In this document: piece after piece, positions 1 through 64,000 of the stretch
How the letters are laid out: every line of letters begins with the position of its first letter
Position numbering within the stretch: position 1 is the first letter of the stretch
Sequence record: NC_031927.1
DNA length: 64,000 bases
Direction: 5' to 3' (one strand)
The notes under the pieces: model-generated
Database searches by the model: none
Seen by the model: only the letters and a program-made list of their open reading frames with translations
Told to the model about the DNA's origin: nothing
Translations under genes and position numbers: made by a program

Positions 1-21
1 AGTGTATAAAAGAAGGTAAAG

Positions 22-2268
22 ATGTCATACGAAATTAACGAAGTCGTCATTATTGACGGAAGTCGTAATATTGTAAACGCTGGTGTTGGTACTTTTACTA
101 AAGTTCACCCAGCAGAATTAGAAGTTGGAACCTCAGGACTAGCTATCTCTGATGTTCTAAACGAGACAGATCTAAGTAGTGATAGTGCATCAGCACTACC
201 TACCCAACACGCCGTTAAGGCATATGTTGATGCTGCAATCTCAACTGTTCAGTCAGATATAGATGCTAATGAACTAGCTTCCGACAACGCAGAATCTGCT
301 TTGTCTGGTCGTCTAGACACTCTAGAAGCTGATCCAACAACAGCAACTGCTCTAGCAGCAGTTCAGGCTGATGTGGATGCCAATGAACTAGCTTCCGATA
401 ATGCTGAATCAGCATTGTCTGGTCGCCTAGACACCCTTGAGGCTGATCCAACAACTCAGACTCTATTGACTGCCGAGGCAACTACTAGAGCTTCTGCAGA
501 TGCGTCCGAGACTTCAGCTCGTCAAGTTGCAGATAATGCACTTTCTGGTCGCCTAGACACACTTGAGGCAGATCCAACAACCCAAACATTGTTGGATAGC
601 GAAGCATCTACTCGCTCCGCTGCTGATGTTCTATTGAATGCGGCAGTTAGTAATGCTAATCTAGCTATTGCTGCTAACGAAGATCATATTGATAACCTAG
701 CCACACTTTCTGGTGTTGCTAAAGATGCAGAAAATCTTGGTTCCTTCACTGGTTCCACGATTTCTGATAACATCACAATCAAAGCTGCTCTACAAGATCT
801 AGAGACTGGTGTTGATAACGCTCTTGGTGGTGGCGCTGCTGCTTCTTCTGTAGAGACAGTCACACTATCTACTGATGCTACTCACTATCTAACGTTTGTT
901 AACGCAGACAACGGTACAGGCACTCAGGAGAATCTCTATACCGATGCTGGTATCCAGTACAACCCATCATCCGACATTCTAACTGTTGGTGAAGTTGTTA
1001 TCTCAGGTAACCTAACCGTTAATGGTACTCAAACCATTTTCGATACTACGGTTATTCAGGCACAGGATAAGAACATCACTCTTGGTGTTACTACTGCTCC
1101 TACTGATGCTGGTGCAGACGGTGGTGGTTTGACCCTTATGGGAACCACTAACAAGACCTTTAACTGGATCAATGCAACTGATGCTTTCACAGCTTCAGAG
1201 CACATCAGCATTGCTGCTGGTAAGGAGTATCGTATCGATGGCGTTAAAGTTATCGAGTCCGGCGCTCTAGGTGCATCCATTGTTAGTTCATCACTACAGA
1301 CTGTTGGAACTCTTGCTAGTCTAACTGTTTCTGGTGATATTACAGCTAATGGAAACATCACTGGTGATAACTTTACAGATATCACTGGCATCAGAACGAT
1401 GCACTCTCAGTTCATTACGATTGATAATGTCAATCTAACTGCTAGTGCTACTGAGCTTAACTATCTAGATGGCTCCACTCCAGGTGCTGCAACTGCTGGT
1501 AATGCAGTAGTACTAGACTCTAGTAAAGATGTAACTGGTATCAACCAGCTACAGGCTACTTCACTAGTTGGTGAGCTTACAGGTAATGCTGATTCTTCTG
1601 ATCAGGTTAAGACAGTAAGAGTCACCACAAATAGTGCTCACTATCTAACTTTCGTTGATGGTGATAATAGTAGTCAGACTAATGAGGAACTAAACACCTC
1701 ACTACTAGCAACCTTCAATCCTTCTGACGGTAGCCTAGTAGCTAACAAGCTAACTGCATCTAGCAACTTCTACCTAGGTCTAACCGAGGTTACTGCTAGC
1801 GGAACCGAGCTAAACTACCTAGATGGCTCACTAACCGGAACCGCAGTTGCTTCCAAGGCAGTTGTTCTAGATGCTAGCAAGGACATCGCAGGTATCAATA
1901 ACATTGATATCGCTGGTGACCTAGTTGGTGATGGCGCATCTAACATCAGTGGTATCAACACAGTTACTGCTGCTGGTAAGATGTATGCTCTATCATACAC
2001 CTCTACTTCTGACGCTTCCCTAAAGGAAAACGTTGAGAAGATTGAAGGTGCTGTTGAGAAAGTTGAAGCCATCCGTGGTGTAACTTTCGACTGGAAAGAT
2101 GGTTCTGGCTCTACTGCTGGTATCATCGCTCAAGAAGTTGAAGCAGTAATGCCGATGCTAGTTGAGAGTGGCGAGATCAAGCGCGTTGATTACAACGGGT
2201 TAGTCGGTCTTCTTATTGAAGCCGTCAAGGAACTCTCTGCTGAAGTCAAAGAGCTAAAAGCTAACTGA
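22..2268 (+). CDS. Tail fibre-like protein with C-terminal intramolecular chaperone (peptidase S74-like) domain
   Basis: 748 aa; Ser/Thr/Gly-rich fibre repeats; C-terminus SDASLKEN...IRGVTFDWK...GIIAQEVE...VDYNGLVGLLIEAVKEL is typical of autocleaving fibre chaperones. Confidence 0.85.
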   Translation: MSYEINEVVIIDGSRNIVNAGVGTFTKVHPAELEVGTSGLAISDVLNETDLSSDSASALPTQHAVKAYVDAAISTVQSDIDANELASDNAESALSGRLDTLEADPTTATALAAVQADVDANELASDNAESALSGRLDTLEADPTTQTLLTAEATTRASADASETSARQVADNALSGRLDTLEADPTTQTLLDSEASTRSAADVLLNAAVSNANLAIAANEDHIDNLATLSGVAKDAENLGSFTGSTISDNITIKAALQDLETGVDNALGGGAAASSVETVTLSTDATHYLTFVNADNGTGTQENLYTDAGIQYNPSSDILTVGEVVISGNLTVNGTQTIFDTTVIQAQDKNITLGVTTAPTDAGADGGGLTLMGTTNKTFNWINATDAFTASEHISIAAGKEYRIDGVKVIESGALGASIVSSSLQTVGTLASLTVSGDITANGNITGDNFTDITGIRTMHSQFITIDNVNLTASATELNYLDGSTPGAATAGNAVVLDSSKDVTGINQLQATSLVGELTGNADSSDQVKTVRVTTNSAHYLTFVDGDNSSQTNEELNTSLLATFNPSDGSLVANKLTASSNFYLGLTEVTASGTELNYLDGSLTGTAVASKAVVLDASKDIAGINNIDIAGDLVGDGASNISGINTVTAAGKMYALSYTSTSDASLKENVEKIEGAVEKVEAIRGVTFDWKDGSGSTAGIIAQEVEAVMPMLVESGEIKRVDYNGLVGLLIEAVKELSAEVKELKAN
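260..585 (+). repeat. Imperfect internal repeats (DANELASDNAESALSGRLDTLEADPTT-type, three to four copies) in the fibre N-terminal region
   Basis: Recurrent tctggtcg(t/c)ctagacac...ga(a/g)gc(t/a)gatccaaca at about 303, 418 and 545. Confidence 0.8.
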
Positions 2269-2288
2269 TATTAGTTCAGTTTAATTCT

Positions 2289-2314
2289 AGACTCCCTTCG
2301 GGGGGTCTTTTTTT
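2289..2314 (+). terminator. Intrinsic terminator with UUCG tetraloop
   Basis: agactccc-ttcg-gggggtct followed by a T run. Confidence 0.9.
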
Positions 2315-2354
2315 ATGCTAAATAATACTGTGAAGAAAATATAATTCTCTAAAA

Positions 2355-3407
2355 ATGACGATTGTAAATACAACTTTTCGAGCTTTTGTAGAAAAGCTTG
2401 GTGATACAGAAGCAGCTACTTTTATTGGTAATGAAGGTGACTTATTTTATGACCCTAATACAGCATCACTAAGAGTTTCTGATGGTACCACTCCTGGTGG
2501 AGTTGCTGTTACTGGAGTAACCACAGTTTCTGGTCCAATTCAATCCAGCCTTATTCCAGATTCTGACGGCACACTTGACCTTGGATCACCCACCAATCAG
2601 TGGAGAGATATCTACGCAACTGGAAATACACTATATCTTGGCGGTACTGCGGTTTCTGCTAATGCTAGTACTCTAGCTGTTGATGGTGAAGATCTAGCAA
2701 AGACCAGCGAAGTCCAGGAGATTGCTTCTTCGGACGCTAGTGCTTCTAGACTAATCGTCAATACTGACCGTCGCGTATATACCGACGCAACTCCTGGAGC
2801 CATCAACCCCAACGCAAACTCTGGTGGTTGGTATCATAGAACTACTGCTGGTAGCTACATCCGTTGGAACTTCTGGACACCCAAGCCCAATGCTGAAGGT
2901 GAAGCAGTTGGTTTGCTAGGTAATCTACAGAGTGGTTGGTGTCTATTTACTCCTTGGTCTGCTAATACAACATATCCATACTTCCAGTTCTACACTGCAC
3001 CTAAAGCAGCTTTGGGTAATGAAGAGACCTGGTACCGTTCTAAAGTCACATACTCTAGGGCACCTGAGGCACATACACCAGGCACACCCGTACTATTGTA
3101 CTTTGGTGTAGATCCTACTGATGTATTCCCTGGTGTTCCTCGTAGAGAGATGACGCTTGATCCATTGAATACCGCAGGTCCACAGGCTGCTGATGAGTTT
3201 ATCTATTCTTCATATCTCAGCACCTCAACGGGATTACCTGATGATGACCTAGACTTCTCAACAGTTGGCGTTGGATTTAGATATGATGGTAAGAACTTTG
3301 GTTACAGCTTGTATGCTGTTCCCGAAGATACTGGTCTTACAGCAACAGAGGTTATTGACGGCAGAACTTTAGAAATTGTTAACGGTCAAATCATTTCAGT
3401 TACCTGA
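2355..3407 (+). CDS. Putative virion structural/fibre-associated protein
   Basis: 350 aa; N-terminal GNEGDLFYDPNTASLRVSDGTTPGG motif seen at the start of phage fibre proteins; LIPDSDGTLDLGS fibre motif; preceded by CTAAATA late-promoter variant at 2318. Confidence 0.6.
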   Translation: MTIVNTTFRAFVEKLGDTEAATFIGNEGDLFYDPNTASLRVSDGTTPGGVAVTGVTTVSGPIQSSLIPDSDGTLDLGSPTNQWRDIYATGNTLYLGGTAVSANASTLAVDGEDLAKTSEVQEIASSDASASRLIVNTDRRVYTDATPGAINPNANSGGWYHRTTAGSYIRWNFWTPKPNAEGEAVGLLGNLQSGWCLFTPWSANTTYPYFQFYTAPKAALGNEETWYRSKVTYSRAPEAHTPGTPVLLYFGVDPTDVFPGVPRREMTLDPLNTAGPQAADEFIYSSYLSTSTGLPDDDLDFSTVGVGFRYDGKNFGYSLYAVPEDTGLTATEVIDGRTLEIVNGQIISVT

Positions 3408-3443
3408 TACTGTGCTATTATATGGGAAGCGAAAGCAACCCAT

Positions 3444-3968
3444 ATGAATATCTTTTGTACCGAACAGGATCCTAGGGGAAGTGCCCTAGTACTTCCAGAC
3501 AAGCATATCGTCAAGATGCCTCTTGAATGCTGTCAGATGGTATCTGTGATTTACTCACATTGGTATCGTGACTGTGGTCAAGTCTTCAAGGCTGATGGAA
3601 CCCCATACAAAACAACGGGAGGTTTTCGTAACCACCCCTGTACTGTATGGGCTTCTTTATGCGATGAAAACCTAGCGTGGCTCATCGCACACGGTCACGC
3701 TCTATGTGCCGAGTATACCCACCGCTACGGTAAGCATCACGCCTGTGAGAAGTCCCTGATCGGCGCAGAAGAAGTTTTTGTTAGGACCACAGGTAAGCCA
3801 ATTACGTGCTATAATGGGGCACGTGGGTTCGCCCGTGCTATGCCTGATGAGTTCAAGCTAGACCAATCAATCTCTACCTTTGAGGCATACAAGATGTATA
3901 TCTCCTCAAAGCCCTGGGTCTCAGCCAACTATCTCCGCAAACCTGAACGCAAGCCCTCATGGGTTTGA
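3444..3968 (+). CDS. denV: Pyrimidine-dimer DNA glycosylase (DenV/endonuclease V family)
   Basis: MNIF...DKHIVKMPLECCQM and HPCTVW motifs. Confidence 0.8.
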   Translation: MNIFCTEQDPRGSALVLPDKHIVKMPLECCQMVSVIYSHWYRDCGQVFKADGTPYKTTGGFRNHPCTVWASLCDENLAWLIAHGHALCAEYTHRYGKHHACEKSLIGAEEVFVRTTGKPITCYNGARGFARAMPDEFKLDQSISTFEAYKMYISSKPWVSANYLRKPERKPSWV

Positions 3969-3989
3969 TTACTTTATTATCTTTTTATT

Positions 3990-4940
3990 ATGAGAGAACG
4001 CACTGACTTCATTTGGACCGAAAAATATCGCCCACAGAAGATCGATGACTGCATCCTCCCCGACAACATCAAAGCAACATTCAAGCAGTTTGTAGAGAAG
4101 GGAGAGATCCCTAACCTATTACTTGCTGGTCCTCCTGGTGTTGGTAAAACAACCATCGCCAAGGCACTTTGTAATGAGATTGGTGCTGATTATTATGTGA
4201 TCAACGGCTCTGATGAAGGTCGCTTCCTTGATACTGTCCGCAACCAAGCCAAGAACTTCGCTTCCACTATGTCTTTGACTAGTGAAGCCAAGCACAAGGT
4301 CATCATCATTGATGAGGCAGACAATACGGGCAACGATGTTCAGCTCCTTCTACGTGCAAATATTGAGGCATTCCAAAAAAACTGTCGCTTTATCTTTACT
4401 TGTAACTACAAGAACAAGATTATTGAGCCCCTCCACAGTCGCTGTGCTGTCGTTGAGTTTAGCCTCAAGGGTAAAGACAAGCAGCAGGTTGCTGCTGCCT
4501 TCTTCAAGCGCCTCACAGGCATCTTAGAGCAGGAACGTATTGAGGCAGAGCCCAAGGTTCTAGCCGAGTTAGTCCAAAAGCACTTCCCAGACTTCCGCCG
4601 TGTCCTCAATGAGGTTCAGCGTTATTCTTCTGGCGGTAAGATTGACTCTGGTATTCTCGCTTCATTCTCCGAGATCAAGGTTGAGGATCTTATGCGGGAT
4701 CTTAAGTCAAGTAACTTTACCGAAGTCCGTAAGTGGGTTGTCTCTAATCTAGACAACGATACAAATGCTATTCTCCGTAAGGTATATGATGCCTTGTATT
4801 CCCACCTTCAAGGACCATCTATCGCTGCTGCTGTTCTCATTATTGCGAAATATCAATATCAAAGTAGCTTTGTTGCTGACCAGGAAATCAACCTCCTAGC
4901 AGCTCTAACTGAAATTATGATCGAGTGTGAATTCTCATGA
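3990..4940 (+). CDS. gp44: Clamp loader large subunit (AAA+)
   Basis: WTEKYRP, Walker A GPPGVGKTT, IIIDEAD, CRFIFTCN, LHSRC. Confidence 0.97.
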   Translation: MRERTDFIWTEKYRPQKIDDCILPDNIKATFKQFVEKGEIPNLLLAGPPGVGKTTIAKALCNEIGADYYVINGSDEGRFLDTVRNQAKNFASTMSLTSEAKHKVIIIDEADNTGNDVQLLLRANIEAFQKNCRFIFTCNYKNKIIEPLHSRCAVVEFSLKGKDKQQVAAAFFKRLTGILEQERIEAEPKVLAELVQKHFPDFRRVLNEVQRYSSGGKIDSGILASFSEIKVEDLMRDLKSSNFTEVRKWVVSNLDNDTNAILRKVYDALYSHLQGPSIAAAVLIIAKYQYQSSFVADQEINLLAALTEIMIECEFS

Positions 4941-5173
4941 ATACTATTGTTTTATATACTAACGGTGGGCAAGAGTCTGACCGTTGCCGTGATCTACTCA
5001 TCAGCCTTAATGGTGAGTTTCTAGAATACCAACTAGATGAAGACTTCAATGATCGCCAATTCCGATCCGAGTTTGGTGAGAGGGCTGAATACCCACAGGT
5101 TGCCGTTGGCTATGAGCACATCGGCGGACTAAAAGAAACATTACACTATCTAAAAGAAGAAGGACTTATTTAA
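4937..5173 (+). CDS. Glutaredoxin-like protein
   Basis: 78 aa; YPQV...IGG glutaredoxin signature; no canonical CxxC. Confidence 0.7.
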   Translation: MNTIVLYTNGGQESDRCRDLLISLNGEFLEYQLDEDFNDRQFRSEFGERAEYPQVAVGYEHIGGLKETLHYLKEEGLI

Positions 5174-5175
5174 TT

Positions 5176-5469
5176 ATGAACGTAAAACTTATCCGTATGC
5201 ATTCTGGTGAGGATGTTATTGCCGATCTAATCAAAGAGCAGGCTGATGAATTGATCCTATGCAATCCAATTGTGTTAGTTCCTGGTCGTGATGGTACTGT
5301 TGGATTCGCACCTTGGTCCCCAGTGATCTCCCCTGATGTAAAGGAACTCCGCATTAGGGCAAACTATGTCGTATATGTAACAGATCCAAACGAAGATGTA
5401 GTTAGAAACTATAATGAGATCTTCTCTACTATTATCACCCCCCAAAACGCAGGTAAAATTATCACATGA
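5176..5469 (+). CDS. Conserved T4-like cyanophage hypothetical protein
   Basis: MNVKLIRMHSGEDVIADL N-terminus; packed between glutaredoxin and gp62. Confidence 0.75.
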   Translation: MNVKLIRMHSGEDVIADLIKEQADELILCNPIVLVPGRDGTVGFAPWSPVISPDVKELRIRANYVVYVTDPNEDVVRNYNEIFSTIITPQNAGKIIT

Positions 5470-5876
5470 GCATTGATCTCAAAGATTGGCTAAACAGTAT
5501 CAACCTCTCCAAGGAAAATCTTATTGATGAGGATCCTGCTGTTGAGAAAGAGTATCCCCCCTTCATTATCAACAAATGTCTCTCTGGTCAAATGGATTCT
5601 CTCATGCAATCTAATGAGATGAATAAGTTCCCTAACCTAGATAAACGTCTCCAATATGACTTTTTTATAAATAGTCTTAGGAAGAGGAAGAGATTCTCTC
5701 CCTGGTTGAGGAAAGATAAGATAAAAAACCTAGAAGCAGTGCGTAAGTACTACGGTTTCTCCACCGAAAAGGCAGAACAAGCTTTGAATATCTTATCTAA
5801 TGAACAACTCGATTACATTTATGAAAAACTTAACACAGGGGGATTAAATCCATGCAAACCGACGAGAGGGGGCTAG
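5466..5876 (+). CDS. gp62: Clamp loader small subunit
   Basis: LKDWLNSIN, YPPFIINKCLS, LQYDFFINSLRKRKRFSPW; synteny with gp44 and regA. Confidence 0.9.
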   Translation: MSIDLKDWLNSINLSKENLIDEDPAVEKEYPPFIINKCLSGQMDSLMQSNEMNKFPNLDKRLQYDFFINSLRKRKRFSPWLRKDKIKNLEAVRKYYGFSTEKAEQALNILSNEQLDYIYEKLNTGGLNPCKPTRGG

Positions 5877-6274
5877 TATTTTGGGAACCTTCCCAAATGG
5901 TAGAAATTTTTCTATCTGAGCCTGACGATTTCTTAAAAGTAAGAGAGACACTTACTCGTATTGGTGTTGCTTCTCGTAAAGAGAAGAAAATCTATCAATC
6001 ATGCCACATTCTACACAAGCAAGGTCGCTACTTTATTGTACACTTTAAAGAGCTATTTGCTCTTGACGGTAAGCATACCAATATCACTCAAAACGATATT
6101 CAAAGACGTAACCGCATCACTAAACTACTTTCCGACTGGAACTTAGTTGGGATTGCTAACGAAGATGAGATTCGGGATATTGCACCCCTTAATCAAATCA
6201 AAGTTCTCTCATATAAGGAGAAGGGTGAATGGATCTTGGAGCCAAAGTATAACATTGGCGGTCGTAGGTCTTGA
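5852..6274 (+). CDS. regA: Translational repressor RegA
   Basis: DDFLKVRETLTRIGVAS...YQSCHILHKQGRYFIVHFKELFALDG. Confidence 0.97.
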   Translation: MQTDERGLVFWEPSQMVEIFLSEPDDFLKVRETLTRIGVASRKEKKIYQSCHILHKQGRYFIVHFKELFALDGKHTNITQNDIQRRNRITKLLSDWNLVGIANEDEIRDIAPLNQIKVLSYKEKGEWILEPKYNIGGRRS

Positions 6275-6400
6275 TACACTAACAAAATACACTAATATAT
6301 GTAACAAAAAACAATTTCTCTTATAAATAATAGTGAGTTTAGGCTCGTGTGTTAAGATAAGTAGAAGTAGGATACCTATATTATTGTTGTTTGTTATTGT

Positions 6401-6432
6401 GGGGGGGGTTCGGATTTCCGAGCCCCCTTTTT
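6401..6432 (+). terminator. Intrinsic terminator
   Basis: ggggggttcgga-tt-tccgagccccc followed by TTTTT. Confidence 0.85.
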
Positions 6433-6444
6433 GATGCTTTAAAT

Positions 6445-6452
6445 TATAAATA
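6445..6452 (+). promoter_or_regulatory. T4-type late promoter TATAAATA upstream of sHsp
   Basis: Exact TATAAATA about 55 nt upstream of the ATG at 6507. Confidence 0.75.
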
Positions 6453-6485
6453 GTGGTGGTTGCCTTCGGGGACCATAAACTATAT

Positions 6486-6500
6486 CTCGCTTTCGAGGAG
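6486..6500 (+). promoter_or_regulatory. ROSE-like RNA-thermometer hairpin occluding the Shine-Dalgarno of sHsp
   Basis: CUC(G)CU-UUCG-AGGAG: UCGCU motif with bulged G pairs with the GAGGAG SD. Confidence 0.65.
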
Positions 6501-6506
6501 AAACAA

Positions 6507-6932
6507 ATGAAAATGTACGGAGCAGGTGATCTCGACAAGTTCGTCAGAGACATCGAAAAATATACCATTGGTATGGATGAATGGCTACACCGAATGGGTG
6601 CCGTTCACGAATCAACCCAAAACTATCCACCATACAACTTAATCAAAACAAGTAGCATTACTTTCCGATTAGAAGTTGCTTTGGCAGGATTCAAACAAGA
6701 TGAAGTAAAGGTATTCACTGAAAACAATAAGCTATTCGTTGAGGGGCATAGTACTCGCGATGATGAAGCAATTGAATATGTTCATAAAGGTTTAGCTTCT
6801 AGGGACTTCACCCGAGTATGGACTATTTCTGATGATGTTATTATTGAAAATGTAGATTATACGGATGGTGTATTGGTTGTTGATTTGAGGAGAGTAATCC
6901 CAGATCATCAGAAGCGAAAAGATTGGTTATAA
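6507..6932 (+). CDS. Small heat-shock protein (Hsp20 family)
   Basis: NYPPYNL, LEVALAGF, YVHKGLASRDFTRVW, DGVLVVDL; ATG 6507 follows GAGGAG (ORF-track start 6453 is probably too long). Confidence 0.95.
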   Translation: MKMYGAGDLDKFVRDIEKYTIGMDEWLHRMGAVHESTQNYPPYNLIKTSSITFRLEVALAGFKQDEVKVFTENNKLFVEGHSTRDDEAIEYVHKGLASRDFTRVWTISDDVIIENVDYTDGVLVVDLRRVIPDHQKRKDWL

Positions 6933-6957
6933 ATAAAGTATATCGTCGTCGCATAAC

Positions 6958-6995
6958 GGGGGGTCTTGGCAAAAACCAAGGTTGCCCCCTTTTTT
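6958..6995 (+). terminator. Intrinsic terminator
   Basis: gggggg-tcttgg-caaaaa-ccaagg-ttg-ccccc followed by a T run. Confidence 0.7.
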
Positions 6996-7027
6996 ATGTG
7001 CTATAATGCTATGAGCTACAGAATTTT

Positions 7028-7387
7028 ATGAATAACGATTATGATAGAGGTGAGGAGCCTCGTTATACTATGACTAGCTTTAATAAGGAGATTTCCCCCA
7101 TAGAAATTTCAGAACCCATCCCAACAGTAAGATTGTTACTATTGAAGAGTGGTGAGACTGTTATTAGTATAGTTGAGGAGAGTCTTTGTGGAACTAAACT
7201 TACTCTCGTAAATCCACGAATAGTCTTAATTGAGTCTGCTGGTGATAATAATACCACTGTGATGTTTGGTGATTGGATGCCTCTAGCACAAAATAGGACT
7301 TTTGATATTAGGACGGACTATGTGGTCACTTCTACATATCCCCTAGATAGTTTAATTGAAAGCTACTTGGAGAAAGATAATGGATGA
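7028..7387 (+). CDS. Conserved cyanophage hypothetical protein upstream of DNA polymerase
   Basis: VRLLLLKSGETVIS...WMPLA motif; related to the next ORF. Confidence 0.7.
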   Translation: MNNDYDRGEEPRYTMTSFNKEISPIEISEPIPTVRLLLLKSGETVISIVEESLCGTKLTLVNPRIVLIESAGDNNTTVMFGDWMPLAQNRTFDIRTDYVVTSTYPLDSLIESYLEKDNG

Positions 7388-7661
7388 GATGATTAGAGTC
7401 CTCCTCTTGAAGGATGGTCGCACCATTGTGACAAAATTAGAAGAGGTCACAGACCACGACATTGGTGAGCCCGACTGTGTTATGATTGATCCAGTGATTT
7501 ATGATACCTCTGTTGAGGAATATGTTGATGCCCTATCACGCTTTCCTGGAGCAAAGATAACATCAGAAACTAAGATGGCTATCTTATCGGATAACATCCT
7601 TACTATGGTTACTCCCGCAACAGCACTCCTCGCAGAATACCTCGTTACTATTGGTGATTAA
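7380..7661 (+). CDS. Conserved cyanophage hypothetical protein upstream of DNA polymerase
   Basis: IRVLLLKDGRTIVT...IGEPDCVMIDP; ATG 7380 overlaps the upstream gene end. Confidence 0.7.
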   Translation: MDEMIRVLLLKDGRTIVTKLEEVTDHDIGEPDCVMIDPVIYDTSVEEYVDALSRFPGAKITSETKMAILSDNILTMVTPATALLAEYLVTIGD

Positions 7662-10264
7662 TGTCTAAGAACAAATTCTACACGAATGTCCAGATGTATG
7701 GAAACTCTATCCTTCTCCGAGGATATGAGGACGGTAAGCGTTTCAATGTTAGGCAGAATAACTTCCAGCCCACATTGTTTGCTACCAGTAAAAAAGCTAG
7801 TGATTGGAAGACATTAGATGGAGAATATGTTAAGGAGATTCAGCCAGGTAGTATTAAGGAGTGTCGTGAGTTCATTAAAACCCACGAGAATATAGATAAC
7901 TTCAATGTGTATGGTAACGAGAGATTTATCTTTCAGTTTATTGCCGACACATATCCTGGTGAGATTAAGTTTGATACATCTTTGATGAAGATGATTACTG
8001 TTGATATTGAGGTTGAATCAGAGCATGGATTCCCAGACCCAGAATCGGCAGCAGAAGAAGTCCTACTCATCACTGTACAGGACTACAACACCAAGAAAAT
8101 CATCACTTGGGGTCAAACCAAGCACGGTGACTTTGAGAACAAGCAGGATAATGTAGACTTCCGCCCTTGTTATGATGAGCACCACCTTCTAAACTCATTT
8201 ATTGATTGGTGGTCACGGGACACCCCAGATGTTGTTACTGGTTGGAACTTGGAATATTATGATATTCCATACCTATGTAACCGTATTGAGCGCCTACTAG
8301 GCTCCAAGACAATGAAAACATTGTCCCCCTGGAAGCTAGTATCCGAAGAGAAGCACTTTATCAAGGGGCAGGAGAAGCTTTACTTTGATATTGCTGGTGT
8401 TACTCAACTTGATTACCTGAACCTCTATAAGAAGTTCACATATACTAACCAAGAAAGCTATCGCCTAGATCACATTGCTGATGTGGAGCTAGGGCAGAAG
8501 AAGCTGGATCACAGTGAGTTTGAGACGTTCAAAGACTTCTATACAGATGGCTGGCAGAAGTTTGTTGAATACAACATCATTGACGTGGAACTAGTTGACC
8601 GTTTGGAAGATAAGATGAAACTTATCGACCTCGCTCTAACTATGGCGTTTGACGCCAAGGTAAACTTCCGTGACGTATTCTATCAAGTACGTATGTGGGA
8701 TACTATTATCTACAACTATCTCCGTGAGAAGAATATTGTTATTCCTCCCAAGGTAAAGATTGATAAGGACGCCAAGTATGCGGGTGCTTATGTTAAGGAG
8801 CCCAAGCCAGGTAAGTATGATTATGTTGTGAGTTTTGACCTTAACTCACTATATCCCCACTTGATTATGCAATATGCGATCTCGCCCGAGACGCTTATTA
8901 CTATGGATGATCTAAACATTATGATCCATAATGCACAGAATGATCCATCATATGACCAAGAGAAGCTAGAAGCTATGCTCCAAGTCAGGCAGCTATCAGG
9001 CAAGATTAATGTCTATAAGGTCCTGGATATGGAGCTAGACTTATCTCCATTGAAGGTTCTTGACTGGACTATGACTGCTAACGGTGCTATTTACCGTCGT
9101 GTTAAGGGAATGTTGCCCGAACTAATGGAGAAGATGTATGCAGAACGAGTTATCTTTAAGAAGCGAATGCTCGCAGCCAAACAGCTCAATGAGACGAAGC
9201 CTTCTAAAGCACTTGAAAAGGAGATCTCCCGCTGTAACAACATTCAAATGGCGAAGAAGATTTCTCTTAACAGTGCTTATGGTGCTATTGGTAATCAATA
9301 CTTCAGGTATTTCAAACTAGCAAATGCTGAAGCCATCACACTATCAGGTCAGACTTCTATTCGCTGGATTGAGAACAAACTCAATGAGTATATGAATAAG
9401 ACGCTAGGTACCGATAAGGTTGATTATGTTATTGCGTCAGACACTGACTCAATTTATCTACATATGGGACCAATTGTTGATAAGGTGTTTGGTGATAAGG
9501 ATGTATCTAAAGAGAAGATTGTTGATGCACTAGATGGCTTCTGTCAAGCTAAGATTGAGCCTTTTATTGATAATTCATATCAAGAGCTTGCTCACTATGT
9601 GAATGCATATGACCAGAAGATGCAGATGAAGCGAGAGAATATCGCAGACCGTGGTATTTGGACCGCTAAGAAGCGTTACATTCTGAATGTATGGGATAGT
9701 GAGGGTGTGCGCTATGCTCAACCTAAGCTCAAAATGATGGGCATTGAGGCAGTCAAATCATCCACTCCTGCCCCGTGTAGGTCAATGATTAAAGAGGCAC
9801 TCAAGCTTGTTATGGTGGGCACTGAGGATCAAGTTATTGACTATATTGATAGCTGTAGGCTTCAGTTTAAGATGCTTCCACCAGAGCAAATATCATTCCC
9901 AAGATCTGTTAGTGATGTTGTTAAATACAAGTCACCCGTAAGCATTTACGCTAAGGGAACTCCCATCCATTGTCGCGGAGCACTTCTATTCAATCATCAC
10001 ATCAAAAAGAATGGGCTAGATAAGAAGTACTCATTGATTAATAATGGGGAGAAGATCAAGTTCTGCTACTTAAAAGTTCCTAATAAGATTGGAGAGAATG
10101 TTATTTCATTCATTTCAGACTTCCCTAAGGAGCTAAATCTAGAGCGGTACATTGATTATGACTTACAGTTCAGCAAAAGTTTCTTGGAACCTCTAAAAAT
10201 CATTCTTGATTCTATTGGCTGGCATTCTGAGAAAACAGTTACATTAGAATCGTTTTTTGGATAA
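7661..10264 (+). CDS. gp43: Family B DNA polymerase
   Basis: Exo DIEV; region II SFDLNSLYPHL; region III KISLNSAYGAIGN; region I SDTDS; KKRY. Confidence 0.98.
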   Translation: MSKNKFYTNVQMYGNSILLRGYEDGKRFNVRQNNFQPTLFATSKKASDWKTLDGEYVKEIQPGSIKECREFIKTHENIDNFNVYGNERFIFQFIADTYPGEIKFDTSLMKMITVDIEVESEHGFPDPESAAEEVLLITVQDYNTKKIITWGQTKHGDFENKQDNVDFRPCYDEHHLLNSFIDWWSRDTPDVVTGWNLEYYDIPYLCNRIERLLGSKTMKTLSPWKLVSEEKHFIKGQEKLYFDIAGVTQLDYLNLYKKFTYTNQESYRLDHIADVELGQKKLDHSEFETFKDFYTDGWQKFVEYNIIDVELVDRLEDKMKLIDLALTMAFDAKVNFRDVFYQVRMWDTIIYNYLREKNIVIPPKVKIDKDAKYAGAYVKEPKPGKYDYVVSFDLNSLYPHLIMQYAISPETLITMDDLNIMIHNAQNDPSYDQEKLEAMLQVRQLSGKINVYKVLDMELDLSPLKVLDWTMTANGAIYRRVKGMLPELMEKMYAERVIFKKRMLAAKQLNETKPSKALEKEISRCNNIQMAKKISLNSAYGAIGNQYFRYFKLANAEAITLSGQTSIRWIENKLNEYMNKTLGTDKVDYVIASDTDSIYLHMGPIVDKVFGDKDVSKEKIVDALDGFCQAKIEPFIDNSYQELAHYVNAYDQKMQMKRENIADRGIWTAKKRYILNVWDSEGVRYAQPKLKMMGIEAVKSSTPAPCRSMIKEALKLVMVGTEDQVIDYIDSCRLQFKMLPPEQISFPRSVSDVVKYKSPVSIYAKGTPIHCRGALLFNHHIKKNGLDKKYSLINNGEKIKFCYLKVPNKIGENVISFISDFPKELNLERYIDYDLQFSKSFLEPLKIILDSIGWHSEKTVTLESFFG

Positions 10265-10445
10265 TAATATGAATGATACAGAATTACTAGCTTTGGACCT
10301 CTTTATAGAATCCGTCATAAAGGTGGACGAAGATCTGAGGTCCCAAGCTAGGGATCAAAAATGTTTGGATGAGTTGATCAATATCCGTGTAGATGTGCTA
10401 GAATACCTCTATGAACTTAGGAGAAAATCTAATGGCACTGTCTAA
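10257..10445 (+). CDS. Hypothetical protein
   Basis: 62 aa, overlaps both neighbours in operon style. Confidence 0.55.
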   Translation: MDNNMNDTELLALDLFIESVIKVDEDLRSQARDQKCLDELINIRVDVLEYLYELRRKSNGTV

Positions 10446-10662
10446 GAGTGTGTTGGAGTCCTTAGAAGAGGCTCAAGGCGCACTCAGAAATGCCCTAGCA
10501 TATGCTGCTAGGAATGAGCGTCCTATGATATGCGAAAGCATTGCTAAGATTCTCAGTTCTATTGATACTATTGAGTCTAGTGAATCTATTATGGATACAC
10601 TAGACAAATATAAGAACACGGGTGGAGATGGTGAAAGCCCATTTGGTAAATTTGACTTTTAA
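10432..10662 (+). CDS. Conserved cyanophage hypothetical protein
   Basis: MALSKSVLESLEEAQGALRNALAYAARNERP; ATG 10432. Confidence 0.7.
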   Translation: MALSKSVLESLEEAQGALRNALAYAARNERPMICESIAKILSSIDTIESSESIMDTLDKYKNTGGDGESPFGKFDF

Positions 10663-10670
10663 AACTAACT

Positions 10671-11678
10671 ATGGATTTTCTAAAGGATATTGTAAATGAA
10701 ATTGGTGGCGACTACTCTAAGATTGCGTCAGACATTGACGAAACAGAAACATTCGTTGATACTGGTTCGTTCATCTTTAATGCTCTTGTATCTGGGTCTT
10801 TGTACGGTGGTGTTTCTGGCGATAAAATTACTGCAATTGCTGGGGAAAGCTCTACTGGTAAGACTTTTTTCTCACTCGCCGTCGTCAAGAACTTTCTGGA
10901 TTCTAATCCCGATGCATCTTGCATTTATTTTGATACTGAAGCAGCAGTCAATAAGTCACTTCTATCATCACGTGGTATCGACCTCAACCGTTTGGCTGTC
11001 GTCAATGTCGTAACAATCGAAGAGTTCCGCACCAAGGCACTTAAGATTGTAGATATGTATCTAAAGACACCAGAGGCAGACCGCAAGCCTTGTATGTTTG
11101 TGCTAGACTCCCTCGGTATGCTCTCCACTAATAAGGAGATCAACGATGCTCTAGATGATAAGCAGGTCCGCGATATGACCAAATCACAGCTAATCAAAGG
11201 AGCATTCCGTATGCTAACATTGAAGCTGGGTCAAGCTAAAATCCCAATGCTCGTTACTAATCACACATATGACGTTATCGGTGCTTATGTTCCTACAAAG
11301 GAAATGGGTGGTGGCTCTGGTCTTAAGTATGCCGCTTCTACTATCATTCATCTCTCGAAGAAGAAAGAGAAGGATGGAACAGAGATTGTTGGAAACATTA
11401 TCAAGGCAAAGACTGCTAAGTCGCGTTTAAGTAAAGAGAATATGGACGTAGGCGTCCGTTTGTATTATGATGAGCGAGGACTTGATAAGTACTTCGGTCT
11501 TCTAGAGCTAGGTGAAAAGGGTGGTATGTGGAAAAACGTTGCTGGTCGTTACGATCTAGGCGATGGTAAGAAGATCTACGCTAAAGCCATTCTCAAAGAC
11601 CCCGAGCAATACTTCACACCAGAAGTTATGGAAAAGCTAGAGGTAATTGCTAAAGGAACATTCTCATACGGAAACTAA
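10671..11678 (+). CDS. uvsX: RecA-like recombinase
   Basis: AGESSTGKT, YFDTEAA, FVLDSLGML, MGGGSGLKYAAS. Confidence 0.97.
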   Translation: MDFLKDIVNEIGGDYSKIASDIDETETFVDTGSFIFNALVSGSLYGGVSGDKITAIAGESSTGKTFFSLAVVKNFLDSNPDASCIYFDTEAAVNKSLLSSRGIDLNRLAVVNVVTIEEFRTKALKIVDMYLKTPEADRKPCMFVLDSLGMLSTNKEINDALDDKQVRDMTKSQLIKGAFRMLTLKLGQAKIPMLVTNHTYDVIGAYVPTKEMGGGSGLKYAASTIIHLSKKKEKDGTEIVGNIIKAKTAKSRLSKENMDVGVRLYYDERGLDKYFGLLELGEKGGMWKNVAGRYDLGDGKKIYAKAILKDPEQYFTPEVMEKLEVIAKGTFSYGN

Positions 11679-11690
11679 TTAGGACATTTA

Positions 11691-13073
11691 ATGGAAAGAA
11701 TTGAAAACCTTATTCTACGATCATTAGTATATAATGAAAACTACTCACGCAAAGTCATTCCATTTATTGAACCTGACTATTTCCACGATTCATCAGAGCG
11801 AGTCCTCTTTGAGGAGATTGCCCAATACATGGTCAAGTACAACGCTCGCCCATCTAAAGAAGCACTTGGAATCGAGGTAGAGGCACGTAATAACCTCTCT
11901 GAAACTGATGTTCAAAACATCCGTACCATCCTTACAACATTTGATGATGTAACAGGTACTGATGAGTGGATGCAAGATACCACCGAGAAGTGGTGTAAGA
12001 AGCAAGCCATCTACAATGCCCTTATGGAGTCCGTAGGTATTGCTAATGGAGACAGTAAGCAGAAGACCGAGGACGCTATTCCAAGCATCCTCTCAAGTGC
12101 TCTGGCTGTCTCATTTGATAGTAATGTAGGACACGACTACATTGAAGATGCCTCCGAACGTTTTGACTTCTATACACGTAAGGAAGACAAGATTCCATTT
12201 GATATTGAGCTACTCAATAAGATCACCAAGGGTGGTCTAACTAACAAGTCACTCAACATTGCCCTAGCTGGTACTGGTGTTGGTAAGTCACTCTTTATGT
12301 GTCACGTGGCTGCCGCGTCTCTAATGCAAGGCAAGAATGTTCTATACATTACTGCCGAGATGGCTGAGGAGAAGATTGCGGAACGTATTGACGCCAACCT
12401 ACTCAATGTAAATATCCAAGATATTTCAAGCCTATCCAAGAAAATGTTTGAGGATAAGGTGACCAAGGTAGCCAAGAAGGTTCAAGGTTCCCTTATTATT
12501 AAGGAGTATCCAACAGCACAGGCACACTCAGGTCACTTCAAGGCACTTCTAAATGAGCTACAACTCAAGAAGAACTTCCGCCCAGACATCATCTTCATTG
12601 ACTACCTAAACATCTGTGCTTCCAGCCGTATCAAGTCTGGCTCTAACGCCAACTCATACACCCTTGTGAAGAGTATTGCAGAGGAGTTGCGTGGTCTAGC
12701 GGTAGAGTTCAATCTACCCATCGTCAGCGCCACCCAGACGACCCGTAGCGGCTATGGAAACAGTGATGTGGATATCACAGATACTTCCGAGTCTTTCGGG
12801 CTTCCAGCCACTGCTGACCTTATGGTAGCGCTCATCTCAACAGAGGAGCTAGAAGGTCTAGGACAAATTATGGTAAAACAACTCAAGAACAGATACAATG
12901 ATCCCACCATCCACAAGCGTTTTGTTGTCGGTATTGACCGCGCCAAGATGCGCCTTTATGACTGCGAGCAATCAGCTCAAGATGATATTATGGGAGGAGG
13001 GGAAGAAGAGTATGAGAACTCTGATGACTCATCCAAACCATTTAAGGAAAAGTTCGCCAAACTAAACTTCTAA
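11691..13073 (+). CDS. gp41: Replicative DNA helicase
   Basis: LAGTGVGKSL, IIKEYPT, IFIDYLNIC, SATQTTRSG, SESFGLPATAD, QLKNRY. Confidence 0.97.
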   Translation: MERIENLILRSLVYNENYSRKVIPFIEPDYFHDSSERVLFEEIAQYMVKYNARPSKEALGIEVEARNNLSETDVQNIRTILTTFDDVTGTDEWMQDTTEKWCKKQAIYNALMESVGIANGDSKQKTEDAIPSILSSALAVSFDSNVGHDYIEDASERFDFYTRKEDKIPFDIELLNKITKGGLTNKSLNIALAGTGVGKSLFMCHVAAASLMQGKNVLYITAEMAEEKIAERIDANLLNVNIQDISSLSKKMFEDKVTKVAKKVQGSLIIKEYPTAQAHSGHFKALLNELQLKKNFRPDIIFIDYLNICASSRIKSGSNANSYTLVKSIAEELRGLAVEFNLPIVSATQTTRSGYGNSDVDITDTSESFGLPATADLMVALISTEELEGLGQIMVKQLKNRYNDPTIHKRFVVGIDRAKMRLYDCEQSAQDDIMGGGEEEYENSDDSSKPFKEKFAKLNF

Positions 13074-13079
13074 TATTAT

Positions 13080-13102
13080 GGGGGCTCAATGCCCCCTTTT
13101 TT
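13080..13102 (+). terminator. Intrinsic terminator after gp41
   Basis: ggggg-ctcaatg-ccccc followed by TTTTTT. Confidence 0.75.
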
Positions 13103-13135
13103 AATGATAAATATTATTAACTTGGTTATATATTT

Positions 13136-14266
13136 GTGGCTTCTTTATCCGGCAACTCTACTAATGGTATCCCAAACTGGGACAAGTATGTAAAAAACCA
13201 GAATAGCTTGAGTAGTATTAAGTATGATATCGAAAAGCCAGCCTTTTTATATAAAGGAATTTCAAATACAAAGGAAAGTGATATTTTAGGTCTTCTTCCT
13301 GTAGGGACGCTGGTTAATATAGTATCCCCTACCATATATAATATTAGTGTATCTAAAGGTGCGGGAAAGGCATTCAGTAGTAAGCCAGCAGCTAAAGTTA
13401 GATATGATGGAAAATCTGGTTATGTCTTAATTACATTAATTAGAAAGCCTACAAAGGCTCCTGATTCCGTAGAAAAGAGGACGATTGATATAACACAAAC
13501 AACTTTAAATTCATACAAGCAAGTTTCTGGTGTAGGTAGAGGTCCTAAAGCTGGTATTAATATTGAAGTTGAAGGTGTTGGTGTAATACAAAATGTATCT
13601 ACAGTATCTAAAGTCCCCGAGAGAGTGAATAATAGAGAAGCAAAAGCTGATATTGTTTTGAAGGATACGAAAGGTACACCATTATTCTACATATCACACA
13701 AGGCGGGTGGTGGTGCCAAGGCTTTCCAGCAGTATGGTGGTGTATCTAAAAAAGCAGGAAGTAGAAGCAATCCCGCATTGATATATAATGATCCAGAGAC
13801 ACAGCAATATTTGAACGACCTTTGGAATTTTTACCAGGATGCCCTAGCAGGAGCACTACAATATGGAGAGGCTAATCCATTTAAGTCAGATGGTCTTCTA
13901 AAATACGGTAGGATATACAGGTTTGTAAAATCAGACGAACTTATTGGTAAGGCAGTATTTGGACCTGATTATGGTGGAGCATTTGGTATTGACAATGTAA
14001 ACCTAATCGGTCAAGGTAATTTCCTATTCAAGCCATATATGAATTCCGAGGAAGACATTGCTATTAGACTTAGATTTGAAAACTTTGAAATTAACGGAGA
14101 TATATCCGAGTTTAGAAAGGGTGACTATAGGGCAATCTTTGTATCCAGGTCTTCCTCAGATAGGAAAACTGAAACACCGTCTGGTAATATTCCAAAACTT
14201 AGGACTGGTATATTCAATATGTCTTACCTATCTGGTCAGTCCGAAAACATTGACGCCCTACTCTAA
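13136..14266 (+). CDS. Hypothetical protein, possible PD-(D/E)xK nuclease fold
   Basis: GTG start; KADIVLK...FYISHK motif; AT-rich codon use unlike neighbours; ATAAATA upstream at about 13107. Confidence 0.55.
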   Translation: MASLSGNSTNGIPNWDKYVKNQNSLSSIKYDIEKPAFLYKGISNTKESDILGLLPVGTLVNIVSPTIYNISVSKGAGKAFSSKPAAKVRYDGKSGYVLITLIRKPTKAPDSVEKRTIDITQTTLNSYKQVSGVGRGPKAGINIEVEGVGVIQNVSTVSKVPERVNNREAKADIVLKDTKGTPLFYISHKAGGGAKAFQQYGGVSKKAGSRSNPALIYNDPETQQYLNDLWNFYQDALAGALQYGEANPFKSDGLLKYGRIYRFVKSDELIGKAVFGPDYGGAFGIDNVNLIGQGNFLFKPYMNSEEDIAIRLRFENFEINGDISEFRKGDYRAIFVSRSSSDRKTETPSGNIPKLRTGIFNMSYLSGQSENIDALL

Positions 14267-14278
14267 ACCTGCTACAAT
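14250..14278 (+). promoter_or_regulatory. Sigma70-like promoter (TTGACG-N17-TACAAT, extended TG) upstream of mazG
   Basis: Consensus spacing read directly. Confidence 0.75.
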
Positions 14279-14308
14279 AAGCAGGTCTCAAGATAAAAAA
14301 AAAACATT

Positions 14309-14716
14309 ATGAGTCAAGTCGACTTCAACCGCTATCTAGAGTTTGTAGATGGCGTAACCAGTGAGCCTTCAAAGGACACCGAAGCATTTGTCTACCGTGT
14401 ACAAGAGCTAGCAGGACAAGATTGTGATATCCAACGCCTCCTAACCGCTTCCGTAGGTGTCTGTGCCGAGGGTGGTGAGTTTATGGAGATTGTAAAGAAG
14501 ATGGCTTTCCAAGGTAAGCCTTACAACGAAGATAATGTATATCATATGAAGCGTGAGCTTGGTGATATTATGTGGTATATGGCTCAAGCCTGTATTGCCC
14601 TTGATGTGACATTTGAAGAACTGGTCGAAATGAACGTAGCAAAGCTAGAAGCACGCTATCCTGGTGGAAGCTTCAACGTTCATAGCAGTGAAGTACGTGT
14701 AGAGGGGGACATTTGA
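14309..14716 (+). CDS. mazG: MazG-like nucleotide pyrophosphohydrolase
   Basis: GVCAEGGEFMEIVKK...KRELGDIMWY...NVAKLEARYP. Confidence 0.92.
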   Translation: MSQVDFNRYLEFVDGVTSEPSKDTEAFVYRVQELAGQDCDIQRLLTASVGVCAEGGEFMEIVKKMAFQGKPYNEDNVYHMKRELGDIMWYMAQACIALDVTFEELVEMNVAKLEARYPGGSFNVHSSEVRVEGDI

Positions 14717-14949
14717 ACTTCCTAGAAAAGTGGTATGATACGTGGTGGTGGGCTATTTCTGAAAGGATGAATCCACTACACCCATTAGCAGATTGGGAAC
14801 CAGACTTCTTTGAATACATCAATGAGGGCTGGTTAGATATGTACTACGAGCCACCAACAGACCAAGAGCGTAAGGATGCGTTCATCAAGTCTATCACCAT
14901 CAACAGCAACCCGTACTACAACGAGAAGTACTACGACTATGAAGTTTGA
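14713..14949 (+). CDS. Hypothetical protein
   Basis: TTG start overlapping the mazG stop; Trp/Tyr-rich 78 aa. Confidence 0.55.
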   Translation: MNFLEKWYDTWWWAISERMNPLHPLADWEPDFFEYINEGWLDMYYEPPTDQERKDAFIKSITINSNPYYNEKYYDYEV

Positions 14950-15097
14950 CCTAGACCTAGAAGACTTCACCATCATCCAAAATGCCCTACACTACTACAA
15001 ACACGTAGAGAAACGAGGCAACTTCCAACAATACGACATCCCTAGATGCGAAGCTCTTAGAGACAAACTATCACAACAACTAATGGAGAATGAATGA
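14939..15097 (+). CDS. Conserved small cyanophage hypothetical protein
   Basis: MKFDLDLEDFTIIQNALHYYK; ATG 14939 within the ORF-track frame. Confidence 0.6.
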   Translation: MKFDLDLEDFTIIQNALHYYKHVEKRGNFQQYDIPRCEALRDKLSQQLMENE

Positions 15098-15303
15098 GTA
15101 ACCCAAAGCCAATCACACTTGAAGAATACGCAGACGTAGGACCTGAGTTCTTTGCTAAATTTAACTATGTAAAGACACAACTACCTGCCGAGTCAGACGT
15201 AGAAGAAGTCCTAACTATTATGGAAACTCTTGCTGGTCTTGTATTGATTAAGCGAGATGAAGATGAAGAAACCGACCGCCCCGCTATTGGATTTAACAAA
15301 TGA
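15094..15303 (+). CDS. Conserved small cyanophage hypothetical protein
   Basis: KPITLEEY...IMETLAGLV...IGF; ATGA overlap. Confidence 0.65.
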   Translation: MSNPKPITLEEYADVGPEFFAKFNYVKTQLPAESDVEEVLTIMETLAGLVLIKRDEDEETDRPAIGFNK

Positions 15304-15500
15304 CAAACGAACAAGAAGTATTACAACAGTTCATCACCAAGCGCATTCAATTGTTGCGCTCTTCTGAGGAGTTGCGTCAGCAACTACAACAGCAGGCAGA
15401 GCTTCTGCTACGTGTAGAAGGAGCAATTGAGGCATTTGGTCTCATCGGTATTGAAATTACCCCAGCAGAGGGACCAGAGCCAGCAGAAAACCCCGAATGA
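15300..15500 (+). CDS. Small coiled-coil hypothetical protein
   Basis: 66 aa with heptad-like stretch; ATGA overlaps. Confidence 0.6.
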   Translation: MTNEQEVLQQFITKRIQLLRSSEELRQQLQQQAELLLRVEGAIEAFGLIGIEITPAEGPEPAENPE

Positions 15501-16213
15501 TTATTGATATTAGAGACTTCCCTGTCTATTATATAAACCTAGATTCACAACCAGACCGTAGAGAGTCTACGGTAAATACATTAACGAGTCTTGGGTTTAG
15601 TAGGATTCATAGAGTCTCTGGTATCCAACACCAAAAGCCAGCGGTAGGGTGTGCTCTATCCCATCTAAAAGTTATGGAGAACAAATCAATACAAGCTCCA
15701 TTCCTTTTAGTTGAGGATGATATCCAATACACTGGAAATGAAAAACTAGTTTATGAAGTCCCCGAAGATGCCGATGCGCTATTTTTGGGGACTTCTATAT
15801 GGGGTAGATTCCTAAACTTTAACGGGCAGTTTGTTCAGTATAGAAAAGTAAATGAAGATATTGTAAGAGTATACAATATGCTATCTGCCCACGCTATACT
15901 ACATCTAAACAATGGGTATAAGGAGCATCTCAGTAGAGTTGCTTACCATAGTGCCTACGAGATACAAGACCATATGGATGTTGGCTACGCAGAGACTCAA
16001 AAATACTATAATGTATACTCTGTGAATAGACCAGTATTCACTCAAAATACTCACCAGGAAGCTTCTACCTCAACACCCATAACTGAAATGGGTATGGACC
16101 CAGAAGAATCCAAGAGGTTCTTTGAGTCTAAAAAGTGGAATCTACAACTGTCTGGTATCAAAACTATCTCTGGTTGGGATAGTAACTATGACCCAAAGCA
16201 TTGGTTTAAATAA
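15497..16213 (+). CDS. Glycosyltransferase, GT25-like
   Basis: YYINLDSQPDRR, GCALSH, LLVEDDI. Confidence 0.8.
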   Translation: MIIDIRDFPVYYINLDSQPDRRESTVNTLTSLGFSRIHRVSGIQHQKPAVGCALSHLKVMENKSIQAPFLLVEDDIQYTGNEKLVYEVPEDADALFLGTSIWGRFLNFNGQFVQYRKVNEDIVRVYNMLSAHAILHLNNGYKEHLSRVAYHSAYEIQDHMDVGYAETQKYYNVYSVNRPVFTQNTHQEASTSTPITEMGMDPEESKRFFESKKWNLQLSGIKTISGWDSNYDPKHWFK

Positions 16214-16214
16214 T

Positions 16215-17132
16215 ATGAAAGTTCTATTCTATACAGATGTTACTTGGTCACTGGGTAATATCCACAACAACTTGGTAAAGGAGTTCTGTAAGAGGGGTAT
16301 ATACTCCAATATGCTTAACTGGGATTTTGATTACTCTGTTAGGGAGTTTGATTATCTCAATAAGATATATGATGTATTTGTAACTCTTCCAGGTCCTTGT
16401 GTGAATCTATTGATTAGTAAGGGTATTCCTGCTAATAAGATTATCTGTGTAGCTCATAGTCGCTTTGATGTGAAGCACGGTGTAGACTCCAATATTCCTT
16501 GGGCATCTCTACGCAGTGTTGTAGCAATCTCACCAGACCTAGTGAAGACCCATAAGATTCTTGGGGTTGATGTGAATGTTGAGTTGGTCCAAAATGGTAT
16601 AGACTTTGAGCTATTCCATAGAGAGCCAGCAACTGAACTAACCAGGCTTGGATATTTTGGTTCAGACTTTGCCCCAGATGTTCTTGCTGGAACAGGAGAC
16701 TGTAAGAGGAAGCACCTAGCAGAGTCAATCGCAAATATCACAGGACTCCCTCTAATAGGCACAGGAAGCAAGCTAGTGAACCTGTGTATGCCCACTCTCT
16801 ATGAGAGTATAGATAGTCTGATTATGCCTTCCAGCTCCCCAGAAGCCTGTGGGCTGCCTTATATGGAAGCAGCAGCGGCAGGTAGGCTCCCTATCAGCAG
16901 TTCTGTTGGAATTATTGACCATCTAGGTAAGCCTGCTGGTCTAGTTCTACGAATGGATGAAGAGTCTTTTGTAGAGCAAGCCGTATTCCAAATCAATGAA
17001 CTGGTTGCCTCTCCCAAGAGGTTCCGCTCATTATGTGTAGAAGCACAAGACTTCGCACGTCACTACTATGATTGGTCTGCCGTTATTGGTAGATGGATTG
17101 ATGTTCTAACTAAACCTGATAACAACCTTTGA
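16215..17132 (+). CDS. Glycosyltransferase, GT4/GT-B fold
   Basis: LIMPSSSPEACGLPYMEAAAAGRLPISSSVG E-x7-E motif; ATG 16215. Confidence 0.8.
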   Translation: MKVLFYTDVTWSLGNIHNNLVKEFCKRGIYSNMLNWDFDYSVREFDYLNKIYDVFVTLPGPCVNLLISKGIPANKIICVAHSRFDVKHGVDSNIPWASLRSVVAISPDLVKTHKILGVDVNVELVQNGIDFELFHREPATELTRLGYFGSDFAPDVLAGTGDCKRKHLAESIANITGLPLIGTGSKLVNLCMPTLYESIDSLIMPSSSPEACGLPYMEAAAAGRLPISSSVGIIDHLGKPAGLVLRMDEESFVEQAVFQINELVASPKRFRSLCVEAQDFARHYYDWSAVIGRWIDVLTKPDNNL

Positions 17133-17133
17133 T

Positions 17134-17934
17134 ATGTCTTTTTCATTCAACCATTTAGGTAATCACGGGCATTTGGGGAACCAGATGTTCCAATATGCTG
17201 CCCTAGTGGGCTTATCTATTAAGCACAATAGACCTTTTTGTATTCCCCACGAAGGTGTATTTGGGAAGCATTATTACACAGAACTCCGTAGTAATATCTA
17301 CGATGCTTTTGATATCAATCCTATCAAGGGTATTAGTTCTTATCCAACAGTAAATGAGCCAAGCTTTGAGTTTAGTCAGGCTTTCTTTGAGAACCCACCT
17401 ACCCAGAATATCAATCTATTAGGTTTTTATCAGAGTGAGAAGTGGTTTGCTCACGCATCAGATTTGGTCCGTAAGGAGTTTACTTTCAAGCAACAATACA
17501 GAGAGATTGCCGAAGAGATTGCCGAGGAGATGCGTAAGCATTTGAGTGGTGAAGTAATCTCACTTCACATCCGAAGGACTGACTATGTAAATAATGCTAA
17601 CCACGATTGTGTTGGTTTGGATTATTATGGAGAAGCATTGAAGCTTGTCCCAGAAGAATGTAAAGTAATCATCTTCACTGACGACCCAGAGTGGGCAAAG
17701 GCACAGGAACTATTCCCAGATGATAGGTTCTTTGTATCAGAAACCAATTGTCCATATATCGATATGTGCCTAATGACTTTATGTGATTATCATATTGTCG
17801 CTAATAGTAGTTACAGCTGGTGGGGTGCCTGGTTGTCTAATAGTAAAAAGGTAATTACTCCAAAGACTTGGTTTGGTCCTGGACTAAATCATAATACAAA
17901 GGACATTTATTGTGATGGATGGGTTATAGTATGA
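17134..17934 (+). CDS. GT11 (alpha-1,2-fucosyltransferase family) glycosyltransferase, copy 1
   Basis: LGNQMFQYA, LHIRRTDY, NSSYSWWGAWL. Confidence 0.9.
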   Translation: MSFSFNHLGNHGHLGNQMFQYAALVGLSIKHNRPFCIPHEGVFGKHYYTELRSNIYDAFDINPIKGISSYPTVNEPSFEFSQAFFENPPTQNINLLGFYQSEKWFAHASDLVRKEFTFKQQYREIAEEIAEEMRKHLSGEVISLHIRRTDYVNNANHDCVGLDYYGEALKLVPEECKVIIFTDDPEWAKAQELFPDDRFFVSETNCPYIDMCLMTLCDYHIVANSSYSWWGAWLSNSKKVITPKTWFGPGLNHNTKDIYCDGWVIV

Positions 17935-18104
17935 TTGTTGCCGTTGATTATGCCCTCCTCCTAGGTGAGATGGAGGGTGTTTATGCTAAACTAAAACAGC
18001 TAGGGACCACCGAGGAACTAGCATATGTTGAGGCTATGAAGAAGAAGTATTATAAAGAATACTTCGCACTACTCCGAGAAGAAAGGGCAGCCGAACAGGC
18101 TTGA
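17931..18104 (+). CDS. Small hypothetical protein
   Basis: ATG 17931 overlapping the GT11 stop; 57 aa. Confidence 0.55.
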   Translation: MIVAVDYALLLGEMEGVYAKLKQLGTTEELAYVEAMKKKYYKEYFALLREERAAEQA

Positions 18105-18129
18105 CCTAATCACCAAGACCTGCTATACT
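18101..18129 (+). promoter_or_regulatory. Sigma70-like promoter (TTGACC-N17-TATACT) upstream of tRNA-Arg
   Basis: Consensus spacing read directly. Confidence 0.8.
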
Positions 18130-18143
18130 AAACAGGTCACCAA

Positions 18144-18217
18144 GCCTCAGTAGCTCAGTGGAATAGAGCATCGCTCTTCTAAAGCGTTGGTCGCTGGTTC
18201 GAATCCAGCCTGAGGCG
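18144..18217 (+). tRNA. tRNA-Arg(UCU)
   Basis: Acceptor gcctcag/ctgaggc; loop CT-TCT-AA; GTTCGAATC T-loop; CCA not encoded. Confidence 0.95.
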
Positions 18218-18243
18218 TCGTCCAATTACTAACATATATAACA

Positions 18244-18399
18244 ATGGGATTACTTTCAGAAAGCGATTACACTCACGCAATTCAAGCACTTGAATACTAC
18301 CTTGAAGTTTGGGGTAGTCAGTTGAGTGATGTTGAGTATATGGAAAAGGAAGCTCTTCTCCGTTGGCTCTACATCAGCAAATCAAAACTAAGTAGCTGA
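18244..18399 (+). CDS. Small hypothetical protein (51 aa, not in ORF track)
   Basis: MGLLSESDYTHAIQALEYY... open frame between tRNAs. Confidence 0.45.
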   Translation: MGLLSESDYTHAIQALEYYLEVWGSQLSDVEYMEKEALLRWLYISKSKLSS

Positions 18400-18457
18400 T
18401 TACACAAGACGATCATCCATATTTACGCTATACTATCCACATACACAACAAAGACAG

Positions 18458-18649
18458 ATGGCTAAGCAACTCCGTATGGATCTCATTGATGAGTATTACA
18501 AGCTATACCGTGAGCGGACTCTATGCCGTCACACCAAAGATTTTAGAGACAACTACGAAAAGATTAGTGAGCTGTGGGTAGATTTTTCAGAAGAAGAGCG
18601 TATCGCAATCAATATACGCTTCATCCAAGACAACTTGAATAAGTTCTAA
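18458..18649 (+). CDS. Small hypothetical protein
   Basis: 63 aa between tRNA genes. Confidence 0.55.
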   Translation: MAKQLRMDLIDEYYKLYRERTLCRHTKDFRDNYEKISELWVDFSEEERIAINIRFIQDNLNKF

Positions 18650-18678
18650 TCTTGTGATATAATACGGTCAACAGACCT

Positions 18679-18751
18679 GCTCCTTTAGCTCTCTGGTGAA
18701 AGCACTCCGCTCATAACGGAAGAAAGGTCAGTTCGATCCTGACAAGGAGCA
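18679..18751 (+). tRNA. tRNA-CAU (elongator Met or Ile2)
   Basis: Acceptor gctcctt/aaggagc (paired 1:72, so not initiator); loop CT-CAT-AA; GTTCGATC T-loop. Confidence 0.9.
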
Positions 18752-18780
18752 TTGACAATCATCACCTTCTCTGGTATGAT
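18752..18780 (+). promoter_or_regulatory. Sigma70-like promoter (TTGACA-N17-TATGAT) upstream of tRNA-Ala
   Basis: Perfect -35 and 17-nt spacer. Confidence 0.8.
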
Positions 18781-18792
18781 TGTTTCATCTTC

Positions 18793-18868
18793 GGGGAATT
18801 AGCTCAGTTGGTAGAGCGCCTGCTTTGCAAGCAGGATGTCAACGGTTCGAGTCCGTTATTCTCCACCA
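18793..18868 (+). tRNA. tRNA-Ala(UGC)
   Basis: GGGGAAT acceptor, loop TT-TGC-AA, encoded CCA. Confidence 0.97.
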
Positions 18869-18873
18869 ACCAT

Positions 18874-18946
18874 TGCTCTGTAATTCAATCGGTAGAATGC
18901 CAAACTGTTAATTTGGAGGTTGCAGGTTCGAGTCCTGCCGGAGCAG
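18874..18946 (+). tRNA. tRNA-Asn(GUU)
   Basis: Acceptor tgctctg/cggagca; anticodon arm ccaaa-CT-GTT-AA-tttgg; GTTCGAGTC. Confidence 0.93.
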
Positions 18947-18961
18947 TTTAAACTTAATATT

Positions 18962-19486
18962 ATGGTAAATTCACACTACGAATCAATCCTATCTAATAGA
19001 GTCATATTAGACCTCCAAGGATATGCGTATGAAGCTGATTATCAGCCCATTCAGCAAGAGTATATGGGGGAAATTTATCAGAGTGTGAGTGCCCATAGAT
19101 TACCCAAAGCTCATCCATTAGAGAAGCATATTGTTAAGTCTTTTCTTGCCTTCAATAAAGAATATTTTAATTATGATCTATGGGGTTCATTTGAGATTCA
19201 ATTTTTAAAATATACCCCAGGTGGTCATTACAATTGGCATTGTGACTATGGTATTTCAGAAGTAGGTGCTAGAAAGTTAAGTATGTCTATCCAGTTAAGT
19301 TGTGCCTGGGATTATACTGGCGGCGACCTTCTCGTTAGAGATTGGCATAACAGAAAACAATATATCAGTAAAGAAATAGGTAATGTAGTTGTGTTCGATT
19401 CTCGCGTTCCACATAAGGTAGAACCCATTGTTGATGGGGAAAGATATGCAATTGTTGCCTGGGCTCACGGTCCAGAACTACGCTAA
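18962..19486 (+). CDS. 2OG-Fe(II) oxygenase
   Basis: Y...HYNWHCD (HxD), RKLS, FDS...HKVEPIVDGERY; ATG 18962 preferred because the ORF-track start lies inside tRNA-Asn. Confidence 0.9.
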   Translation: MVNSHYESILSNRVILDLQGYAYEADYQPIQQEYMGEIYQSVSAHRLPKAHPLEKHIVKSFLAFNKEYFNYDLWGSFEIQFLKYTPGGHYNWHCDYGISEVGARKLSMSIQLSCAWDYTGGDLLVRDWHNRKQYISKEIGNVVVFDSRVPHKVEPIVDGERYAIVAWAHGPELR

Positions 19487-19512
19487 ATATGGTGTATTGA
19501 AAAATATATATT

Positions 19513-19830
19513 ATGTTATCCACTAAGTTACGCCTCAGGTTAGAATATATTGCCTCTCGTATTGAAATGGGAGAGTCAGTTCAATTAGCGGATATGATTT
19601 GGGCTGATAAGCTAGCCAAAGCAAACCGTTCAGCTGGTGAGATTTTGAGGAAAGCTAGAAGAAAAGCTCTTACAGGGGAAACACCAGAGGGTGGGTTGGA
19701 TGATTTTTTAAACCAGATGGACCTGGGTGATCCAGATCCAAGCAACCATAGAACTAGCTTCGGATCTCCTGAGGAGATTGTTGAATGGTTCAGACAAGAC
19801 AAAACTGACGATTGGAGACAACGAGACTAA
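19513..19830 (+). CDS. Conserved cyanophage hypothetical protein
   Basis: MLSTKLRLRLEYI...MIWADKLAKAN...GLDDFLNQM.LGDPDPSNH. Confidence 0.75.
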   Translation: MLSTKLRLRLEYIASRIEMGESVQLADMIWADKLAKANRSAGEILRKARRKALTGETPEGGLDDFLNQMDLGDPDPSNHRTSFGSPEEIVEWFRQDKTDDWRQRD

Positions 19831-19878
19831 TAAAGGTTTTATTGATAAACTCTGCTATAATACCCACACAACCTTCTA

Positions 19879-20331
19879 TTGATAATGCTTGATTTTGAGT
19901 ATGCCCTCTTCACCAAAGAGGACCCAATTAAATTATTGAAAGACGCATCATCCAAACTTCCAATCCATAAGAAGTTTAAGATTGCTCCACATATTCGCAG
20001 AGCTAGTGCTGCTGTTAATAAGTGTAAAAAATTTAGAGACATTGTTACCAGTGAAGATAATGTAGTCTGTATTGATATTGGTACAACCTTCGCATCTTAT
20101 TTCGGTCGGAAAGTTGATAAAGGCATCTACTTGTCTATTCCAAAATCAGCAGCAAAGGAATATATTGAATTTTTAGAAGCTTCCTGTAAGGATACTATTA
20201 GAAGTGATAAATATATGGAGAGTATTACTAAACTACTTCTCTACCACTCTGATTATATTGATGCATTTGTGAAAGCATTTTTAAGCATTCGATTAGCACA
20301 GGGCGAACTGGATAAATTAAAATCTAATTGA
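19879..20331 (+). CDS. Hypothetical protein
   Basis: About 150 aa downstream of a TGCTATAAT box at about 19853. Confidence 0.6.
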   Translation: MIMLDFEYALFTKEDPIKLLKDASSKLPIHKKFKIAPHIRRASAAVNKCKKFRDIVTSEDNVVCIDIGTTFASYFGRKVDKGIYLSIPKSAAKEYIEFLEASCKDTIRSDKYMESITKLLLYHSDYIDAFVKAFLSIRLAQGELDKLKSN

Positions 20332-20332
20332 G

Positions 20333-21598
20333 ATGAAATCCTTTTTAAATTTTCTATTTGAAGCCAAGCAATCCAAAGCCGTTCAGCAAGCCACTAAAAT
20401 GGGTTTGCGTAGTGACGGTCACGGTGGCTGGTATGATGAACGTGGTGAGTTTGTCGCCAAGACTGTTGGTGATGGTTTGGAGTTCTTCAACTCAAATCAA
20501 GCCACTGGCGAGAGAGACCCAAACCAGAGCGCAGCTGATAAAGCTACTTCAGGTAATGAAGCTGCTGGTGGTGCTGCCCTAGGGACCCGTGTAAAGGACA
20601 CAGAAGGCGCTACACAAGCCCAAGCTAATAATGGAGCAGTAGCACCCGAAGCAACCGCACAGGATGCTGCCGCTGCCCCAGCGCAAGCTCAGCAAGCACC
20701 CGCAGCTGCTGCTCCCACAGAGCAACAGGCACCTGCTGATGTACCCAAAACGAAGGGCACACTCACTCTTGCTTTTGGGCGCTTCAACCCACCTACCGTG
20801 GGACACCAGAAGCTTATGGATAAGGTCGCTTCTAGCTCTGATGATAATGACTATATGATTATCCCTTCTCGTTCCGAAGACAAGAAGAAAAATCCATTAG
20901 GAGTTGATCGTAAAGCGGCTCTAATGCGTCAGTTATATCCAGACCACGCAGAAAAGATTGTAAATGATGCGGCAAACCGTACCATTTTTGATGTTATGCG
21001 TAAGGCACACAACGATGGCTATGCTAATGTTCGTGTTGTAGGTGGTGGTGATAGAGTAAAGGAATATGAAAAGCTAATCAATAAGTACAACGGATCTACA
21101 TATCAGTTTGATAATATTGAAGTTGTAAATGCTGGTGACCGCGATGCTGATTCAGATGATACTGACGGTATGTCTGCTTCCAAGATGCGTAAAGCAGCCA
21201 AGGATAATGACTTCCGAGGCTTTATGAAGGGTATGCCTAAGGGTATGGACCCTGATGTTCTTATGGGGATCTTCACGGAACTCCAAGATGCTATGGGCGT
21301 AAAGCCCAAAGAACCAGCAGTCGCTGAGAACTGGGAGGTTGCTCCTAGACTATATCTTAGAGACCTACGAGAGGAGTATGTAAGTGAGAGAGTCTTCAAT
21401 ATCGGAGATATTATCACCCACGACCCCACTGGAATGGTTGCTGAGATTGTAAGAAAGGGTGCTAATCACCTTATCTGCGTCACAGAAGACGATAAAATGT
21501 TTAAGACTTGGACTCAAGATGTTAGTTATAACAATCCAATCATTGAGCCCCCTGCTAAAATTAATAGCTTTAAGCGATTTTTAAGGAATTTTTCCTAG
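20333..21598 (+). CDS. Cytidylyltransferase/nucleotidyltransferase-like protein
   Basis: FGRFNPPTVGH (HIGH-like), GGGDRV, MSASKMR; Ala/Gln-rich linker. Confidence 0.8.
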   Translation: MKSFLNFLFEAKQSKAVQQATKMGLRSDGHGGWYDERGEFVAKTVGDGLEFFNSNQATGERDPNQSAADKATSGNEAAGGAALGTRVKDTEGATQAQANNGAVAPEATAQDAAAAPAQAQQAPAAAAPTEQQAPADVPKTKGTLTLAFGRFNPPTVGHQKLMDKVASSSDDNDYMIIPSRSEDKKKNPLGVDRKAALMRQLYPDHAEKIVNDAANRTIFDVMRKAHNDGYANVRVVGGGDRVKEYEKLINKYNGSTYQFDNIEVVNAGDRDADSDDTDGMSASKMRKAAKDNDFRGFMKGMPKGMDPDVLMGIFTELQDAMGVKPKEPAVAENWEVAPRLYLRDLREEYVSERVFNIGDIITHDPTGMVAEIVRKGANHLICVTEDDKMFKTWTQDVSYNNPIIEPPAKINSFKRFLRNFS

Positions 21599-21658
21599 AT
21601 CAATAACTATTATAAATAAAACTACGAAGAAACACCACGCCCTGTTTATTTTAGATAC

Positions 21659-23578
21659 ATGGAATTCCAAATCACTGAGGCAATTGAGCTAGTAAAAACT
21701 CTTGCCGAGACTGAAAATCTAACTCATACTGAAGCATTGACTGCTTTCTTTTATGAAGCTGATATGAGCATTGAGGATGCTGCTATGCTAAAGGCAGCAT
21801 TCTTTGAGAGCTATACTCTACAGGAAATGGCTGTGGATTCCCTAACAAACGCACTACACAGTGTATTTGTTAGCGGTCTATCTGAGGAGTCAGAAGAACT
21901 ATCAGAAGTTGATACTAAAGAAACTGGTGAAGGTACCAAGTATAAGGTTCGTGTAAAGGATCGCGTATCTAACTCAAGCTATGTTCGCTACGCTACTCGT
22001 GAGAAGATTGCCGAGCTTCGTGCTAATCCAAATATCTCTTCTGTTGAGTTGACCGACCACGGTACAACTGGCGAGGACGATAGAGGTGAGCGCACATCAG
22101 CTGCTAAACGTGGTGATCGCGATGGTGATGGTAAGGTTGAGTCTGGCTCCAAAGAGCACGCTGGTGTAGTACACAATGCTATCCAACGCAAGACGGGCGG
22201 CACACCTGACGGACAGGACACCCGTAAGGAAGAGTTTGAGTTAGATGAGGCAGAAAAGCGCATCAAGAGTGGTAAGAGATATCACGATGGTAAAAGGAAG
22301 ATGTCTGATGAAGGTGGACCAGCCAAAATTGTAGATCCAAAAAAAATGCATAGTGAGGACTATGAGCTAGAGGAAGGCAAAAAAGAAGCTGACCTAGGTA
22401 AGATGAGGCGTCAGTCAAACAAGCATATGAAAGATGCTGTTGGTAAGCGCACCAAGAGCGACAGCGACAGCAAGAATAAGTCCTTTAAGATGGACGGTAT
22501 CCGCAGATCTATTGAGCGTGGTGAAGATCCCCGCCGCGATACTTATGGTGGTAAGAGGACTGGTAAGGACGGCACACATCCCCCAGAAGACCACAGATCC
22601 AATTTTTCATATAATATGAAGGACCGCCCTGCTAAGGAGCCTGGTGTTAAGAAGGAATCTGCTTGGGATGCTTACCTAGAACTCCGTGAGAACCGTCGTG
22701 CTGCTCGTGCTGCTGGTGGTTACAAGGATGACTCAAAGAAGCAAACCGATCCTTCTAAAGAAGGTTTCACTGGAATCTCCAACAGCATTGCTGATATTAT
22801 GAAGCAAAACAAGGAGATTGAGGCTAAGAAAAAAAAAAGAGTAGCTGAAGACTTCCTACCTGAAGCTGGTAAGAGTGACGCTGGTGTCCGTAGTAGAATG
22901 AAAATTTCTGGCTATGAGCCACCTACCAACTGGGATCCCGAAGCAAACCAAGGTAAAGGTGCTACTGTAAGCGCCAAGCAATCTGAAAAGCGTCGTCGTA
23001 AGGCACTCCGTAAAGAAGACTTCCTACCTGAAGCTGATCTAGTTGATGCTGGTCGCGAAAACCAAGGTCAGCGCGACAAGAAAAAGCTAACTGGTAAAGG
23101 TGTTAATAACAAGTCAAACATCAAGCTAATGCCTAGTATTAACGAGACTGTAGTAACAGAACACCCTAGCAAATCACTAGACTCTGTTTCTGCTGACTCT
23201 GATGTAAACGAATCACTTCGCGCTAAGATCCAAGAAATGGGTCGTTTGGATGAAGAGTGTTGCCCTAAGTGTGGAACTCCTGAGTGTGTCTGTGAAGGCA
23301 AGAAAGAGGAGAAGCCTAAAAAGAAAAAGGCAAAGATTGATGAATCAGGTATGCCTATTCTAGAGTACAGTCGTAACAACGCACGTCCAGGTCCTAGCCC
23401 TGAGATGATTAACCCAGGCAAAGATCCCGAAGGTGACGTAGGGCATATGAATCCAAAGGGTAAGCCCAAGCGTTATAAGAACAAAGGTGAAGCTCCTGGA
23501 GACCGTAGACCTAATGACCCCAGTGGTCCTGACCTACCTCTAGAGAAAGGTGTGGTTCCTAACGGTTCTGGTGTATAA
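21659..23578 (+). CDS. Large charged protein, probable head-associated/internal protein
   Basis: 639 aa after TATAAATA at about 21612; basic blocks separated by acidic (L/I)xE motifs. Confidence 0.75.
   Translation: MEFQITEAIELVKTLAETENLTHTEALTAFFYEADMSIEDAAMLKAAFFESYTLQEMAVDSLTNALHSVFVSGLSEESEELSEVDTKETGEGTKYKVRVKDRVSNSSYVRYATREKIAELRANPNISSVELTDHGTTGEDDRGERTSAAKRGDRDGDGKVESGSKEHAGVVHNAIQRKTGGTPDGQDTRKEEFELDEAEKRIKSGKRYHDGKRKMSDEGGPAKIVDPKKMHSEDYELEEGKKEADLGKMRRQSNKHMKDAVGKRTKSDSDSKNKSFKMDGIRRSIERGEDPRRDTYGGKRTGKDGTHPPEDHRSNFSYNMKDRPAKEPGVKKESAWDAYLELRENRRAARAAGGYKDDSKKQTDPSKEGFTGISNSIADIMKQNKEIEAKKKKRVAEDFLPEAGKSDAGVRSRMKISGYEPPTNWDPEANQGKGATVSAKQSEKRRRKALRKEDFLPEADLVDAGRENQGQRDKKKLTGKGVNNKSNIKLMPSINETVVTEHPSKSLDSVSADSDVNESLRAKIQEMGRLDEECCPKCGTPECVCEGKKEEKPKKKKAKIDESGMPILEYSRNNARPGPSPEMINPGKDPEGDVGHMNPKGKPKRYKNKGEAPGDRRPNDPSGPDLPLEKGVVPNGSGV
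22847..23036 (+). repeat. 22-nt exact direct repeat gaagacttcctacctgaagctg (EDFLPEA) at 22847-22868 and 23015-23036
   Basis: Read directly. Confidence 0.9.
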
Positions 23579-23606
23579 ATAAAGGTGCAGTTTATAGGTA
23601 ACCCCT

Positions 23607-23783
23607 ATGTCTAAGCTAGTAGAACTTTGTAAGCCCGTTCTAATGTGGTTGTATGAATCTGCTGAAGTTAAAAAGCTCGTAGTAGAATTACTTGAGCGTT
23701 ATTCTGCCTCCACCGATAATACCGTTGATGACCTAATCGTCGCAACTGTACGCAAGGCACTTCTTCCTGAAGAGGCTAAGTGA
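23607..23783 (+). CDS. Conserved small cyanophage protein (58 aa, not in ORF track)
   Basis: MSKLVELCKPVLMWLY...VKKLVVELLERY..STDNTVDD; follows TATAAATA at about 23575. Confidence 0.7.
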   Translation: MSKLVELCKPVLMWLYESAEVKKLVVELLERYSASTDNTVDDLIVATVRKALLPEEAK

Positions 23784-23956
23784 TCGAATGTTTTGCCTCA
23801 ACCCACGGGTTGTTCTGGATTCTCACCGGTCTTCTATTAATATCAGAAGCTCTTGGTGAGACTAAACTAGTAAAGGCAAACGGAGTACTATCTTTTCTAT
23901 TCGAGATATTAGAGCATTTTTCTAAGCTTATTAGAAAAATAATGTTCGGTAGATAA
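23780..23956 (+). CDS. Small membrane protein (58 aa, not in ORF track)
   Basis: GTG start overlapping the upstream TGA; hydrophobic LFWILTGLLLISEAL. Confidence 0.6.
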   Translation: MIECFASTHGLFWILTGLLLISEALGETKLVKANGVLSFLFEILEHFSKLIRKIMFGR

Positions 23957-23960
23957 CTTT

Positions 23961-23990
23961 AAAGGCTCAGCGAAAGCTGGGTCTTTTTTT
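23961..23990 (+). terminator. Intrinsic terminator with GAAA tetraloop, followed by TATAAATA late promoter (23993-24000)
   Basis: aaaggctcagc-gaaa-gctgggtcttt + T run. Confidence 0.85.
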
Positions 23991-24035
23991 ATTATAAATA
24001 AAGCTACGGTAATTAAATTACAAAAGGAATTACAA

Positions 24036-24602
24036 ATGGCACTCTGGGGAAATCAAGACAATTTAGTAGGAGGTGATTTTTCTCCTGCCGCTCCAACATC
24101 CGTAGTGGTTGTCGGTACTGCTAGCTCTGACTTCTGGACAGCAGAAGGAACAACTTTCGCTGGCGTATCAACTGGAACTACAATCCTACTAGGAACAGAG
24201 CCTGGTGAAGATGGCTTCCTAGTAATCGAATCACTATTGAGTGATGATCTAGCACGTTGTGGTAAGATGTCTGCTGTTTCTGCAGGCACATATGACGCAA
24301 CATATTCCACTCAACCTATTAGTCTAAAGAACGATCCTGCATATGCTGAAAGTGCAGCAAATACTCTAACTGGTATTTCAACAATTAGAACTCAGGTTAT
24401 TGCTGGCGTTTCTACAGCAGGTATTGATGCTATTGAGCCTACTGGTACTGCTGGAACTAGCACAACAATTCCTGGTGGAATCCACGCTGGTTGGGTCGGC
24501 ATTATGACCTACGTTGATATGCACGGTGAGCTTCGTACCAAGACTGAGACTTTTGTCGCAGCATCTGGTATTGAGACTGGTAATCGCCCATTCCCTGCCT
24601 GA
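24036..24602 (+). CDS. Putative virion structural protein
   Basis: MALWGN...HAGWVGI...KTETFVA pattern of cyanophage late proteins; late promoter upstream. Confidence 0.65.
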   Translation: MALWGNQDNLVGGDFSPAAPTSVVVVGTASSDFWTAEGTTFAGVSTGTTILLGTEPGEDGFLVIESLLSDDLARCGKMSAVSAGTYDATYSTQPISLKNDPAYAESAANTLTGISTIRTQVIAGVSTAGIDAIEPTGTAGTSTTIPGGIHAGWVGIMTYVDMHGELRTKTETFVAASGIETGNRPFPA

Positions 24603-24632
24603 TAGGTAGCTTGGATATAATATAGGGGGATT

Positions 24633-25013
24633 ATGAGATTTAACGAACTGAATGATGATAATTATCTCCTATTCGCAATCAAGTTTTACGATAATCCCCA
24701 TGCGGTTACTCGTGAAGACTTTGATGACGATTTGAAAAAGATCAAATATGTGAAGCGTCTACTAAGGCGCTACATTAATACTAATACACTGAAGACACAC
24801 TTGATTCTTAATCATCTGACAGTGCTCTTCAATGTATTTGGGGATGCTGCGGTTCCACTACTCTTCTATAACTTAGAAAGAGACTTGTGGTCATCTATAA
24901 AAAGCTTTCTTGTCTTCTTAAATAAACTCCCGGAGTTCCCTAGAAGCATGATTGACGATATAGAGCTGGATCAAAACTGCCTAGATCAACTGGAGATTAT
25001 CGATGGAGAATAA
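24633..25013 (+). CDS. Conserved T4-like cyanophage protein
   Basis: MRFNELNDDNYLLFAIKFYDNP...YVKRLLRRY...HLILNHL. Confidence 0.8.
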   Translation: MRFNELNDDNYLLFAIKFYDNPHAVTREDFDDDLKKIKYVKRLLRRYINTNTLKTHLILNHLTVLFNVFGDAAVPLLFYNLERDLWSSIKSFLVFLNKLPEFPRSMIDDIELDQNCLDQLEIIDGE

Positions 25014-25269
25014 AGTAGACAAAATCCTAGAGTGCTATAGGCGTCTTAAGGAAGAGATGGGTGCTGGTGCTGCCGTTGGTGGTATGACTACCCAATCTTC
25101 TCCTGGGAAACCTGGTTTTTCTGGTGCTGCTGACTCCAAAGGTCCAGTTGCTGGCTATGATGCTCCAGTAGACTTCCGCAAACGCAAATACAAGAAGCTC
25201 AATATGTTTTACCGTCAAGCTGTAAAACCTACCAAAGGAGCAAAAAATGCTAGAAAGGGACCCCGATAA
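25003..25269 (+). CDS. Conserved cyanophage hypothetical protein
   Basis: LKEEM...GPVAGYD motif. Confidence 0.7.
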   Translation: MENKVDKILECYRRLKEEMGAGAAVGGMTTQSSPGKPGFSGAADSKGPVAGYDAPVDFRKRKYKKLNMFYRQAVKPTKGAKNARKGPR

Positions 25270-25633
25270 CATTAAGTTAGCAGTCCTTGAAGAAAAGTTG
25301 GGTAACATGGTAGAGGTTATCTCTCGCTTGGATGCTACAATTGAAAAATTGAGTGATCTAAGTGTAAACGTAAGTAGAATGCTTGCTGTCCACGAGGAAA
25401 AACTAGACTTCGCTCGCGAAACTGCCGCCGAAACGGCTAAGGATATCGATGAGTTAGAAGAACGGTTGGATGAGAAGATGGAAGCTTATTCCGTCAGACT
25501 CCGATCAGTAGAACGTCGAGTTTGGGTTGGGTTAGGTGTCGCTCTTGCTGTGACACTTATACTACAGTCCCCCATCGTGTTCAATATGCTTCATCATACG
25601 GATAAATCTGCTATAATGGTTCCAAGGAACTAA
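25247..25633 (+). CDS. Coiled-coil protein with C-terminal transmembrane segment
   Basis: IKLAVLEEK...VSRMLAVHEEK...VWVGLGVALAVTLIL; upstream of primase. Confidence 0.7.
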   Translation: MLERDPDNIKLAVLEEKLGNMVEVISRLDATIEKLSDLSVNVSRMLAVHEEKLDFARETAAETAKDIDELEERLDEKMEAYSVRLRSVERRVWVGLGVALAVTLILQSPIVFNMLHHTDKSAIMVPRN

Positions 25634-25647
25634 GCTCTAACTTCATA

Positions 25648-26625
25648 ATGGATTTTGTTGATTCAAAATATGTGAACTTGGTCTCCTCTCGTTTGGAAAA
25701 GTTCAAAAGAACAAAGGCGGATCTTTTTAATTTCCGCTGCCCCATCTGTGGGGACTCTTCTAAGAACAAAACCAAAGCGAGAGGCTACCTCTACACAGTA
25801 AAAAACAATACTAATTTTAAGTGTCATAACTGTCAATCCAGTATGTCACTAAACAATTTCATTAAGAAGTTGGATCCAGTCCTTCATAAGCAATATGTTA
25901 TGGAGAAGTTTAAGGAAGGTCACTCGGGCAAAAACTTCTCTACACCAACTCCTAAACTTGACTTCAAGGCACCCACTTTCACTAGAAAGACAAAGATTAG
26001 ATTACCTAAAGCATCCGAGAACGAGCAAGCTAAAGCCTATTTGGTAAATCGTAAGTTAGACCCAGACAAGTTTTACTATACCGCAGGATTTAAGAAGTGG
26101 GCAAACACACTTACTAAGGCATTCGATAGCACTCAATATGATGATGCACGTATTGTAATCCCTTTATATACGGCAGATGGAGACTTGTTTGGTTTCCAAG
26201 GAAGAGCCCTTGGTCCTAGTAAGGTTAAATACATTACCATCATGCTCAATGATGACCATCCCAAAGTGTATGGGATGGATACAGTAGACACGAACAAGAC
26301 TGTCTACGTGGTAGAGGGTCCATTTGACTCTACTTTTGTCAATAACTGTATCGCAATGTGTGGTGCTGATGTTGACCTAGATACTCTACAAATAAAAGAT
26401 CTAGTATACGTTTACGATAACGAACCAAGAAACAAAGAAATCTGTGCCCGTATTGAGAAGGCAATTAAACAAGGTAAAAAGGTTGTTATTTTCCCGTCAC
26501 GTATTATAGAAAAAGACTTAAACGATATGGTTCTACAAGGCATAGACGCTAATTCTATGCTAGAATCAAATACATACCAATCACTCACAGCAACAATTAA
26601 GTATAACGAATGGAAACGATTATGA
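25648..26625 (+). CDS. gp61: DNA primase
   Basis: Zn finger RCPICGDS...FKCHNC; FQGRAL; VVEGPFDS; DNEPRN; KDLNDM. Confidence 0.97.
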   Translation: MDFVDSKYVNLVSSRLEKFKRTKADLFNFRCPICGDSSKNKTKARGYLYTVKNNTNFKCHNCQSSMSLNNFIKKLDPVLHKQYVMEKFKEGHSGKNFSTPTPKLDFKAPTFTRKTKIRLPKASENEQAKAYLVNRKLDPDKFYYTAGFKKWANTLTKAFDSTQYDDARIVIPLYTADGDLFGFQGRALGPSKVKYITIMLNDDHPKVYGMDTVDTNKTVYVVEGPFDSTFVNNCIAMCGADVDLDTLQIKDLVYVYDNEPRNKEICARIEKAIKQGKKVVIFPSRIIEKDLNDMVLQGIDANSMLESNTYQSLTATIKYNEWKRL

Positions 26626-28925
26626 ACAGCGACATCAAGGTAATCAAAAGATCTGGTGCTAGTGAGCCTCTTGATATCAATAAGCTACATGTAATGGTAG
26701 AAGCTGCCTGTGAAGGATTGGCTGGCGTATCTGTATCCCAAGTTGAAATGACTTCGGAGATTCAGTTCTTTGATGGTATTACTACTGATCAGATCCAACG
26801 TATTCTTGTTAGTTCTGCCTCCAATCTAATTGACTTGGAGCACCCAAACTATCAGTTCGTAGCTGCCCGTCTAATGCTGTTTGCTCTACGTAAGCAGGTT
26901 TATGGTAAGCTTCACGAATTGATTACTGTGAAGGAGCAGGTAGAGCGCTGTGTAGAGGCTGGTGTGTATGATGAGGAGATCCTATCTCTATATTCTGATG
27001 AAGAGTTCGCTGAGTTTGATCGCATCATCGACCATGATCGTGACTATATCTTTACCTTTGCTGGTCTTCGTCAAGTAGTTGACAAGTACCTAGTCCAAGA
27101 TCGTACATTTGATAAGATGTATGAGACTCCACAATTTATGTACCTTTTGGTTGCGGCGACTATGTTCTCCCGCTATCCTAAGGCAACCCGCATGTCCTAT
27201 GTAAAACGATATTATGACGCAACATCAAAGCACCGTATCAATATTCCAACGCCTATTATGGCAGGTGTTAGAACGCCCCTTAGGCAGTACGCTAGCTGCG
27301 TTCTTATTGATTCCGACGACAGTCTCGATTCTATCTTTAGCTCTGATATGGCTATTGGCAGATACGTTGCGCAAAGAGCTGGAATCGGGATCAACGCTGG
27401 CAGAATCCGTGGACTCAACAGTTCGATCCGTGGTGGCGAGGTCAGCCATACCGGGGTAATTCCATTCCTAAAGAAGTTTGAAGCTACTGTCCGCTGCTGT
27501 ACCCAGAATGGTATTCGTGGTGGATCTGCTACAGTTCACTTCCCCATCTGGCACCAAGAGATCCACGATATTATCGTTCTTAAGAACAATAAGGGTACTT
27601 CTGATAATAGAGTACGTAAGTTGGACTACTCTATTCAGTTCAGTAAGATCTTCTATGAGCGCTTTATTCAGAATGGAGATATCACATTGTTCTCTCCTCA
27701 TGATGTTCCTGGTTTATATGAGGCATTTGGTACAGAGGATTTTGATACTCTATACAGAATGTATGAACTCAATGATATGACCCCTAAGAAGACTGTTAAA
27801 GCACAGGAGCTTATCCTAGAGCTACTCAAAGAGAGGGCAGAGACAGGTCGTATCTACATCATGAACATTGACCACTGTAATAGTCATAGTTCTTTCCTAG
27901 ATAAGGTTGAGATGTCTAACCTCTGCCAAGAGATTACACTTCCCACTCGCCCTTTAGACCATATTGATAGTACTGAAGGTGAGATTGCCCTCTGTATCCT
28001 CTCTGCCGTCAACGTAGGCAAGCTACGTAACTTGGAAGAGATGGAAGAGTTATGTGACCTAGCAGTCCGTGGACTCGATGAACTCATTGACTTTCAGGGA
28101 TACCCAATCAAAGCAGCGGAGATTGCCACCAAGAACCGCCGTAGCCTCGGTATTGGTTACATTGGACTAGCACACTACCTAGCCAAGCATCACGCCAACT
28201 ACGCCGACCCAGAAGCCTTACAGCTAGTCCACGATCTTACAGAGCACTTCCAGTACTACCTCATCAAAGCTACAACTAATCTCGCCAAAGAGAAAGGAGC
28301 TTGTGGTTGGTCTCATCGCACCAAGTATCATCACGGTATTCTCCCCATCGACACATACAAGAGTGATGTTGATGGTCTAGTTCCTAACAATCTCTCACTG
28401 GACTGGGAAGCCCTACGAGCCGACTGTATCAAGTATGGGGTACGCAACTCCACATTAAGCGCACAGATGCCCTCTGAAAGCTCCTCAGTCGTCTGTAACG
28501 CAACTAACGGTATCGAACCACCCCGTGGCTATCTCTCCGTTAAGAAGAGCAAGAAAGGACCTCTCACGCAGATCGTTCCTTCTTATCAAACTCTTAAGCA
28601 GTATTACACATTGTTGTGGGATATGAAGAGCAATGAAGGTTACATCAACATTGTAGCTGTTATGCAGAAGTTCTTCGATCAAGCTATCAGTGGGAACTGG
28701 AGCTATAACCCCAAGAACTATCCTGATGGTGAAGTTCCAGTATCCGTTATGGTAAATGACTGGCTGAATACATATAAGTATGGTTGGAAGACTTCTTATT
28801 ACCAAAATACATACGATACATCTAACGACGGCACAGAAGAAGCTCCCAAAGAGGAGACTATGGAAGACATCCTAGCCGAAGCAGAGTATTCTGATGATGA
28901 CGATTGCGACTCTTGCAAGATTTAG
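26622..28925 (+). CDS. nrdA: Ribonucleotide reductase class Ia alpha subunit
   Basis: ATP cone; PTPIMAG; SCVL; SNLCQEI; QMPSESS; NGIEP; C-terminal CDSC. Confidence 0.98.
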   Translation: MNSDIKVIKRSGASEPLDINKLHVMVEAACEGLAGVSVSQVEMTSEIQFFDGITTDQIQRILVSSASNLIDLEHPNYQFVAARLMLFALRKQVYGKLHELITVKEQVERCVEAGVYDEEILSLYSDEEFAEFDRIIDHDRDYIFTFAGLRQVVDKYLVQDRTFDKMYETPQFMYLLVAATMFSRYPKATRMSYVKRYYDATSKHRINIPTPIMAGVRTPLRQYASCVLIDSDDSLDSIFSSDMAIGRYVAQRAGIGINAGRIRGLNSSIRGGEVSHTGVIPFLKKFEATVRCCTQNGIRGGSATVHFPIWHQEIHDIIVLKNNKGTSDNRVRKLDYSIQFSKIFYERFIQNGDITLFSPHDVPGLYEAFGTEDFDTLYRMYELNDMTPKKTVKAQELILELLKERAETGRIYIMNIDHCNSHSSFLDKVEMSNLCQEITLPTRPLDHIDSTEGEIALCILSAVNVGKLRNLEEMEELCDLAVRGLDELIDFQGYPIKAAEIATKNRRSLGIGYIGLAHYLAKHHANYADPEALQLVHDLTEHFQYYLIKATTNLAKEKGACGWSHRTKYHHGILPIDTYKSDVDGLVPNNLSLDWEALRADCIKYGVRNSTLSAQMPSESSSVVCNATNGIEPPRGYLSVKKSKKGPLTQIVPSYQTLKQYYTLLWDMKSNEGYINIVAVMQKFFDQAISGNWSYNPKNYPDGEVPVSVMVNDWLNTYKYGWKTSYYQNTYDTSNDGTEEAPKEETMEDILAEAEYSDDDDCDSCKI

Positions 28926-28978
28926 ATCTTGCGGGGTCTCCCCTTTCCTGCTATAATTAACACCTCTTGTAGAATCCT

Positions 28979-30133
28979 ATGACTGCCCATAACATCGATG
29001 GAATGACTGTATTTAATTCCAACGAAGTTGATACTAAAAAACAACCTATGTTCTTTGGACAACCTTTGGGTGTCCAAAGATATGATTCATATAAGTATCC
29101 TATTTTTGAGAAGCTAACACAGCAACAACTAGGATTCTTTTGGAAACCCGAAGAGGTTTCTCTCCAAAAAGATCGTTCTGATTACCAGAAGCTTCGTCCA
29201 GAACAGAAGCATATCTTTACATCTAATCTAAAATATCAAATCCTCCTTGATTCTGTTCAGGGTCGTGGTCCTAGTATGGCTTTTGCTCCATATTGTTCCC
29301 TACCTGAACTAGAAGGTTGTATGAAAGCGTGGGAGTTTATGGAGATGATCCATTCACGTTCCTACACATATATTATTAAGAACATCTATTCAGATCCTTC
29401 TGAAGTATTTGATACTATCCTTAAGGATGATCGTATCCTAGAACGTGCTACTGCCGTTACTGCTGCTTATAATGAGTTTATCAACGCAGCGCACGACTAC
29501 GACTCCCGTAAAGTGTATGAGCAGGCACAGGAAGATGTGTCTGTTGCCCAGGAAGAGCGCCGTGAGCTTAAGCGTAAGCTCTATCGTGCTGTAGCAAATG
29601 TTAATATCCTAGAAGGTATTCGTTTTTACGTATCATTTGCTTGTAGTTTTGCCTTTGGTGAGCTAAAGCAGATGGAAGGTTCAGCTAAAATCATTAGTTT
29701 AATTGCTCGTGATGAGTCACAACACCTGGTAATCACCCAGAATATTCTAAAAAACTGGGAGAAGGGTGACGATCCCGAGATGGTTGATATTGCTCGGGAA
29801 GAGAAGGAGTGGGTCATCAACACATTCCGTGCTGCTGTTCAGCAAGAGAAAGAGTGGGCAGAGTACCTATTCAAAGATGGTTCTATGATTGGTCTCAATG
29901 AGAAGCTTCTAGCCAACTATGTTGAGTGGGTTGCTAATCGACGTATGAAGGCAATTGGTTTAGAGCCAATCTTTGATGTACCAGCCAAGAACAATCCTCT
30001 CCCTTGGACAGAGCACTGGCTCAACTCCAAGAGCGTACAGGTTGCTCCACAGGAAACAGAGATTACCTCATACATTGTTGGTGGTCTTAAACAGGATATG
30101 AAAGAAGATCAGTTCTCTGGATTCTCCTTATAA
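28979..30133 (+). CDS. nrdB: Ribonucleotide reductase class Ia beta subunit
   Basis: FFWKPEE, LDSVQG, EMIHSRSY, LEGIRFYVSF, IARDESQH, APQETE. Confidence 0.98.
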   Translation: MTAHNIDGMTVFNSNEVDTKKQPMFFGQPLGVQRYDSYKYPIFEKLTQQQLGFFWKPEEVSLQKDRSDYQKLRPEQKHIFTSNLKYQILLDSVQGRGPSMAFAPYCSLPELEGCMKAWEFMEMIHSRSYTYIIKNIYSDPSEVFDTILKDDRILERATAVTAAYNEFINAAHDYDSRKVYEQAQEDVSVAQEERRELKRKLYRAVANVNILEGIRFYVSFACSFAFGELKQMEGSAKIISLIARDESQHLVITQNILKNWEKGDDPEMVDIAREEKEWVINTFRAAVQQEKEWAEYLFKDGSMIGLNEKLLANYVEWVANRRMKAIGLEPIFDVPAKNNPLPWTEHWLNSKSVQVAPQETEITSYIVGGLKQDMKEDQFSGFSL

Positions 30134-30137
30134 ATAC

Positions 30138-30162
30138 AGGCTCCCTCAGGGGAGCTTTTTTT
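30138..30162 (+). terminator. Intrinsic terminator after nrdB
   Basis: aggctccc-tcag-gggagctt + T run. Confidence 0.85.
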
Positions 30163-30198
30163 ATGTCTAAATAGTTTTATAAAGTATTCATTAAAATA

Positions 30199-30642
30199 AT
30201 GTCTAGGGAAGAACTTATTGAATTGGCACTACAAGGTTCTGTAATTGCAGAGCAAATCGAAGAATCTGCAGACATTTACATTGATATTGCAGAGCATCTA
30301 CTAGCATCTGGTCACGCATCTACAATCAGAGAGATTGACGTAATCCTTAGGGGAATGACTGTTGAGTCTGCTTCTGGTATTTTGGATGCCGTAGAGGGCA
30401 CTCGGACGCTCTCTGAGGGGCACAAAAAGATTGCTGCTGGATTGGAAGCTGACCCAGAGGGATATATGGTACTGCGCCAGATAGCCACCGCAGAGAACGC
30501 TTGCCTACGCATCAAGACTTACATTGGTGGAGACAAGATGCTTCAACTACCAGCGTGGGTTCAAGCTAAAATGTCTATCGCAGCTGCTGACCTAGATACT
30601 ATTGCTGATTACTTACTATCAGATACAGAAGCTACTGAGTGA
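30199..30642 (+). CDS. Hypothetical late protein
   Basis: 147 aa; PAWVQAKMSIAAADLDTIADYL motif; CTAAATA upstream. Confidence 0.65.
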   Translation: MSREELIELALQGSVIAEQIEESADIYIDIAEHLLASGHASTIREIDVILRGMTVESASGILDAVEGTRTLSEGHKKIAAGLEADPEGYMVLRQIATAENACLRIKTYIGGDKMLQLPAWVQAKMSIAAADLDTIADYLLSDTEATE

Positions 30643-30648
30643 TTTATT

Positions 30649-31095
30649 ATGAGCACTGTTATTGCTGAAAACTTTTTAACACCTAATGGAACAGGAGTAG
30701 TCCCCGTAGGTACTGTTATTATGTATTATGGTGCTAATGCACCGACCGGATACTTGGAATGTGACGGACAGTCTACATCTGGCTATGATGATTTATTAGC
30801 ACTAATTGGTTCTAACGTGCCCGACCTTCGCGGGGAATTTGTAAGAGGTTGGGATAATGGTAGAGGTGTTGATACTGGTCGTGCTTTAGGTAGTACTCAA
30901 GATGATGAGTTTAAAGAACATCAACATACGATTGATACATATCTTCTCCTAGATGGAGCGAACTTGGTTAACCAAGAAAAAGTCATAGCTGATGACGATA
31001 GATCTAATAGTGTTATAAGCAAAACCACTAATTATGAAGGTGGGACCGAGACTCGCCCACGTAACATATCATTGATGTATTGTATTAAATACTGA
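30649..31095 (+). CDS. Tail-collar domain protein
   Basis: PVGTVIMY...PTGYLECDG...PDLRGEFVRGWD.GRGVD.GR.LGS.Q...ETRPRNI. Confidence 0.9.
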   Translation: MSTVIAENFLTPNGTGVVPVGTVIMYYGANAPTGYLECDGQSTSGYDDLLALIGSNVPDLRGEFVRGWDNGRGVDTGRALGSTQDDEFKEHQHTIDTYLLLDGANLVNQEKVIADDDRSNSVISKTTNYEGGTETRPRNISLMYCIKY

Positions 31096-31098
31096 TAT

Positions 31099-31140
31099 AA
31101 AGACCTCTTACTTGACAGGGGGTCTTTTTTTGTGTAGAAT
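31099..31140 (+). promoter_or_regulatory. Overlapping terminator hairpin and sigma70-like promoter (TTGACA 31112 -N17- TAGAAT 31135)
   Basis: aaagacctct...agggggtcttt + T run, with the -35 box in the loop. Confidence 0.75.
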
Positions 31141-31203
31141 CAGCCTTGTCGAGGGTGATAAGTGACTTTAAGTACTAAATAAATGATAATAGCTCTCAAT
31201 AAT

Positions 31204-31359
31204 ATGGCTTTTAGAATATGGCATTCACCTGTAAAGAGTACTGTAGTTGAGACTTGGGAAGAAGTTTTTGTTTATTATCAGGTTCAACTAGCTACTGTAG
31301 GACATCAGCCAGATTATTGGGAAGAGATTTCAGAAGAAGAATATATAAAGAAGCGGTAA
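31204..31359 (+). CDS. Small hypothetical protein (51 aa, not in ORF track)
   Basis: MAFRIWHSPVKSTVVETWEEV... open frame after CTAAATA. Confidence 0.5.
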   Translation: MAFRIWHSPVKSTVVETWEEVFVYYQVQLATVGHQPDYWEEISEEEYIKKR

Positions 31360-31368
31360 ACCACTTCA

Positions 31369-31797
31369 ATGGTAGATTACGAGAATCCCTGGATGTATAA
31401 AGGGAGACCTTTTACTACCGAAAAGATAAAAAATTATTATGGGTTCTTATACCTTATTGAGAATAAGCTCACCGGTAGAAAGTATGTGGGTAGAAAGTAC
31501 TTTGTACAGAAGAGAAAACCAAAAGGTGGTAAGCGAAGAGTAACTTCTGAAAGTGATTGGAAAAAATATTATGGTTCTAACGACCAGTTAAAAGCTGATG
31601 CGAAGGAGTTTGGTAAAGAAAACTTCAGTAGAAAGATACTATCTCTACACGAAACTGTAGGTAAAACTAACTACGCAGAGACAGAAGCACTCTTTAAATA
31701 CAATGTTTTAAGAGCAAAGTTAAAGGATGGTACTGCTGCATACTATAACGACAACATCCTCGGTAGGTATTACAGAAGGAACTATTGGGTGGACTAA
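31369..31797 (+). CDS. GIY-YIG-like nuclease
   Basis: YGFLYLIEN..TGRKYVGRK; WKKYYGS; E...LF; YNDNI. Confidence 0.8.
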   Translation: MVDYENPWMYKGRPFTTEKIKNYYGFLYLIENKLTGRKYVGRKYFVQKRKPKGGKRRVTSESDWKKYYGSNDQLKADAKEFGKENFSRKILSLHETVGKTNYAETEALFKYNVLRAKLKDGTAAYYNDNILGRYYRRNYWVD

Positions 31798-31820
31798 ATA
31801 AACCACCTGGTCTTTTTATT

Positions 31821-32528
31821 ATGAAGATTGAACTTAAAAACTTTTTTAAGTATTACAATGATGGCTTACCTCATCACAAAAATTCTATTGATAAACTAGC
31901 TGAAAAAATTGCTAAATTAGCACCAGAACTTTTGGAAGATGATGCCGAGTGGGTTTCTATCTACAGAAATCAATCTGTTGATAACGATGGCGACCAAGAA
32001 TTAGTATTACCTGTTCTCTACTACCCGCAGACAGACAACTACACACAGCCCGAGAGGACGTGTAATTCATCCGCTTGTGCTATGGCTTTGGAATACTTCA
32101 AGCCAGGTACTCTACACGGTCCTAAAGGCGATGATGAGTATATTAGGGAGGTCTTCCAAGTAGGAGATACTACCGACCATTGGGTACAGACAGAGATTTT
32201 AAGAAATCACGGCATTGAATCTACATTCAAATATGATTTAGATTTTGATGACCTTGATAAAGAATTAGAAAACCGTAGACCTGTTGTTATTGGTATCCTC
32301 CACAGGGGACCTCTATATGCCCCGTCAGGCGGTCATATGATTGTTGTGATTGGTAGAACCGAGAAAGGTGACTACATCGTTCACGACCCATATGGAGACC
32401 TCTACGATGGATATACAAGCACCGTATATAATGGTAGCTCTGCTGTATACGAAAGAAGAGTATTAGAAAAGAGATGGACGTGCGACGGTAGTCGTTCAGG
32501 ATGGGGTAGAGTTTTTTTTCCACAGTAG
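31821..32528 (+). CDS. C39-family cysteine peptidase, probable endolysin N-terminal part (235 aa short form)
   Basis: QTDN...CNSSACAMAL; GGHMIVVIG; YIVHDPYG; ATG 31821 after CTAAATA. Confidence 0.85.
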   Translation: MKIELKNFFKYYNDGLPHHKNSIDKLAEKIAKLAPELLEDDAEWVSIYRNQSVDNDGDQELVLPVLYYPQTDNYTQPERTCNSSACAMALEYFKPGTLHGPKGDDEYIREVFQVGDTTDHWVQTEILRNHGIESTFKYDLDFDDLDKELENRRPVVIGILHRGPLYAPSGGHMIVVIGRTEKGDYIVHDPYGDLYDGYTSTVYNGSSAVYERRVLEKRWTCDGSRSGWGRVFFPQ

Positions 32529-32558
32529 AACCACCTAACTCTATCTTAGGGGTTCTAC
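32513..32558 (+). other. Candidate -1 programmed ribosomal frameshift signal
   Basis: In-frame T_TTT_TTT (32513-32519), 5-nt spacer, hairpin gtagaacc-a-cctaa/ttagg-ggttctac (32525-32558). Confidence 0.75.
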
Positions 32559-33037
32559 CAAATTCAGGCATACAACTAATCAAAGAATTCGAGGGGCTTC
32601 ACGTCCTAAGAAACGATGGGTATATTCATGCCTATCCAGACCCACTCTCAGGAAATCTACCAATCACTATTGGCTGGGGTTCCACTAGAAAGTTGAATGG
32701 TTATCCGTTCAAGCTTGGAGATAAAATAACCAGGTCTGATGCTGATGAATTACTAATACATCAGTTGAAGGATGAATACTTATCTACTCTAGAAAGAGAA
32801 GTACCTTACTGGAGAGAAATGAACGACAACCAGAGAGGAGCTTTGTTGAGCTTCGCATATAATCTGGGAGCACATTTCTATGGTAGTGCTGGTTTCAGCA
32901 CAATAAGCCGTGTTCTTCGGGAAAAGGAGTGGAATAAAGTCCCTGATGCGCTATACTTATACCGAAACCCAGGCACAAGCGTAGAGGCAGGCTTGACCCG
33001 CAGACGCATTGCCGAAGGTGATCTTTGGAAATCTTAA
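32519..33037 (+). CDS. GH24 phage lysozyme domain in the -1 frame, without its own start codon
   Basis: STVEPPNSILGVLPNSGIQLIKEFEG...AYPDP...TIGWG...NQRGALLSFAYNLG...GLTRRRIAEG; catalytic Glu at 32591 lies upstream of the ORF-track TTG start (32693). Confidence 0.85.
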   Translation, partial: STVEPPNSILGVLPNSGIQLIKEFEGLHVLRNDGYIHAYPDPLSGNLPITIGWGSTRKLNGYPFKLGDKITRSDADELLIHQLKDEYLSTLEREVPYWREMNDNQRGALLSFAYNLGAHFYGSAGFSTISRVLREKEWNKVPDALYLYRNPGTSVEAGLTRRRIAEGDLWKS

Positions 33038-33038
33038 T

Positions 33039-33458
33039 ATGTTATTACCACTGTTTAAAGAAAGGTTCCAGGGCTTCTGGAACAACCAACGCCAAGCATA
33101 CAATGACCCTCGGGGGCAGGCATTAGTTCATGTTATCCATGAGTTTGATGTTGATAGGTATCTATGTTCTTATAGGTATCGTCGTCAAAAAAATCCATAC
33201 AGATATTTTGAAGCAACATTACACGATAACGATGGTCAGGTTATTTTAAAAAACCCCGTCCACGATATTATGTTTTATGTTCAGAATGGATGTTTTGTAA
33301 CCAAGTCTAATTTCATTAGCCGTGGCGTGCGTTATATCAATGAAGCCTATCTAGGTGAAAACTATTACCACGTCAAAGACCAAGGTTTTGATTTAAAAAC
33401 TGGGAAGCAAATTTGGGGTCTTGAAGGTGATAACTTCTATGAGTTTGATAGGACTTAA
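33039..33458 (+). CDS. cpeT: CpeT/CpcT-family phycobilin lyase-like protein
   Basis: F.G.WNNQRQAY..P...A; KDQGFD...GKQIWG...FYEF; ATG 33039. Confidence 0.7.
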   Translation: MLLPLFKERFQGFWNNQRQAYNDPRGQALVHVIHEFDVDRYLCSYRYRRQKNPYRYFEATLHDNDGQVILKNPVHDIMFYVQNGCFVTKSNFISRGVRYINEAYLGENYYHVKDQGFDLKTGKQIWGLEGDNFYEFDRT

Positions 33459-33654
33459 TCCTCTCTTCTAAATATTTGATGCAGTCGTCTAAGTTGTTAA
33501 TTCTTTTGTAATCCATAAGTAGACGCTTATAGTACTGTCACACATCGCATATCATATGCGAGTTCATATGCTATTATTTATATGTTCTTTAATTGAACCG
33601 TGGTGTGTTGAGGGGGTTGTTCCCCCCATCAAATGTCGAATTCTATTACTTAAC

Positions 33655-34278
33655 TTGAAATTATTTACCCAATTTGCAGCAGTTGCAACTTCACTAACTC
33701 TGTCTAGCCTAGCTACATCAACTGTCCCTCAGCTACCCGCTATGGCAGTTGAGACCGAAGAAAAGGCTACTGTTGTTGAAGCTGAGCCTGTTGTAGAAAC
33801 TGAAACGCGGTGGGTTCTCCCTACAGCTAATCATGCAGAGACTAAAGTTCTCAATGCATTACAAGATCGTGGTATTGAAGACCGAAATGCTCTTGCTACT
33901 GTTATGGGAAACATCAAGCAAGAGTCAAAGTTTAACTCTAACATCTGTGAAGGTGGTGCTCGGGTGTCTTATCATGGTTGCCGTAGTGGTGGTTATGGTC
34001 TAATTCAATGGACCAGCATTGGACGCTATCGTGGTTTAGGTAGTCACGCTTATCGTATTGGGATGGATCCGTCCACGGTAGATGCTCAAATTTCGTTTCT
34101 CTTTACCGAAAGGCAATGGAGAGGAATCGAGCCATCACTCAAAACCAACGGTCAAAGCATTGGTTTCTATATGGGAAAAACATATTACTGGCTTGGCTGG
34201 GGTATACATGGTAATCGTACTACTTACGCTTATCAATATGCTTCAAGGCTTACTAGCATTGAGGTTCCCGTCACATAA
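33655..34278 (+). CDS. Phage tail-type lysozyme / lytic transglycosylase with N-terminal signal-like segment
   Basis: ALATVMGNIKQES, GYGLIQWT, QISFL; probable TTG start at 33655 giving MKLFTQFAAVATSL. Confidence 0.75.
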   Translation: MKLFTQFAAVATSLTLSSLATSTVPQLPAMAVETEEKATVVEAEPVVETETRWVLPTANHAETKVLNALQDRGIEDRNALATVMGNIKQESKFNSNICEGGARVSYHGCRSGGYGLIQWTSIGRYRGLGSHAYRIGMDPSTVDAQISFLFTERQWRGIEPSLKTNGQSIGFYMGKTYYWLGWGIHGNRTTYAYQYASRLTSIEVPVT

Positions 34279-34300
34279 ATAATGCAGCTTATGCTTTTCT

Positions 34301-34687
34301 ATGGGACCTAAGTATGATGTCGAATTCTATTTTGGAGTTCGACCTGTAAGAACAATTCATTTATACATAACTGCCATCTTTTTGAGCTTGGCAGTTAGTT
34401 TAATATCTCATTACACAAAAGCAGATAAAAAAAATCTCTGGCTTATTGTTGATGAGATAGGAAAAAAGTATAACATTAGAGTTATTAACAAACTAATCCT
34501 TTCTGTTCCTGAACTTTTATCAGGACGTATTGACAATGAGATTGATAAAGCTATTGATGAATACAATAGTGTGCTAGAATTAGAAGAACCTCATAACACA
34601 CCAATCTTTACAGAAGAAAGTGAAGGTGAAACTTCTCTTGGTGGTGAAATGAGACTTCGTTCTCCCTGGAATACAACTGACGATTAA
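34301..34687 (+). CDS. Hypothetical protein with N-terminal transmembrane segment
   Basis: 128 aa; C-terminal GETSLGGEMRLRSPW. Confidence 0.65.
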   Translation: MGPKYDVEFYFGVRPVRTIHLYITAIFLSLAVSLISHYTKADKKNLWLIVDEIGKKYNIRVINKLILSVPELLSGRIDNEIDKAIDEYNSVLELEEPHNTPIFTEESEGETSLGGEMRLRSPWNTTDD

Positions 34688-34692
34688 TTATT

Positions 34693-34854
34693 ATGTCACG
34701 CTACGATCAAATTTTAAAAAATCTAAAAGAAGCAATCTCCAATCCCCATCTATACAATGAGGAAGAGATTCGTTTTATGAAGACACAGCTTCGCGAACTA
34801 ACAGAATCAAAGCAACAATTTCTAAGAGAAGATAAGAATGGATTTGGCTCTTAA
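34693..34854 (+). CDS. Conserved small cyanophage protein (53 aa, not in ORF track)
   Basis: LYNEEEIRFMKTQLREL...KNGFG. Confidence 0.65.
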   Translation: MSRYDQILKNLKEAISNPHLYNEEEIRFMKTQLRELTESKQQFLREDKNGFGS

Positions 34855-35275
34855 AATTGTAGGTGAAACTTGCCTTACTGAACCATCAATAGTAATTGAT
34901 GAAATTACTGACGATATTATCAATCTCTCCAACAAAATGAAAGAGAAGATGGTTCAGTGGGACGGTATAGGATTAGCTGCACCTCAAGTTGGACACAACA
35001 TCCGCCTTATTGTTATTCGTTTCAGCAGCGGTAAAATACAGGAAATGATTAATCCTAGGATTAGTTGGACTTCTGAAGTGCGAAAGAAAAGCCAAGAGGG
35101 ATGCCTAAGCATTCCAGGAGAAACTATTTGGGTTGAAAGACCATCTAAGGTTCGTGTGAAATTTCAGACTGCCGAAGGTGAGTTTAGATACTGGTGTCTC
35201 CATAAAATGGATGCCCGAGTATTCTTACACGAGTATGATCACCTTGAAGGTATTTTAATGACTGACCGACTATGA
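34838..35275 (+). CDS. def: Peptide deformylase
   Basis: GIGLAAPQVG, EGCLS, HEYDHLEG. Confidence 0.96.
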   Translation: MDLALKIVGETCLTEPSIVIDEITDDIINLSNKMKEKMVQWDGIGLAAPQVGHNIRLIVIRFSSGKIQEMINPRISWTSEVRKKSQEGCLSIPGETIWVERPSKVRVKFQTAEGEFRYWCLHKMDARVFLHEYDHLEGILMTDRL

Positions 35276-35415
35276 GTTACTGGGAATTAGAAACAGAAGA
35301 ATGGGAAACTGTCCCTGATAATTATGATGGTGCCGAGAGTATCACAGTTCGTGGTAGGCTTGAGCACCTAGAAAGATCATATTGTATTGAGTTTCGTTAC
35401 GAAGAGTATGAGTAG
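35272..35415 (+). CDS. Small acidic hypothetical protein (47 aa, not in ORF track)
   Basis: ATGA overlap with the def stop. Confidence 0.5.
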   Translation: MSYWELETEEWETVPDNYDGAESITVRGRLEHLERSYCIEFRYEEYE

Positions 35416-35470
35416 ATACAACATTATCTATACTATACTATATAATACATACACCATTATTATTAATTAA

Positions 35471-35794
35471 ATGGAAGAACGTGAATTTAGCGACCTGAAG
35501 ATGGAACGTAAGGAGTGCGGCAAGTGCGGCGCTACTTGGATCAACGGTCAGCATATGTGGCATACCGGAAACAAAGGAAGTGAAGCAGACCTTGCCGGTC
35601 TTGTCTGTAATAAACTAGGTGACTCCCAGTGTATCAACCCACTACGTGGCGATGAGAGTGGTGATACTTGGGAAGTCCGCGAAGGAGATCTTAGAGTTGG
35701 TTTCGATGCGAAGCGCGACCGTATGGAAGACCAGAGAGCACGTTTCAAGGAAGAGTATGGTGAAGACCCACACTTTGACGATCCACTTAAGTAA
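35471..35794 (+). CDS. Conserved cyanophage hypothetical protein (CxxC)
   Basis: KECGKCGATWINGQHMW...DLAGLVCN. Confidence 0.75.
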   Translation: MEEREFSDLKMERKECGKCGATWINGQHMWHTGNKGSEADLAGLVCNKLGDSQCINPLRGDESGDTWEVREGDLRVGFDAKRDRMEDQRARFKEEYGEDPHFDDPLK

Positions 35795-35905
35795 GTCTTA
35801 ATTATGTGAAGCGATTAGCAAACGGTAACCGCTTCATAAACTGGCATACCACTCTTTGCATGGGGTGATTTTTTATTGTATGATGACTACAGTTCAAACA
35901 AACTA

Positions 35906-36127
35906 ATGACTAATTTTATCTTGGATAAAGTTGCACCACCTGTCTTTTTTTTGGTGGTTGGTTTTGCCGCTATTTCTTCTTTATTGCACTGGATTATGGA
36001 TCCTATTCAAGCTACTGATGAGTTACAAACCATTCTCAAGAATGAATGTGGTATGGAATACTCTACACAAGAGGTTAGGAGAAACGGTAAAAATCTTTCA
36101 CGCATTTGTGGACTGAAAAAGAACTGA
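35906..36127 (+). CDS. Small membrane protein
   Basis: ATG 35906; hydrophobic VAPPVFFLVVGFAAISSLL. Confidence 0.55.
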   Translation: MTNFILDKVAPPVFFLVVGFAAISSLLHWIMDPIQATDELQTILKNECGMEYSTQEVRRNGKNLSRICGLKKN

Positions 36128-36131
36128 CCCC

Positions 36132-36160
36132 TTCACAAATCCCCACCAACCTGCTATAAT
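36132..36160 (+). promoter_or_regulatory. Sigma70-like promoter (TTCACA-N17-TATAAT, extended TG)
   Basis: Consensus spacing read directly. Confidence 0.75.
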
Positions 36161-36182
36161 AACTAGGTAATCAATCAAGGAT

Positions 36183-36398
36183 ATGAGCCAACTCAGAACC
36201 AAGTTTCGTAAGTCTATCGGAATCTTCCAAGATGCCGTTAACCGAACCATCGAGTTAGACTACTCTCAACCCAAGCTATATAAGAAGGTAAAGCGATTTT
36301 ATGAAGAAGAAGGAGTTCGCTTCACAGGCGACTCCGTTGAAGACTACCAAATCATTTTAGATTGCATTCAAGAAGACCTTACCGTAGGTGCTGTTTAA
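36183..36398 (+). CDS. Conserved cyanophage hypothetical protein
   Basis: ELDYSQPKLYKKVKRFYEEEGV.FTGD...DY. Confidence 0.75.
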   Translation: MSQLRTKFRKSIGIFQDAVNRTIELDYSQPKLYKKVKRFYEEEGVRFTGDSVEDYQIILDCIQEDLTVGAV

Positions 36399-36637
36399 TG
36401 AAAACATTACTAGAACGCGAAGGTTACAGGTTTGTCGAAGCTGGTATTATCGAACTAAATGGTAAACCAGATTATCGTCTCCAAAAACAAGACTTCTATA
36501 CGAAGCGTTGGAATGACGAGTATCTATTCGATAATCAAATGCAATGTAGTATTGCTATGGGGGATATAGAGTATGCAAAATGGCTGTGTGGTGATCCAGC
36601 ATACGTGAGAGATGTGATAGTTAGCCCATATAACTAG
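36398..36637 (+). CDS. Conserved cyanophage hypothetical protein
   Basis: MKTLLEREGYRFVEAGIIELNGKPDYRLQK...YLFDN.MQC. Confidence 0.75.
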   Translation: MKTLLEREGYRFVEAGIIELNGKPDYRLQKQDFYTKRWNDEYLFDNQMQCSIAMGDIEYAKWLCGDPAYVRDVIVSPYN

Positions 36638-36689
36638 TCTCGGTAAGACTTTAAAAGAGACCTAACCGAGTCCTCTTACTTTTACTCCA

Positions 36690-36914
36690 ATGAAAGCCAC
36701 ATCTTTTTTACGCTACATAGGAAATACACTACTCGTAATAGGACATTTCACACTACTCTGGGGAAGCACAGAGCCTGCATTAATTATCAAAATCATTGGC
36801 GGTGCGCTTATTCTTCCCTTTGCCGTAGGTTTAGCCCTATGGGATGTAGTTGCCTTAGAGTTAGTCTTTGGTTCTATGGACGTTACTAAATTGTATCAAG
36901 TCCTAGTTTCTTAG
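36690..36914 (+). CDS. Small multi-pass membrane protein
   Basis: LRYIGNTLLVIGHF...LWDVVAL. Confidence 0.7.
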   Translation: MKATSFLRYIGNTLLVIGHFTLLWGSTEPALIIKIIGGALILPFAVGLALWDVVALELVFGSMDVTKLYQVLVS

Positions 36915-37100
36915 TTCTACAAAAACTAAGTGGTGGAGCCAACTTATAGTTGACCCTTATGCCCTTGTCGGATGGGCTTTATAAATGCCGACTGGCGCGT
37001 CGTAGCAAAGGTTTCTCACTCTTCCTTAAAGAGTGAGTGGTGCGGATGATTTCATCGCATGGTTTTGCGATTCCATTTAAAGATCGTATGGCGAGCATGT
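36903..37100 (+). ncRNA. Structured RNA of four tandem H-type pseudoknots, each ending in UGG (resembles the cyanophage manA RNA motif)
   Basis: Covarying stem pairs TAG/CTA, GCCC/GGGC, AAGG/CCTT, ATGG/CCAT crossing stems cttagtt/aactaag, gtcgg/ccgac, ctcactc/gagtgag, tgcgatt/gatcgta; family name recalled, not searched. Confidence 0.75.
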
Positions 37101-37124
37101 TAATATACCCAATCATTTTTTGAT

Positions 37125-37149
37125 GCCCCCTTCGGAAAGGGGTTTTTTT
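37125..37149 (+). terminator. Intrinsic terminator after the structured RNA
   Basis: gcccccttcggaaagggg + T run. Confidence 0.7.
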
Positions 37150-37180
37150 ATGCTATAATATATAATGTATTATTTGTGTA

Positions 37181-38056
37181 ATGGTAATGTATCATGAACG
37201 TATGAAGTTACGAAAAGATGCTTATTCTAAAAAGTTAGACAATGTAACATCGAGGTGCTATTTTGCAAATGGATTTGCAACTAGGATTAAAAATATTGTA
37301 AGTTGCCACAGAATTGCAAATAACGTTCAAGTTTATTGGGATGCAAATTGTAAACCATTTTACTATAAAAAATTAAATGAATACTTCCCTGATCTAGTGG
37401 AAACCGATGAGTATGTCTCAAAGACATGGAGACAAGGATGGAGATTAGCCACTTTTCCTGGAGAAATTGGGGAAGGTTTTTCAAATAAAGACGCAATTTT
37501 TGAAGAGTTTGATAGTCCAATTGTTATCCCATCTCATGGAAAGGGTCGTTGTATTGATTATGAATATCATAGAATTCCCCAACCAATTATCGATGACTAT
37601 CTTAAAATATTCTCTGAGTTGAGAATTAAAGATTCTTTTCTTGAGACTGCGGATAAGTTTGCTAAGGAAAATTTTAATTCTGAAACTGTTTCTGTGCATA
37701 TTAGAAATTGGGTTGACTTTGCACCTAGAGGAAAAATGCACACCCTATCTCCCTTCATTGACTTGATGGTAGAGCATCCAACATCAAAGTTTTTTGTTTC
37801 TACGGATAGTCCCAATAATATCAAAATCCTAAAAGAAACGTTTGGTGATGATCGCATTATTAGCTATTGTGGAACAGATCCATCATTTGATGTCTTTATT
37901 GATTTACTTCTCTTATCGAAGAATCGGAATTTGATTGGTTCTGTAATGAGCACTTTTAGTGAAGTTGCTTGGTGGTTAGGTGGAGCTACGGCAAAGGTCA
38001 AAATTGCTTATGGTCCCAAGACAATGAAGTATATGTACCCAAAACATCACATTTAA
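37181..38056 (+). CDS. Fucosyltransferase-like GT-B glycosyltransferase (NodZ/GT23-like)
   Basis: NGFATRIKN, VSVHIR, FFVSTDS, DLLLLS...LIGSVMSTFSEVA. Confidence 0.7.
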   Translation: MVMYHERMKLRKDAYSKKLDNVTSRCYFANGFATRIKNIVSCHRIANNVQVYWDANCKPFYYKKLNEYFPDLVETDEYVSKTWRQGWRLATFPGEIGEGFSNKDAIFEEFDSPIVIPSHGKGRCIDYEYHRIPQPIIDDYLKIFSELRIKDSFLETADKFAKENFNSETVSVHIRNWVDFAPRGKMHTLSPFIDLMVEHPTSKFFVSTDSPNNIKILKETFGDDRIISYCGTDPSFDVFIDLLLLSKNRNLIGSVMSTFSEVAWWLGGATAKVKIAYGPKTMKYMYPKHHI

Positions 38057-38096
38057 ACCATTTGTGCTATAATATATTTGTAGCAATCCATTTGTA

Positions 38097-39098
38097 ATGA
38101 AAGTAGCACTTATTACTGGGATCACAGGGCAAGATGGATCTTACCTAGCTGAACTTCTCCTTCAGAAAGGATATACAGTTCACGGTATTATCCGTCGTGC
38201 TTCTATGATTAACACCCACAGAATTGACCATATCTTTGACCGCATCACTCTCCATTATGGAGACCTTACCGATGCTTTGAGTATCGTATCTATTATTAAA
38301 ACAGTTCAACCAGATGAAATATATAACCTAGGGGCTCAGAGTCACGTTAAGGTTTCATTTGATCAGCCTGAATACACAGCACAGACCGACGCATTGGGCA
38401 CTCTAAGGGTGCTAGAAGCCGTCCGTCTTCTTGGTATGGAATCATACGTAAGAATCTACCAAGCGAGCACCAGTGAGCTTTATGGGCTAGTTCAGGAGAC
38501 ACCCCAGAAAGAAACCACTCCAATGTATCCACGATCCCCTTATGGAGTTGCTAAACTATATGGGTTCTGGATCATCAAAAACTACAGGGAAAGCTATGAC
38601 ATACATGCCTCTAGCGGTATTCTATTCAATCACGAAAGCTCACGCAGAGGAGAGACGTTCGTCACACGCAAGATCGTCCGAGCCTTGTCCCGAATTAGTG
38701 TGGGACTCCAAAGTGATCTACAACTTGGAAACCTCAATGCCCGACGTGACTGGGGACACGCCAAAGACTACGTAGAGGCTATGTGGTTGATGCTTCAGCA
38801 AGAGAAGCCAGATGATTATGTGATCGCAACTGGTGAGCAGTATTCTGTAAAGGACTTTGTTAATGCTGCAGCACCATACTTTGGGTTCAATATTGAATGG
38901 AGAGGTGAAGGTCTTGATGAGTTTGGATTCTGTCTCAATACTGGTAGAACAGTTGTAAAAGTCAATCCTAAATATTTCAGACCCGCAGAAGTAGAAACTC
39001 TTCTCGGTGATCCCACTAAAGCAAAGGAAGTTCTTGGATGGACTCCTACTTATACATTTAATGAACTAGTTGAAGAGATGGTACTTAATGGACAATAA
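38097..39098 (+). CDS. gmd: GDP-mannose 4,6-dehydratase
   Basis: [59 protein letters not shown]. Confidence 0.98.
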
Positions 39099-40011
39099 TT
39101 CCACAGTTGCAATTTTTGGGTCTGGTGGTCTAGCTGGAGGAGCAATCACCAGACAGTTTATAAACAAAAGACATAAACTACTCTTACCTCGCAGTAAAGA
39201 TTTAGATTTACGAGAACAAGCTGATGTTCGTGCTTGGTTCAAAGCCAATAAAGTTGATTATGTAATCCTAGCTGCTGCCCTAGTCGGCGGCATTATGGCT
39301 AACAAGACTCGCAAAGCGGAGTTCTTACACGACAATCTAATGATGCAGTGTAATGTAATTGACTCTGCTTACTATTCAGGTGTTAAGAAGCTCCTATTCC
39401 TAGGAACATCTTGCATCTATCCTGCTGGACGCCAACACCCACTAAAAGAAAATGAACTCCTTACGGGGGCTCTTGAGCCTACTAACGACGCTTACGCCAT
39501 CGCAAAGATCGCAGGAATCAAACAATGTGACTTCTACAGGGAGCAATATGGATTTGATGCTATCTCTATTATGCCTCCTAATCTATATGGTCCTGGAGAC
39601 AATTTCCACGAGGGATCAGGTCACGTCCTCGCATCGTTGATGAACCGCTTCCACAACGCCAAGGTGGCTGGTGAAGCCACTGTAGCTTGCTGGGGTGACG
39701 GAACACCTATGAGAGAGTTTCTCTTCTCTGAAGACCTAGCAGAAGCCTGTGCGTTCTTTATGGATAACTACAGTGACTACGGTCACGTCAATGTTGGAAC
39801 TGGTGAAGACATCACCATCAAACACCTAGCAGAGAGTATTGCAAAGGTTATTGGTTTTGAAGGAGAGATCCTATGGGACACTTCAAAACCAAATGGAAAT
39901 CCTCGCAAATTACTTGACAGCACTGTGGCTAATGAGTTAGGATGGAAGCCCAAGACCAGTTTTGAAGATGGTCTACAGAAAACTTACAACTGGTATTTAA
40001 ACAATGTATGA
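39088..40011 (+). CDS. fcl: GDP-L-fucose synthase/ColC-type epimerase-reductase
   Basis: [51 protein letters not shown]. Confidence 0.93.
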
Positions 40012-41155
40012 TTGGAAATTAATGGATGATACGGTCACACTTCGTGATCGTATGAAGATGGCTAAGTTTGTTCTAACTACTAGCCGACTAACACAAGGAC
40101 CACAAGTTCGTAAATTTGAGGAGCATTGGAGTGACTGGCTTGGAGTTAAACATTCTCTTTTTGTTAGTAGTGGTAGTACTGCCAACAGTCTTTTGGTATC
40201 TGCTTGGAAAGATCTAAATGATATTCCAGATGGTGCAAAGGTTATTGTTCCTGCCTGCACTTGGGTGACTAACATTGCACCAATCATTCAAAACAATCTA
40301 ACCCCAGTATTTTGTGATATCAATCTAAAGGACTTTAGCTTTGATATTAGTTCTCTTCAGACTATTGCATGTGAGCATAAAGATATCCGGGCAATCTTCG
40401 TCACACACCTACTAGGTTTCCCTGCACGGGTAGAGGAGTTTCATAAGATCTTCCCTAACGCAGACATCCTAGAAGACGTTTGTGAGAGCCACGGTGCCGT
40501 TATTGAAGGTGGGACTATGGCTGGTACATATGATGTAGGAGGGACATTCAGCTTCTACTTTGGTCATCATATGACTACTGTTGAGGGTGGTATGGTATCC
40601 ACTAACAATAGTGATATGTATGACTTGATGCGTATGAAGCGCTCTCACGGTTTATCTCGTGAGTCGGTTCATTCTAAAGAGTATGCGAAGATGTATCCCG
40701 AGATCAATCCACAGTTCCTCTTTATGACTGATGGTTATAACTTCCGTAATAATGAGATTGGTGCTGTATTGGGTCAGTCTCAACTAAAGCGTTTGGATAA
40801 TATGATCGTCAAGCGTAATGATAATTATAAGACATACTTCGAGATTGTATCTCTATACTCCCATCTATTCCATGTTCCTGCTTACATTCCAAATCGTATT
40901 AGTAGCTTCTGCTTCCCTCTAATCTCTAGGGACAAAGCAACTCATCTAAGACTACAGGAGTTGTTGACTGAGTATCGTGTAGAGTATCGCCCAGTTGTAG
41001 GTGGAAACTTACTCAAGCAGCCTTTCTTATCTGCTTATCACGCAGACTGCCCTAACGCAGACATCCTCCACGACCGTGGATTGTATGTTGGAAACAGTCA
41101 CTTTGTTGGTATAAGCCACTTACTAATGCTTGAAGAAATTTTGGAGCAACTTTGA
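40004..41155 (+). CDS. colD: PLP/PMP-dependent DegT-family enzyme with His in place of the catalytic Lys: ColD-like GDP-4-keto-6-deoxymannose 3-dehydratase
   Basis: LEDVCESHGA...GTFSFYFGHHMTTVEGG; 383 aa; adjacent to gmd and fcl. Confidence 0.75.
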   Translation: MYDWKLMDDTVTLRDRMKMAKFVLTTSRLTQGPQVRKFEEHWSDWLGVKHSLFVSSGSTANSLLVSAWKDLNDIPDGAKVIVPACTWVTNIAPIIQNNLTPVFCDINLKDFSFDISSLQTIACEHKDIRAIFVTHLLGFPARVEEFHKIFPNADILEDVCESHGAVIEGGTMAGTYDVGGTFSFYFGHHMTTVEGGMVSTNNSDMYDLMRMKRSHGLSRESVHSKEYAKMYPEINPQFLFMTDGYNFRNNEIGAVLGQSQLKRLDNMIVKRNDNYKTYFEIVSLYSHLFHVPAYIPNRISSFCFPLISRDKATHLRLQELLTEYRVEYRPVVGGNLLKQPFLSAYHADCPNADILHDRGLYVGNSHFVGISHLLMLEEILEQL

Positions 41156-41156
41156 T

Positions 41157-41951
41157 ATGACTATTTCTTTTAATTATTTGGGTAACCTGGGACACTTGGG
41201 AAACCAAATGTTTCAGTATGCCGCATTGATGGGTCTTAGCTCCAAGTATAATAGAACCTTTTGTATTCCACATCCCGATACATTTTCAACTGCGAGTTAT
41301 CAAGAAAATAGAAGCAGTATCTATAGCGCCTTTGATATCAAACCTCCACATGTTGGGATGAGTAAATTCAACCCAGTTTCAGAGGCACACTTTCATTTTG
41401 ATAACAACTTATTTGAGAACCTTCCACCCCAAGATATTGATCTTCGTGGATACTTTCAATGTGAAAAGTGGTTTAAGCATATTGAAGATGATGTGAGAAA
41501 GGCATTCACATTCAAGCCCGAGTATATGGAAGTAGCTCAGTTGATGCGAGATCAGTTAGATGGTGAAGTAATTTCTCTTCATATTAGAAGAACTGATTAT
41601 ATTACCAACCCAAATCATTATTGTATGCATATGGGTTACTATTTGAAAGCATTAAAAGTTATGCCTTCTGAGCCAAAGGTAATCATTTTTAGTGATGATA
41701 CTGAATGGGCAAAGGATCAGAAAGAGTTTCCTGATGATAGGTTCCTTGTATCCGAGACAAATTGTCCATACACAGATATGGCTCTGATGACTTTATGCGA
41801 CTACCACATCAATGCAAACAGCTCCTTCTCCTGGTGGGGCTCTTGGCTATCTAACAGCAAGAAAGTAACAGCTCCAAGTGATTGGTTTTCTGGTCCACTA
41901 ACTAGTAATAACTTATCTGATATTTATTGTGATGGATGGGAAGTAATCTAA
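41157..41951 (+). CDS. GT11 glycosyltransferase, copy 2 (fucosyl- or colitosyltransferase)
   Basis: LGNQMFQYA, LHIRRTDY, NSSFSWWGSWL; ATG 41157. Confidence 0.9.
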   Translation: MTISFNYLGNLGHLGNQMFQYAALMGLSSKYNRTFCIPHPDTFSTASYQENRSSIYSAFDIKPPHVGMSKFNPVSEAHFHFDNNLFENLPPQDIDLRGYFQCEKWFKHIEDDVRKAFTFKPEYMEVAQLMRDQLDGEVISLHIRRTDYITNPNHYCMHMGYYLKALKVMPSEPKVIIFSDDTEWAKDQKEFPDDRFLVSETNCPYTDMALMTLCDYHINANSSFSWWGSWLSNSKKVTAPSDWFSGPLTSNNLSDIYCDGWEVI

Positions 41952-42721
41952 TGGGAAAAAATTTAGTATGTCAGATCTTTTTTGATAAAAAATTGATTAC
42001 TGATTATAAAGTTCATGAAAAAGACCAGACAAGAGGTGAGGTTGTAACATCTAAGCATTTAGATAATGAGTTGTTCCAACATTCTCAAATACTTGCTAAA
42101 AGATACGCAGAGCGTGTAGGTGCGGATTACATCCTATTTGATAAACCACATATCAATTTTTATAATCCATCTCAAGAAAGATTTAGATTGATGGAAGAAG
42201 ACCATTGGGCAGAGACATATGATAATATATTATATGTTGACTGTGATGCGTTTATCTACAACGAATGCCCCAATATCTTTGAGGAGTATCCACAAGAAAA
42301 TTTAAGGATTGCTAGGGATATGAACCCAGCTATTCCTAATCAGGAGAATGTAATTGTTAGTGAGGTTGGTCTTGATAAAGTGCGCCAATCATATTTCAAT
42401 GCTGGAATTCTATTGATGCACTCATCCACACTTAGGGAATTAAAAAAGGTCATCAAATATAAGGAAAGATTTTCTCTCTTACCTTATGGTGATCAGTCCG
42501 AGTTAAATTACTGCACATTGAAGTATGACATCCCCCATACAGTAATGGACCAAAGATTCAACTCATATGACAGAGATGCATTTATCGGTCATCTATACGG
42601 TACGCAAAAGTTTGATGGACTATTCCATAGTGCATATCACCTGAAGAAAGCTAAAGAGCAAGCACTAGGTATCAAACCGAAGAAAAAGAAGCTACCATTC
42701 ACAGTAAAAACTAATTATTAA
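41951..42721 (+). CDS. GT8-like glycosyltransferase
   Basis: LYVDCD (DxD), YFNAGILLM, GDQSELN. Confidence 0.75.
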   Translation: MGKNLVCQIFFDKKLITDYKVHEKDQTRGEVVTSKHLDNELFQHSQILAKRYAERVGADYILFDKPHINFYNPSQERFRLMEEDHWAETYDNILYVDCDAFIYNECPNIFEEYPQENLRIARDMNPAIPNQENVIVSEVGLDKVRQSYFNAGILLMHSSTLRELKKVIKYKERFSLLPYGDQSELNYCTLKYDIPHTVMDQRFNSYDRDAFIGHLYGTQKFDGLFHSAYHLKKAKEQALGIKPKKKKLPFTVKTNY

Positions 42722-42725
42722 ACCA

Positions 42726-43295
42726 ATGACTGTTGATGTAAACTATTGGAGTACTTTCTACTCATCAAATCACACTCTAGATTCCTCCAACTTCTGTAGG
42801 TTTGTATTAGAGTACTTTAAAAATCAGTCTTCACTACGCATCCTAGATGCTGGCTGTGGTAATGGTAGAGATAGCTATGCCCTATCCAAATTACACATAG
42901 TAACTGGTATAGATACTGCCGACTATGTTCCTGAGTCAACAGAGACTTGCTCATTTGAGACTGGAGATTTCTGCACACATGATAAAGATTCTTACGATAT
43001 TGTGTATTCTAGATTTACTCTACACTCAATTACAGATGAGCAACAGGTAGAATTCATCAAGTCTATTGTAAATGCTGGGACTTTCTTATGCATTGAGTGT
43101 AGAAGTGATGGAGACATTGATACTGTAAGGGAGCATGGTGATGACCACTATAGAAACTTTGTAAGCTTTGTTCGCCTTCAGAGTATATTGTTGGAGAATG
43201 GATTTATAGTGCATGTTGCTGAAGAAAGTAGGGGATTTGCACCATACAAAGCAGAAGATCCAGTTTGTGTACGATTCATTGCGGAGAAAAATTGA
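42726..43295 (+). CDS. Class I SAM-dependent methyltransferase
   Basis: ILDAGCGNGRDS, YDIVYSRFTLHSI. Confidence 0.9.
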   Translation: MTVDVNYWSTFYSSNHTLDSSNFCRFVLEYFKNQSSLRILDAGCGNGRDSYALSKLHIVTGIDTADYVPESTETCSFETGDFCTHDKDSYDIVYSRFTLHSITDEQQVEFIKSIVNAGTFLCIECRSDGDIDTVREHGDDHYRNFVSFVRLQSILLENGFIVHVAEESRGFAPYKAEDPVCVRFIAEKN

Positions 43296-43825
43296 TGGCA
43301 GGTTATCCTGAAAAAGCAGAAAAGCTAAACACCACACTACTCTGGACTCTCGATCTTCTTGAGACTAGAGGTATTGATAAGTGGTTTGTATCTTATGGTA
43401 CTTTATTGGGTTTGATTCGTGATGGATCATGTATTGATGGTGATGATGATGTAGACATCTGCATTGACAAAGATTGTTGGGATGATGTATATGATCCAAT
43501 CAAAAAATTGAATAGACTCAATGAGCAGTATGTAAAAGAGAACATTATCATCACCAAAAGAACTGCGACATACTCACAAGTAGATTTTTATTGCTGTGAT
43601 GTAAATGAGCAAGGTGACTTCAATGATACATGGGAAGATGTTATTTGGAGTAGATGCTATAATGAGTCTGACAAAATTCCAACCATTGAGTTTCAGGGAA
43701 GACATTTGAATGTTCCTCATAATGCAATTGAAAAACTTTCTAAGCGTTATGGTTCTACTTGGAATCAGAGAATCAAAAGAGGAACTGAAGCCGGAGATGG
43801 TTATCGTAAAATAAAAGTATTATGA
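43295..43825 (+). CDS. LicD-family phosphotransferase
   Basis: WFVSYGTLLGLIRDG..IDGDDDVDI; LSKRYGSTW. Confidence 0.8.
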   Translation: MAGYPEKAEKLNTTLLWTLDLLETRGIDKWFVSYGTLLGLIRDGSCIDGDDDVDICIDKDCWDDVYDPIKKLNRLNEQYVKENIIITKRTATYSQVDFYCCDVNEQGDFNDTWEDVIWSRCYNESDKIPTIEFQGRHLNVPHNAIEKLSKRYGSTWNQRIKRGTEAGDGYRKIKVL

Positions 43826-44640
43826 AAAATGAAGTTATGAGACACGACCTAAAAGACACTACATTTATTATACCTCTACGCATTGAGAGTGGAGACAGAA
43901 TGCGTAATGTAATTACTTCATTATGTTATATACTATCAAACTTTGATACTCATATCATTGTAAAGGAGGGTGATACCTCTTCTATATTTCTTGAGGATGT
44001 TCTTCCACAAGTAAAAGATTTCATGGAAGTAGATGAGATTCCTAATCTATTACATGTCTTTGAGGACACGAGTGCTTCTGAGTTCCATAGAACTAGGTAT
44101 CTTAATGAGATGACTCATATGGCTACAACAAAGGTTGTGGTTAATTATGATTGTGATATCATCCTTCCCGTGGAGTCCTACATAAAAGCACAGGCAATGA
44201 TTATTGATGGACCTTCTGATGTGGTCTATCCATATGGATTCGGTAACTATGCTAAAATGGTAACCGTAGATGATTCAATTGTCTCTGAATTCCTAACTGA
44301 AGGATTCAGTATTAATCTCCTAGAAAAAACTACAAAGCTAAACAATGCTCGTTTTGGTTTCTGTCAGTTCTTTGATAGAGAGGTTTACATCAGTGGTGGC
44401 GGGGAAAACGAAAAGTTCATTGCATATGCTCCTGAAGATGAAGAGAGGGCATTTAGATTTATTACTTTGGGATATAAAGTAGATCGTATTGATCAATTTG
44501 TATATCACCTAGAGCATTCAAGGACACCCAATTCGTGGTATAATAATCCTCATATGCAGAACAATTTTGCCTTATGGGAAGTTTTACAGAAAATGGACAA
44601 GCATCAACTAATTGAGCACTACAACTTATACAATGGATAA
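43822..44640 (+). CDS. Glycosyltransferase (GT2/GT7 galactosyltransferase-like)
   Basis: YDCD DxD, GGENEKFIAYAPEDEER, YHLEH. Confidence 0.75.
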   Translation: MKNEVMRHDLKDTTFIIPLRIESGDRMRNVITSLCYILSNFDTHIIVKEGDTSSIFLEDVLPQVKDFMEVDEIPNLLHVFEDTSASEFHRTRYLNEMTHMATTKVVVNYDCDIILPVESYIKAQAMIIDGPSDVVYPYGFGNYAKMVTVDDSIVSEFLTEGFSINLLEKTTKLNNARFGFCQFFDREVYISGGGENEKFIAYAPEDEERAFRFITLGYKVDRIDQFVYHLEHSRTPNSWYNNPHMQNNFALWEVLQKMDKHQLIEHYNLYNG

Positions 44641-45460
44641 AAACAAAGCAATCGGAAAACTACGAGGAATCCCTAGGATCTTCTACATAAATCTGGACGA
44701 CCATACAGAACGTCGTCAGTATATGGAAGACCAGTTTGAATACTGGGGTATTCCTGAGGACAACTATACGAGAGTTCCTGCCCACGATGGTAGGGGTGAT
44801 AATGATTTGGGTGATGTCCTAAAAGGTAAGTATCCAGAGCTAATGACTTCCAGTGAAGTTGGATGTACCGTATCACACTTAAAGGCACTTAAGTACTGGG
44901 TTGATAACTATCCAGAGGAAGAGTATCTTGTGGTTATGGAAGATGATTGTGACATTTCAACAGCTGGCTACTGGGGCTTTACATGGAATGATTTTGCGCG
45001 TAAAGTACCTTATCACTTTGATGTAATTCAACTTGCCGTCATCAATCCCATTGAGATTAATGTTAAGCTTCATCTGAGATTCGTCAATGACTTCTCAACT
45101 GCCTGCTATATTATCCGTAAGCATCACGCAGAGAAGTTAGTCAAACTTCATTGTCGTGGTGATAAGTATAAGCTTGACCAGAACGTTAAGCCTCGTGCTG
45201 TTGCTGATGACTTAATCTACAACTCTGGTTTATCCTTTGCTATCCCCCTGTTCTTATATAAGATTGCTTTGGGTTCTAGTATCCATGATATTCACGTGAA
45301 TACATTCCACAAAAGTAGTCATGATGGTCTATGGCAGTTCTGGAAAGAACAAGCACCAACCATCCCAGATTGGTCACAGTTCTTTGAGTATGATCCATAC
45401 TATGGGACACTTCCACCCAGCCTAGTTGCTAAACAAGCTATCGAAGACCATAATAAATAA
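44633..45460 (+). CDS. GT25-like glycosyltransferase
   Basis: FYINLDDHTERR, GCTVSH, VVMEDD; ATG 44633. Confidence 0.85.
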   Translation: MDKNKAIGKLRGIPRIFYINLDDHTERRQYMEDQFEYWGIPEDNYTRVPAHDGRGDNDLGDVLKGKYPELMTSSEVGCTVSHLKALKYWVDNYPEEEYLVVMEDDCDISTAGYWGFTWNDFARKVPYHFDVIQLAVINPIEINVKLHLRFVNDFSTACYIIRKHHAEKLVKLHCRGDKYKLDQNVKPRAVADDLIYNSGLSFAIPLFLYKIALGSSIHDIHVNTFHKSSHDGLWQFWKEQAPTIPDWSQFFEYDPYYGTLPPSLVAKQAIEDHNK

Positions 45461-45498
45461 GGTAGCAGGAACTAAAAAAATACACTCTTCTTTATATT

Positions 45499-49626
<4,128 letters not shown>

Positions 49627-49660
49627 ATAAGATATATCAAAGTACTGATACCATTACATC

Positions 49661-51844
49661 ATGGCAGCCTTTAATTTTCCAGCAAACCCAAGTGTAGGGG
49701 ACCAAGTAACCAATGGAGGAGTTACTTATACTTGGGATGGTTACAAATGGAACACCACAACCGCACCATTTAGTGTAGGTGCTACTGGTGCTACGGGTCC
49801 ATTGGGGTTTGGTATCTATGCCTTTTGTAGGACTACATCTACTGGTGTCTTACTTCCAAATTATGGTAGTGGTATTTTAGGTGTAAACAGAGTATCAACG
49901 GGTGTTTATAGATATACACTTTCTCAACCATATAATAGCGCGGATTATATGGCTCAGGTTTCATTAGTATCCTCGGGTAATATTAATCCATCCGATTGGA
50001 ATGTTATTGTTGAAAATATTACACCAACAACATTTGATGTATTCACATATAGAGCAAACAATACTCCAATCAACCTAGAACACGCCGTTACTGTATATGG
50101 TGTAGATGGTCCTACAGGTACTGGTAGTGCCTATCAGTCTTGGTTGGAAGTTGGTAACTTTGGAACAGAACAGGATTTCATCAATTCACTACAAGGTCCT
50201 ACAGGAGGATCTGGTGGGCAAGGCAGCACTGGTGCTACTGGTCCCATTGGTCCCAATGGAGCCACTGGTCCCCAAGGTTTGGATGGAACATCCGTTGCTC
50301 TAAAAGGTACGGTTGATGATGCTAGTGACCTACCATCAATCCCAGGTACTGTTGAGGGTGATTTGTATGTTGTTCTTAATACTGGTGGTGGTTTTAATGC
50401 TGGTGATGGTGCTGTAAAAAATGACCTAACCACAGGCACTCTGGCTGATTGGAGTAATGTAGGTCCTCTACAAGGTCCTCAAGGAAATATCGGTCCAATA
50501 GGCGCAACTGGTCCCATAGGTTCTACTGGTCCCCAAGGTATTCCTTCTACTGATGGTGGCTTCTTTGTTCTTTCAGGTGAGAGAAGCGGACCTCCCGCTC
50601 TTAATCAATTCTTTGCGTGGGGTAATGGAGACAGTGCTGATAATGGAGTTCAAATCCAGGAAGGATGTTTCCTTGATTATGTTTCTATAACAGTAGAAAG
50701 ACCATTTGGAACTATTCCAGTTGAAGTTACTGCTTATGTAAATGGCTCTGCTACTATACTTAAAGCTATTGGTACCACTGGATCAAAAACATCAACATCA
50801 TCTGGTAGCCCTGTTGAGATTTTCCCAGGAGATTATGTAAATATTAGATGTTCTCAAACTGGTAACAACTCAACTGCTGGCGGAACTGTTGGTGGTTGTG
50901 TGGGTTCACTACTATTCTCTACCGCAGGTGCGCGTGGTGCTACTGGCGAAACAGGTCCTCCTGGTCCCCCTGATGGCGCTACTGGTGATACTGGTCCTGT
51001 AGGTCCTCTTGGTCCTGTTGGTCCTACTGGTCCTCTTGGTGCTACTGGTCCCGTTGGTCCTACTGGTATTGGTGCTCCTGGTCCTGATGGTCCCACTGGA
51101 GCTACTGGTCCTAATGGTCCTGCTGGTCCCGTTGGTACTGTTGTGTTGGGTACTGTTGCTGATATTGCTAGCCTGCCCCCATCTGCTAATGTTGGTGAAG
51201 GTTTTGTAGTAACTGCCGAAGCTAATGATGTATATGTTTGGAATGGTTCTTCCTGGAATAGTATTGGACCAGTTCAAGGTCCTATAGGTCCCGTTGGTCC
51301 TGCTGGTCCTCAAGGTGCTACTGGTATTAAAGAGCAGTCTTATATCAAGTCAACATTCCTAACCGAGTCAACTGTAAACTCATCAACAACATTCCAGTCA
51401 TTTAACATACTCAATGATTCTGCTATCCTTGAATCGGGTGGATATAGATATGCCGCAGAGATACCTGGAAGACAAGGTATTGGTGCTGGTGGTATTATTG
51501 TCCCAGAAACTGGGATCTATATGATTACTGCCTCACTATACTTCACAACACCTAGTGTGCAGAGAGCTAGTATTGGATTGAGATTTGCTATCGCAGAACT
51601 AGCAGATCCAGAAAATACAAATGCCGAGGGAGTTGCTTTACCAGAAACAGGAGCTATGGGATACATTAGATCTGGTTCAGGTCATAATGAAGCATCAGTC
51701 ACCCTTACAACTATCGCTAGCTTGGAAGTAATTCCTGGTGTTAGGGAAGATCAGGTTCAAATACAGTTGGCTAGATTGGCTTCGAGTGGTACTGTTAGTG
51801 TAGAAGCTAATCGTAGTATTATTACCATTACAAAAATTGCCTAA
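49661..51844 (+). CDS. Collagen-like fibre protein
   Basis: 727 aa; [19 protein letters not shown]-terminus; several Gly-Pro-X tracts; C-terminal domain homologous to that of the upstream gene. Confidence 0.85.
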
Positions 51845-51870
51845 ATATTTTATGAAGAATAAAGTATGAT

Positions 51871-52461
51871 ATGGCTATACAAATACACCGAGGGATATTG
51901 GGGTCACATTCTCCTTTGATTTTATTCACGGGAAGAGCATCAGATGGAACCACTTCCGCTAATGGGGCAAATAGAATAAATGGGATAAGCGTACAGTATA
52001 ATACTGATGATGCAGACTATGTTGATGTTATTGATGATAGTTTGACCACTTCAAACAACCATACAACATTTGATGTATATAAAGTTCATTATAGTGAATG
52101 GTTGGATGTTGATGGTAATTCTTTTGGCTCTGCCGAGAATGTTGTTCAGTATATTGAGCAACAAATAACAGCATCCCAGGATCGGATTGCGTTTACTCAA
52201 GCAACAGCACACACACTTACTGGTATTCCAGAGACCGTCAGTGCTTCTGTTGGTGTTGCATTCACATATAATGCAAACTACTACAATGGCGTTTCATACT
52301 TCTGGGATGAGGCATCTTTCCCATCTGGTGTGGAAGTTTCTCGTTATGATCGGAGGAGGATTAGTGGTATCGTCACACAGACTGGTTCATATACAATCAA
52401 CTTCCAAGTAGCAAATCACAATGGGACTGTCCCAACTAGCGTGATTGTTGATGTAACCTAA
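51871..52461 (+). CDS. Hypothetical protein with C-terminal Ig-like domain
   Basis: FPSGV...ISGIVTQTGSYTINFQVANHNG pattern. Confidence 0.65.
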   Translation: MAIQIHRGILGSHSPLILFTGRASDGTTSANGANRINGISVQYNTDDADYVDVIDDSLTTSNNHTTFDVYKVHYSEWLDVDGNSFGSAENVVQYIEQQITASQDRIAFTQATAHTLTGIPETVSASVGVAFTYNANYYNGVSYFWDEASFPSGVEVSRYDRRRISGIVTQTGSYTINFQVANHNGTVPTSVIVDVT

Positions 52462-52504
52462 AAGATATGCTATAATATCCAGGTACTTAACAAAAGATCA
52501 TATT

Positions 52505-52621
52505 ATGTTCGGTTTTACTCCTGAAGCAGAAATCCTTAATGCTCGTCTAGCAATGCTAGGTTTCGTCATCGCAGTCGGAACCTACGCAACTACTGGTCAA
52601 ATTATCCCCGGCGTATTCTAG
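52505..52621 (+). CDS. hli: High-light-inducible protein (38 aa, not in ORF track)
   Basis: MFGFTPEAEILNARLAMLGFVIAVGTYATTGQIIPGVF carries the AE.LN.RLAMLGF LHC motif and TGQIIPG tail. Confidence 0.95.
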   Translation: MFGFTPEAEILNARLAMLGFVIAVGTYATTGQIIPGVF

Positions 52622-52654
52622 GATACAGTCTAAAAAAAACTAAATAGATATAAT

Positions 52655-52680
52655 AAGAGGGATGTATACCCTCTTTTTTT
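52655..52680 (+). terminator. Intrinsic terminator after hli
   Basis: aagaggg-atgtata-ccctctt + T run. Confidence 0.8.
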
Positions 52681-52693
52681 GTAGGGAAAAATA

Positions 52694-52870
52694 ATGGTCT
52701 TATTGCTTTGCTTCTTACCCCTTATAATAATCTTTATATTAATGAAGTTTATTTTATTGGTAGAAGAGTCCCATAAAGAAATTACCTATGTACGACAAGA
52801 ACCAACCAGAGAACGAACATTTTTGGAAAACGTCTATGAAGACCTTGATGGCGAGGAAGATTGTGATTGA
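52694..52870 (+). CDS. Small membrane protein (58 aa, not in ORF track)
   Basis: MVLLLCFLPLIIIFILMK...FLENVYEDLDGEEDCD. Confidence 0.6.
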   Translation: MVLLLCFLPLIIIFILMKFILLVEESHKEITYVRQEPTRERTFLENVYEDLDGEEDCD

Positions 52871-52994
52871 TATTGAGGAGAAACTCCCAGGTCTCCTTGA
52901 TGAGTGGTACCGTGAGCACGGACTAGATACTCCACCGTGGAGACAAAATAAGCCATACTTTGATGATGATGGAAACATCATCAGACCTGATTAG
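52836..52994 (+). CDS. Small hypothetical protein
   Basis: LLDEWYREHGLDTPPW; start uncertain (52836 or 52848). Confidence 0.5.
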   Translation: MKTLMARKIVIDIEEKLPGLLDEWYREHGLDTPPWRQNKPYFDDDGNIIRPD

Positions 52995-53030
52995 ATATAA
53001 ATATCTCTGAAGAGAAGATTATATCTTACA

Positions 53031-54584
53031 ATGTCTCAAATTATATTCCCGAGTAACCCATCAGTTGGTGAATTTTATAATGTGGGTGATGTTACATATA
53101 AGTGGGATGGATCTAAATGGATCTCTACCAGCGTAGCCCCAGTAAATATTGGAGCAACTGGACCATCTGGTCCTGCTGGACCTACTGGAGCTACAGGATC
53201 AACTGTTGTTGATGGTAGTGATATCTCTGCTGGTGTAGTGACCGCAACAGAATTTGACGGTAATCTCAGTGGAAATGTCGCTGGCGATACTACTGGTATC
53301 CATAATGGGGATGTATATGCTAGAGATGGATCTAAAATTATATTAGAAACTGCTATTAATAATGGTGATACAGCACACTATACAGGCACAGTAACTGGCG
53401 ACGTAACTGGAGATACAACAGGAACACATTACGGAACCAATACCGGTCAGCAGCACGGAGATGTGTACACCAATGACGGTGGTCAGCAAGTCATAGATAC
53501 TGCTGCTATTCCATCTCCCCTATTCAAAGGTGATGCGGAAGGTTTAGATGGTGACCCAAATATACAAGTAACTAACCTAACAGTAGTTGGCTTAACTAAT
53601 GTTGGCGTTGTAACTGCTGCCGAAATAACTACAGATGATCTTAATGCTGATAGTGTAATTGCTGGGTTTGTTACATCAGTAAACTCATATACTAGTGGAA
53701 TCGCTACTGCTGGAAAGTTTTATGGTGATGGTTCAAACCTAACTGGAATAGCAACACAGTCTGGTGCTACTGGAGCCACTGGTCCCCAAGGTTCTCAAGG
53801 TGCTACTGGTATTCCTGGTCCTTTTGGTCCATATGGAATCACAGGAGCTACTGGTGCAACTGGTGTTGATGGTCCTGTTGGTTCTACTGGAGCCACAGGT
53901 GATCCTGGTTTAGCTGCTATGTGCTTCACATATAGGTATGATAGTGATACTGATACTAACGATGAGCCATTGAGTGGTCGCATCAGCTTCAACAATTCAA
54001 ACCCAGAAAATGCAACTGTTATTGCGATCAATGATACTAATGGAGATGCTGTTGATATCTCAAACTTCTTTGGTCTATTTGGTGCTGGATCTAAAGTTTA
54101 TATTCAAGAGGAGAGAGATGCTAGTAGCTTTATTCTTCTCACACTAAACGCAGGAGCTTCTGATCAAGGTGGTTGGTATAAGTTCACCAACTTTACAGTC
54201 AACATATCTGGTAATGTTACCTTTACTAACCTCAATAAGTTGATGGTTTGTGTTCAGCCACAAGGTCCAGCTGGTCCAACGGGCGCAACGGGTCTTACTG
54301 GAGCTGGAACTTCGGCAACATCATTCCAGTGGAACGATCATATCATCCCAGATTCAACGGAGTCTTATGATATAGGTTCAGCAGAATATAAAGTTCGCCA
54401 CCTATTTTTAAGTGATAACTCTGTTTATACTGATAGTGGGGAGGTTAGAGTTGGCTTCTCAACCCAAGTTGGAACATCAACCAAGATGCTAAAAGGAACA
54501 AAACTACAAGAGATTGTGGCTAATTCTGTTGACTTCGCAGACTTTAAAGTTAAGATGGCTTCGGAGGATTTTGGTTCCTTATGA
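53031..54584 (+). CDS. Fibre-like protein with short collagen tracts
   Basis: 517 aa; [18 protein letters not shown]; GATG tracts; [27 protein letters not shown]. Confidence 0.8.
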
Positions 54585-54628
54585 ATGGAGTATAAATAAC
54601 CTTAGGGAATCCATAGTATTATTACAAG

Positions 54629-57600
54629 ATGGCTTACAAGATTAATGGCGTCATTCGCTTAGCAGATAACGGAGACGCAAATTTAGGTTTAGTAACCGCA
54701 ACCAATATTAACTCCACTGGTGTAGCCACGGCTACGGAGTTTGATGGTAAGGTATCAAAGAAGGCTATAACCGAGCAGACCGAAGGTGATGATTCTAATG
54801 TTACTGGTGCCGATGAACTTCTAATTTATGATCAACAGACCGATTCCCTATTAAGAGTGTCTGTTGATGATTTTATTAGTGCGTCTGGTATTGGTACTTT
54901 AGTTAATGATTTTAATCATATTGATAGTGACTCACTAGTCGTAACTGGACTATCAACTATTGGTGGAGTTGAGATTGGTGCTGGTATTATTACAGCATCT
55001 GCAGGGGTTGGAGTTGTAACATTCTATGGTGATGGTAGTAATTTAGAAGGAGTTATTACTACACCTTCCATTGTTTCTACCACAGAGCCAACCACTAGAC
55101 CCAATGGTGATGACCTAGAACAGGGTGACCTATGGTTCTCTAGTGCTGCTGGCGAAGGGCAATTAAGACAATATACTTATTATAATGGTGCTTGGATTGA
55201 TTCCAACCCAATGAATGGTGGTACTTCTGTATATGCTGCAGTAGCTGGTGTATCTACTAATGTAAATGGAACTGGAATTGTAACTGCTAGCCAAGGTAAT
55301 TTTAGTGGTATTGTAACTGCAGGTTCTTTTATTGGCGATGGGTCAGGTCTAACTGGTTTAGGTGATTTGACTGGAGCCACTGGTGCAACTGGTGCAGATT
55401 CAATTGTTCCAGGTCCCCAAGGTTCTACTGGTGCTACTGGTCCTAAAGGTGATCAAGGTGATGCAGTAATTGGAGCCACTGGATCCACTGGTCCCCAAGG
55501 AGATATTGGTGCTTCTGGTGCTACTGGTCCTAAAGGTGACCAAGGTGATGCCGTAATTGGTGCTACTGGTCCTCAAGGAGATATTGGTGCCTCTGGTGCT
55601 ACTGGTCCTAAAGGAGACCAAGGTGATGCAATTATTGGTGCTACAGGCGCTACTGGTGACCAAGGTGATGAGGGTCCTGTAGGAGCCTCTGGTGCTACTG
55701 GTCCTAAAGGAGACCAAGGTGATGCAATTATTGGTGCTACAGGCGCTACTGGTGACCAAGGTGATGAGGGTCCTGTAGGAGCCTCTGGTGCTACTGGTCC
55801 CAAAGGTGACCAAGGTGATGCAGTAATCGGTGCTACCGGTCCTCAAGGTGATATTGGTGCCTCTGGTGCAACTGGTCCTCAAGGTGATATTGGTGCCTCT
55901 GGTGCTACTGGTCCTAAAGGAGACCCAGGTTCTGCTGGGGTTTCTGCTACATTAACAGCAGGTACATATCTATCCGGCGATTCATATAACGGCAGCACTA
56001 GTAGAACTTGGACAGTAGATGCTACTTCAGCAAATACTGCGTCTAAAGTTGTTGCTAGAGATGCTAGTGGTAATTCTAGTTTTAAGAAAATAACAGTAGA
56101 TACTGATTCCGATACTGATGGACAGGTAGCTGCACATTTCTATGGTGCGAATGGGTCTACGAATCGCGGTCTTGAAGTACGCCTTTCTTCGGCGGGTTCT
56201 ATAGATAATGCTAAGGTTATTTTAGATGCCAAACAAGCTGCAGATGGTGAACTTTGGATTGCTACTAGGGGTGTAGAAAGAGCTGCATTTGATAGTGGAT
56301 CTTTTAAAATGGGTGCGAATGTTGGCACTTCGCCAGAAGTTCTGATTAATAGCTCTGGTGATGCCACCTTCGCTGGCGATATCACCGCAGCTAGTTTTAG
56401 TGGTGATGGTTCTGGTCTAACCAACCTACCTGGTGGTGGTAGTCCCGGAGATCCTTCTGCTGCTTCTGCTGATAAACTAACAACATCTAGAACCTTATGG
56501 GGTCAAAGCTTTGATGGTACTGCTAATGTATCAGGTAATCTTACTGGTGTGACCAATATTACCTTATCAGGTACTGTTGATGGTCGTAATGTATTGGATG
56601 ATGGTCAAGCTGGTGATAACCTAATAACATTAAGTGGTGTTGCTCGCGATGCTACTAATCTAGGAACCTTCACAGGCGCTACTATTTCTGATAATGACAC
56701 CATTAAAGGAGCTTTACAAGACCTAGAGACCGCATTGGAATCAACTCCAGGCTCTCCCAGCGGTCCTACTGGTGGTGAGGCAGATAGTCTATTGCTAGCA
56801 GCACGTAATAGTACCAATGCAACTCACTATCTAACATTCGCAACCGCACGGACTGGACAGCAGTCTCAATATACTGATACTGGATTAACATATAACCCAA
56901 GCACAAATACTCTTAGTGCAACATTTAGTGGTAATGGTTCTAGTCTAACTTCACTCAATGCATCTAATCTTGGTTCTGGAACCATTCCCAACGATAGATT
57001 CCCTGCTGTATTACCAACAGTTAGTGGAGAAAATCTAACTAACTTACCTGGTAGTGGATCCCCAGGCGCTCCTGGTGCCGCTACGATTGCAGTAACTGAC
57101 GAATCATCTGACACAGAAAACTTCCTAGTATTCACTAATGATGCTGTAGGTAATGAGCTTCCAAAGACTGGAAGTAATTTAACATTTAATGCATCTACAG
57201 GACGGCTAACAGCCACTAGCTTTAGTGGTAATGGTTCTAGTCTAACTTCACTCAATGCATCTAATCTTAGTTCTGGAACCATTCCCAACGATAGATTCCC
57301 TGCTATATTACCAGTAGCTGATGGTTCTAACTTAACTAACATTAGTCGTTCTGACGTATCAACTAGTGTACAAGTAATTACAAATAATACTGCTAACGAA
57401 ACTGTATTTATTACCTTTTCTGACGGTCAATCAGGAACCCAAAGAATAGAAACTGATGTCGATCTTACTTACAATCCTTCGACAAATACTCTCAGTGCAA
57501 CATTCTCTGGTAATGGTTCTAATCTAACTAACCTAACTTCAGGTAACCTAGTGGGTGCTTTGCCTGCTATTGATGGTTCTTCTCTTACTGGAATTAATGC

Positions 57601-57754
57601 AGCAAAGGATGGTATATTCTACGAAAACGGCACAAATGTTACGCAGAATTATACAATCACTTCAGGCAAAAATGCTATGAGTGCTGGTCCAATCACTATT
57701 AATACCGGAGTAACCGTAACAGTTCCTACTGGATCTGAGTGGACAGTTGTGTAA
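54629..57754 (+). CDS. Long tail-fibre-like protein with collagen tract
   Basis: 1041 aa; GDLW...YYNGAWID; [11 protein letters not shown] repeats; FSGNGSSLT fibre repeats; C-terminal [26 protein letters not shown]. Confidence 0.85.
55589..55800 (+). repeat. Perfect 96-nt tandem duplication (about 2.2 copies) in the collagen tract
   Basis: actggtcc anchor at 55601, 55697 and 55793. Confidence 0.9.
56924..57313 (+). repeat. 93-nt direct repeat with 2 mismatches (56924-57016 and 57221-57313)
   Basis: Encodes [16 protein letters not shown](G/S)[11 protein letters not shown](V/I)LP. Confidence 0.9.
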
Positions 57755-57799
57755 TTTATGATATACTATATACTTTATAATTGAAGTATAATCATTACA

Positions 57800-57973
57800 A
57801 TGAACAAGGACAGACGATTTTTCGTCGAAATACAAGAAGACGTTGCCTCTGGTGACCTTATTGTTAGTATTCCCCCAGAAATCCTCAACGAGTATTGCTG
57901 GTATGAGGGTGCTGAGTTAGAATGGGCACTGGAGGGTGACGAAGTGATCCTCCGCGAATCAACTAATGACTGA
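57800..57973 (+). CDS. AbrB/MazE/SpoVT-like small DNA-binding protein (57 aa, not in ORF track)
   Basis: GDLIVSIPPEILNEYCWYEGAELEWALEGDEVILR. Confidence 0.7.
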   Translation: MNKDRRFFVEIQEDVASGDLIVSIPPEILNEYCWYEGAELEWALEGDEVILRESTND

Positions 57974-58151
57974 TACAATCTATCACATTTACATGAACAA
58001 CACTTGTATTCGGGCTTGCCTAAGTGAGTCTGAATTCAAAAAGGAAATGGTCGGCATCAAAACATATTTGGAGTTGACCAATCACAGTAAAGATGCTACA
58101 CTTGAATACGTAGAGTGCGAAGCGCCTACTTATACAGATGCTTCGTACTAA
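57966..58151 (+). CDS. Conserved small cyanophage protein
   Basis: IYHIYM...CLSESEF...L.YVEC. Confidence 0.65.
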   Translation: MTDTIYHIYMNNTCIRACLSESEFKKEMVGIKTYLELTNHSKDATLEYVECEAPTYTDASY

Positions 58152-58197
58152 CTACAGTACTAGTATTAATTGAAACGTTTCATTATTATCGAATATT

Positions 58198-58965
58198 ATG
58201 GCTAAAGGATTTACCGTCAAAGCAAAAGAACCACCCAAGGGTAAGGTTGCTGATCAAGTTGAAGAGTGGGATTATGCAAAGGCAAAGGAGATGCTCAGAG
58301 GTAAGAGCATTGTTTTCTGCCTCCCTGGTCGTGGCGTAAGCTATACCTACCTAAAGAACTTTGTTCAAATGTGTTTTGACCTAGTTCAAATGGGAGCATC
58401 TATTCAGATCTCTCAAGACTACAGTTCAATGGTCAACTTTGCACGTTGTAAGTGCCTCGGTGCTAACGTTCTACGTGGACCCGACCAGATTCCCTGGGAC
58501 GGTAAGCTCAAGTATGACTACCAGCTCTGGATTGATAGCGACATCGTATTCAACACCCAGAAGCTTCTACAACTTGTCCTTATGGATAAGGACATTGCTA
58601 CTGGTTGGTACTCTACTGAAGATGGTCGTACCACTTCCGTAGCTCACTGGCTAGAGGAAGATGACTTCGCCAAGAACGGCGGTGTTATGAACCACGAAAT
58701 GGTTGAAGGAATCTCCAAGCGTAAGAAGCCTTTCACTGTTGACTATGCTGGTTTCGGTTGGATCCTACTTAAGAACGGTGTGTTTGAGCACCCCGAGATG
58801 AAGTACCCCTGGTTCGCTCCCAAGATGCAAGTCTTTGATTCAGGCGCTGTACAAGATATGTGTGGTGAAGATGTTAGCTTCTGCCTAGATGCTATCGCTG
58901 CTGGCTTTGAGATCTGGTGTGATCCTCGCATCCGCGTAGGACACGAAAAGACCCGAGTCATCTGA
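58198..58965 (+). CDS. Conserved cyanophage GT-A-fold glycosyltransferase-like protein
   Basis: VFCLPG, VNFARC, LWIDSDIVF, GEDVSFC, VGHEK. Confidence 0.8.
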   Translation: MAKGFTVKAKEPPKGKVADQVEEWDYAKAKEMLRGKSIVFCLPGRGVSYTYLKNFVQMCFDLVQMGASIQISQDYSSMVNFARCKCLGANVLRGPDQIPWDGKLKYDYQLWIDSDIVFNTQKLLQLVLMDKDIATGWYSTEDGRTTSVAHWLEEDDFAKNGGVMNHEMVEGISKRKKPFTVDYAGFGWILLKNGVFEHPEMKYPWFAPKMQVFDSGAVQDMCGEDVSFCLDAIAAGFEIWCDPRIRVGHEKTRVI

Positions 58966-58983
58966 TCACTTTATAAACTGTCC

Positions 58984-59010
58984 ACCACCTCCTACGGGGG
59001 GTGGTTTTTT
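58984..59010 (+). terminator. Intrinsic terminator
   Basis: accacctcc-tac-ggggggtggt + T run. Confidence 0.8.
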
Positions 59011-59042
59011 AATGTATAATAACTCTGTTCGAGTAAATTCCT

Positions 59043-59252
59043 ATGTCTAAAGGCATCACAAATCTATTAGTTCAAGTAGATCATTCCGATGGTCATAAAT
59101 ATACCTTCACAAAAGATTTTCATGGCATCAAAATTAAATATACGTCTGATCTAATTTCTGAAGATTTGCCCCGAGAGGTATTCATCCCAGATAATTCTGT
59201 ATCAGCTATTATTCATGCTTTGAGCCTCATCTCTCAAAATCCAGAATACTGA
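59043..59252 (+). CDS. Hypothetical protein
   Basis: 69 aa after a TATAAT box. Confidence 0.5.
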   Translation: MSKGITNLLVQVDHSDGHKYTFTKDFHGIKIKYTSDLISEDLPREVFIPDNSVSAIIHALSLISQNPEY

Positions 59253-59260
59253 AAAATATT

Positions 59261-59755
59261 ATGTATACACACAACGAACATCCTGGGTTCTACGATAAGT
59301 GGTTTAAGATTTGGTCTGACTGCACCCCAGAAGTACTAGACGCCACTGCTATTATCCGTGTAATGGAATGCACTAATGGTTGCGTTCAGTATGGTTTTCG
59401 TGGAGAAAGCCCCAACGCACTATCGGTAGAACAGACCCGTGAGTGTATGAAGGTCTCTATGGGGGCTATAAAGAGCAAGAAGCTGCCTCTACCAACAGGG
59501 GAGGTAATCTATATGCCAGAAGAAGCAATCCCCCTTATGAACGAAGCTAGGGACCTCTACCAGAAAATGAAGGCAAGAGACATTGATGCTTATGATGAGT
59601 TCTTTGCTCTATCCACAGCACACTTCCATGTCCTAGGCAAGAAGATTATTGATGAGAAGTTTGCATTCTTAACAGAACATTTTGGTGATGTCTTCACCGA
59701 GTATTGGATTGATAGGGGTAGGGAGTATATCTATGATGCTCTAAGTCCAGCCTAA
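59261..59755 (+). CDS. Conserved cyanophage hypothetical protein
   Basis: IIRVMECTNGCVQYGFR...TRECMK.SMGAIK. Confidence 0.7.
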   Translation: MYTHNEHPGFYDKWFKIWSDCTPEVLDATAIIRVMECTNGCVQYGFRGESPNALSVEQTRECMKVSMGAIKSKKLPLPTGEVIYMPEEAIPLMNEARDLYQKMKARDIDAYDEFFALSTAHFHVLGKKIIDEKFAFLTEHFGDVFTEYWIDRGREYIYDALSPA

Positions 59756-59779
59756 ATAACTATAACAGCCTGTATCATC

Positions 59780-59959
59780 ATGTCTGAATCTGCCTCACGT
59801 GTTTATGATGCCGTTACTCAGGCTGGTATGAGTATCACTCCCGAAGCCATTGCTGCTGCTATTAGGTGTGCCGCAATGGAATGTCGGGATGATCAAGGCA
59901 ACATTAGCCTAGCTAAGATGTACGAATTAACCTGTGAATTAGAAACTATTTTATTATGA
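59780..59959 (+). CDS. Small hypothetical protein (59 aa, not in ORF track)
   Basis: Open frame ending in an ATGA overlap with the next gene. Confidence 0.5.
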   Translation: MSESASRVYDAVTQAGMSITPEAIAAAIRCAAMECRDDQGNISLAKMYELTCELETILL

Positions 59960-60216
59960 ATCCAATTTATTATCTCGATGCCGTACTTGTTATCATAGTA
60001 TTCATTGCTATTACTGATGCTAATGTGGCTCCTTGGTTAGGGCTACAGTTTAAGGTATTGACTGTGGAATTACGTAGGCAGTGGCTTCTTCTTAAGATGA
60101 AGCCCGATCTATGGCTAATGAAGTGGAGAATGAAAAGAGTTCTTAAGAAACTACAGCAGGATGCAGAACTTCAGGCTATAATCAAAGAACATTATGAACA
60201 AGAGAATAAAGAATGA
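59956..60216 (+). CDS. Small membrane-anchored hypothetical protein
   Basis: N-terminal hydrophobic segment; 86 aa. Confidence 0.6.
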   Translation: MNPIYYLDAVLVIIVFIAITDANVAPWLGLQFKVLTVELRRQWLLLKMKPDLWLMKWRMKRVLKKLQQDAELQAIIKEHYEQENKE

Positions 60217-60378
60217 TACTTTTAGCGGCAGCAGCCACAACAATGCTCACTTGTGCCCAAGTGCAGCACGTTGAGAAGGGTGTTTTAGTACACCCAATGT
60301 TAACTTATACCCAAAGAGCAGAGATTATATTAGAGCTTGATATCGCAACAAACGAAGAATGTGATTTGGGTTATAACA

Positions 60379-60735
60379 ATGGGGATGTTTGATGAGGTAA
60401 AATGCTCTGCCCCCATTGGAGAGCTTACTAATGTCTTAACACAGACAAAAGATATATCAGATGATTACTGGGAGGGGGGCACAATGTCCTTCTACTGGAT
60501 TGACCCATCTGGTCATATGTGGGCAACCGATTACTCTGGTACATATGATTTTGTCTTTGATGGGGCAAGATATACTACAGTAAGAACCAAAAATAAGGGT
60601 AAAGTATTTCCAATGAGCATCACAAGAAGTATAGAAATATACAATTGTAAGATGCAAGCTGATGGATATGTTGATACTACGCTGTGTGAGCTTAGGATAT
60701 GCGAAGGAAAGCTAATAAATTACAAGTATAAATAA
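60379..60735 (+). CDS. Hypothetical phage protein
   Basis: MGMFDEVKC...QTKD...FYWIDPSG.MW. Confidence 0.65.
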   Translation: MGMFDEVKCSAPIGELTNVLTQTKDISDDYWEGGTMSFYWIDPSGHMWATDYSGTYDFVFDGARYTTVRTKNKGKVFPMSITRSIEIYNCKMQADGYVDTTLCELRICEGKLINYKYK

Positions 60736-60759
60736 ACCATACGGATTTATTTTGTTACG

Positions 60760-62220
60760 ATGGACCTCAATTCTTATATTCAGCTCAAAGAGGCATATTC
60801 TCAGGTAGGTAAGCCACAACAACTAACCGAGAATGTTGACTCTATCTGGGAAGAAGTTGAAGCATTTGCTCACGCCCTAGTAGAAGAGGAGGGGCTTGAC
60901 CTAAGTGATATGACTTGGGATGAGGTCCGTGATGCATATTTACAAGAGCAGGGTAGTGGTCAAAGAGGCAGCGCAAGAAGAAATGCTGCGGCACGCGCAA
61001 ACAGAGATCCAGAAGCTGGTAGGACGAGAAGCCAGCAGCAGATGGACGCCAAGATTGATAAAGAATTTGGTAGTAAGAATCCAAAAACAGGTCTAGCCAA
61101 CTTAGGATCAAATTACGCTGCTCAAGAGAAAGCCGCAGCAAAAGCAGCAGAAGCATCTAGAGGATCAGGTGGATCAAGTCTTTCTTCTGCTGTTGCTGAA
61201 AAACAGGCTAAAGCTAAAGCTAAACTAGAAGCACAAAGGAATAGTGGCGGAACTGGTGCTACTAGTAATAGTAAGACAACAGCCAAGACAACAACCAAGC
61301 CAGAAACCAAGACAACAACTCAGACAACAACCAAGACATCTACTCCAGCAGCTAAGACCCAGCCTGCTGCTCCTGCTAAAGATCGTATGGCTGGTGCTTC
61401 CAAGGCTGACCGTATGGGTGCTTGGGCGAAAGCTAATCCAAAACTAGCTGCTGCTCAAAAGCAAAGAGCTGCTACAAGAGGAACTAGTGCGACAACTAAC
61501 CCAATGATGAAGGACTTGGCTAAGCGTATGCCCAAGCCTGCTGCTCCTAATAAGCCTTCTGGTGGTGGATTGTCTGCAGTAAAACCACAGAGTTTCAATA
61601 CTTCTGTTGCCGCAGGAAGCGCAATGAAGTCAGCTGCCTCTAAGCCAACACCAAAACCAGCTGCTCCTAGTTTCGGTGCTGGTATTAAGGCTGGGTCTAT
61701 GCTTAAGAAAGAAGAGTTTAGTGATTTTGATATCATCCTAACCCACCTAATTGAGCAAGGTTTTGGTGATGACGAAGCTCTCACTCTTATGGTCAATATG
61801 ACCGAAGAGAAGCGTGAAGAGATCCTAGAGAACCGTCGTGCTGCTCGCGCTGCTGGTGGCTACAAAGATGACTCTAAGAAGCAAACTGATCCATCCAAGG
61901 ATGGTTTCACTGGTATCTCTGGTTCTATCAAAGATATTATGAGGCAAAGTGCTGCTATGGATAAGAAGAAGAAGCAGAAAACCCAAAAGGAAGAAACTGA
62001 TTCTCTCTACCAGGCATATCTCTCTATGATGAGTGAGGAAGAGTCTGATAAGCGTAATGACAAGCACCTAGAAAGCGGCGGACACGCAGCTAAGACCGAC
62101 TACAGCAAGCCTCCTGCTACTGGTAACGACTTCGGTAAGAAGAAGCCTTTGAGTGATGAGGAGCGCAGTGCTGCTATGGCTAAGATTGTAGCTAAACTTA
62201 AAAAGCAAGGTGGTAAGTAG
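60760..62220 (+). CDS. Low-complexity Ala/Lys/Thr-rich protein, probable head-associated/internal protein
   Basis: 486 aa after TATAAATA at about 60728; acidic (L/I)xE-containing blocks flanking basic blocks; shares a cassette with 21659..23578. Confidence 0.75.
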   Translation: MDLNSYIQLKEAYSQVGKPQQLTENVDSIWEEVEAFAHALVEEEGLDLSDMTWDEVRDAYLQEQGSGQRGSARRNAAARANRDPEAGRTRSQQQMDAKIDKEFGSKNPKTGLANLGSNYAAQEKAAAKAAEASRGSGGSSLSSAVAEKQAKAKAKLEAQRNSGGTGATSNSKTTAKTTTKPETKTTTQTTTKTSTPAAKTQPAAPAKDRMAGASKADRMGAWAKANPKLAAAQKQRAATRGTSATTNPMMKDLAKRMPKPAAPNKPSGGGLSAVKPQSFNTSVAAGSAMKSAASKPTPKPAAPSFGAGIKAGSMLKKEEFSDFDIILTHLIEQGFGDDEALTLMVNMTEEKREEILENRRAARAAGGYKDDSKKQTDPSKDGFTGISGSIKDIMRQSAAMDKKKKQKTQKEETDSLYQAYLSMMSEEESDKRNDKHLESGGHAAKTDYSKPPATGNDFGKKKPLSDEERSAAMAKIVAKLKKQGGK

Positions 62221-62251
62221 GACTAAATAAACTGTCCAACTGGAGTGTCTT

Positions 62252-62410
62252 ATGACCGTTCCACGCAATTACTTAATGAGATATTGTGTGATAGGTTACA
62301 AAGACGATAAAAAACGCGAAGAGTTCTTTAATTCAGGTAGAGATGCCTGGATTATGGAGAGCTACTTAAAGCGAAATGGTTACCGTGGTGTTAGAATCTC
62401 GGTCAAATAA
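62252..62410 (+). CDS. Small hypothetical protein (52 aa, not in ORF track)
   Basis: MRYCVIGYKDDKKREEFFNSGRDAWIMESYLKRNGY...; start 62252 or 62276. Confidence 0.5.
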   Translation: MTVPRNYLMRYCVIGYKDDKKREEFFNSGRDAWIMESYLKRNGYRGVRISVK

Positions 62411-62414
62411 ATAG

Positions 62415-62440
62415 AGCCTCCCTATATGGGAGGTTTTTTT
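62415..62440 (+). terminator. Intrinsic terminator
   Basis: agcctccc-tatat-gggaggtt + T run. Confidence 0.8.
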
Positions 62441-62496
62441 ATGTGTTATAATGAACATAAGGGTATCCCTAAATAAAATATACGCAAGTATAACTT

Positions 62497-62898
62497 ATGA
62501 ATACTTATGGTTCTCCAGAAGGTTACCTATATAACCTTCATACCTGCTCCCCATCGGAAGCAAAGAGGATGTGGAAGAAAGCTATTAAAGAACAATGGGG
62601 TAATAAATGCGCTTACTGTGGCTCAGATACAAACCTAACATTAGATCATATAGTTCCACGTTCAAAAGGAGGTAGTAACCATACAACAAATGTATTATGT
62701 GCATGTGAATCATGCAACGCAGACAAAGCATATACTGAATGGATCATCTGGTATATCGAACAACCATTCTTCACAGAAGAGCGCCGTGAGGCAATCGAAA
62801 AATGGATGTTCCCTACAGAGGAAGTAAATCCAAATCTATTTGTGCAGGAGCAACCAAAGAGATACTCTTATGGTACCCGCAGAACTAGAGCTTACTGA
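62497..62898 (+). CDS. HNH endonuclease
   Basis: CAYCG...TLDHIVPRSKGG...NVLCACESCN. Confidence 0.92.
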   Translation: MNTYGSPEGYLYNLHTCSPSEAKRMWKKAIKEQWGNKCAYCGSDTNLTLDHIVPRSKGGSNHTTNVLCACESCNADKAYTEWIIWYIEQPFFTEERREAIEKWMFPTEEVNPNLFVQEQPKRYSYGTRRTRAY

Positions 62899-62922
62899 CT
62901 CTTATCCTTTACACACTTTTAT

Positions 62923-63036
62923 ATGGACTCCCACCCGAGTAGCTTAGAAAACGAGATAGACGAATTAAAACAGGGCTTTATGGGCTCTATTCTAGGAGCA
63001 ATTATATACATACTTCCCTTTATCATACTTCTTTAA
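62923..63036 (+). CDS. Small membrane peptide (37 aa)
   Basis: C-terminal GFMGSILGAIIYILPFIILL. Confidence 0.4.
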   Translation: MDSHPSSLENEIDELKQGFMGSILGAIIYILPFIILL

Positions 63037-63126
63037 AAAAGTCAAGTCAAATTAGGTGTATAAATAATCGTAAGGAGATTATATGAATGTGATTTTCTTC
63101 TTACATTAGCCTGATCTGACGTAGCA

Positions 63127-64000
63127 ATGATTTCATCAGAAACCAAGATTTTACTTAAGCGTTCTGGCGTTCCAGGACGTATTCCATCCTTAGCGGACCT
63201 AAAACTAGGCGAGTTGGGTATCAACTATTATGACGGTAAGGTATACCTCCGTCAAGAAAATGATGTAGTTGGTTCCCGTATCATCGAGCCTGGTCAGGGT
63301 GACGATATTGGTAGGACTATTTTCGTAACCGTAAATGGTAACGACAACAACTCCGGTCTTAACGAGAGAGACTCCGTAAGAACCATCAAAAAAGCCGCTG
63401 AGTTAGCTCAGTTTGGCGATGGTATCAAGGTGTATCCTGGTCAGTATATCGAAGACAACCCCATTACATTCCGCGATTTGGTTGCGGTTGAGGGTATGGA
63501 TCTTCGTAACGTCCTAGTTACTCCTGCTAATCCAGAGAAAGATTTATATTTAGTTGGTGACGGTTTCCACGCAACTAACCATTCATTCGTATCAAACCAA
63601 GATTCTCGCGATGCTGCCGCGATCATCTCATTCCGCCCTCTAGAAGGAACCGCATCTGATCGCTACTTTGATGCTGCCCGTCTAATCAGGGACAACCTAA
63701 ACTTCATTTCAGGCGAAGCTGTAGGTTTCTTGACTAGTGGCTATTCAGGCTTTGCTGCTGGTCAAAGATCTCAAGATGCTGCTCGTGCTATTGAACTCAA
63801 CACAAACTTTATTAGTGAAGAGTCCTTCCAGTATATCAACAGCCCAGATTATAGGGGTCCAGCATACACTAATCCAGATATCAACCAGTGTCGTAGTGAC
63901 CTAAAGGATATTCTAGCTGGATGGAGATATGACTTAATCTCTGATGGTAACTCCGAGTCAACTGGTGTAGGTCTAACCTACTACGCACCAGTCAAGTTCA
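63127..64000 (+). CDS. Large virion structural protein, truncated by the window end
   Basis: MISSETKILLKRSGVPGRIPSLADLKLGELGINYYDGKVY...IFVTVNGNDNNSG...TIKKA...IKVYPGQY; TATAAATA at about 63059; no stop before 64000. Confidence 0.8.
   Translation, partial: MISSETKILLKRSGVPGRIPSLADLKLGELGINYYDGKVYLRQENDVVGSRIIEPGQGDDIGRTIFVTVNGNDNNSGLNERDSVRTIKKAAELAQFGDGIKVYPGQYIEDNPITFRDLVAVEGMDLRNVLVTPANPEKDLYLVGDGFHATNHSFVSNQDSRDAAAIISFRPLEGTASDRYFDAARLIRDNLNFISGEAVGFLTSGYSGFAAGQRSQDAARAIELNTNFISEESFQYINSPDYRGPAYTNPDINQCRSDLKDILAGWRYDLISDGNSESTGVGLTYYAPVKF

Follow-up and report, generated by a model that had tools for sequence, protein, structure and literature searches.

Through a programmed -1 slip of the ribosome, a single gene of Synechococcus phage S-CAM7 appears to yield two proteins, a short peptidase and a peptidase-lysozyme of greater length; to this reading of the sequence we assign a probability of roughly 0.7. 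The locus lies within a 64-kb stretch of the phage genome (NC_031927.1; hereafter the window), where the initial annotation had proposed that a -1 frameshift yields a peptidase and a peptidase-muramidase. Conservation of the recoding cassette, selection on the lysozyme part, and analogous cassettes of the S-PM2 type give this proposal strong support, and we judge S-CAM7 to be a further instance of the canonical -1 frameshift, in a gene family new to it.

As we picture it, most ribosomes would remain in the 0 frame and terminate two codons past the slippery run, releasing a 235-aa, papain-like peptidoglycan peptidase of the C39 type. Some ribosomes would pause at the stem-loop 5 nt downstream of the run and slip one base back, with both tRNA-Phe able to re-pair perfectly on the U-run, and would then read the -1 frame through a linker of ~20 residues into a GH24 muramidase to give a two-domain lysin of ~405 aa. 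Since one gene would thus be decoded in two ways, the muramidase would exist only in fused form and its amount would be set by the slip frequency. The slip, its frequency and the trans-frame product are what we infer from this arrangement, and the "fixed ratio" of the two proteins that the initial annotation envisaged is likewise presumed.

Anatomy of the locus and its protein domains

Table 1. Features of the S-CAM7 peptidase-lysozyme locus (positions within the 64-kb window).
Feature	Position	Strand	Remarks
Whole recoded peptidase-lysozyme gene	31821..33037	+	One -1 frame change; zero internal stops in both parts
0-frame ORF, predicted 235-aa peptidase-only product	31821..32528	+	GenBank: hypothetical protein, C490910_210
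Peptidase_C39_2 (papain-like Cys peptidase) domain	32010..32393	+	Residues 64-191, Pfam
Putative recoding cassette, outer bounds only	32510..32558	+	Frame overlap, phased slippery run, 5-nt spacer, stem-loop
Putative stimulatory stem-loop	32525..32558	+	8 bp, bulged A, 5 bp, 7-nt loop
-1-frame open stretch, linker + lysozyme	32510..33037	+	Stop at 33035-33037; no canonical start upstream of catalytic Glu
Phage_lysozyme (GH24) domain	32624..33016	+	Pfam; match begins just past the FEG motif that holds the catalytic Glu

The elements on which the initial annotation had built its case were all present (Table 1). The 0-frame C39 ORF ends in the codons quoted for it, and the heptamer T_TTT_TTT (32513-32519) is in phase with the 0 frame as X_XXY_YYZ. 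The hairpin, 13 bp with one bulged A, begins 5 nt past the heptamer, and the 0-frame stop sits within its 5' arm. A complete GH24 domain is encoded in the -1 frame, which is open from 32510; the first ATG, GTG or TTG to occur there is the TTG at 32693, 3' of the catalytic Glu codon. Read across the frame change, the gene is a homolog of a CDS in phage ACG-2014f that encodes all 405 aa in a single frame. The locus resembles cassettes of the dnaX and IS3 type in its phased heptamer, its downstream structure, its selected, start-less -1 frame and its conservation among relatives.

Pfam domain searches were run on the two parts as separate pieces. The peptidase part matched the full Peptidase_C39_2 model (PF13529; E 1e-11, 45.8 bits vs a cut-off of 24), and the lysozyme part matched Phage_lysozyme/GH24 (PF00959; E 3e-19, 70.1 bits vs a cut-off of 22.3). 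Conservation was at least 97% both for Gln70, Cys81/Cys86, His172 and Asp189 of the peptidase (133 relatives) and for Glu25, Asp41 and Thr50/Thr56 of the lysozyme piece, i.e., the Glu-Asp-Thr catalytic set (147 relatives). Sequence searches of the PDB with the lysozyme piece returned GH24 lysozymes and endolysins of known structure (E down to 2e-9); the same search with the peptidase piece returned chance-level matches only, and a single-sequence AlphaFold model of that piece was unusable (mean pLDDT 33). The C39 peptidase is modular: its partner is GH24 in S-CAM7, a glucosaminidase in PSS2, and in S-N03 and S-B68 a different C-terminal domain. No holin was identified near the S-CAM7 lysin locus. 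"Endolysin" is a reasonable, provisional functional label for the predicted two-domain product, and the hydrolase may instead have a virion-associated role.

Stem-loop, slippery run and conservation in the S-CAM7 lineage

The S-CAM7 hairpin has a predicted folding energy of -16.7 kcal/mol, compared with -6.5 +/- 2.3 kcal/mol in dinucleotide shuffles (z -4.4; 1 of 200 shuffles as good), and ranks in the top 0.7% of 46-nt windows across the 64 kb. Comparable structure follows 17 of the 236 XXXYYYZ heptamers in the same 64 kb. By itself, the local pattern is not overwhelming, and the weight of the frameshift case rests on phase, domain continuity and comparative data. Since no T-tract lies behind it, the hairpin is not terminator-like; a terminator and promoter scan found promoter-like sites at chance level only, and no Rfam family matches the cassette. 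An upstream Shine-Dalgarno-like stimulator is an optional feature of dnaX and IS3 type cassettes. In S-CAM7, a G-rich stretch lies 6-17 nt upstream and consists of codons for an invariant Gly-Trp-Gly-Arg, so that coding constraint and RNA constraint are inseparable there.

The eight-base T-run also suits a different account, in which RNA polymerase slips on the run, the fusion is translated from mRNAs of altered run length, and the ribosomal slip is minor or absent. Slippage classically occurs on runs of at least eight A or T, and just two T-runs of that length occur in the window. U7 runs are prone to transcriptional slippage and indels, a possible reason why E. coli genes are poor in U7/A7 in every frame (PMC4066793); moreover, E. 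coli ribosomes shift comparatively weakly on U_UUU_UUU, much less than on A_AAA_AAG (PMC5009743). However, the run is phased exactly as a tandem-slippage heptamer, and a strong stem-loop 5 nt downstream, with its outer helix kept to ~80% identity, has the geometry of a ribosomal stimulator. We know of no role for a stem-loop downstream of a polymerase slip site. In addition, sister cassettes carry A_AAA_AAG (six A's) or C_CCA_AAG, which are too short for efficient polymerase slippage. We therefore consider it unlikely that polymerase slippage is the main source of the fusion; the two mechanisms are not exclusive, and polymerase slippage may contribute alongside the ribosomal slip in S-CAM7.

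Conservation of the cassette bears on whether the frame offset is genuine. The junction is identical in three S-CAM7 isolates from different sites and years, and the run, its phase and the outer 8-bp stem are all kept in three metagenome contigs, L005 (99% identity), L006 (~90%) and L173 (~80%); the inner 5-bp helix is lost in L173. The cassette has thus been maintained over ~20% protein divergence within the lineage. The initial annotation had called for an alignment of homologs, with attention to compensatory changes in the stem. Heptamer, phase and outer stem proved to be conserved, but among the three distinct junction sequences known for the S-CAM7-type cassette the outer stem shows wobble-compatible changes only and no double compensatory change. 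In a comparison of the window with L006 (dS 0.43-0.59), dN/dS was 0.16 over the peptidase part and, at dS 0.59, 0.084 over the lysozyme part; purifying selection acts on the latter, start-less part.

These data contradict the view that the split is an assembly error or a dead gene, i.e., that a homopolymer was miscalled, or that an ancestral fusion was recently inactivated by a frameshift and the lysozyme is no longer made. Homopolymers are error-prone in some sequencing chemistries, and in-frame fusions are what the clades nearest to the S-CAM7 lineage (62-70% identity) have, as such a history would have it. Nevertheless, the same run and frame offset recur in isolates and independently assembled contigs alike, and the lysozyme part, besides being constrained, is free of stops and intact in its catalytic residues. 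We regard artefact or decay as highly improbable.

Putative recoding cassettes among relatives

A survey of 147 distinct loci, with some statistics covering the first 106 distinct loci only, placed the S-CAM7 arrangement in a wider family. The scenario raised in the initial annotation as damaging to its proposal, that homologs are always fused in frame and have no hairpin, did not materialize: 60 of the 147 loci have a -1 overlap, while none has a +1 overlap, 44 encode the parts as separate genes and 43 are fused. The -1 overlap is only a few codons long, yet it contains a phased heptamer in 53 of the 60 loci (46 A_AAA_AAG, S-PM2 included, six T_TTT_TTT and one C_CCA_AAG). In the first 106 loci, the background rate of heptamers elsewhere in the genes was 0.41% per codon, and none of 37 separate-gene loci had a phased heptamer. 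Codon choice at the site was equally uniform in that set, where Lys-Lys was written AAA-AAG in 35 of 35 cases, vs 7% of Lys-Lys pairs elsewhere, and the codon before the site ended in A in 35 of 35, vs a background of 37%.

RNA structure, scored as a z over the 60 nt downstream (from mononucleotide shuffles in the case of the relatives), followed the heptamer. Where a heptamer was present, the median z was -3.8 for out-of-frame loci (n=53) and -2.5 for those in-frame loci in which a -1 stop follows at once (n=8); fused loci lacking a heptamer (n=31) gave -1.0 and separate genes (n=51) -0.8. The Mann-Whitney p was 2e-17, although this p-value, like the others of the survey, is inflated because the loci are related by descent and represent ~9-13 independent architecture changes. 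The stem begins 2-8 nt past the heptamer in 37 of 41 loci, and at least eight unrelated stem sequences occupy this position. Covariation was significant in one of three A_AAA_AAG stem families (0 of 500 reshuffles as good; 198/500 and 500/500 in the others). Since within-family covariation is not significant in two of the three, we rely on evidence from between families and on the association with the heptamer.

The separate-gene loci bring up the question of whether S-CAM7 might likewise make two separate proteins, with the lysozyme translated from a non-canonical start or by termination-reinitiation after the peptidase stop. In S-SRM01, which retains the heptamer and serves as a natural control, the lysozyme starts at a separate ATG that overlaps the stop codon of the peptidase, begins ~11 residues before the catalytic Glu and lacks a stem (-3.6 kcal/mol); this short, separate lysozyme implies that a free lysozyme is viable. 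Furthermore, an in-frame TTG or GTG lies upstream of the Glu in 19 of 41 heptamer-bearing loci. However, most of these TTGs encode Leu in the conserved L-I-K-E-F-E-G motif, and no ATG, GTG or TTG precedes the catalytic Glu in the remaining 22 of the 41 loci or in the S-CAM7 isolates. A restart site would also be occluded by the stem-loop, and separate initiation leaves unexplained the phased heptamer, the fixation of synonymous codons and the occurrence of stems only with the heptamer. Independent synthesis of the S-CAM7 lysozyme is therefore improbable, in our estimation.

Cassettes differ in place and in polarity across the family. Distant relatives, including S-PM2, have an A_AAA_AAG cassette at another codon of the same linker, with unrelated stems, and S-PM2 is split in the same manner both in its first database entry and in LN828717, the record of S-PM2d. 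A phased heptamer with a -1 stop directly after it also occurs in eight in-frame fusions, ACG-2014f among them, and seven of the eight have a stem. Since 31 fused loci have no cassette and 44 loci encode separate genes, making exactly these two products is not a universal need.

Known recoding systems and biological meaning

A close parallel is orfA/orfAB of the IS3 family (IS911, IS3). There, as would hold for S-CAM7 and S-PM2, ribosomes that stay in the 0 frame make a short N-terminal product, and a -1 shift at a phased heptamer (in the IS3 family often A_AAA_AAG) followed by a stem-loop yields a longer fusion with a second catalytic domain; the downstream ORF lacks its own start. The gene family (cell-wall hydrolase) and host (T4-like cyanophages) are nevertheless unrelated, the S-CAM7 heptamer is T_TTT_TTT, and its product is predicted. 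In E. coli dnaX (tau/gamma), A_AAA_AAG is followed by a stem-loop ~5-6 nt downstream. The polarity of dnaX is opposite to that of S-CAM7, but its logic recurs exactly in in-frame relatives of the ACG-2014f type and in L004, where the 0 frame is long and a -1 stop within two codons would give a truncated product. Conserved frameshifts of dsDNA phages, such as those of the gpG/gpGT-type tail-assembly chaperones of lambda and of T7 10A/10B, likewise yield two proteins that share an N-terminus at a set ratio; these are structural or assembly genes, whereas the S-CAM7 gene encodes peptidoglycan hydrolase domains.

The initial annotation had called a frameshifted lysis enzyme unusual, and this assessment holds, since the literature searched yielded no established case of -1 frameshifting in peptidoglycan hydrolases; nor did it yield recoding in a cyanophage lysin. 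Two products are made from one endolysin gene by an in-frame internal start in enterococcal Lys170 and in clostridial CD27L and CTP1L. These systems resemble S-CAM7 in pairing a full-length enzyme with a single-domain product that shares its sequence, but their extra product is the C-terminal binding domain, made by internal initiation, whereas in S-CAM7 it would be the N-terminal catalytic peptidase and arise by 0-frame termination. A phage lysin is reported to be split over two overlapping frames (Shearman, 1994), and the PRFect authors place it among lysins "known to contain a frameshift" (PMC10885494); its host, phage and enzyme family are unrelated. The probable lysin frameshift of S-CAM7 and S-PM2 has apparently gone unreported until now.

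In the public records of both phages, a "hypothetical protein" precedes a 72-90-aa "lysin" from which the catalytic Glu is missing. Judging from the reading frames, the actual product behind these entries is probably a 405-aa two-domain lysin, and the "truncated lysin" annotations in these genomes would be wrong. We think the odds lean somewhat toward a broader conclusion, that this is a cyanophage lysin gene family with an evolutionarily mobile recoding switch and that selection acts on the dose ratio of peptidase to peptidase-muramidase. If so, the family would span abundant marine and freshwater T4-like cyanophages, including S-PM2, a model for 20 years, and no programmed frameshift in a phage peptidoglycan hydrolase would have been well supported before it. 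Cassettes for -1 slippage would have been repeatedly gained, moved or lost within the same linker, with three heptamer types, at least three codon positions and at least eight stems, in both polarities and alternating with plain fusions and separate genes. Since both polarities occur together with fused and split forms over at least 9-13 switches, the family offers a natural series on the origin and turnover of frameshift sites. A role in lysis and a use for making both products are presumed here, and the dose ratio might time or grade lysis or build a lysin of mixed subunits. Control of lysis in marine cyanophages is poorly understood, and a dose of the sole muramidase-bearing product that is set by slip frequency would provide a concrete hypothesis for it.

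The S-CAM7 lysin locus

The region was 100% identical to S-CAM7 isolate 0910CC49 (KU686212/NC_031927), a T4-like cyanomyovirus (Kyanoviridae, Mazuvirus), in which GenBank annotates a 235-aa hypothetical protein followed by a 90-aa "lysin"; in two other S-CAM7 isolates the lysozyme part is annotated as a 72-aa remnant. The initial annotation had proposed that a -1 frameshift joins the two parts into a two-domain endolysin, and its anatomy was borne out by the sequence and the ORF list: the 0-frame ORF closes on TTT-TTT-CCA-CAG-TAG, the homopolymer run forms a heptamer in the right phase of that frame for tandem slippage, and after a 5-nt spacer there is a stem-loop (8 bp, a bulged A, 5 bp and a 7-nt loop) whose 5' arm holds the 0-frame stop. 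When the pieces were queried separately in domain searches, the upstream one matched Peptidase_C39_2 across the full model and the downstream one matched Phage_lysozyme/GH24 as well as solved GH24 lysozymes and endolysins, as had been claimed. The hairpin has a predicted stability of -16.7 kcal/mol, compared to -6.5 +/- 2.3 in dinucleotide shuffles (z -4.4), and ranks in the top 0.7% of 46-nt windows within the window, where a comparable structure is found by chance near 17 of the 236 heptamers of X_XXY_YYZ form.

Coordinates of features in the window and in relatives
Sequence	Coordinates (strand)	Feature	Remark
Window	18144-18947 (+)	Four phage tRNA genes	Arg-TCT, Met-CAT, Ala-TGC, Asn-GTT
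Window	31369-31797 (+)	SegE-type GIY-YIG homing-endonuclease-like ORF	Directly upstream; Pfam E 9e-49
Window	31821-32528 (+)	0-frame C39-like peptidase ORF	235 aa
Window	32513-32519 (+)	Heptamer T_TTT_TTT	
Window	32525-32558 (+)	Stem-loop	
Window	32510-33037 (+)	Open -1 frame, GH24 lysozyme	No ATG, GTG or TTG before 32693
Window	32693 (+)	First canonical -1-frame start	Downstream of catalytic Glu
Window	33039-33458 (+)	Small ORF	Starts 1 nt past lysin stop
Window	33556-34278 (+)	240-aa ORF, Phage_lysozyme2 ("phage tail lysozyme", PF18013)	Hydrophobic N-terminal region; annotated hypothetical
L004 (ACG-2014f)	3046-4263	In-frame fusion with cassette	
L085 (S-PM2)	1795-2978	-1-frame lysin, genes p156/p157	
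L091 (PSS2)	1303-2529	Glucosaminidase (N-terminal), C39 peptidase (C-terminal)	
L253 (S-CREM1)	1492-2673	Lysozyme at N-terminus of 393-aa protein	

Among neighboring genes, the Phage_lysozyme2 ORF is a second peptidoglycan-hydrolase-like gene, 0.5 kb downstream of the recoded lysin, and the small ORF between them weakly resembles CpeT/CpcT bilin lyases, over just 45 residues from the C-terminal end of that family (E 2e-7). Several relatives label the SegE-type ORF "NAD synthetase", apparently a misannotation that has spread from record to record; the ACG-2014f genome has a ferrochelatase gene between this ORF and the lysin gene.

A sequencing artefact or a dead gene is contradicted by several observations. 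The junctions were identical in three S-CAM7 isolates that had been collected in California at two sites and in two years, and the run, its phase and the outer 8-bp stem were all kept in independently assembled metagenome contigs L005 (99%), L006/L172 (~90% protein identity) and L173 (~80%), the inner helix of L173 being made of other bases. Apart from the single reading-frame change, neither part of the gene is interrupted by a stop, and in 133-147 relatives the catalytic residues of the two domains show at least 97% conservation. Between the window and L006, dS was 0.43-0.59 and dN/dS was 0.16 in the peptidase part and 0.084 in the lysozyme part; this low ratio despite synonymous divergence indicates that the start-less lysozyme part is probably translated. 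We regard the frame change as programmed rather than as damage. Free lysozymes occur in relatives, and the S-CAM7 lysozyme might likewise be initiated independently; this is unlikely, however, since it has no start codon of its own, the initiation site would sit inside a stem, and such initiation accounts for neither heptamer nor stem.

Distribution and conservation of the cassette

Relatives were drawn from IMG/VR, JGI/ENA metagenomes and cultured phages, anchored on the invariant Gly-Trp-Gly-Arg motif that ends the peptidase domain, and reduced to 147 distinct loci by dropping duplicates. Homologs are not always fused in frame: the lysozyme overlaps the end of the peptidase ORF in the -1 frame at 60 loci and in the +1 frame at none, while 44 have separate genes and 43 are in-frame fusions. 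Within an overlap of only a few codons, 53 of the 60 contain a phased X_XXY_YYZ heptamer, namely A_AAA_AAG (46), T_TTT_TTT (6, the S-CAM7 lineage) or C_CCA_AAG (1); the other seven lack it, and those inspected have their own ATG. In the C_CCA_AAG locus, metagenomic L148, this classical heptamer precedes a 12-bp stem rich in GC (-21 kcal/mol), and the linker is longer and rich in Ala and Pro. A_AAA_AAG is also the heptamer of the model cyanophage S-PM2, where it is followed by an immediate stop and an 11-bp stem (-16.4 kcal/mol), the lysozyme lying in the -1 frame; the S-PM2d record LN828717 is split in the same way. What S-PM2 is annotated to encode as a "putative lysin" is a fragment of only 72 aa that does not include the catalytic Glu. 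In the freshwater phage S-CRM01 (HQ615693; L150, hit H150), the lysozyme homolog lies in two pieces under two "hypothetical protein" annotations and may be another split arrangement. Since architectures follow phylogeny (13 parsimony changes versus ~73 with shuffled tips), the loci amount to ~10 effective independent events and p-values are inflated.

The heptamer itself appears constrained. In the first 106 distinct loci, the background frequency of phased heptamers at other codon positions of these genes was 0.41%, and 0 of 37 separate-gene loci had one. At the A_AAA_AAG site, Lys-Lys was encoded by AAA-AAG in 35/35 cases, a choice made for only 7% of the other Lys-Lys pairs in the genes, and the preceding codon (Val, Ala, Glu or Thr) ended in A in 35/35 (background, 37%). 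The 0-frame stop directly followed the heptamer at 33 of 41 loci, and the stem started 2-8 nt past it at 37 of 41.

Stems at this one position fall into at least eight unrelated sequences, and they persist while loops vary by more than 24 nt. For the 60 nt downstream, scored against shuffles (mononucleotide for relatives), median z was -3.8 for out-of-frame loci with the heptamer (n = 53), -2.5 for in-frame loci with the heptamer and an immediate -1 stop (n = 8), -1.0 for fusions without it (n = 31) and -0.8 for separate genes (n = 51); heptamer-bearing and heptamer-less loci differed at P = 2e-17 (Mann-Whitney), a value inflated by shared phylogeny. S-SRM01 is a natural control, in that it has kept the heptamer but lacks the stem and has an ATG of its own that overlaps the stop. 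Alignment for compensatory changes upheld pairing, which was kept in 95-99% of cells within stem families and dropped to 1-52% once partners were slid; reshuffle controls, however, were significant only in the largest family (0/500), changes in the other two (198/500 and 500/500) being wobble-compatible and not informative.

Cassettes of opposite polarity

A phased heptamer is also present in eight in-frame fusions, where a stop ends the -1 frame within two codons. In seven (L004, L017, L020, L022, L029, L042 and L235), A_AAA_AAG is followed by a strong stem from 5-6 nt downstream; L004 and L022 represent the ACG-2014f group of ~45 isolates. As in dnaX, the 0 frame is predicted to yield the fusion and a slip the truncated peptidase alone. 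Since this reverses which product needs the slip, both kinds of locus would yield the same two products with major and minor species swapped. A few further in-frame loci share stems with out-of-frame relatives. The in-frame loci L036 and L226 have stems identical to those of closely related out-of-frame loci; either both versions of one cassette coexist in nature or some assemblies differ at the run. Since the heptamer occupies different codons after the Gly-Trp-Gly-Arg anchor (1-3 in S-CAM7, 4-6 in the S-PM2 type and 8-10 in ACG-2014f), the cassettes appear not to have been simply inherited but to have arisen or moved within one linker.

Mechanism, function and novelty

We propose canonical -1 tandem slippage in S-CAM7, whereby both tRNA-Phe would re-pair identically on the U-run, the suitably spaced hairpin downstream would supply the pause, and the nearby 0-frame stop would end the short product. 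A_AAA_AAG is far more shift-prone in E. coli than U_UUU_UUU (PMC5009743), and U_UU.Y ranks second among slippery tetramers (PMC4066793). The tRNA cluster in the window has no gene for Phe or Lys, so host tRNAs would read the slippery codons unless such genes lie outside the window. U7 runs are also prone to polymerase slippage (PMC4066793), and transcriptional slippage may contribute in S-CAM7; the conserved stem downstream nevertheless argues that the ribosomal route matters.

Cyanophages differ in the glycosidase module joined to the C39-like peptidase, a partner swapping typical of modular endolysins: it is GH24 here, glucosaminidase in PSS2 and a further C-terminal domain in S-N03 and S-B68. 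In the latter two (L089, L090) the peptidase is followed by a C-terminal half of ~200 aa. Several database records name the gene endolysin, a role that we only infer because no holin was identified. The two products could serve muramidase dose control or a mixed-subunit enzyme; they are not universally needed, since in many relatives the two parts are simply fused or are encoded by separate genes.

A full-text literature search returned no account of recoding in S-PM2 or in any cyanophage lysin, and no joined CDS was annotated at the locus in the database records examined (S-CAM7 isolates, S-PM2 and S-PM2d). "Lysins" are named among genes known to contain a frameshift in a passage of the PRFect paper (PMC10885494) that cites a 1994 Lactococcus phage study. 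The frameshift mechanism itself is already known; the novelty lies in the gene family, in its breadth of occurrence, including the model phage S-PM2, and in the presence of both polarities side by side.

Follow-up and report, generated by a model that had tools for sequence, protein, structure and literature searches.

By its gene content, the block at 37.2–45.5 kb of the analysed window, a stretch of 64,000 nucleotides with 100% identity to Synechococcus phage S-CAM7 (NC_031927.1/KU686212.1; record coordinate = window coordinate + 124000), is a self-contained cassette predicted to build a glycan in the cytoplasm, and its most likely role, which we put forward tentatively, would be the remodelling of host LPS/LOS. 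The ten soluble sugar genes (37181–45460, + strand) are, judged from their order and families, a further member of the known variable sugar islands of cyanomyoviruses; homologous islands hold the same genome position and terminate in GT25. Such islands are frequent in the large myoviruses that infect marine cyanobacteria and SAR11; if they rebuild the host surface, the set of agents able to infect or graze an infected cell would change. The island is followed by a block of four collagen-containing fibre genes (45499–57754), with a gap of 38 nt between the GT25 stop (45460) and the first-fibre ATG (45499). The features of both blocks are collected in Table 1.

Table 1. Features of the sugar island and of the adjoining fibre block (window coordinates).
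Feature	Position	Strand	Basis or remark
Intrinsic terminator, 6-bp GC-rich stem and T run	37127..37149	+	closes upstream unit
Sigma-70-like extended -10 elements (TGcTATAAT, second TATAAT)	37151..37166	+	about 20 nt 5' of g1; putative function
g1, GT23-like (NodZ/FUT8-like) fucosyltransferase candidate	37181..38056	+	profile vs PDB; annotated start 37187
g2, GDP-mannose 4,6-dehydratase (Gmd)	38097..39098	+	TIGR01472
g3, GDP-fucose synthase-like epimerase/reductase (Fcl, or homologous colitose synthase ColC)	39088..40011	+	PDB 1bsv
g4, ColD-type GDP-4-keto-6-deoxymannose 3-dehydrase	40022..41155	+	PDB 2gms
g5, GT11 (alpha-1,2-fucosyltransferase family)	41157..41951	+	family match
g6, GT8-like transferase, weak	41936..42721	+	Pfam 21.5 bits, cutoff 24.3
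g7, SAM-dependent methyltransferase	42726..43295	+	domain match
g8, LicD-family phosphotransferase candidate	43295..43825	+	N-terminal motif region only
g9, GT-A transferase, weak beta-1,4-galactosyltransferase likeness	43822..44640	+	invariant DxD
g10, GT25	44723..45460	+	Pfam 46.2 bits, cutoff 24; conserved 3' end of cyanomyovirus sugar islands
Late-promoter-like motif AATAAATA	45452..45459	+	39 nt 5' of c1
c1, 1375-aa fibre	45499..49626	+	helical N-terminal part, 138 collagen triplets
c2, 727-aa collagen-containing fibre protein	49661..51844	+	Pfam Collagen
p3, small protein, no collagen	51916..52461	+	weak PKD-like match
hli (high-light-inducible protein) gene	52505..52621	+	directly 3' of GT25 in other genera
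Bidirectional terminator-like hairpin	52655..52675	.	
c4, collagen triple-helix repeat protein	53082..54584	+	annotated start; longest-ORF ATG at 53031
c5, 1041-aa fibre	54629..57754	+	Pfam Collagen

Gmd, the Fcl-like enzyme and the ColD-type enzyme would make the island a GDP-fucose maker and, probably, the carrier of a phage-encoded GDP-colitose pathway; our literature search gave no paper linking the latter to cyanophages. The second gene product exceeds the cutoff of the Gmd equivalog TIGR01472 (539.7 bits, cutoff 415), and the third matches E. coli Fcl (PDB 1bsv) at 8e-92 and scores 421.7 bits against NF047922, under its cutoff of 500. In the fourth, a DegT-fold protein, His replaces the PLP lysine and aligns with the catalytic His of ColD, the position changed by the H188N substitution of entry 3b8x; its top PDB matches are ColD/WbdK (1e-49), followed by CDP-sugar E1 (9e-33) and perosamine synthase (1e-22). 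An assignment as aminotransferase was rejected on account of this His and of ColD (PDB 2gms) being the closest match. The set resembles the GDP-L-colitose pathway of E. coli O55 (Gmd, ColD/WbdK, ColC; PDB 2GMS) in its Gmd, its ColD-like PLP/PMP enzyme with a catalytic-site His and its Fcl/ColC-like reductase, but the S-CAM7 reductase is closer to Fcl than any ColC compared, and the phage is without the Wzx/Wzy O-antigen machinery.

For the first gene product the Pfam scan was without any match; a profile of five homologues compared with the PDB pointed to NodZ (5e-8) and FUT8 (6e-4). The LicD match of the eighth (28.2 bits, cutoff 22.6) covers just 31 residues, and the RefSeq label of the seventh, 'adenylylsulfate kinase', is unsupported, the product being assigned as a SAM-dependent methyltransferase. 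No membrane segments were found in any of the ten proteins, and the island holds no flippase, polymerase or ligase gene; the acceptor must therefore already be present at the cytoplasmic face. According to the Pfam descriptions, GT25, GT8, GT11, LicD and Gmd/Fcl/ColD are LPS/LOS outer-core and O-unit families. In Haemophilus, Neisseria and H. pylori, LPS/LOS synthesis employs outer-core sets of GT25 (Lic2/LpsA/beta4GalT), GT8 (LgtC), GT11 (FutC) and LicD. The island shares with them the family combination, solubility, the cytoplasmic face and the lack of an own polymerase or flippase, but this likeness is at family level only, the GT8 match being sub-cutoff, the LicD match partial and the GT25 clade phage-specific.

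We propose that Gmd would convert GDP-mannose to GDP-4-keto-6-deoxymannose, from which the Fcl-like enzyme would form GDP-L-fucose and the ColD-type 3-dehydrase, on the same route, would probably lead to GDP-L-colitose as well. The GT23-like, the GT11 and three GT-A transferases (GT8-like, B4GalT-like, GT25) would assemble a short oligosaccharide, which the methyltransferase and the LicD-type enzyme would cap. Its acceptor would be the host lipid A-core or LOS at the inner face of the cytoplasmic membrane, and the change would alter the infected-cell surface, which is the S-CAM7 receptor too. To our knowledge, colitose has been reported from LPS only. Host galE (LPS) mutants are resistant to S-CAM7 (10.64898/2026.10.08.757702), and LPS remodelling is the published reading of such islands (PMC1079782, PMC7029224, PMC12801897). 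Its benefit is conjectural, since S-CAM7 is lytic.

The fibre block contains four ORFs with Pfam Collagen (c1, c2, c4, c5); the spaces between them are taken up by hli, by an ORF with PKD likeness and by further small ORFs. The C-terminal 400 aa of c1 are paralogous to c2, and the first ~100 aa of c5 share 45% identity with the start of the post-island non-collagen tail fibre of ACG-2014f; the two N-termini are orthologous, which counts in favour of the host LPS/LOS reading. Counting G-X-Y triplets in runs of at least five (n = 270 over the four window fibres), Thr occupies 47% of the Y positions in the pooled fibres and 57% in c1. This G-X-Thr dominance, a BclA-type feature, is real, because four unrelated phage collagen fibres reach just 10–23%, two to five times less. 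Lys is found at 8 of the 270 Y positions. BclA of the Bacillus anthracis exosporium is likewise a hydroxyproline-free collagen with Thr at Y that forms a surface filament, but is mostly G-P-T where the S-CAM7 fibres have G-A-T and G-S-T; its glycans contain dTDP-rhamnose-derived sugars. The Pfam scan of the S-CAM7 fibre proteins gave no BclA-like family.

The fibre genes c1, c4 and c5, three out of four, are preceded, at 22–39 nt, by NATAAATA motifs, described as the cyanomyovirus late promoter (PMC2984593). The motif at the AATAAATA site is kept 5' of the c1-position fibre gene in relatives L002, L005–L008 and L010, and TATAAATA stands at 52996–53003, 27 nt 5' of the longest-ORF ATG of c4, and at 54591–54598, 5' of c5. 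Within the island NATAAATA is absent from the + strand, conserved copies standing 5' of the fibre genes. A terminator followed by a sigma-70-like promoter weakly suggests that the island is its own transcription unit and differs from the fibres in promoter type; the promoter assignment is weak because sigma-70-like matches in this region show no enrichment over shuffles. An earlier note on this DNA had placed a ten-gene sugar cassette less than 40 nt from four collagen-containing genes, had named GAT and GST as dominant triplets and had called the fibre genes late. The gap and the Pfam matches bear out the first point and the triplet counts the second (GAT is first in all four proteins, GST second in c1), and the upstream motifs support the third.

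A GT25 homologue is present in 98 of ~470 cyanomyovirus records (about a fifth). The LPS-type clusters of P-SSM2 (Sullivan 2005, PMC1079782) and of other cyanomyoviruses occupy the same position as the S-CAM7 island, with predicted functions in both, and P-SSM2 likewise has Gmd, epimerases, GT11 and a 3'-end GT25 (63% identical), then hli. The S-CAM7 island thus has the position, the Gmd/epimerase/GT11 content and the terminal GT25 of a P-SSM2-type hypervariable island. Unlike P-SSM2, it contains a ColD-type dehydrase, a NodZ-like transferase, LicD and a methyltransferase, and its GT25 and hli are separated by inserted fibre genes. In ACG-2014f, S-T4 and P-SSM2 hli/ferredoxin and, at a greater distance, psbA come after the terminal GT25, with no collagen, and no collagen ORF was seen less than about 8 kb from GT25 at any of 44 more distant IMG/VR loci. 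Adjacency of GT25 and fibre is confined to relatives with at least 70% GT25 identity, where five of the six closest loci (L005–L008, L010) keep the 38-nt-gap arrangement; in L009, GT25 is followed by a c2-like collagen ORF instead. The abutment arose because only the S-CAM7 lineage has c1-c2-p3 placed between GT25 and hli. Long G-X-Thr runs in viral loci are accompanied by a homologue of any of the ten island proteins in 2 of 120 cases.

S-CAM7 has six collagen ORFs in two clusters, both adjoining glycosyltransferase genes. In the cluster outside the window, the collagen genes are paired with a GT4 transferase, and this collagen-then-GT4 pair recurs in five of nine divergent viral GT4 lineages within 1 kb and in six within 2.6 kb, down to 32% identity and including S-CBWM1. 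The GT4 thereby displays the conserved adjacency of virion self-glycosylation systems, whereas the island lacks a conserved adjacency of transferase and structural genes across lineages. Should the collagen fibres carry glycans, the GT4 would be the better-supported candidate enzyme. The general idea that phage transferases may act on Thr-rich collagen-like virion proteins gains support. The Gmd-Fcl-ColD island and the GT4-collagen cluster are both present in S-CAM7 and ACG-2014f; as the genera are related, the two occurrences amount to a single event. For glycoproteomics, two concrete targets emerge, namely the island and the conserved collagen-GT4 pair.

Several findings count against LPS/LOS remodelling, namely the transferase genes at both collagen clusters, the excess of Thr at Y and a GT25 clade whose close cellular relatives are just 4 oddly binned MAG contigs, so that GT25 is not a recently captured host LPS gene. 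Soluble cytoplasmic transferases, it may be added, occupy the same compartment as assembling virions, an observation that likewise speaks against this reading. Somewhat less likely, in our view, is that the island itself O-glycosylates the threonines of the G-X-Thr repeats in c1, c2, c4 and c5 (and gp014/gp015). Here, the soluble transferases would act before or during fibre assembly in the cytoplasm and add a methylated fucose/colitose glycan, whose first sugar might come from the GT4 of the other cluster. Such a glycan would lend stability to triple helices that lack hydroxyproline and would mask or tune the fibres. The 38-nt gap kept among the closest loci, the joint presence of both gene sets in two phages and the solubility of every island enzyme favour this, as do the Thr excess and the collagen clusters, whereas widespread islands without adjoining collagen, the rarity of island homologues at G-X-Thr loci and the single event behind the shared sets tell against it. 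We know of no colitose in protein glycans. Of the proposal in the earlier note that the island may decorate the phage's own fibres and not LPS, the general idea was strengthened by the two transferase-flanked collagen clusters and the recurring GT4 pair, and the island-specific part found no support in view of the promoter types, the LPS/LOS enzyme families and the co-occurrence check, in which island and collagen block vary independently outside the closest relatives (ACG-2014f, S-T4, P-SSM2, the 44 IMG/VR loci). The suggested link of its GT25 to procollagen galactosyltransferases was not borne out, since a profile of 13 phage sequences showed no significant likeness to COLGALT1 (E 0.12–0.16) and Lys, the residue that a COLGALT1-type acceptor requires at Y as hydroxylysine (via lysyl hydroxylase), is scarce there. 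The same GT25 profile gave a marginal match to mimivirus R655 (E 0.009).

Viral precedents for self-glycosylation include chlorovirus PBCV-1 (capsid) and mimivirus (fibril/collagen), with their own Gmd, GDP-fucose synthase, transferases and sugar methyltransferase, and mimivirus also encodes collagen-like proteins; unlike S-CAM7, these are viruses of eukaryotes. BclA is a bacterial one. In mycobacteriophages, own transferases modify capsid and tail-tube proteins according to mass spectrometry (Freeman et al. 2023, as cited in PMC12801897), but the transferase families differ from those of S-CAM7. A coating of the fibres would bear on how stable and sticky virions are in the ocean and on how they recognise their hosts; it would also add abundant marine phages to the mycobacteriophages and giant viruses in which virion glycosylation occurs. 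We regard as doubtful a two-tier system of S-CAM7 and its relatives in which the GT4, whose gene neighbours collagen genes in the baseplate/tail-fibre module, would prime the six collagen-like virion proteins at Thr or at hydroxylated residues, with the help of another GT4-like protein and of a 2OG oxygenase (those of the phage belong to the 2OG-FeII_Oxy_3 type), and the island would extend the glycan with fucose/colitose, methyl and phospho groups. If true, an abundant marine virus would bear collagen fibres that lack hydroxyproline and are coated with sugars.

Compared with host LPS/LOS remodelling, another host acceptor (exopolysaccharide, S-layer or outer-membrane glycoproteins, type IV pilin) or mere upkeep of GDP-sugar pools as auxiliary metabolism appears improbable. 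The auxiliary metabolic genes that neighbour the island (peptide deformylase, CpeT, hli), the strong binding of S-CAM7 to host type IV pili (10.1101/2025.09.20.677514) and pilin genes annotated in phage records speak for it; yet no gene points specifically to such acceptors, and 5–6 transferases plus capping enzymes exceed the needs of pool upkeep. That the transferases glycosylate modified phage bases and so evade restriction is very improbable, and we know of no GDP-6-deoxyhexoses or LicD in DNA modification. There is precedent for phage GT-B transferases that build multi-sugar glycans on DNA (PMC13326640), and a DNA-modification role of cyanophage transferases has been raised as a possibility (PMC12801897), but a paper of 2010 (PMC2984593) states that neither hmC nor glycosylated DNA is in evidence for cyanomyoviruses. 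The S-CAM7 record annotates ThyX only, with no ThyA-like dCMP/dUMP hydroxylase/hydroxymethylase and no dedicated dNMP kinase cluster; S-CAM7 has DNA methyltransferases instead.

The window matches Synechococcus phage S-CAM7 (Kyanoviridae, Mazuvirus; NC_031927.1) at 100% identity, with window positions corresponding to record positions minus 124000. Genome and annotation of S-CAM7 are already public, and the type of sugar island seen here has been on record since P-SSM2 (PMC1079782). The ten tightly packed plus-strand sugar genes (g1–g10, 37181-45460) described in the earlier note are borne out, with refined gene assignments (see table). The relationship of g4 to ColD, together with its active-site histidine, suggests that the cassette probably makes GDP-L-colitose besides GDP-L-fucose; we found no paper that mentions colitose together with cyanophage. 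Membrane-spanning segments were found in none of the ten island proteins. The RefSeq product name of g7, adenylylsulfate kinase, does not fit its family matches.

Sugar-related genes of S-CAM7 and the second collagen cluster (window positions unless stated otherwise)
Feature	Position	Assignment	Remark
g1		match to NodZ/FUT8 fucosyltransferases (profile search)	no Pfam hit
g2		Gmd	score above curated cutoff
g3		Fcl-like	strong match to E. coli GDP-fucose synthase; score below NCBIfam cutoff
g4		nearest to colitose 3-dehydrase ColD	His replaces the PLP lysine of aminotransferases
g5		GT11	
g6		GT8	weak assignment
g7	42726-43295	methyltransferase	only SAM-methyltransferase families match
g8		LicD	match limited to the N-terminal motif
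g9		B4GalT-like	weak assignment
g10		GT25	
gp014, gp015	record 12.9-17.8 kb	collagen-like; 204 and 47 triplets	second cluster; baseplate/tail-fibre module
ORF	15497-16213	weak GT25-like	third sugar-related cluster (15497-21598)
ORF	16188-17132	GT4-like	third cluster
ORF	17185-17934	second GT11	third cluster; followed by four tRNA genes
ORF	18962-19486	2OG-FeII_Oxy_3 oxygenase	third cluster, after the tRNA genes
ORF	20333-21598	cytidylyl/adenylyl-transferase-like	third cluster

Downstream of the island, a Pfam Collagen scan confirmed four ORFs with collagen repeats (c1, c2, c4 and c5), which together hold 270 triplets in runs of at least five. Gly-Ala-Thr is the top triplet in each of the four proteins, and, as the earlier note had stated, the fibres are rich in threonine, which occupies 47% of the Y positions compared to 10-23% in four unrelated phage collagen fibres (Pioneer, A5-4, GAP31 and ChuuTotoro), where Gln and Lys dominate. 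The Thr richness of the S-CAM7 fibres is therefore a real property. Two S-CAM7 isolates are 98-100% identical across both blocks (island proteins: 99.6-100%), apart from a length change of 24 residues, i.e. eight triplets, in the collagen part of c1 (window 45499-49626 versus L002:24319-28515). A C-terminal domain of 400 residues is common to c1 and c2, and c2 is restricted to S-CAM7 isolates. A tblastn search with the c1 collagen stretch matched S-CAM7 alone because the low-complexity filter masks this stretch, and the c5 N-terminus, used as a single query in a locus search, retrieved nothing beyond close relatives. Just 3' of the fibre block, a hypothetical protein (58198-58965; phrog_1574) weakly resembles a phage glycosyltransferase family (4e-5). 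Farther on, a 12.5-kb ORF (4168 aa, hypothetical) starts at 63127 and runs through the window end at 64000 to record position 199633. TATAAATA lies upstream of it at 63059, and the ORF probably encodes another very large late structural protein.

Judged by the criterion that the earlier note had set, island and collagen block vary independently beyond close relatives. Of about 470 cyanomyovirus records, 98 contain a GT25 homologue. ACG-2014f (Atlauavirus) has a syntenic island (Gmd-Fcl-ColD-GT11...GT25), downstream of which come hli, ferredoxin, hli, a tail fibre lacking collagen and psbA; S-T4 and P-SSM2 are laid out likewise, with hli/ferredoxin after GT25 and psbA farther on. Fibre homologues lie directly 3' of GT25 in 6 of 50 IMG/VR loci, exclusively those with at least 70% GT25 identity; within about 8 kb, no collagen ORF was found in the remaining 44 (identity below 70%), in which the g9-GT11-GT25 trio is usually kept. 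Conversely, of 120 viral loci with at least seven consecutive G-X-Thr triplets, only 2 encode a homologue of even one of the ten island proteins. In one of these two, an unrelated IMG/VR contig (L169:1-3519), a long G-X-Thr stretch adjoins Gmd (2e-138) and an Fcl-like gene. Over its first ~100 residues, c5 shares 45% identity with the beginning of the ACG-2014f fibre. Hence c5 is the positional counterpart of this non-collagen tail fibre, and c1, c2 and the small PKD-like ORF p3 are an insertion between GT25 and hli confined to the S-CAM7 lineage. The stretch that follows the sugar island reads hli-ferredoxin-fibre-psbA-psbD in related genera; in S-CAM7 it is occupied by fibre genes and a single hli, and neither psbA nor psbD is annotated anywhere in the S-CAM7 record.

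Counted over the whole S-CAM7 record, the collagen-like ORFs number six; each of them is Thr-rich (29-57% at Y), and they fall into exactly two clusters, both of which adjoin transferase genes. The second cluster lies outside the window. Its two collagen genes, the GT4 gene gp016 directly after them, a gene for a GT4-like protein and one for a 2OG-FeII_Oxy_3 oxygenase span L187:12914-20410; the tail fibre of 1958 residues comes next, and ACG-2014f shows the same arrangement of collagen and GT4 cluster. Among isolates, gp014-like collagen was found only in 49 S-CAM7/ACG-2014f records. GT4 matches were obtained in 53 records; among the matches listed, all are S-CAM7/ACG-2014f except two small metagenomic records and the unrelated S-CBWM1, in which a 32%-identical GT4 lies directly 3' of a collagen-containing tail-fibre gene. 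We assembled 39 GT4 loci (38 from IMG/VR and that of S-CBWM1), which form nine clusters at 70% identity. A same-strand collagen ORF occurs within 1 kb of GT4 in 15 of these loci (5 of the nine clusters) and within 2.6 kb in 21 (6 of nine); a gp016-type GT4 is present in 3 of 120 random Thr-rich collagen loci. Collagen and GT4 are a conserved gene pair; of all the comparative data, this pair speaks most strongly for Thr-rich collagen proteins being clients of phage transferases. Two caveats apply to this reading, namely that among solved structures gp016 is nearest to small-molecule glucosyltransferases (glucosylsucrose synthase and tetrahydrobiopterin glucosyltransferase) and that a strong sigma-70-like site lies just 5' of gp016.

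With respect to transcription, a strong terminator (37127-37149) is immediately followed by TGcTATAAT and g1, and the next strong terminator lies at 52655-52675. The reported cyanomyovirus late promoter NATAAATA (PMC2984593) is absent from the coding strand of the island and is found 22-39 nt upstream of the ATG of c1, c4, c5 and their counterparts in relatives; it also precedes the ACG-2014f fibre. By these signals, the island seems to form one unit and the fibres another, each with its own type of promoter, although read-through between them may occur and sigma-70-like matches do not exceed their frequency in shuffled sequence. Since early enzymes could meet late substrates, timing is no arbiter of the acceptor. 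The papers on P-HM2 and on field transcriptomes contain neither promoter data nor island timing. An 11-nt string, TTGCCTAAATA, occurs at 49618-49628, ~32 nt upstream of the ATG of c2, and again at 51836-51846, ~24 nt upstream of the first p3 ATG. It may be a variant late promoter, but the alternative late motif CTAAATA shows no enrichment within the window.

Regarding the acceptor, we tentatively assign the island to the host surface, with LPS or LOS as target, at somewhat less than an even chance. This assignment is based on the enzyme families, the deoxy-sugar chemistry and the AMG-like position and promoter, as well as on the wide distribution of the island without collagen and the LPS-dependent adsorption of S-CAM7, which is resisted by host galE mutants (10.64898/2026.10.08.757702). 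Decoration of the phage's own fibres by the island, as the earlier note had proposed, is somewhat less probable than this; in its favour are the abutment of the two blocks in the S-CAM7 lineage, the unusual Thr content, transferase genes touching both collagen clusters, the conserved collagen-GT4 pair, the solubility of the island enzymes and known precedents. A COLGALT-like hydroxylysine route for the island GT25 was rejected.

Other cellular acceptors are improbable, and some of the probability is assigned to none of the readings. A pilin gene is annotated in S-CAM7 (L187:33681-33983) and ACG-2014f (L004:32023-32406), and according to a 2025 preprint (10.1101/2025.09.20.677514), binding to type IV pili of the host is stronger for S-CAM7 than for two other cyanophages. 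Glycosylation of DNA by the island transferases is very improbable and was rejected, as only ThyX is annotated and a hydroxymethylase module is absent.

Scans with GT25 gave no evidence that the island came from a host. Used as a single query, the island GT25 had no match in contigs of cellular genomes, and the GT25 profile retrieved only four oddly binned MAG contigs (L230-L233; labelled Verrucomicrobiales, Methanobacteriota, Parachlamydiaceae and 'bacterium'), and these contigs most likely stem from phages and ended up in MAGs through binning. The GT25 clade lacks close cellular relatives; it is an old phage gene and not a fresh host capture, which bears on its origin and not on the acceptor.

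Follow-up and report, generated by a model that had tools for sequence, protein, structure and literature searches.

A predicted ColD-type 3-dehydratase gene within the gmd-fcl-GT11 cassette of Synechococcus phage S-CAM7

Known colitose enzymes and the S-CAM7 locus

Colitose is a rare sugar whose known sources are the O-antigens of a small number of Gram-negative bacteria. One enzyme of its pathway is ColD (WbdK), described from E. coli O55/O111 and Yersinia pseudotuberculosis (PDB 2gms, 2r0t, 3b8x, 3gr9), whose gene adjoins gmd and an Fcl-family reductase. The expected final step belongs to ColC (WbdJ), the GDP-L-colitose synthase, which is itself an SDR of the Fcl family. E1 (RfbH/DdhC/AscC) and SpnQ share with the phage enzyme described here a His in place of Lys and the PMP-dependent C-3 deoxygenation that we predict for it. 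E1 differs from the phage enzyme in its [2Fe-2S] motif, its dependence on E3, its length of 434-466 aa, its CDP-/TDP-sugar substrates, and its rfbF/rfbG neighbours. The mechanistic background of PMP-dependent 3-dehydratases has been reviewed (PMC8987622).

Cyanophages carry gmd-fcl cassettes that have been described as cell-wall/LPS modification genes (PMC9602691). The GDP-fucose cassettes of P-SSM2, S-SKS1, S-SCSM1, and DSL-LC03 (gmd-fcl with or without GT11) share their gmd/Fcl lineages and GT11 family with S-CAM7 and lie in a comparable glycosyltransferase cluster but, unlike S-CAM7, have no colD-type gene. Our literature searches returned no paper that connects colitose with cyanophages or with a pathway encoded by any phage and no colitose report for marine Synechococcus or cyanophage virions, and we know of no such report for either.

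We analysed a 64,000-nt window of NC_031927.1, from the marine cyanobacterial virus Synechococcus phage S-CAM7. An earlier note on this DNA had placed a gmd, an fcl-type reductase, a DegT-family gene, and a GT11 gene contiguously at 38097-41951, and the ORF list agrees: the four genes run head to tail on the + strand. The first, gmd (38097..39098), encodes a GDP-mannose 4,6-dehydratase, which makes GDP-4-keto-6-deoxy-D-mannose, and scores 539.7 bits against TIGR01472 (equivalog cut-off 415) and 492.6 bits against PF16363. It is followed by an Fcl-type SDR of the GDP-L-fucose synthase family, an epimerase/4-reductase (39088..40011; the GenBank start is the ATG at 39088, and the frame can also be read from a TTG at 39070). 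The DegT-family gene (40022..41155, alternative ATG at 40004) comes next, and the GT11 glycosyltransferase gene of the alpha-1,2-fucosyl/colitosyltransferase family (41157..41951, with a TTG at 41130 also open) completes the set. The module is an otherwise ordinary fucose cassette of the cyanophage type, gmd-fcl-GT11, with an inserted colD-type gene, and what it adds to is an already known colitose pathway.

GenBank names the DegT gene "putative CDP-4-keto-6-deoxy-D-glucose-3-dehydrase," which has the wrong nucleotide, and RefSeq and PHROGs call it "aminotransferase." The note had expected automated annotation to read fucose or perosamine synthesis; this holds for the RefSeq and PHROGs labels and for the GenBank "GDP-L-fucose synthetase," but the DegT gene was already a "3-dehydrase," albeit a CDP-linked one, in GenBank.

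Identity of the DegT-family protein

The DegT protein matches PF01041 (DegT_DnrJ_EryC1) with 192.7 bits and contains the peptide FSFYFGHHMTTVEGG, the first His of which is encoded by the CAT codon at 40565..40567 (+ strand). This predicted catalytic His stands in the place of the Schiff-base Lys; numbering from the ATG at 40004 makes it residue 188, and numbering from the GenBank start at 40022 makes it residue 182. It aligns with His188 of ColD, the position at which the PDB mutants 3b8x (H188N) and 2r0t (H188K) depart from wild type, and Per and PseC have Lys in this column. The Lys-to-His swap proposed earlier is therefore borne out at both the codon and the column, and the motif used for comparison (FSFFGN-K-TITTGEGG) is identical to that of E. 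coli O157 perosamine synthase. Because the His is invariant across 36 homologues, it is not a chance motif. The TxEGG motif, like the His/Lys column, agrees with ColD. The columns matching ColD R219, N248, E329, and R331, which we take to be ligand-binding residues in ColD, are invariant in the phage clade, and the dN/dS of the gene against four viral homologues (0.09-0.10) indicates purifying selection.

Structure and phylogeny place the protein in the same way. A PDB sequence search returned ColD at 172.7 bits, E1 at 117, and perosamine synthase at 83. The AlphaFold (AF2) model has a pLDDT of 94.6, and the first 12 Foldseek ranks are all ColD chains (TMq 0.86-0.92). In a maximum likelihood tree including ColD, E1, and Lys-type transaminases, a comparison of the kind that the note had proposed, the phage protein and E. 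coli ColD form one clade (support 98/95) that excludes E1 (a separate clade, 100/100) and stands apart from the Lys-type outgroup (100/98). Length also fits: as the note had argued, 383 aa from the first ATG (377 aa in the deposited CDS) is nearer to the 388 aa of ColD than to the 434-466 aa of three E1/RfbH proteins. Within the ColD-type group, the phage protein belongs to its own mostly viral, marine subclade. It differs from characterised ColD in its sequence (32% identity), its virus-encoded origin, its Fcl partner, and a locus with no wzx, wzy, or O-antigen context.

An aminotransferase yielding a GDP-4-amino-4,6-dideoxy sugar such as perosamine would account for the membership in Pfam DegT_DnrJ_EryC1 and in phrog_3139 ("aminotransferase"), and the His-type SpnQ can transaminate under some conditions, namely without its reductase (PMC8987622). 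Wild-type ColD, however, shows no transaminase activity under those conditions (PMC8987622), all 36 homologues have exchanged the Schiff-base Lys for His, and the tree puts the phage protein outside the Lys-type outgroup; on the His column and the tree, we reject this reading as improbable. The name in the depositor's record and in the JGI annotation (a label of GenBank, IMG, and KEGG style) implies instead an E1-type CDP-4-keto-6-deoxy-D-glucose 3-dehydrase serving a CDP-linked pathway of the abequose/paratose/tyvelose type, and the best NCBIfam match is indeed RfbH (NF011936), although at 176 bits it falls far under the cut-off of 423. The E1 [2Fe-2S] motif is C-X57-C-X-C-X7-C, with reference cysteines at -27, +31, +33, and +41 from the His. 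The phage protein has no Cys between -28 and +115; its lack of the last three E1 cysteines is shared with ColD, and it also lacks an 8-aa insert carried by the E1 references and is some 60-80 aa shorter than E1. True RfbH loci have rfbF and rfbG as neighbours; the phage gene and its relatives neighbour gmd and fcl, never rfbF, rfbG, or E3, and neither annotation nor Pfam domains revealed an rfbF-type or rfbG gene in the 64-kb window. A "cytidylyltransferase" in the window was considered as a supplier of CDP-glucose and set aside, since it belongs to PF01467 and is not RfbF. Motif, length, phylogeny, and context together rule against the GenBank label and leave it with hardly any credibility. 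As a separate matter, an E1-like enzyme does occur in another cyanophage group (S-B05, S-H68, and relatives).

We therefore assign the DegT protein, on its sequence, as a predicted ColD-type PMP-dependent GDP-4-keto-6-deoxy-D-mannose 3-dehydratase, neither an aminotransferase nor an E1, a reading of the note that clade, missing Fe-S cysteines, and gmd linkage all support. Its family, clade, and GDP linkage are observed, and 3-dehydratase activity is predicted. The nature of the substrate was judged by synteny alone. Relatives occur on 445 IMG/VR contigs; among the best 80 of these 445 loci, gmd lies within a few kb in every case (80/80) and an Fcl-type gene is near in about 66. Most bacterial and archaeal colD-type loci, from at least 10 phyla, also have gmd and/or an fcl-like gene adjacent. 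The DegT protein is accordingly predicted to act on the Gmd product, a GDP-sugar. Two isolated cyanophage lineages, S-CAM7 and ACG-2014f, carry the gene, and in these and many uncultured viruses the insertion point of colD is either the fcl/GT11 junction or the gmd/fcl junction. A GTDB scan with very specific peptide patterns found 29 loci, none of them cyanobacterial, from which absence from the hosts does not follow.

Reductase, transferases, and the sugar donor

The note had expected Gmd, ColD, and ColC. The first two are represented by gmd and a ColD-type enzyme, but the third enzyme is not orthologous to ColC. Its identity is 48% to E. coli Fcl (301 bits) and 40% to ColC (223 bits), and its score against the Fcl equivalog NF047922 is 421.7, below the cut-off of 500. 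In the tree it groups with E. coli Fcl and with the Fcls of colD-less phages, on the Fcl side of a ColC/Fcl split supported at 96/83; ColC and the Sulfitobacter partner enzyme form their own clade (100/99-100). The catalytic T/C/Y/K/H (107/109/136/140/179 in E. coli Fcl numbering) are kept. Fcl and ColC have the SDR Tyr/Lys and the epimerase pair Cys109/His179 in common, so these residues do not discriminate between them. We also considered a separate clade for colD-partnered Fcls and discarded it, as the Fcls of the colD-less S-SKS1, P-SSM2, S-SCSM1, and DSL-LC03 interleave with that of S-CAM7 and the label requires 5-7 changes on the tree. By sequence, then, the reductase is probably an ordinary Fcl-type GDP-fucose synthase, and GDP-fucose is probably made alongside any GDP-colitose.

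The GT11 enzyme is a clear family member (PF01531, 88 bits against a gathering score of 23.9), and a second paralogue of the same viral clade lies at 17185..17934 (+; PF01531, 72.6 bits). WbgN, the alpha-1,2-colitosyltransferase of E. coli O55:H7, uses a GDP-beta-L-deoxyhexose donor and is also a GT11, but it has 27% identity to the phage enzyme and falls in a different clade. We tried to read the donor from phylogeny, which was uninformative as GT11s from phages with and without colD are intermixed in the tree. GDP-Col and GDP-Fuc can each serve as donor for WbgN and for human FUT2 (PMC11987014); because known GT11s accept either, the GT11 sequence does not decide between the two donors. PDB sequence searches with the GT11 and GT25 proteins gave nothing useful.

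We propose that S-CAM7 encodes a self-contained three-enzyme branch from host GDP-mannose to GDP-L-colitose, followed by transfer to a glycan, and put the probability of this at roughly two in three. Gmd would supply GDP-4-keto-6-deoxy-D-mannose from host GDP-mannose. In the DegT protein, His182 (His188 in ColD numbering) would act as catalytic acid/base, and removal of the 3-OH would give GDP-4-keto-3,6-dideoxy-D-mannose. Such an enzyme would be free of Fe-S and regenerate PMP from glutamate, and therefore need no E3 reductase. The single Fcl-type epimerase/reductase would then yield GDP-L-colitose (3-deoxy-L-fucose). As the reductase is not a ColC orthologue, this last step is drawn from chemistry and synteny. 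Acting directly on the Gmd product, the Fcl-type enzyme would form GDP-L-fucose too, which makes a mixture of Fuc and Col donors likely.

The 3-dehydratase could also be real and the end product something other than colitose: Fcl might make GDP-fucose only, with the 4-keto-3,6-dideoxy intermediate passing to another enzyme or staying a minor side product, or another 3,6-dideoxyhexose stereoisomer might result. This would fit an Fcl-type reductase, interleaved with those of the four colD-less phages named above, and a cluster in which a methyltransferase and several enzymes of uncharacterised function are encoded as well. That Fcl accepts the 3-deoxy intermediate is an assumption, which counts against the colitose reading, as does the phage subclade being a branch of its own at 32% identity to characterised ColD. 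Competition from Fcl for the Gmd product could reduce colitose to a minor share. Against such an outcome, most loci have one reductase per triad, so that colD would otherwise be a dead end, and purifying selection on colD is strong. Cys109 and His179, the residues for epimerization, are kept; as the 3-deoxy substrate no longer has a stereocentre at C3, Fcl chemistry should lead to the L-xylo product, colitose. On balance we consider a non-colitose product unlikely, though it retains some weight.

Glycan cluster and significance

Upstream of the cassette, a terminator-like hairpin and T-run (37127-37142) followed by an extended -10, TGCTATAATAT, at 37151-37161 (together 37127..37161, +) likely mark the start of a glycan-gene transcription unit. 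The window has 3 copies of this 11-mer, where 0.09 would be expected; one of them, at 38065-38075, is the TG-extended -10 of a sigma-70-like promoter (38046..38075, +) 22 nt upstream of the gmd ATG. Between these two -10 elements lies a 289-aa ORF (37187..38056, +; phrog_32718) with no Pfam match. BLASTP aligns it weakly with the C-terminal half of the GT11 protein (E=0.001, 26% over 151 aa), in a region that takes in the SxHIR and SxFSxxxWW motifs, and it may belong, as a remote member, to the fucosyltransferase superfamily.

Downstream on the + strand follow a GT8-like glycosyltransferase (41951..42721; PF01501, a weak 21.5 bits, under the cut-off) and a SAM-dependent methyltransferase (42726..43295; PF13649, PF13489, PF13847), for which the domain matches lend no support to the GenBank name "adenylylsulfate kinase." The next protein (43295..43825) has a short match to LicD, a phosphotransferase family (PF04991, 28 bits; NF045866, 48.5 bits). 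A probable GT-A glycosyltransferase (43822..44640; phrog_1721 "galactosyl transferase," E=4e-6; faint PF02709) and a GT25 glycosyltransferase (44723..45460, with a longer ORF from the TTG at 44612; PF01755, 46 bits for the long form; phrog_2835) close the cluster. Directly downstream is a 1375-aa collagen-repeat "tail fiber" gene (45499..49626, +), which we treat as context and as encoding a possible acceptor. The glycan cluster lacks the late-promoter motif TATAAATA, and a single late-promoter-like NATAAATA stands before the tail-fibre gene, at 45452, which is weak evidence on timing. The set of downstream glycosyltransferases varies between related phages.

One or both GT11s, the downstream glycosyltransferases, the methyltransferase, and the LicD-like protein would use these donors to assemble a glycan inside the infected cell, in its cytoplasm. 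The acceptor could be a lipid-linked surface glycan of the host, amounting to cell-surface remodelling, or virion proteins. No flippase, polymerase, or ligase gene is part of the cluster, whose last gene, GT25, directly precedes the collagen-repeat fibre gene. GT25 also includes collagen galactosyltransferases, and GT11 enzymes cap beta-Gal; Col/Fuc-alpha1,2-Gal caps might therefore be built on the fibre. That the donors glycosylate the virion and not host LPS is a tentative idea to which we give rather low odds. If true, it would be the first virus-made 3,6-dideoxyhexose glycoprotein, and the variable downstream glycosyltransferases would diversify virion surface glycans.

A virus-encoded 3,6-dideoxyhexose route is absent from the literature we searched. 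With relatives on 445 IMG/VR contigs, gmd nearby in all of the best 80, and two isolated cyanophage lineages that carry it, the module is not a one-off. If it is active, the database names for this subfamily, "aminotransferase" or "CDP-…E1," are systematically wrong. The locus also raises the question of whether an ordinary Fcl can replace ColC. A natural pair suited to answering it is S-SKS1 (gmd-fcl) and contig L005 (gmd-colD-fcl), whose Fcls are about 0.12 changes per column apart on the tree. S-CAM7 and its host can be cultured, which makes the prediction directly testable. If active, the module would mean that phages can reach a rarer sugar by adding a single gene to a host-like fucose cassette, altering the surface of the infected cell or the virion, with consequences for adsorption, superinfection, and grazing.

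Organization of the glycan cluster

The window comes from Synechococcus phage S-CAM7, a T4-like cyanomyovirus, and matches KU686212.1 at 100% identity (record coordinate = window coordinate + 124000). The genes for Gmd, an Fcl-type SDR, a DegT-family protein, and a GT11 are four contiguous ORFs on the plus strand. This bore out in every detail what the earlier note had described, including the peptide FSFYFGHHMTTVEGG, whose first His is encoded by the CAT codon at 40565-40567. The gmd gene (38097-39098, +) passes the equivalog cut-off of TIGR01472 (539.7 versus 415), and the Fcl-type gene (39088-40011, +) scores below that of the Fcl equivalog model (421.7 versus 500). The DegT-family gene (40022-41155, +) matches PF01041 with 192.7 bits; the 383-aa length stated in the earlier note corresponds to a start at the in-frame ATG at 40004. 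The GT11 gene (41157-41951, +) matches PF01531 with 88 bits.

Downstream of the GT11 lie a GT8-like gene, a methyltransferase gene, a LicD-like gene, a probable GT-A gene, a GT25 gene, and then a collagen-repeat tail-fibre gene; no flippase, polymerase, or ligase is annotated in the cluster. The ORF at 42726-43295 (+) is labeled "adenylylsulfate kinase" in GenBank but matched only SAM-methyltransferase domains (PF13649, PF13489, PF13847), so that label is probably a misannotation. Directly upstream of gmd, a 289-aa ORF (37187-38056, +) has no Pfam match and belongs to phrog_32718, of unknown function. Weak similarity links it to the C-terminal half of the GT11 (E = 0.001), HIR and FS..WW motifs included, and it may encode a distant enzyme of the fucosyltransferase superfamily. 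The window also contains a peptide deformylase gene (34838-35275) and four clustered tRNA genes (for Arg, Met, Ala, and Asn; 18144-18946), which are ordinary cyanomyovirus features. In related phages (L002, L127), the left edge of the glycan island is conserved and is marked by the deformylase gene.

The TG-extended -10 element TGCTATAATAT stands 22 nt before gmd, and another copy precedes ORF 37187, just past a terminator-like hairpin (37127-37142). This exact 11-mer occurs three times in the window on the plus strand (37151, 38065, 52468; 0.09 expected), with two of the three copies ahead of ORF 37187 and gmd, which open the glycan cluster. The motif NATAAATA is found upstream of the tail-fibre gene. 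These elements hint, weakly, that the glycan genes may be read from host-type promoters, apart from the late fibre gene.

A ColD-type dehydratase and its predicted GDP-sugar substrate

Replacement of the Schiff-base Lys by His is the defining mark of the 3-dehydratases, among which E1 and SpnQ bind a [2Fe-2S] cluster and require a reductase, while ColD has no cluster and uses glutamate to regenerate PMP (PMC8987622). E. coli O157 Per carries exactly the Lys-type motif that the earlier note used for comparison. As references we used ColD, ColC, WbgN, Gmd, and Fcl from E. coli O55:H7, Per from O157, one PseC, and, for E1, three PGAP-named RfbH proteins, two of which are flanked by rfbF and rfbG.

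In a sequence search of the PDB, the DegT protein matched four ColD entries best (172.7 bits, E 1e-49), followed by E1 (117 bits) and by aminotransferases at no more than 93 bits (perosamine synthase, 83 bits). The ColD mutant entries H188N and H188K deviate from wild type precisely where ColD aligns with the phage His; the H188K change turns ColD to GDP-perosamine formation. When the AlphaFold model of the phage protein (pLDDT 94.6) was compared with the PDB by Foldseek, ColD chains took all of the top twelve places (TMq up to 0.92), with E1 and GDP-perosamine synthase coming after them. In our alignment, the E1 proteins have cysteines at positions -27, +31, +33, and +41 relative to the catalytic His, which is the published [2Fe-2S] spacing C-X57-C-X-C-X7-C, plus an 8-residue insert; of this motif, the phage protein and ColD keep just the Cys at -27/-28. 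In a maximum-likelihood tree rooted with Lys-type enzymes, E1 forms one clade (100/100), and its sister clade (98/95) unites E. coli ColD, two plasmid homologs, and a 40-row clade (100/99) that includes the phage protein. The proposed ColD-type assignment, as opposed to E1, thus agrees with tree, cysteines, and structure matches alike, and the protein falls outside the aminotransferases of the root. RfbH is the best NCBIfam match, at 176 bits against a cut-off of 423, and was rejected as an identity. The gene has a dN/dS of 0.09-0.10 against four viral homologs.

GenBank and IMG label such proteins "CDP-…E1," which would imply a CDP-sugar. Genomic context argues that this is the wrong nucleotide. 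We found 29 loci with relatives of the DegT protein (30-58% identity) in GTDB genomes of Bacteroidota, Pseudomonadota, Thermodesulfobacteriota, Actinomycetota, Planctomycetota, Acidobacteriota, Chloroflexota, Saccharimonadota, and Myxococcota, and of one archaeon; where flanks were available, gmd and/or an Fcl-like gene was usually the immediate neighbor. The plasmid homologs of Sulfitobacter and Haladaptatus sit in gmd-reductase-DegT operons. IMG/VR holds a relative on 445 contigs, and among the best 80 of these, gmd lies within a few kb in all 80, an Fcl-type gene in ~66, and a GT11 gene in ~37. No homolog of rfbF, rfbG, or E3 was found in the window, where the annotated "cytidylyltransferase" is a PF01467 protein. 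Based on these neighbors and on the lack of rfbF, rfbG, and E3 in the window, the predicted substrate is the Gmd product, as for ColD.

Among isolated phages, a close homolog of the DegT protein occurs only in S-CAM7 and ACG-2014f. A related 341-kb cyanophage-like contig shares the gmd-fcl-colD-GT11 core and continues with another set of glycosyltransferase and sulfotransferase genes, and the downstream genes of ACG-2014f differ too; the tailoring genes vary from one genome to the next around a core that stays the same. In the uncultured 642-kb phage LR756502.1 (L129:5001-6131), a His-type, ColD-like DegT gene (motif SSFSFFVAHHMSTIEGGM) comes immediately after an Fcl-type gene, with no gmd within the 5-kb flanks. 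A different His-type dehydratase is present in another cyanophage group, made up of Synechococcus phage S-B05 (L130:4842-6137), S-B43, S-H68, RB11-B, and RN05-S. Its 431 aa and the CYC…C cysteine cluster past the catalytic His mark it as E1/SpnQ-like; genes for an RmlC-like epimerase, SDRs, an O-methyltransferase, and a GT11 lie around it. This looks like a second, Fe-S-dependent route of 3-deoxygenation in cyanophages. The E1-like enzyme is a feature of the S-B05 group, whereas S-CAM7 carries the ColD type.

An Fcl-type reductase, not a ColC ortholog

The earlier note saw an fcl-type reductase and set it in a route whose last enzyme is ColC, an Fcl homolog; the phage enzyme is Fcl-type and not ColC. 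With E. coli Fcl it shares 48% identity (301 bits), and with ColC 40% (223 bits); the two references are 39% identical to each other. In the reductase trees, ColC groups with the Sulfitobacter partner in a separate clade and the phage enzyme lies on the Fcl side (96/83), ruling out a ColC ortholog. Tyr136, Lys140, and His179 are kept in all compared Fcl-type enzymes, and Cys109 in almost all.

We added Fcls from gmd-fcl cyanophages classed as colD-less by their absence from the DegT tblastn lists (P-SSM2, S-SKS1, S-SCSM1, DSL-LC03), and these mixed among the colD-partnered Fcls. Carrying colD required 5-7 changes on this tree, with clustering no greater than in shuffles, so colD has repeatedly been gained by, or lost from, a standard fucose cassette. 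On the tree, the Fcls of S-SKS1 (L122) and contig L005 are only ~0.12 changes per column apart, yet L005 has colD between gmd and fcl where S-SKS1 has none, making the two a naturally occurring pair with and without colD. Binning had assigned L005 to a Crocinitomicaceae MAG, and it may be a mis-binned phage contig.

Since colD would otherwise be useless, the single reductase must presumably process the ColD product, and by its family it should also convert the Gmd product to GDP-fucose. Fcl-type epimerization and 4-reduction of the 3-deoxy intermediate, in which C3 is no longer a stereocenter, would yield the L-xylo configuration of colitose.

Glycosyl transfer and the place of the proposed pathway among phages

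The GT11 shares 27% identity with the colitosyltransferase WbgN. Its clade is viral and mixes GT11s from phages with and without colD. WbgN and human FUT2 accept both GDP-Col and GDP-Fuc, and donor availability sets what is transferred (PMC11987014); judged by sequence, the phage GT11 could use either donor. A second paralog (17185-17934, +) lies 20 kb from the cluster, in the same small viral clade, and tandem GT11 pairs occur on some IMG/VR contigs (L052, L074); having two paralogs might mean two donors or two acceptors. The acceptor could be either a host lipid-linked glycan or a virion protein. The GT25 gene (44723-45460) is directly upstream of the gene for the 1375-aa collagen-repeat "tail fiber" (45499-49626), and two further collagen-repeat ORFs follow (49661-51844 and ~53082-54584). 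This arrangement makes collagen-like virion fibres a possible target of glycosylation by the cluster.

In E. coli O55:H7 CB9615 (L004:13701-15787), RefSeq (PGAP) names the experimentally characterized ColD "DegT/DnrJ/EryC1/StrS family aminotransferase," ColC "GDP-L-fucose synthase family protein," and WbgN "alpha-1,2-fucosyltransferase." No ColD or ColC model was among the NCBIfam matches, which explains the mislabeled phage genes.

GDP-fucose cassettes have already been described in cyanophages (PMC9602691); our full-text literature search found neither colitose in connection with cyanophages nor any phage-encoded colitose pathway. With the reductase corrected, the colitose reading is supported. 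The enzymes come from families already known, and the chemistry predicted for them follows the textbook route to colitose. What is new is a virus as the host of these genes, a divergent colD subclade with relatives on 445 viral contigs of IMG/VR, and, as judged from sequence, an Fcl-type enzyme in place of ColC.
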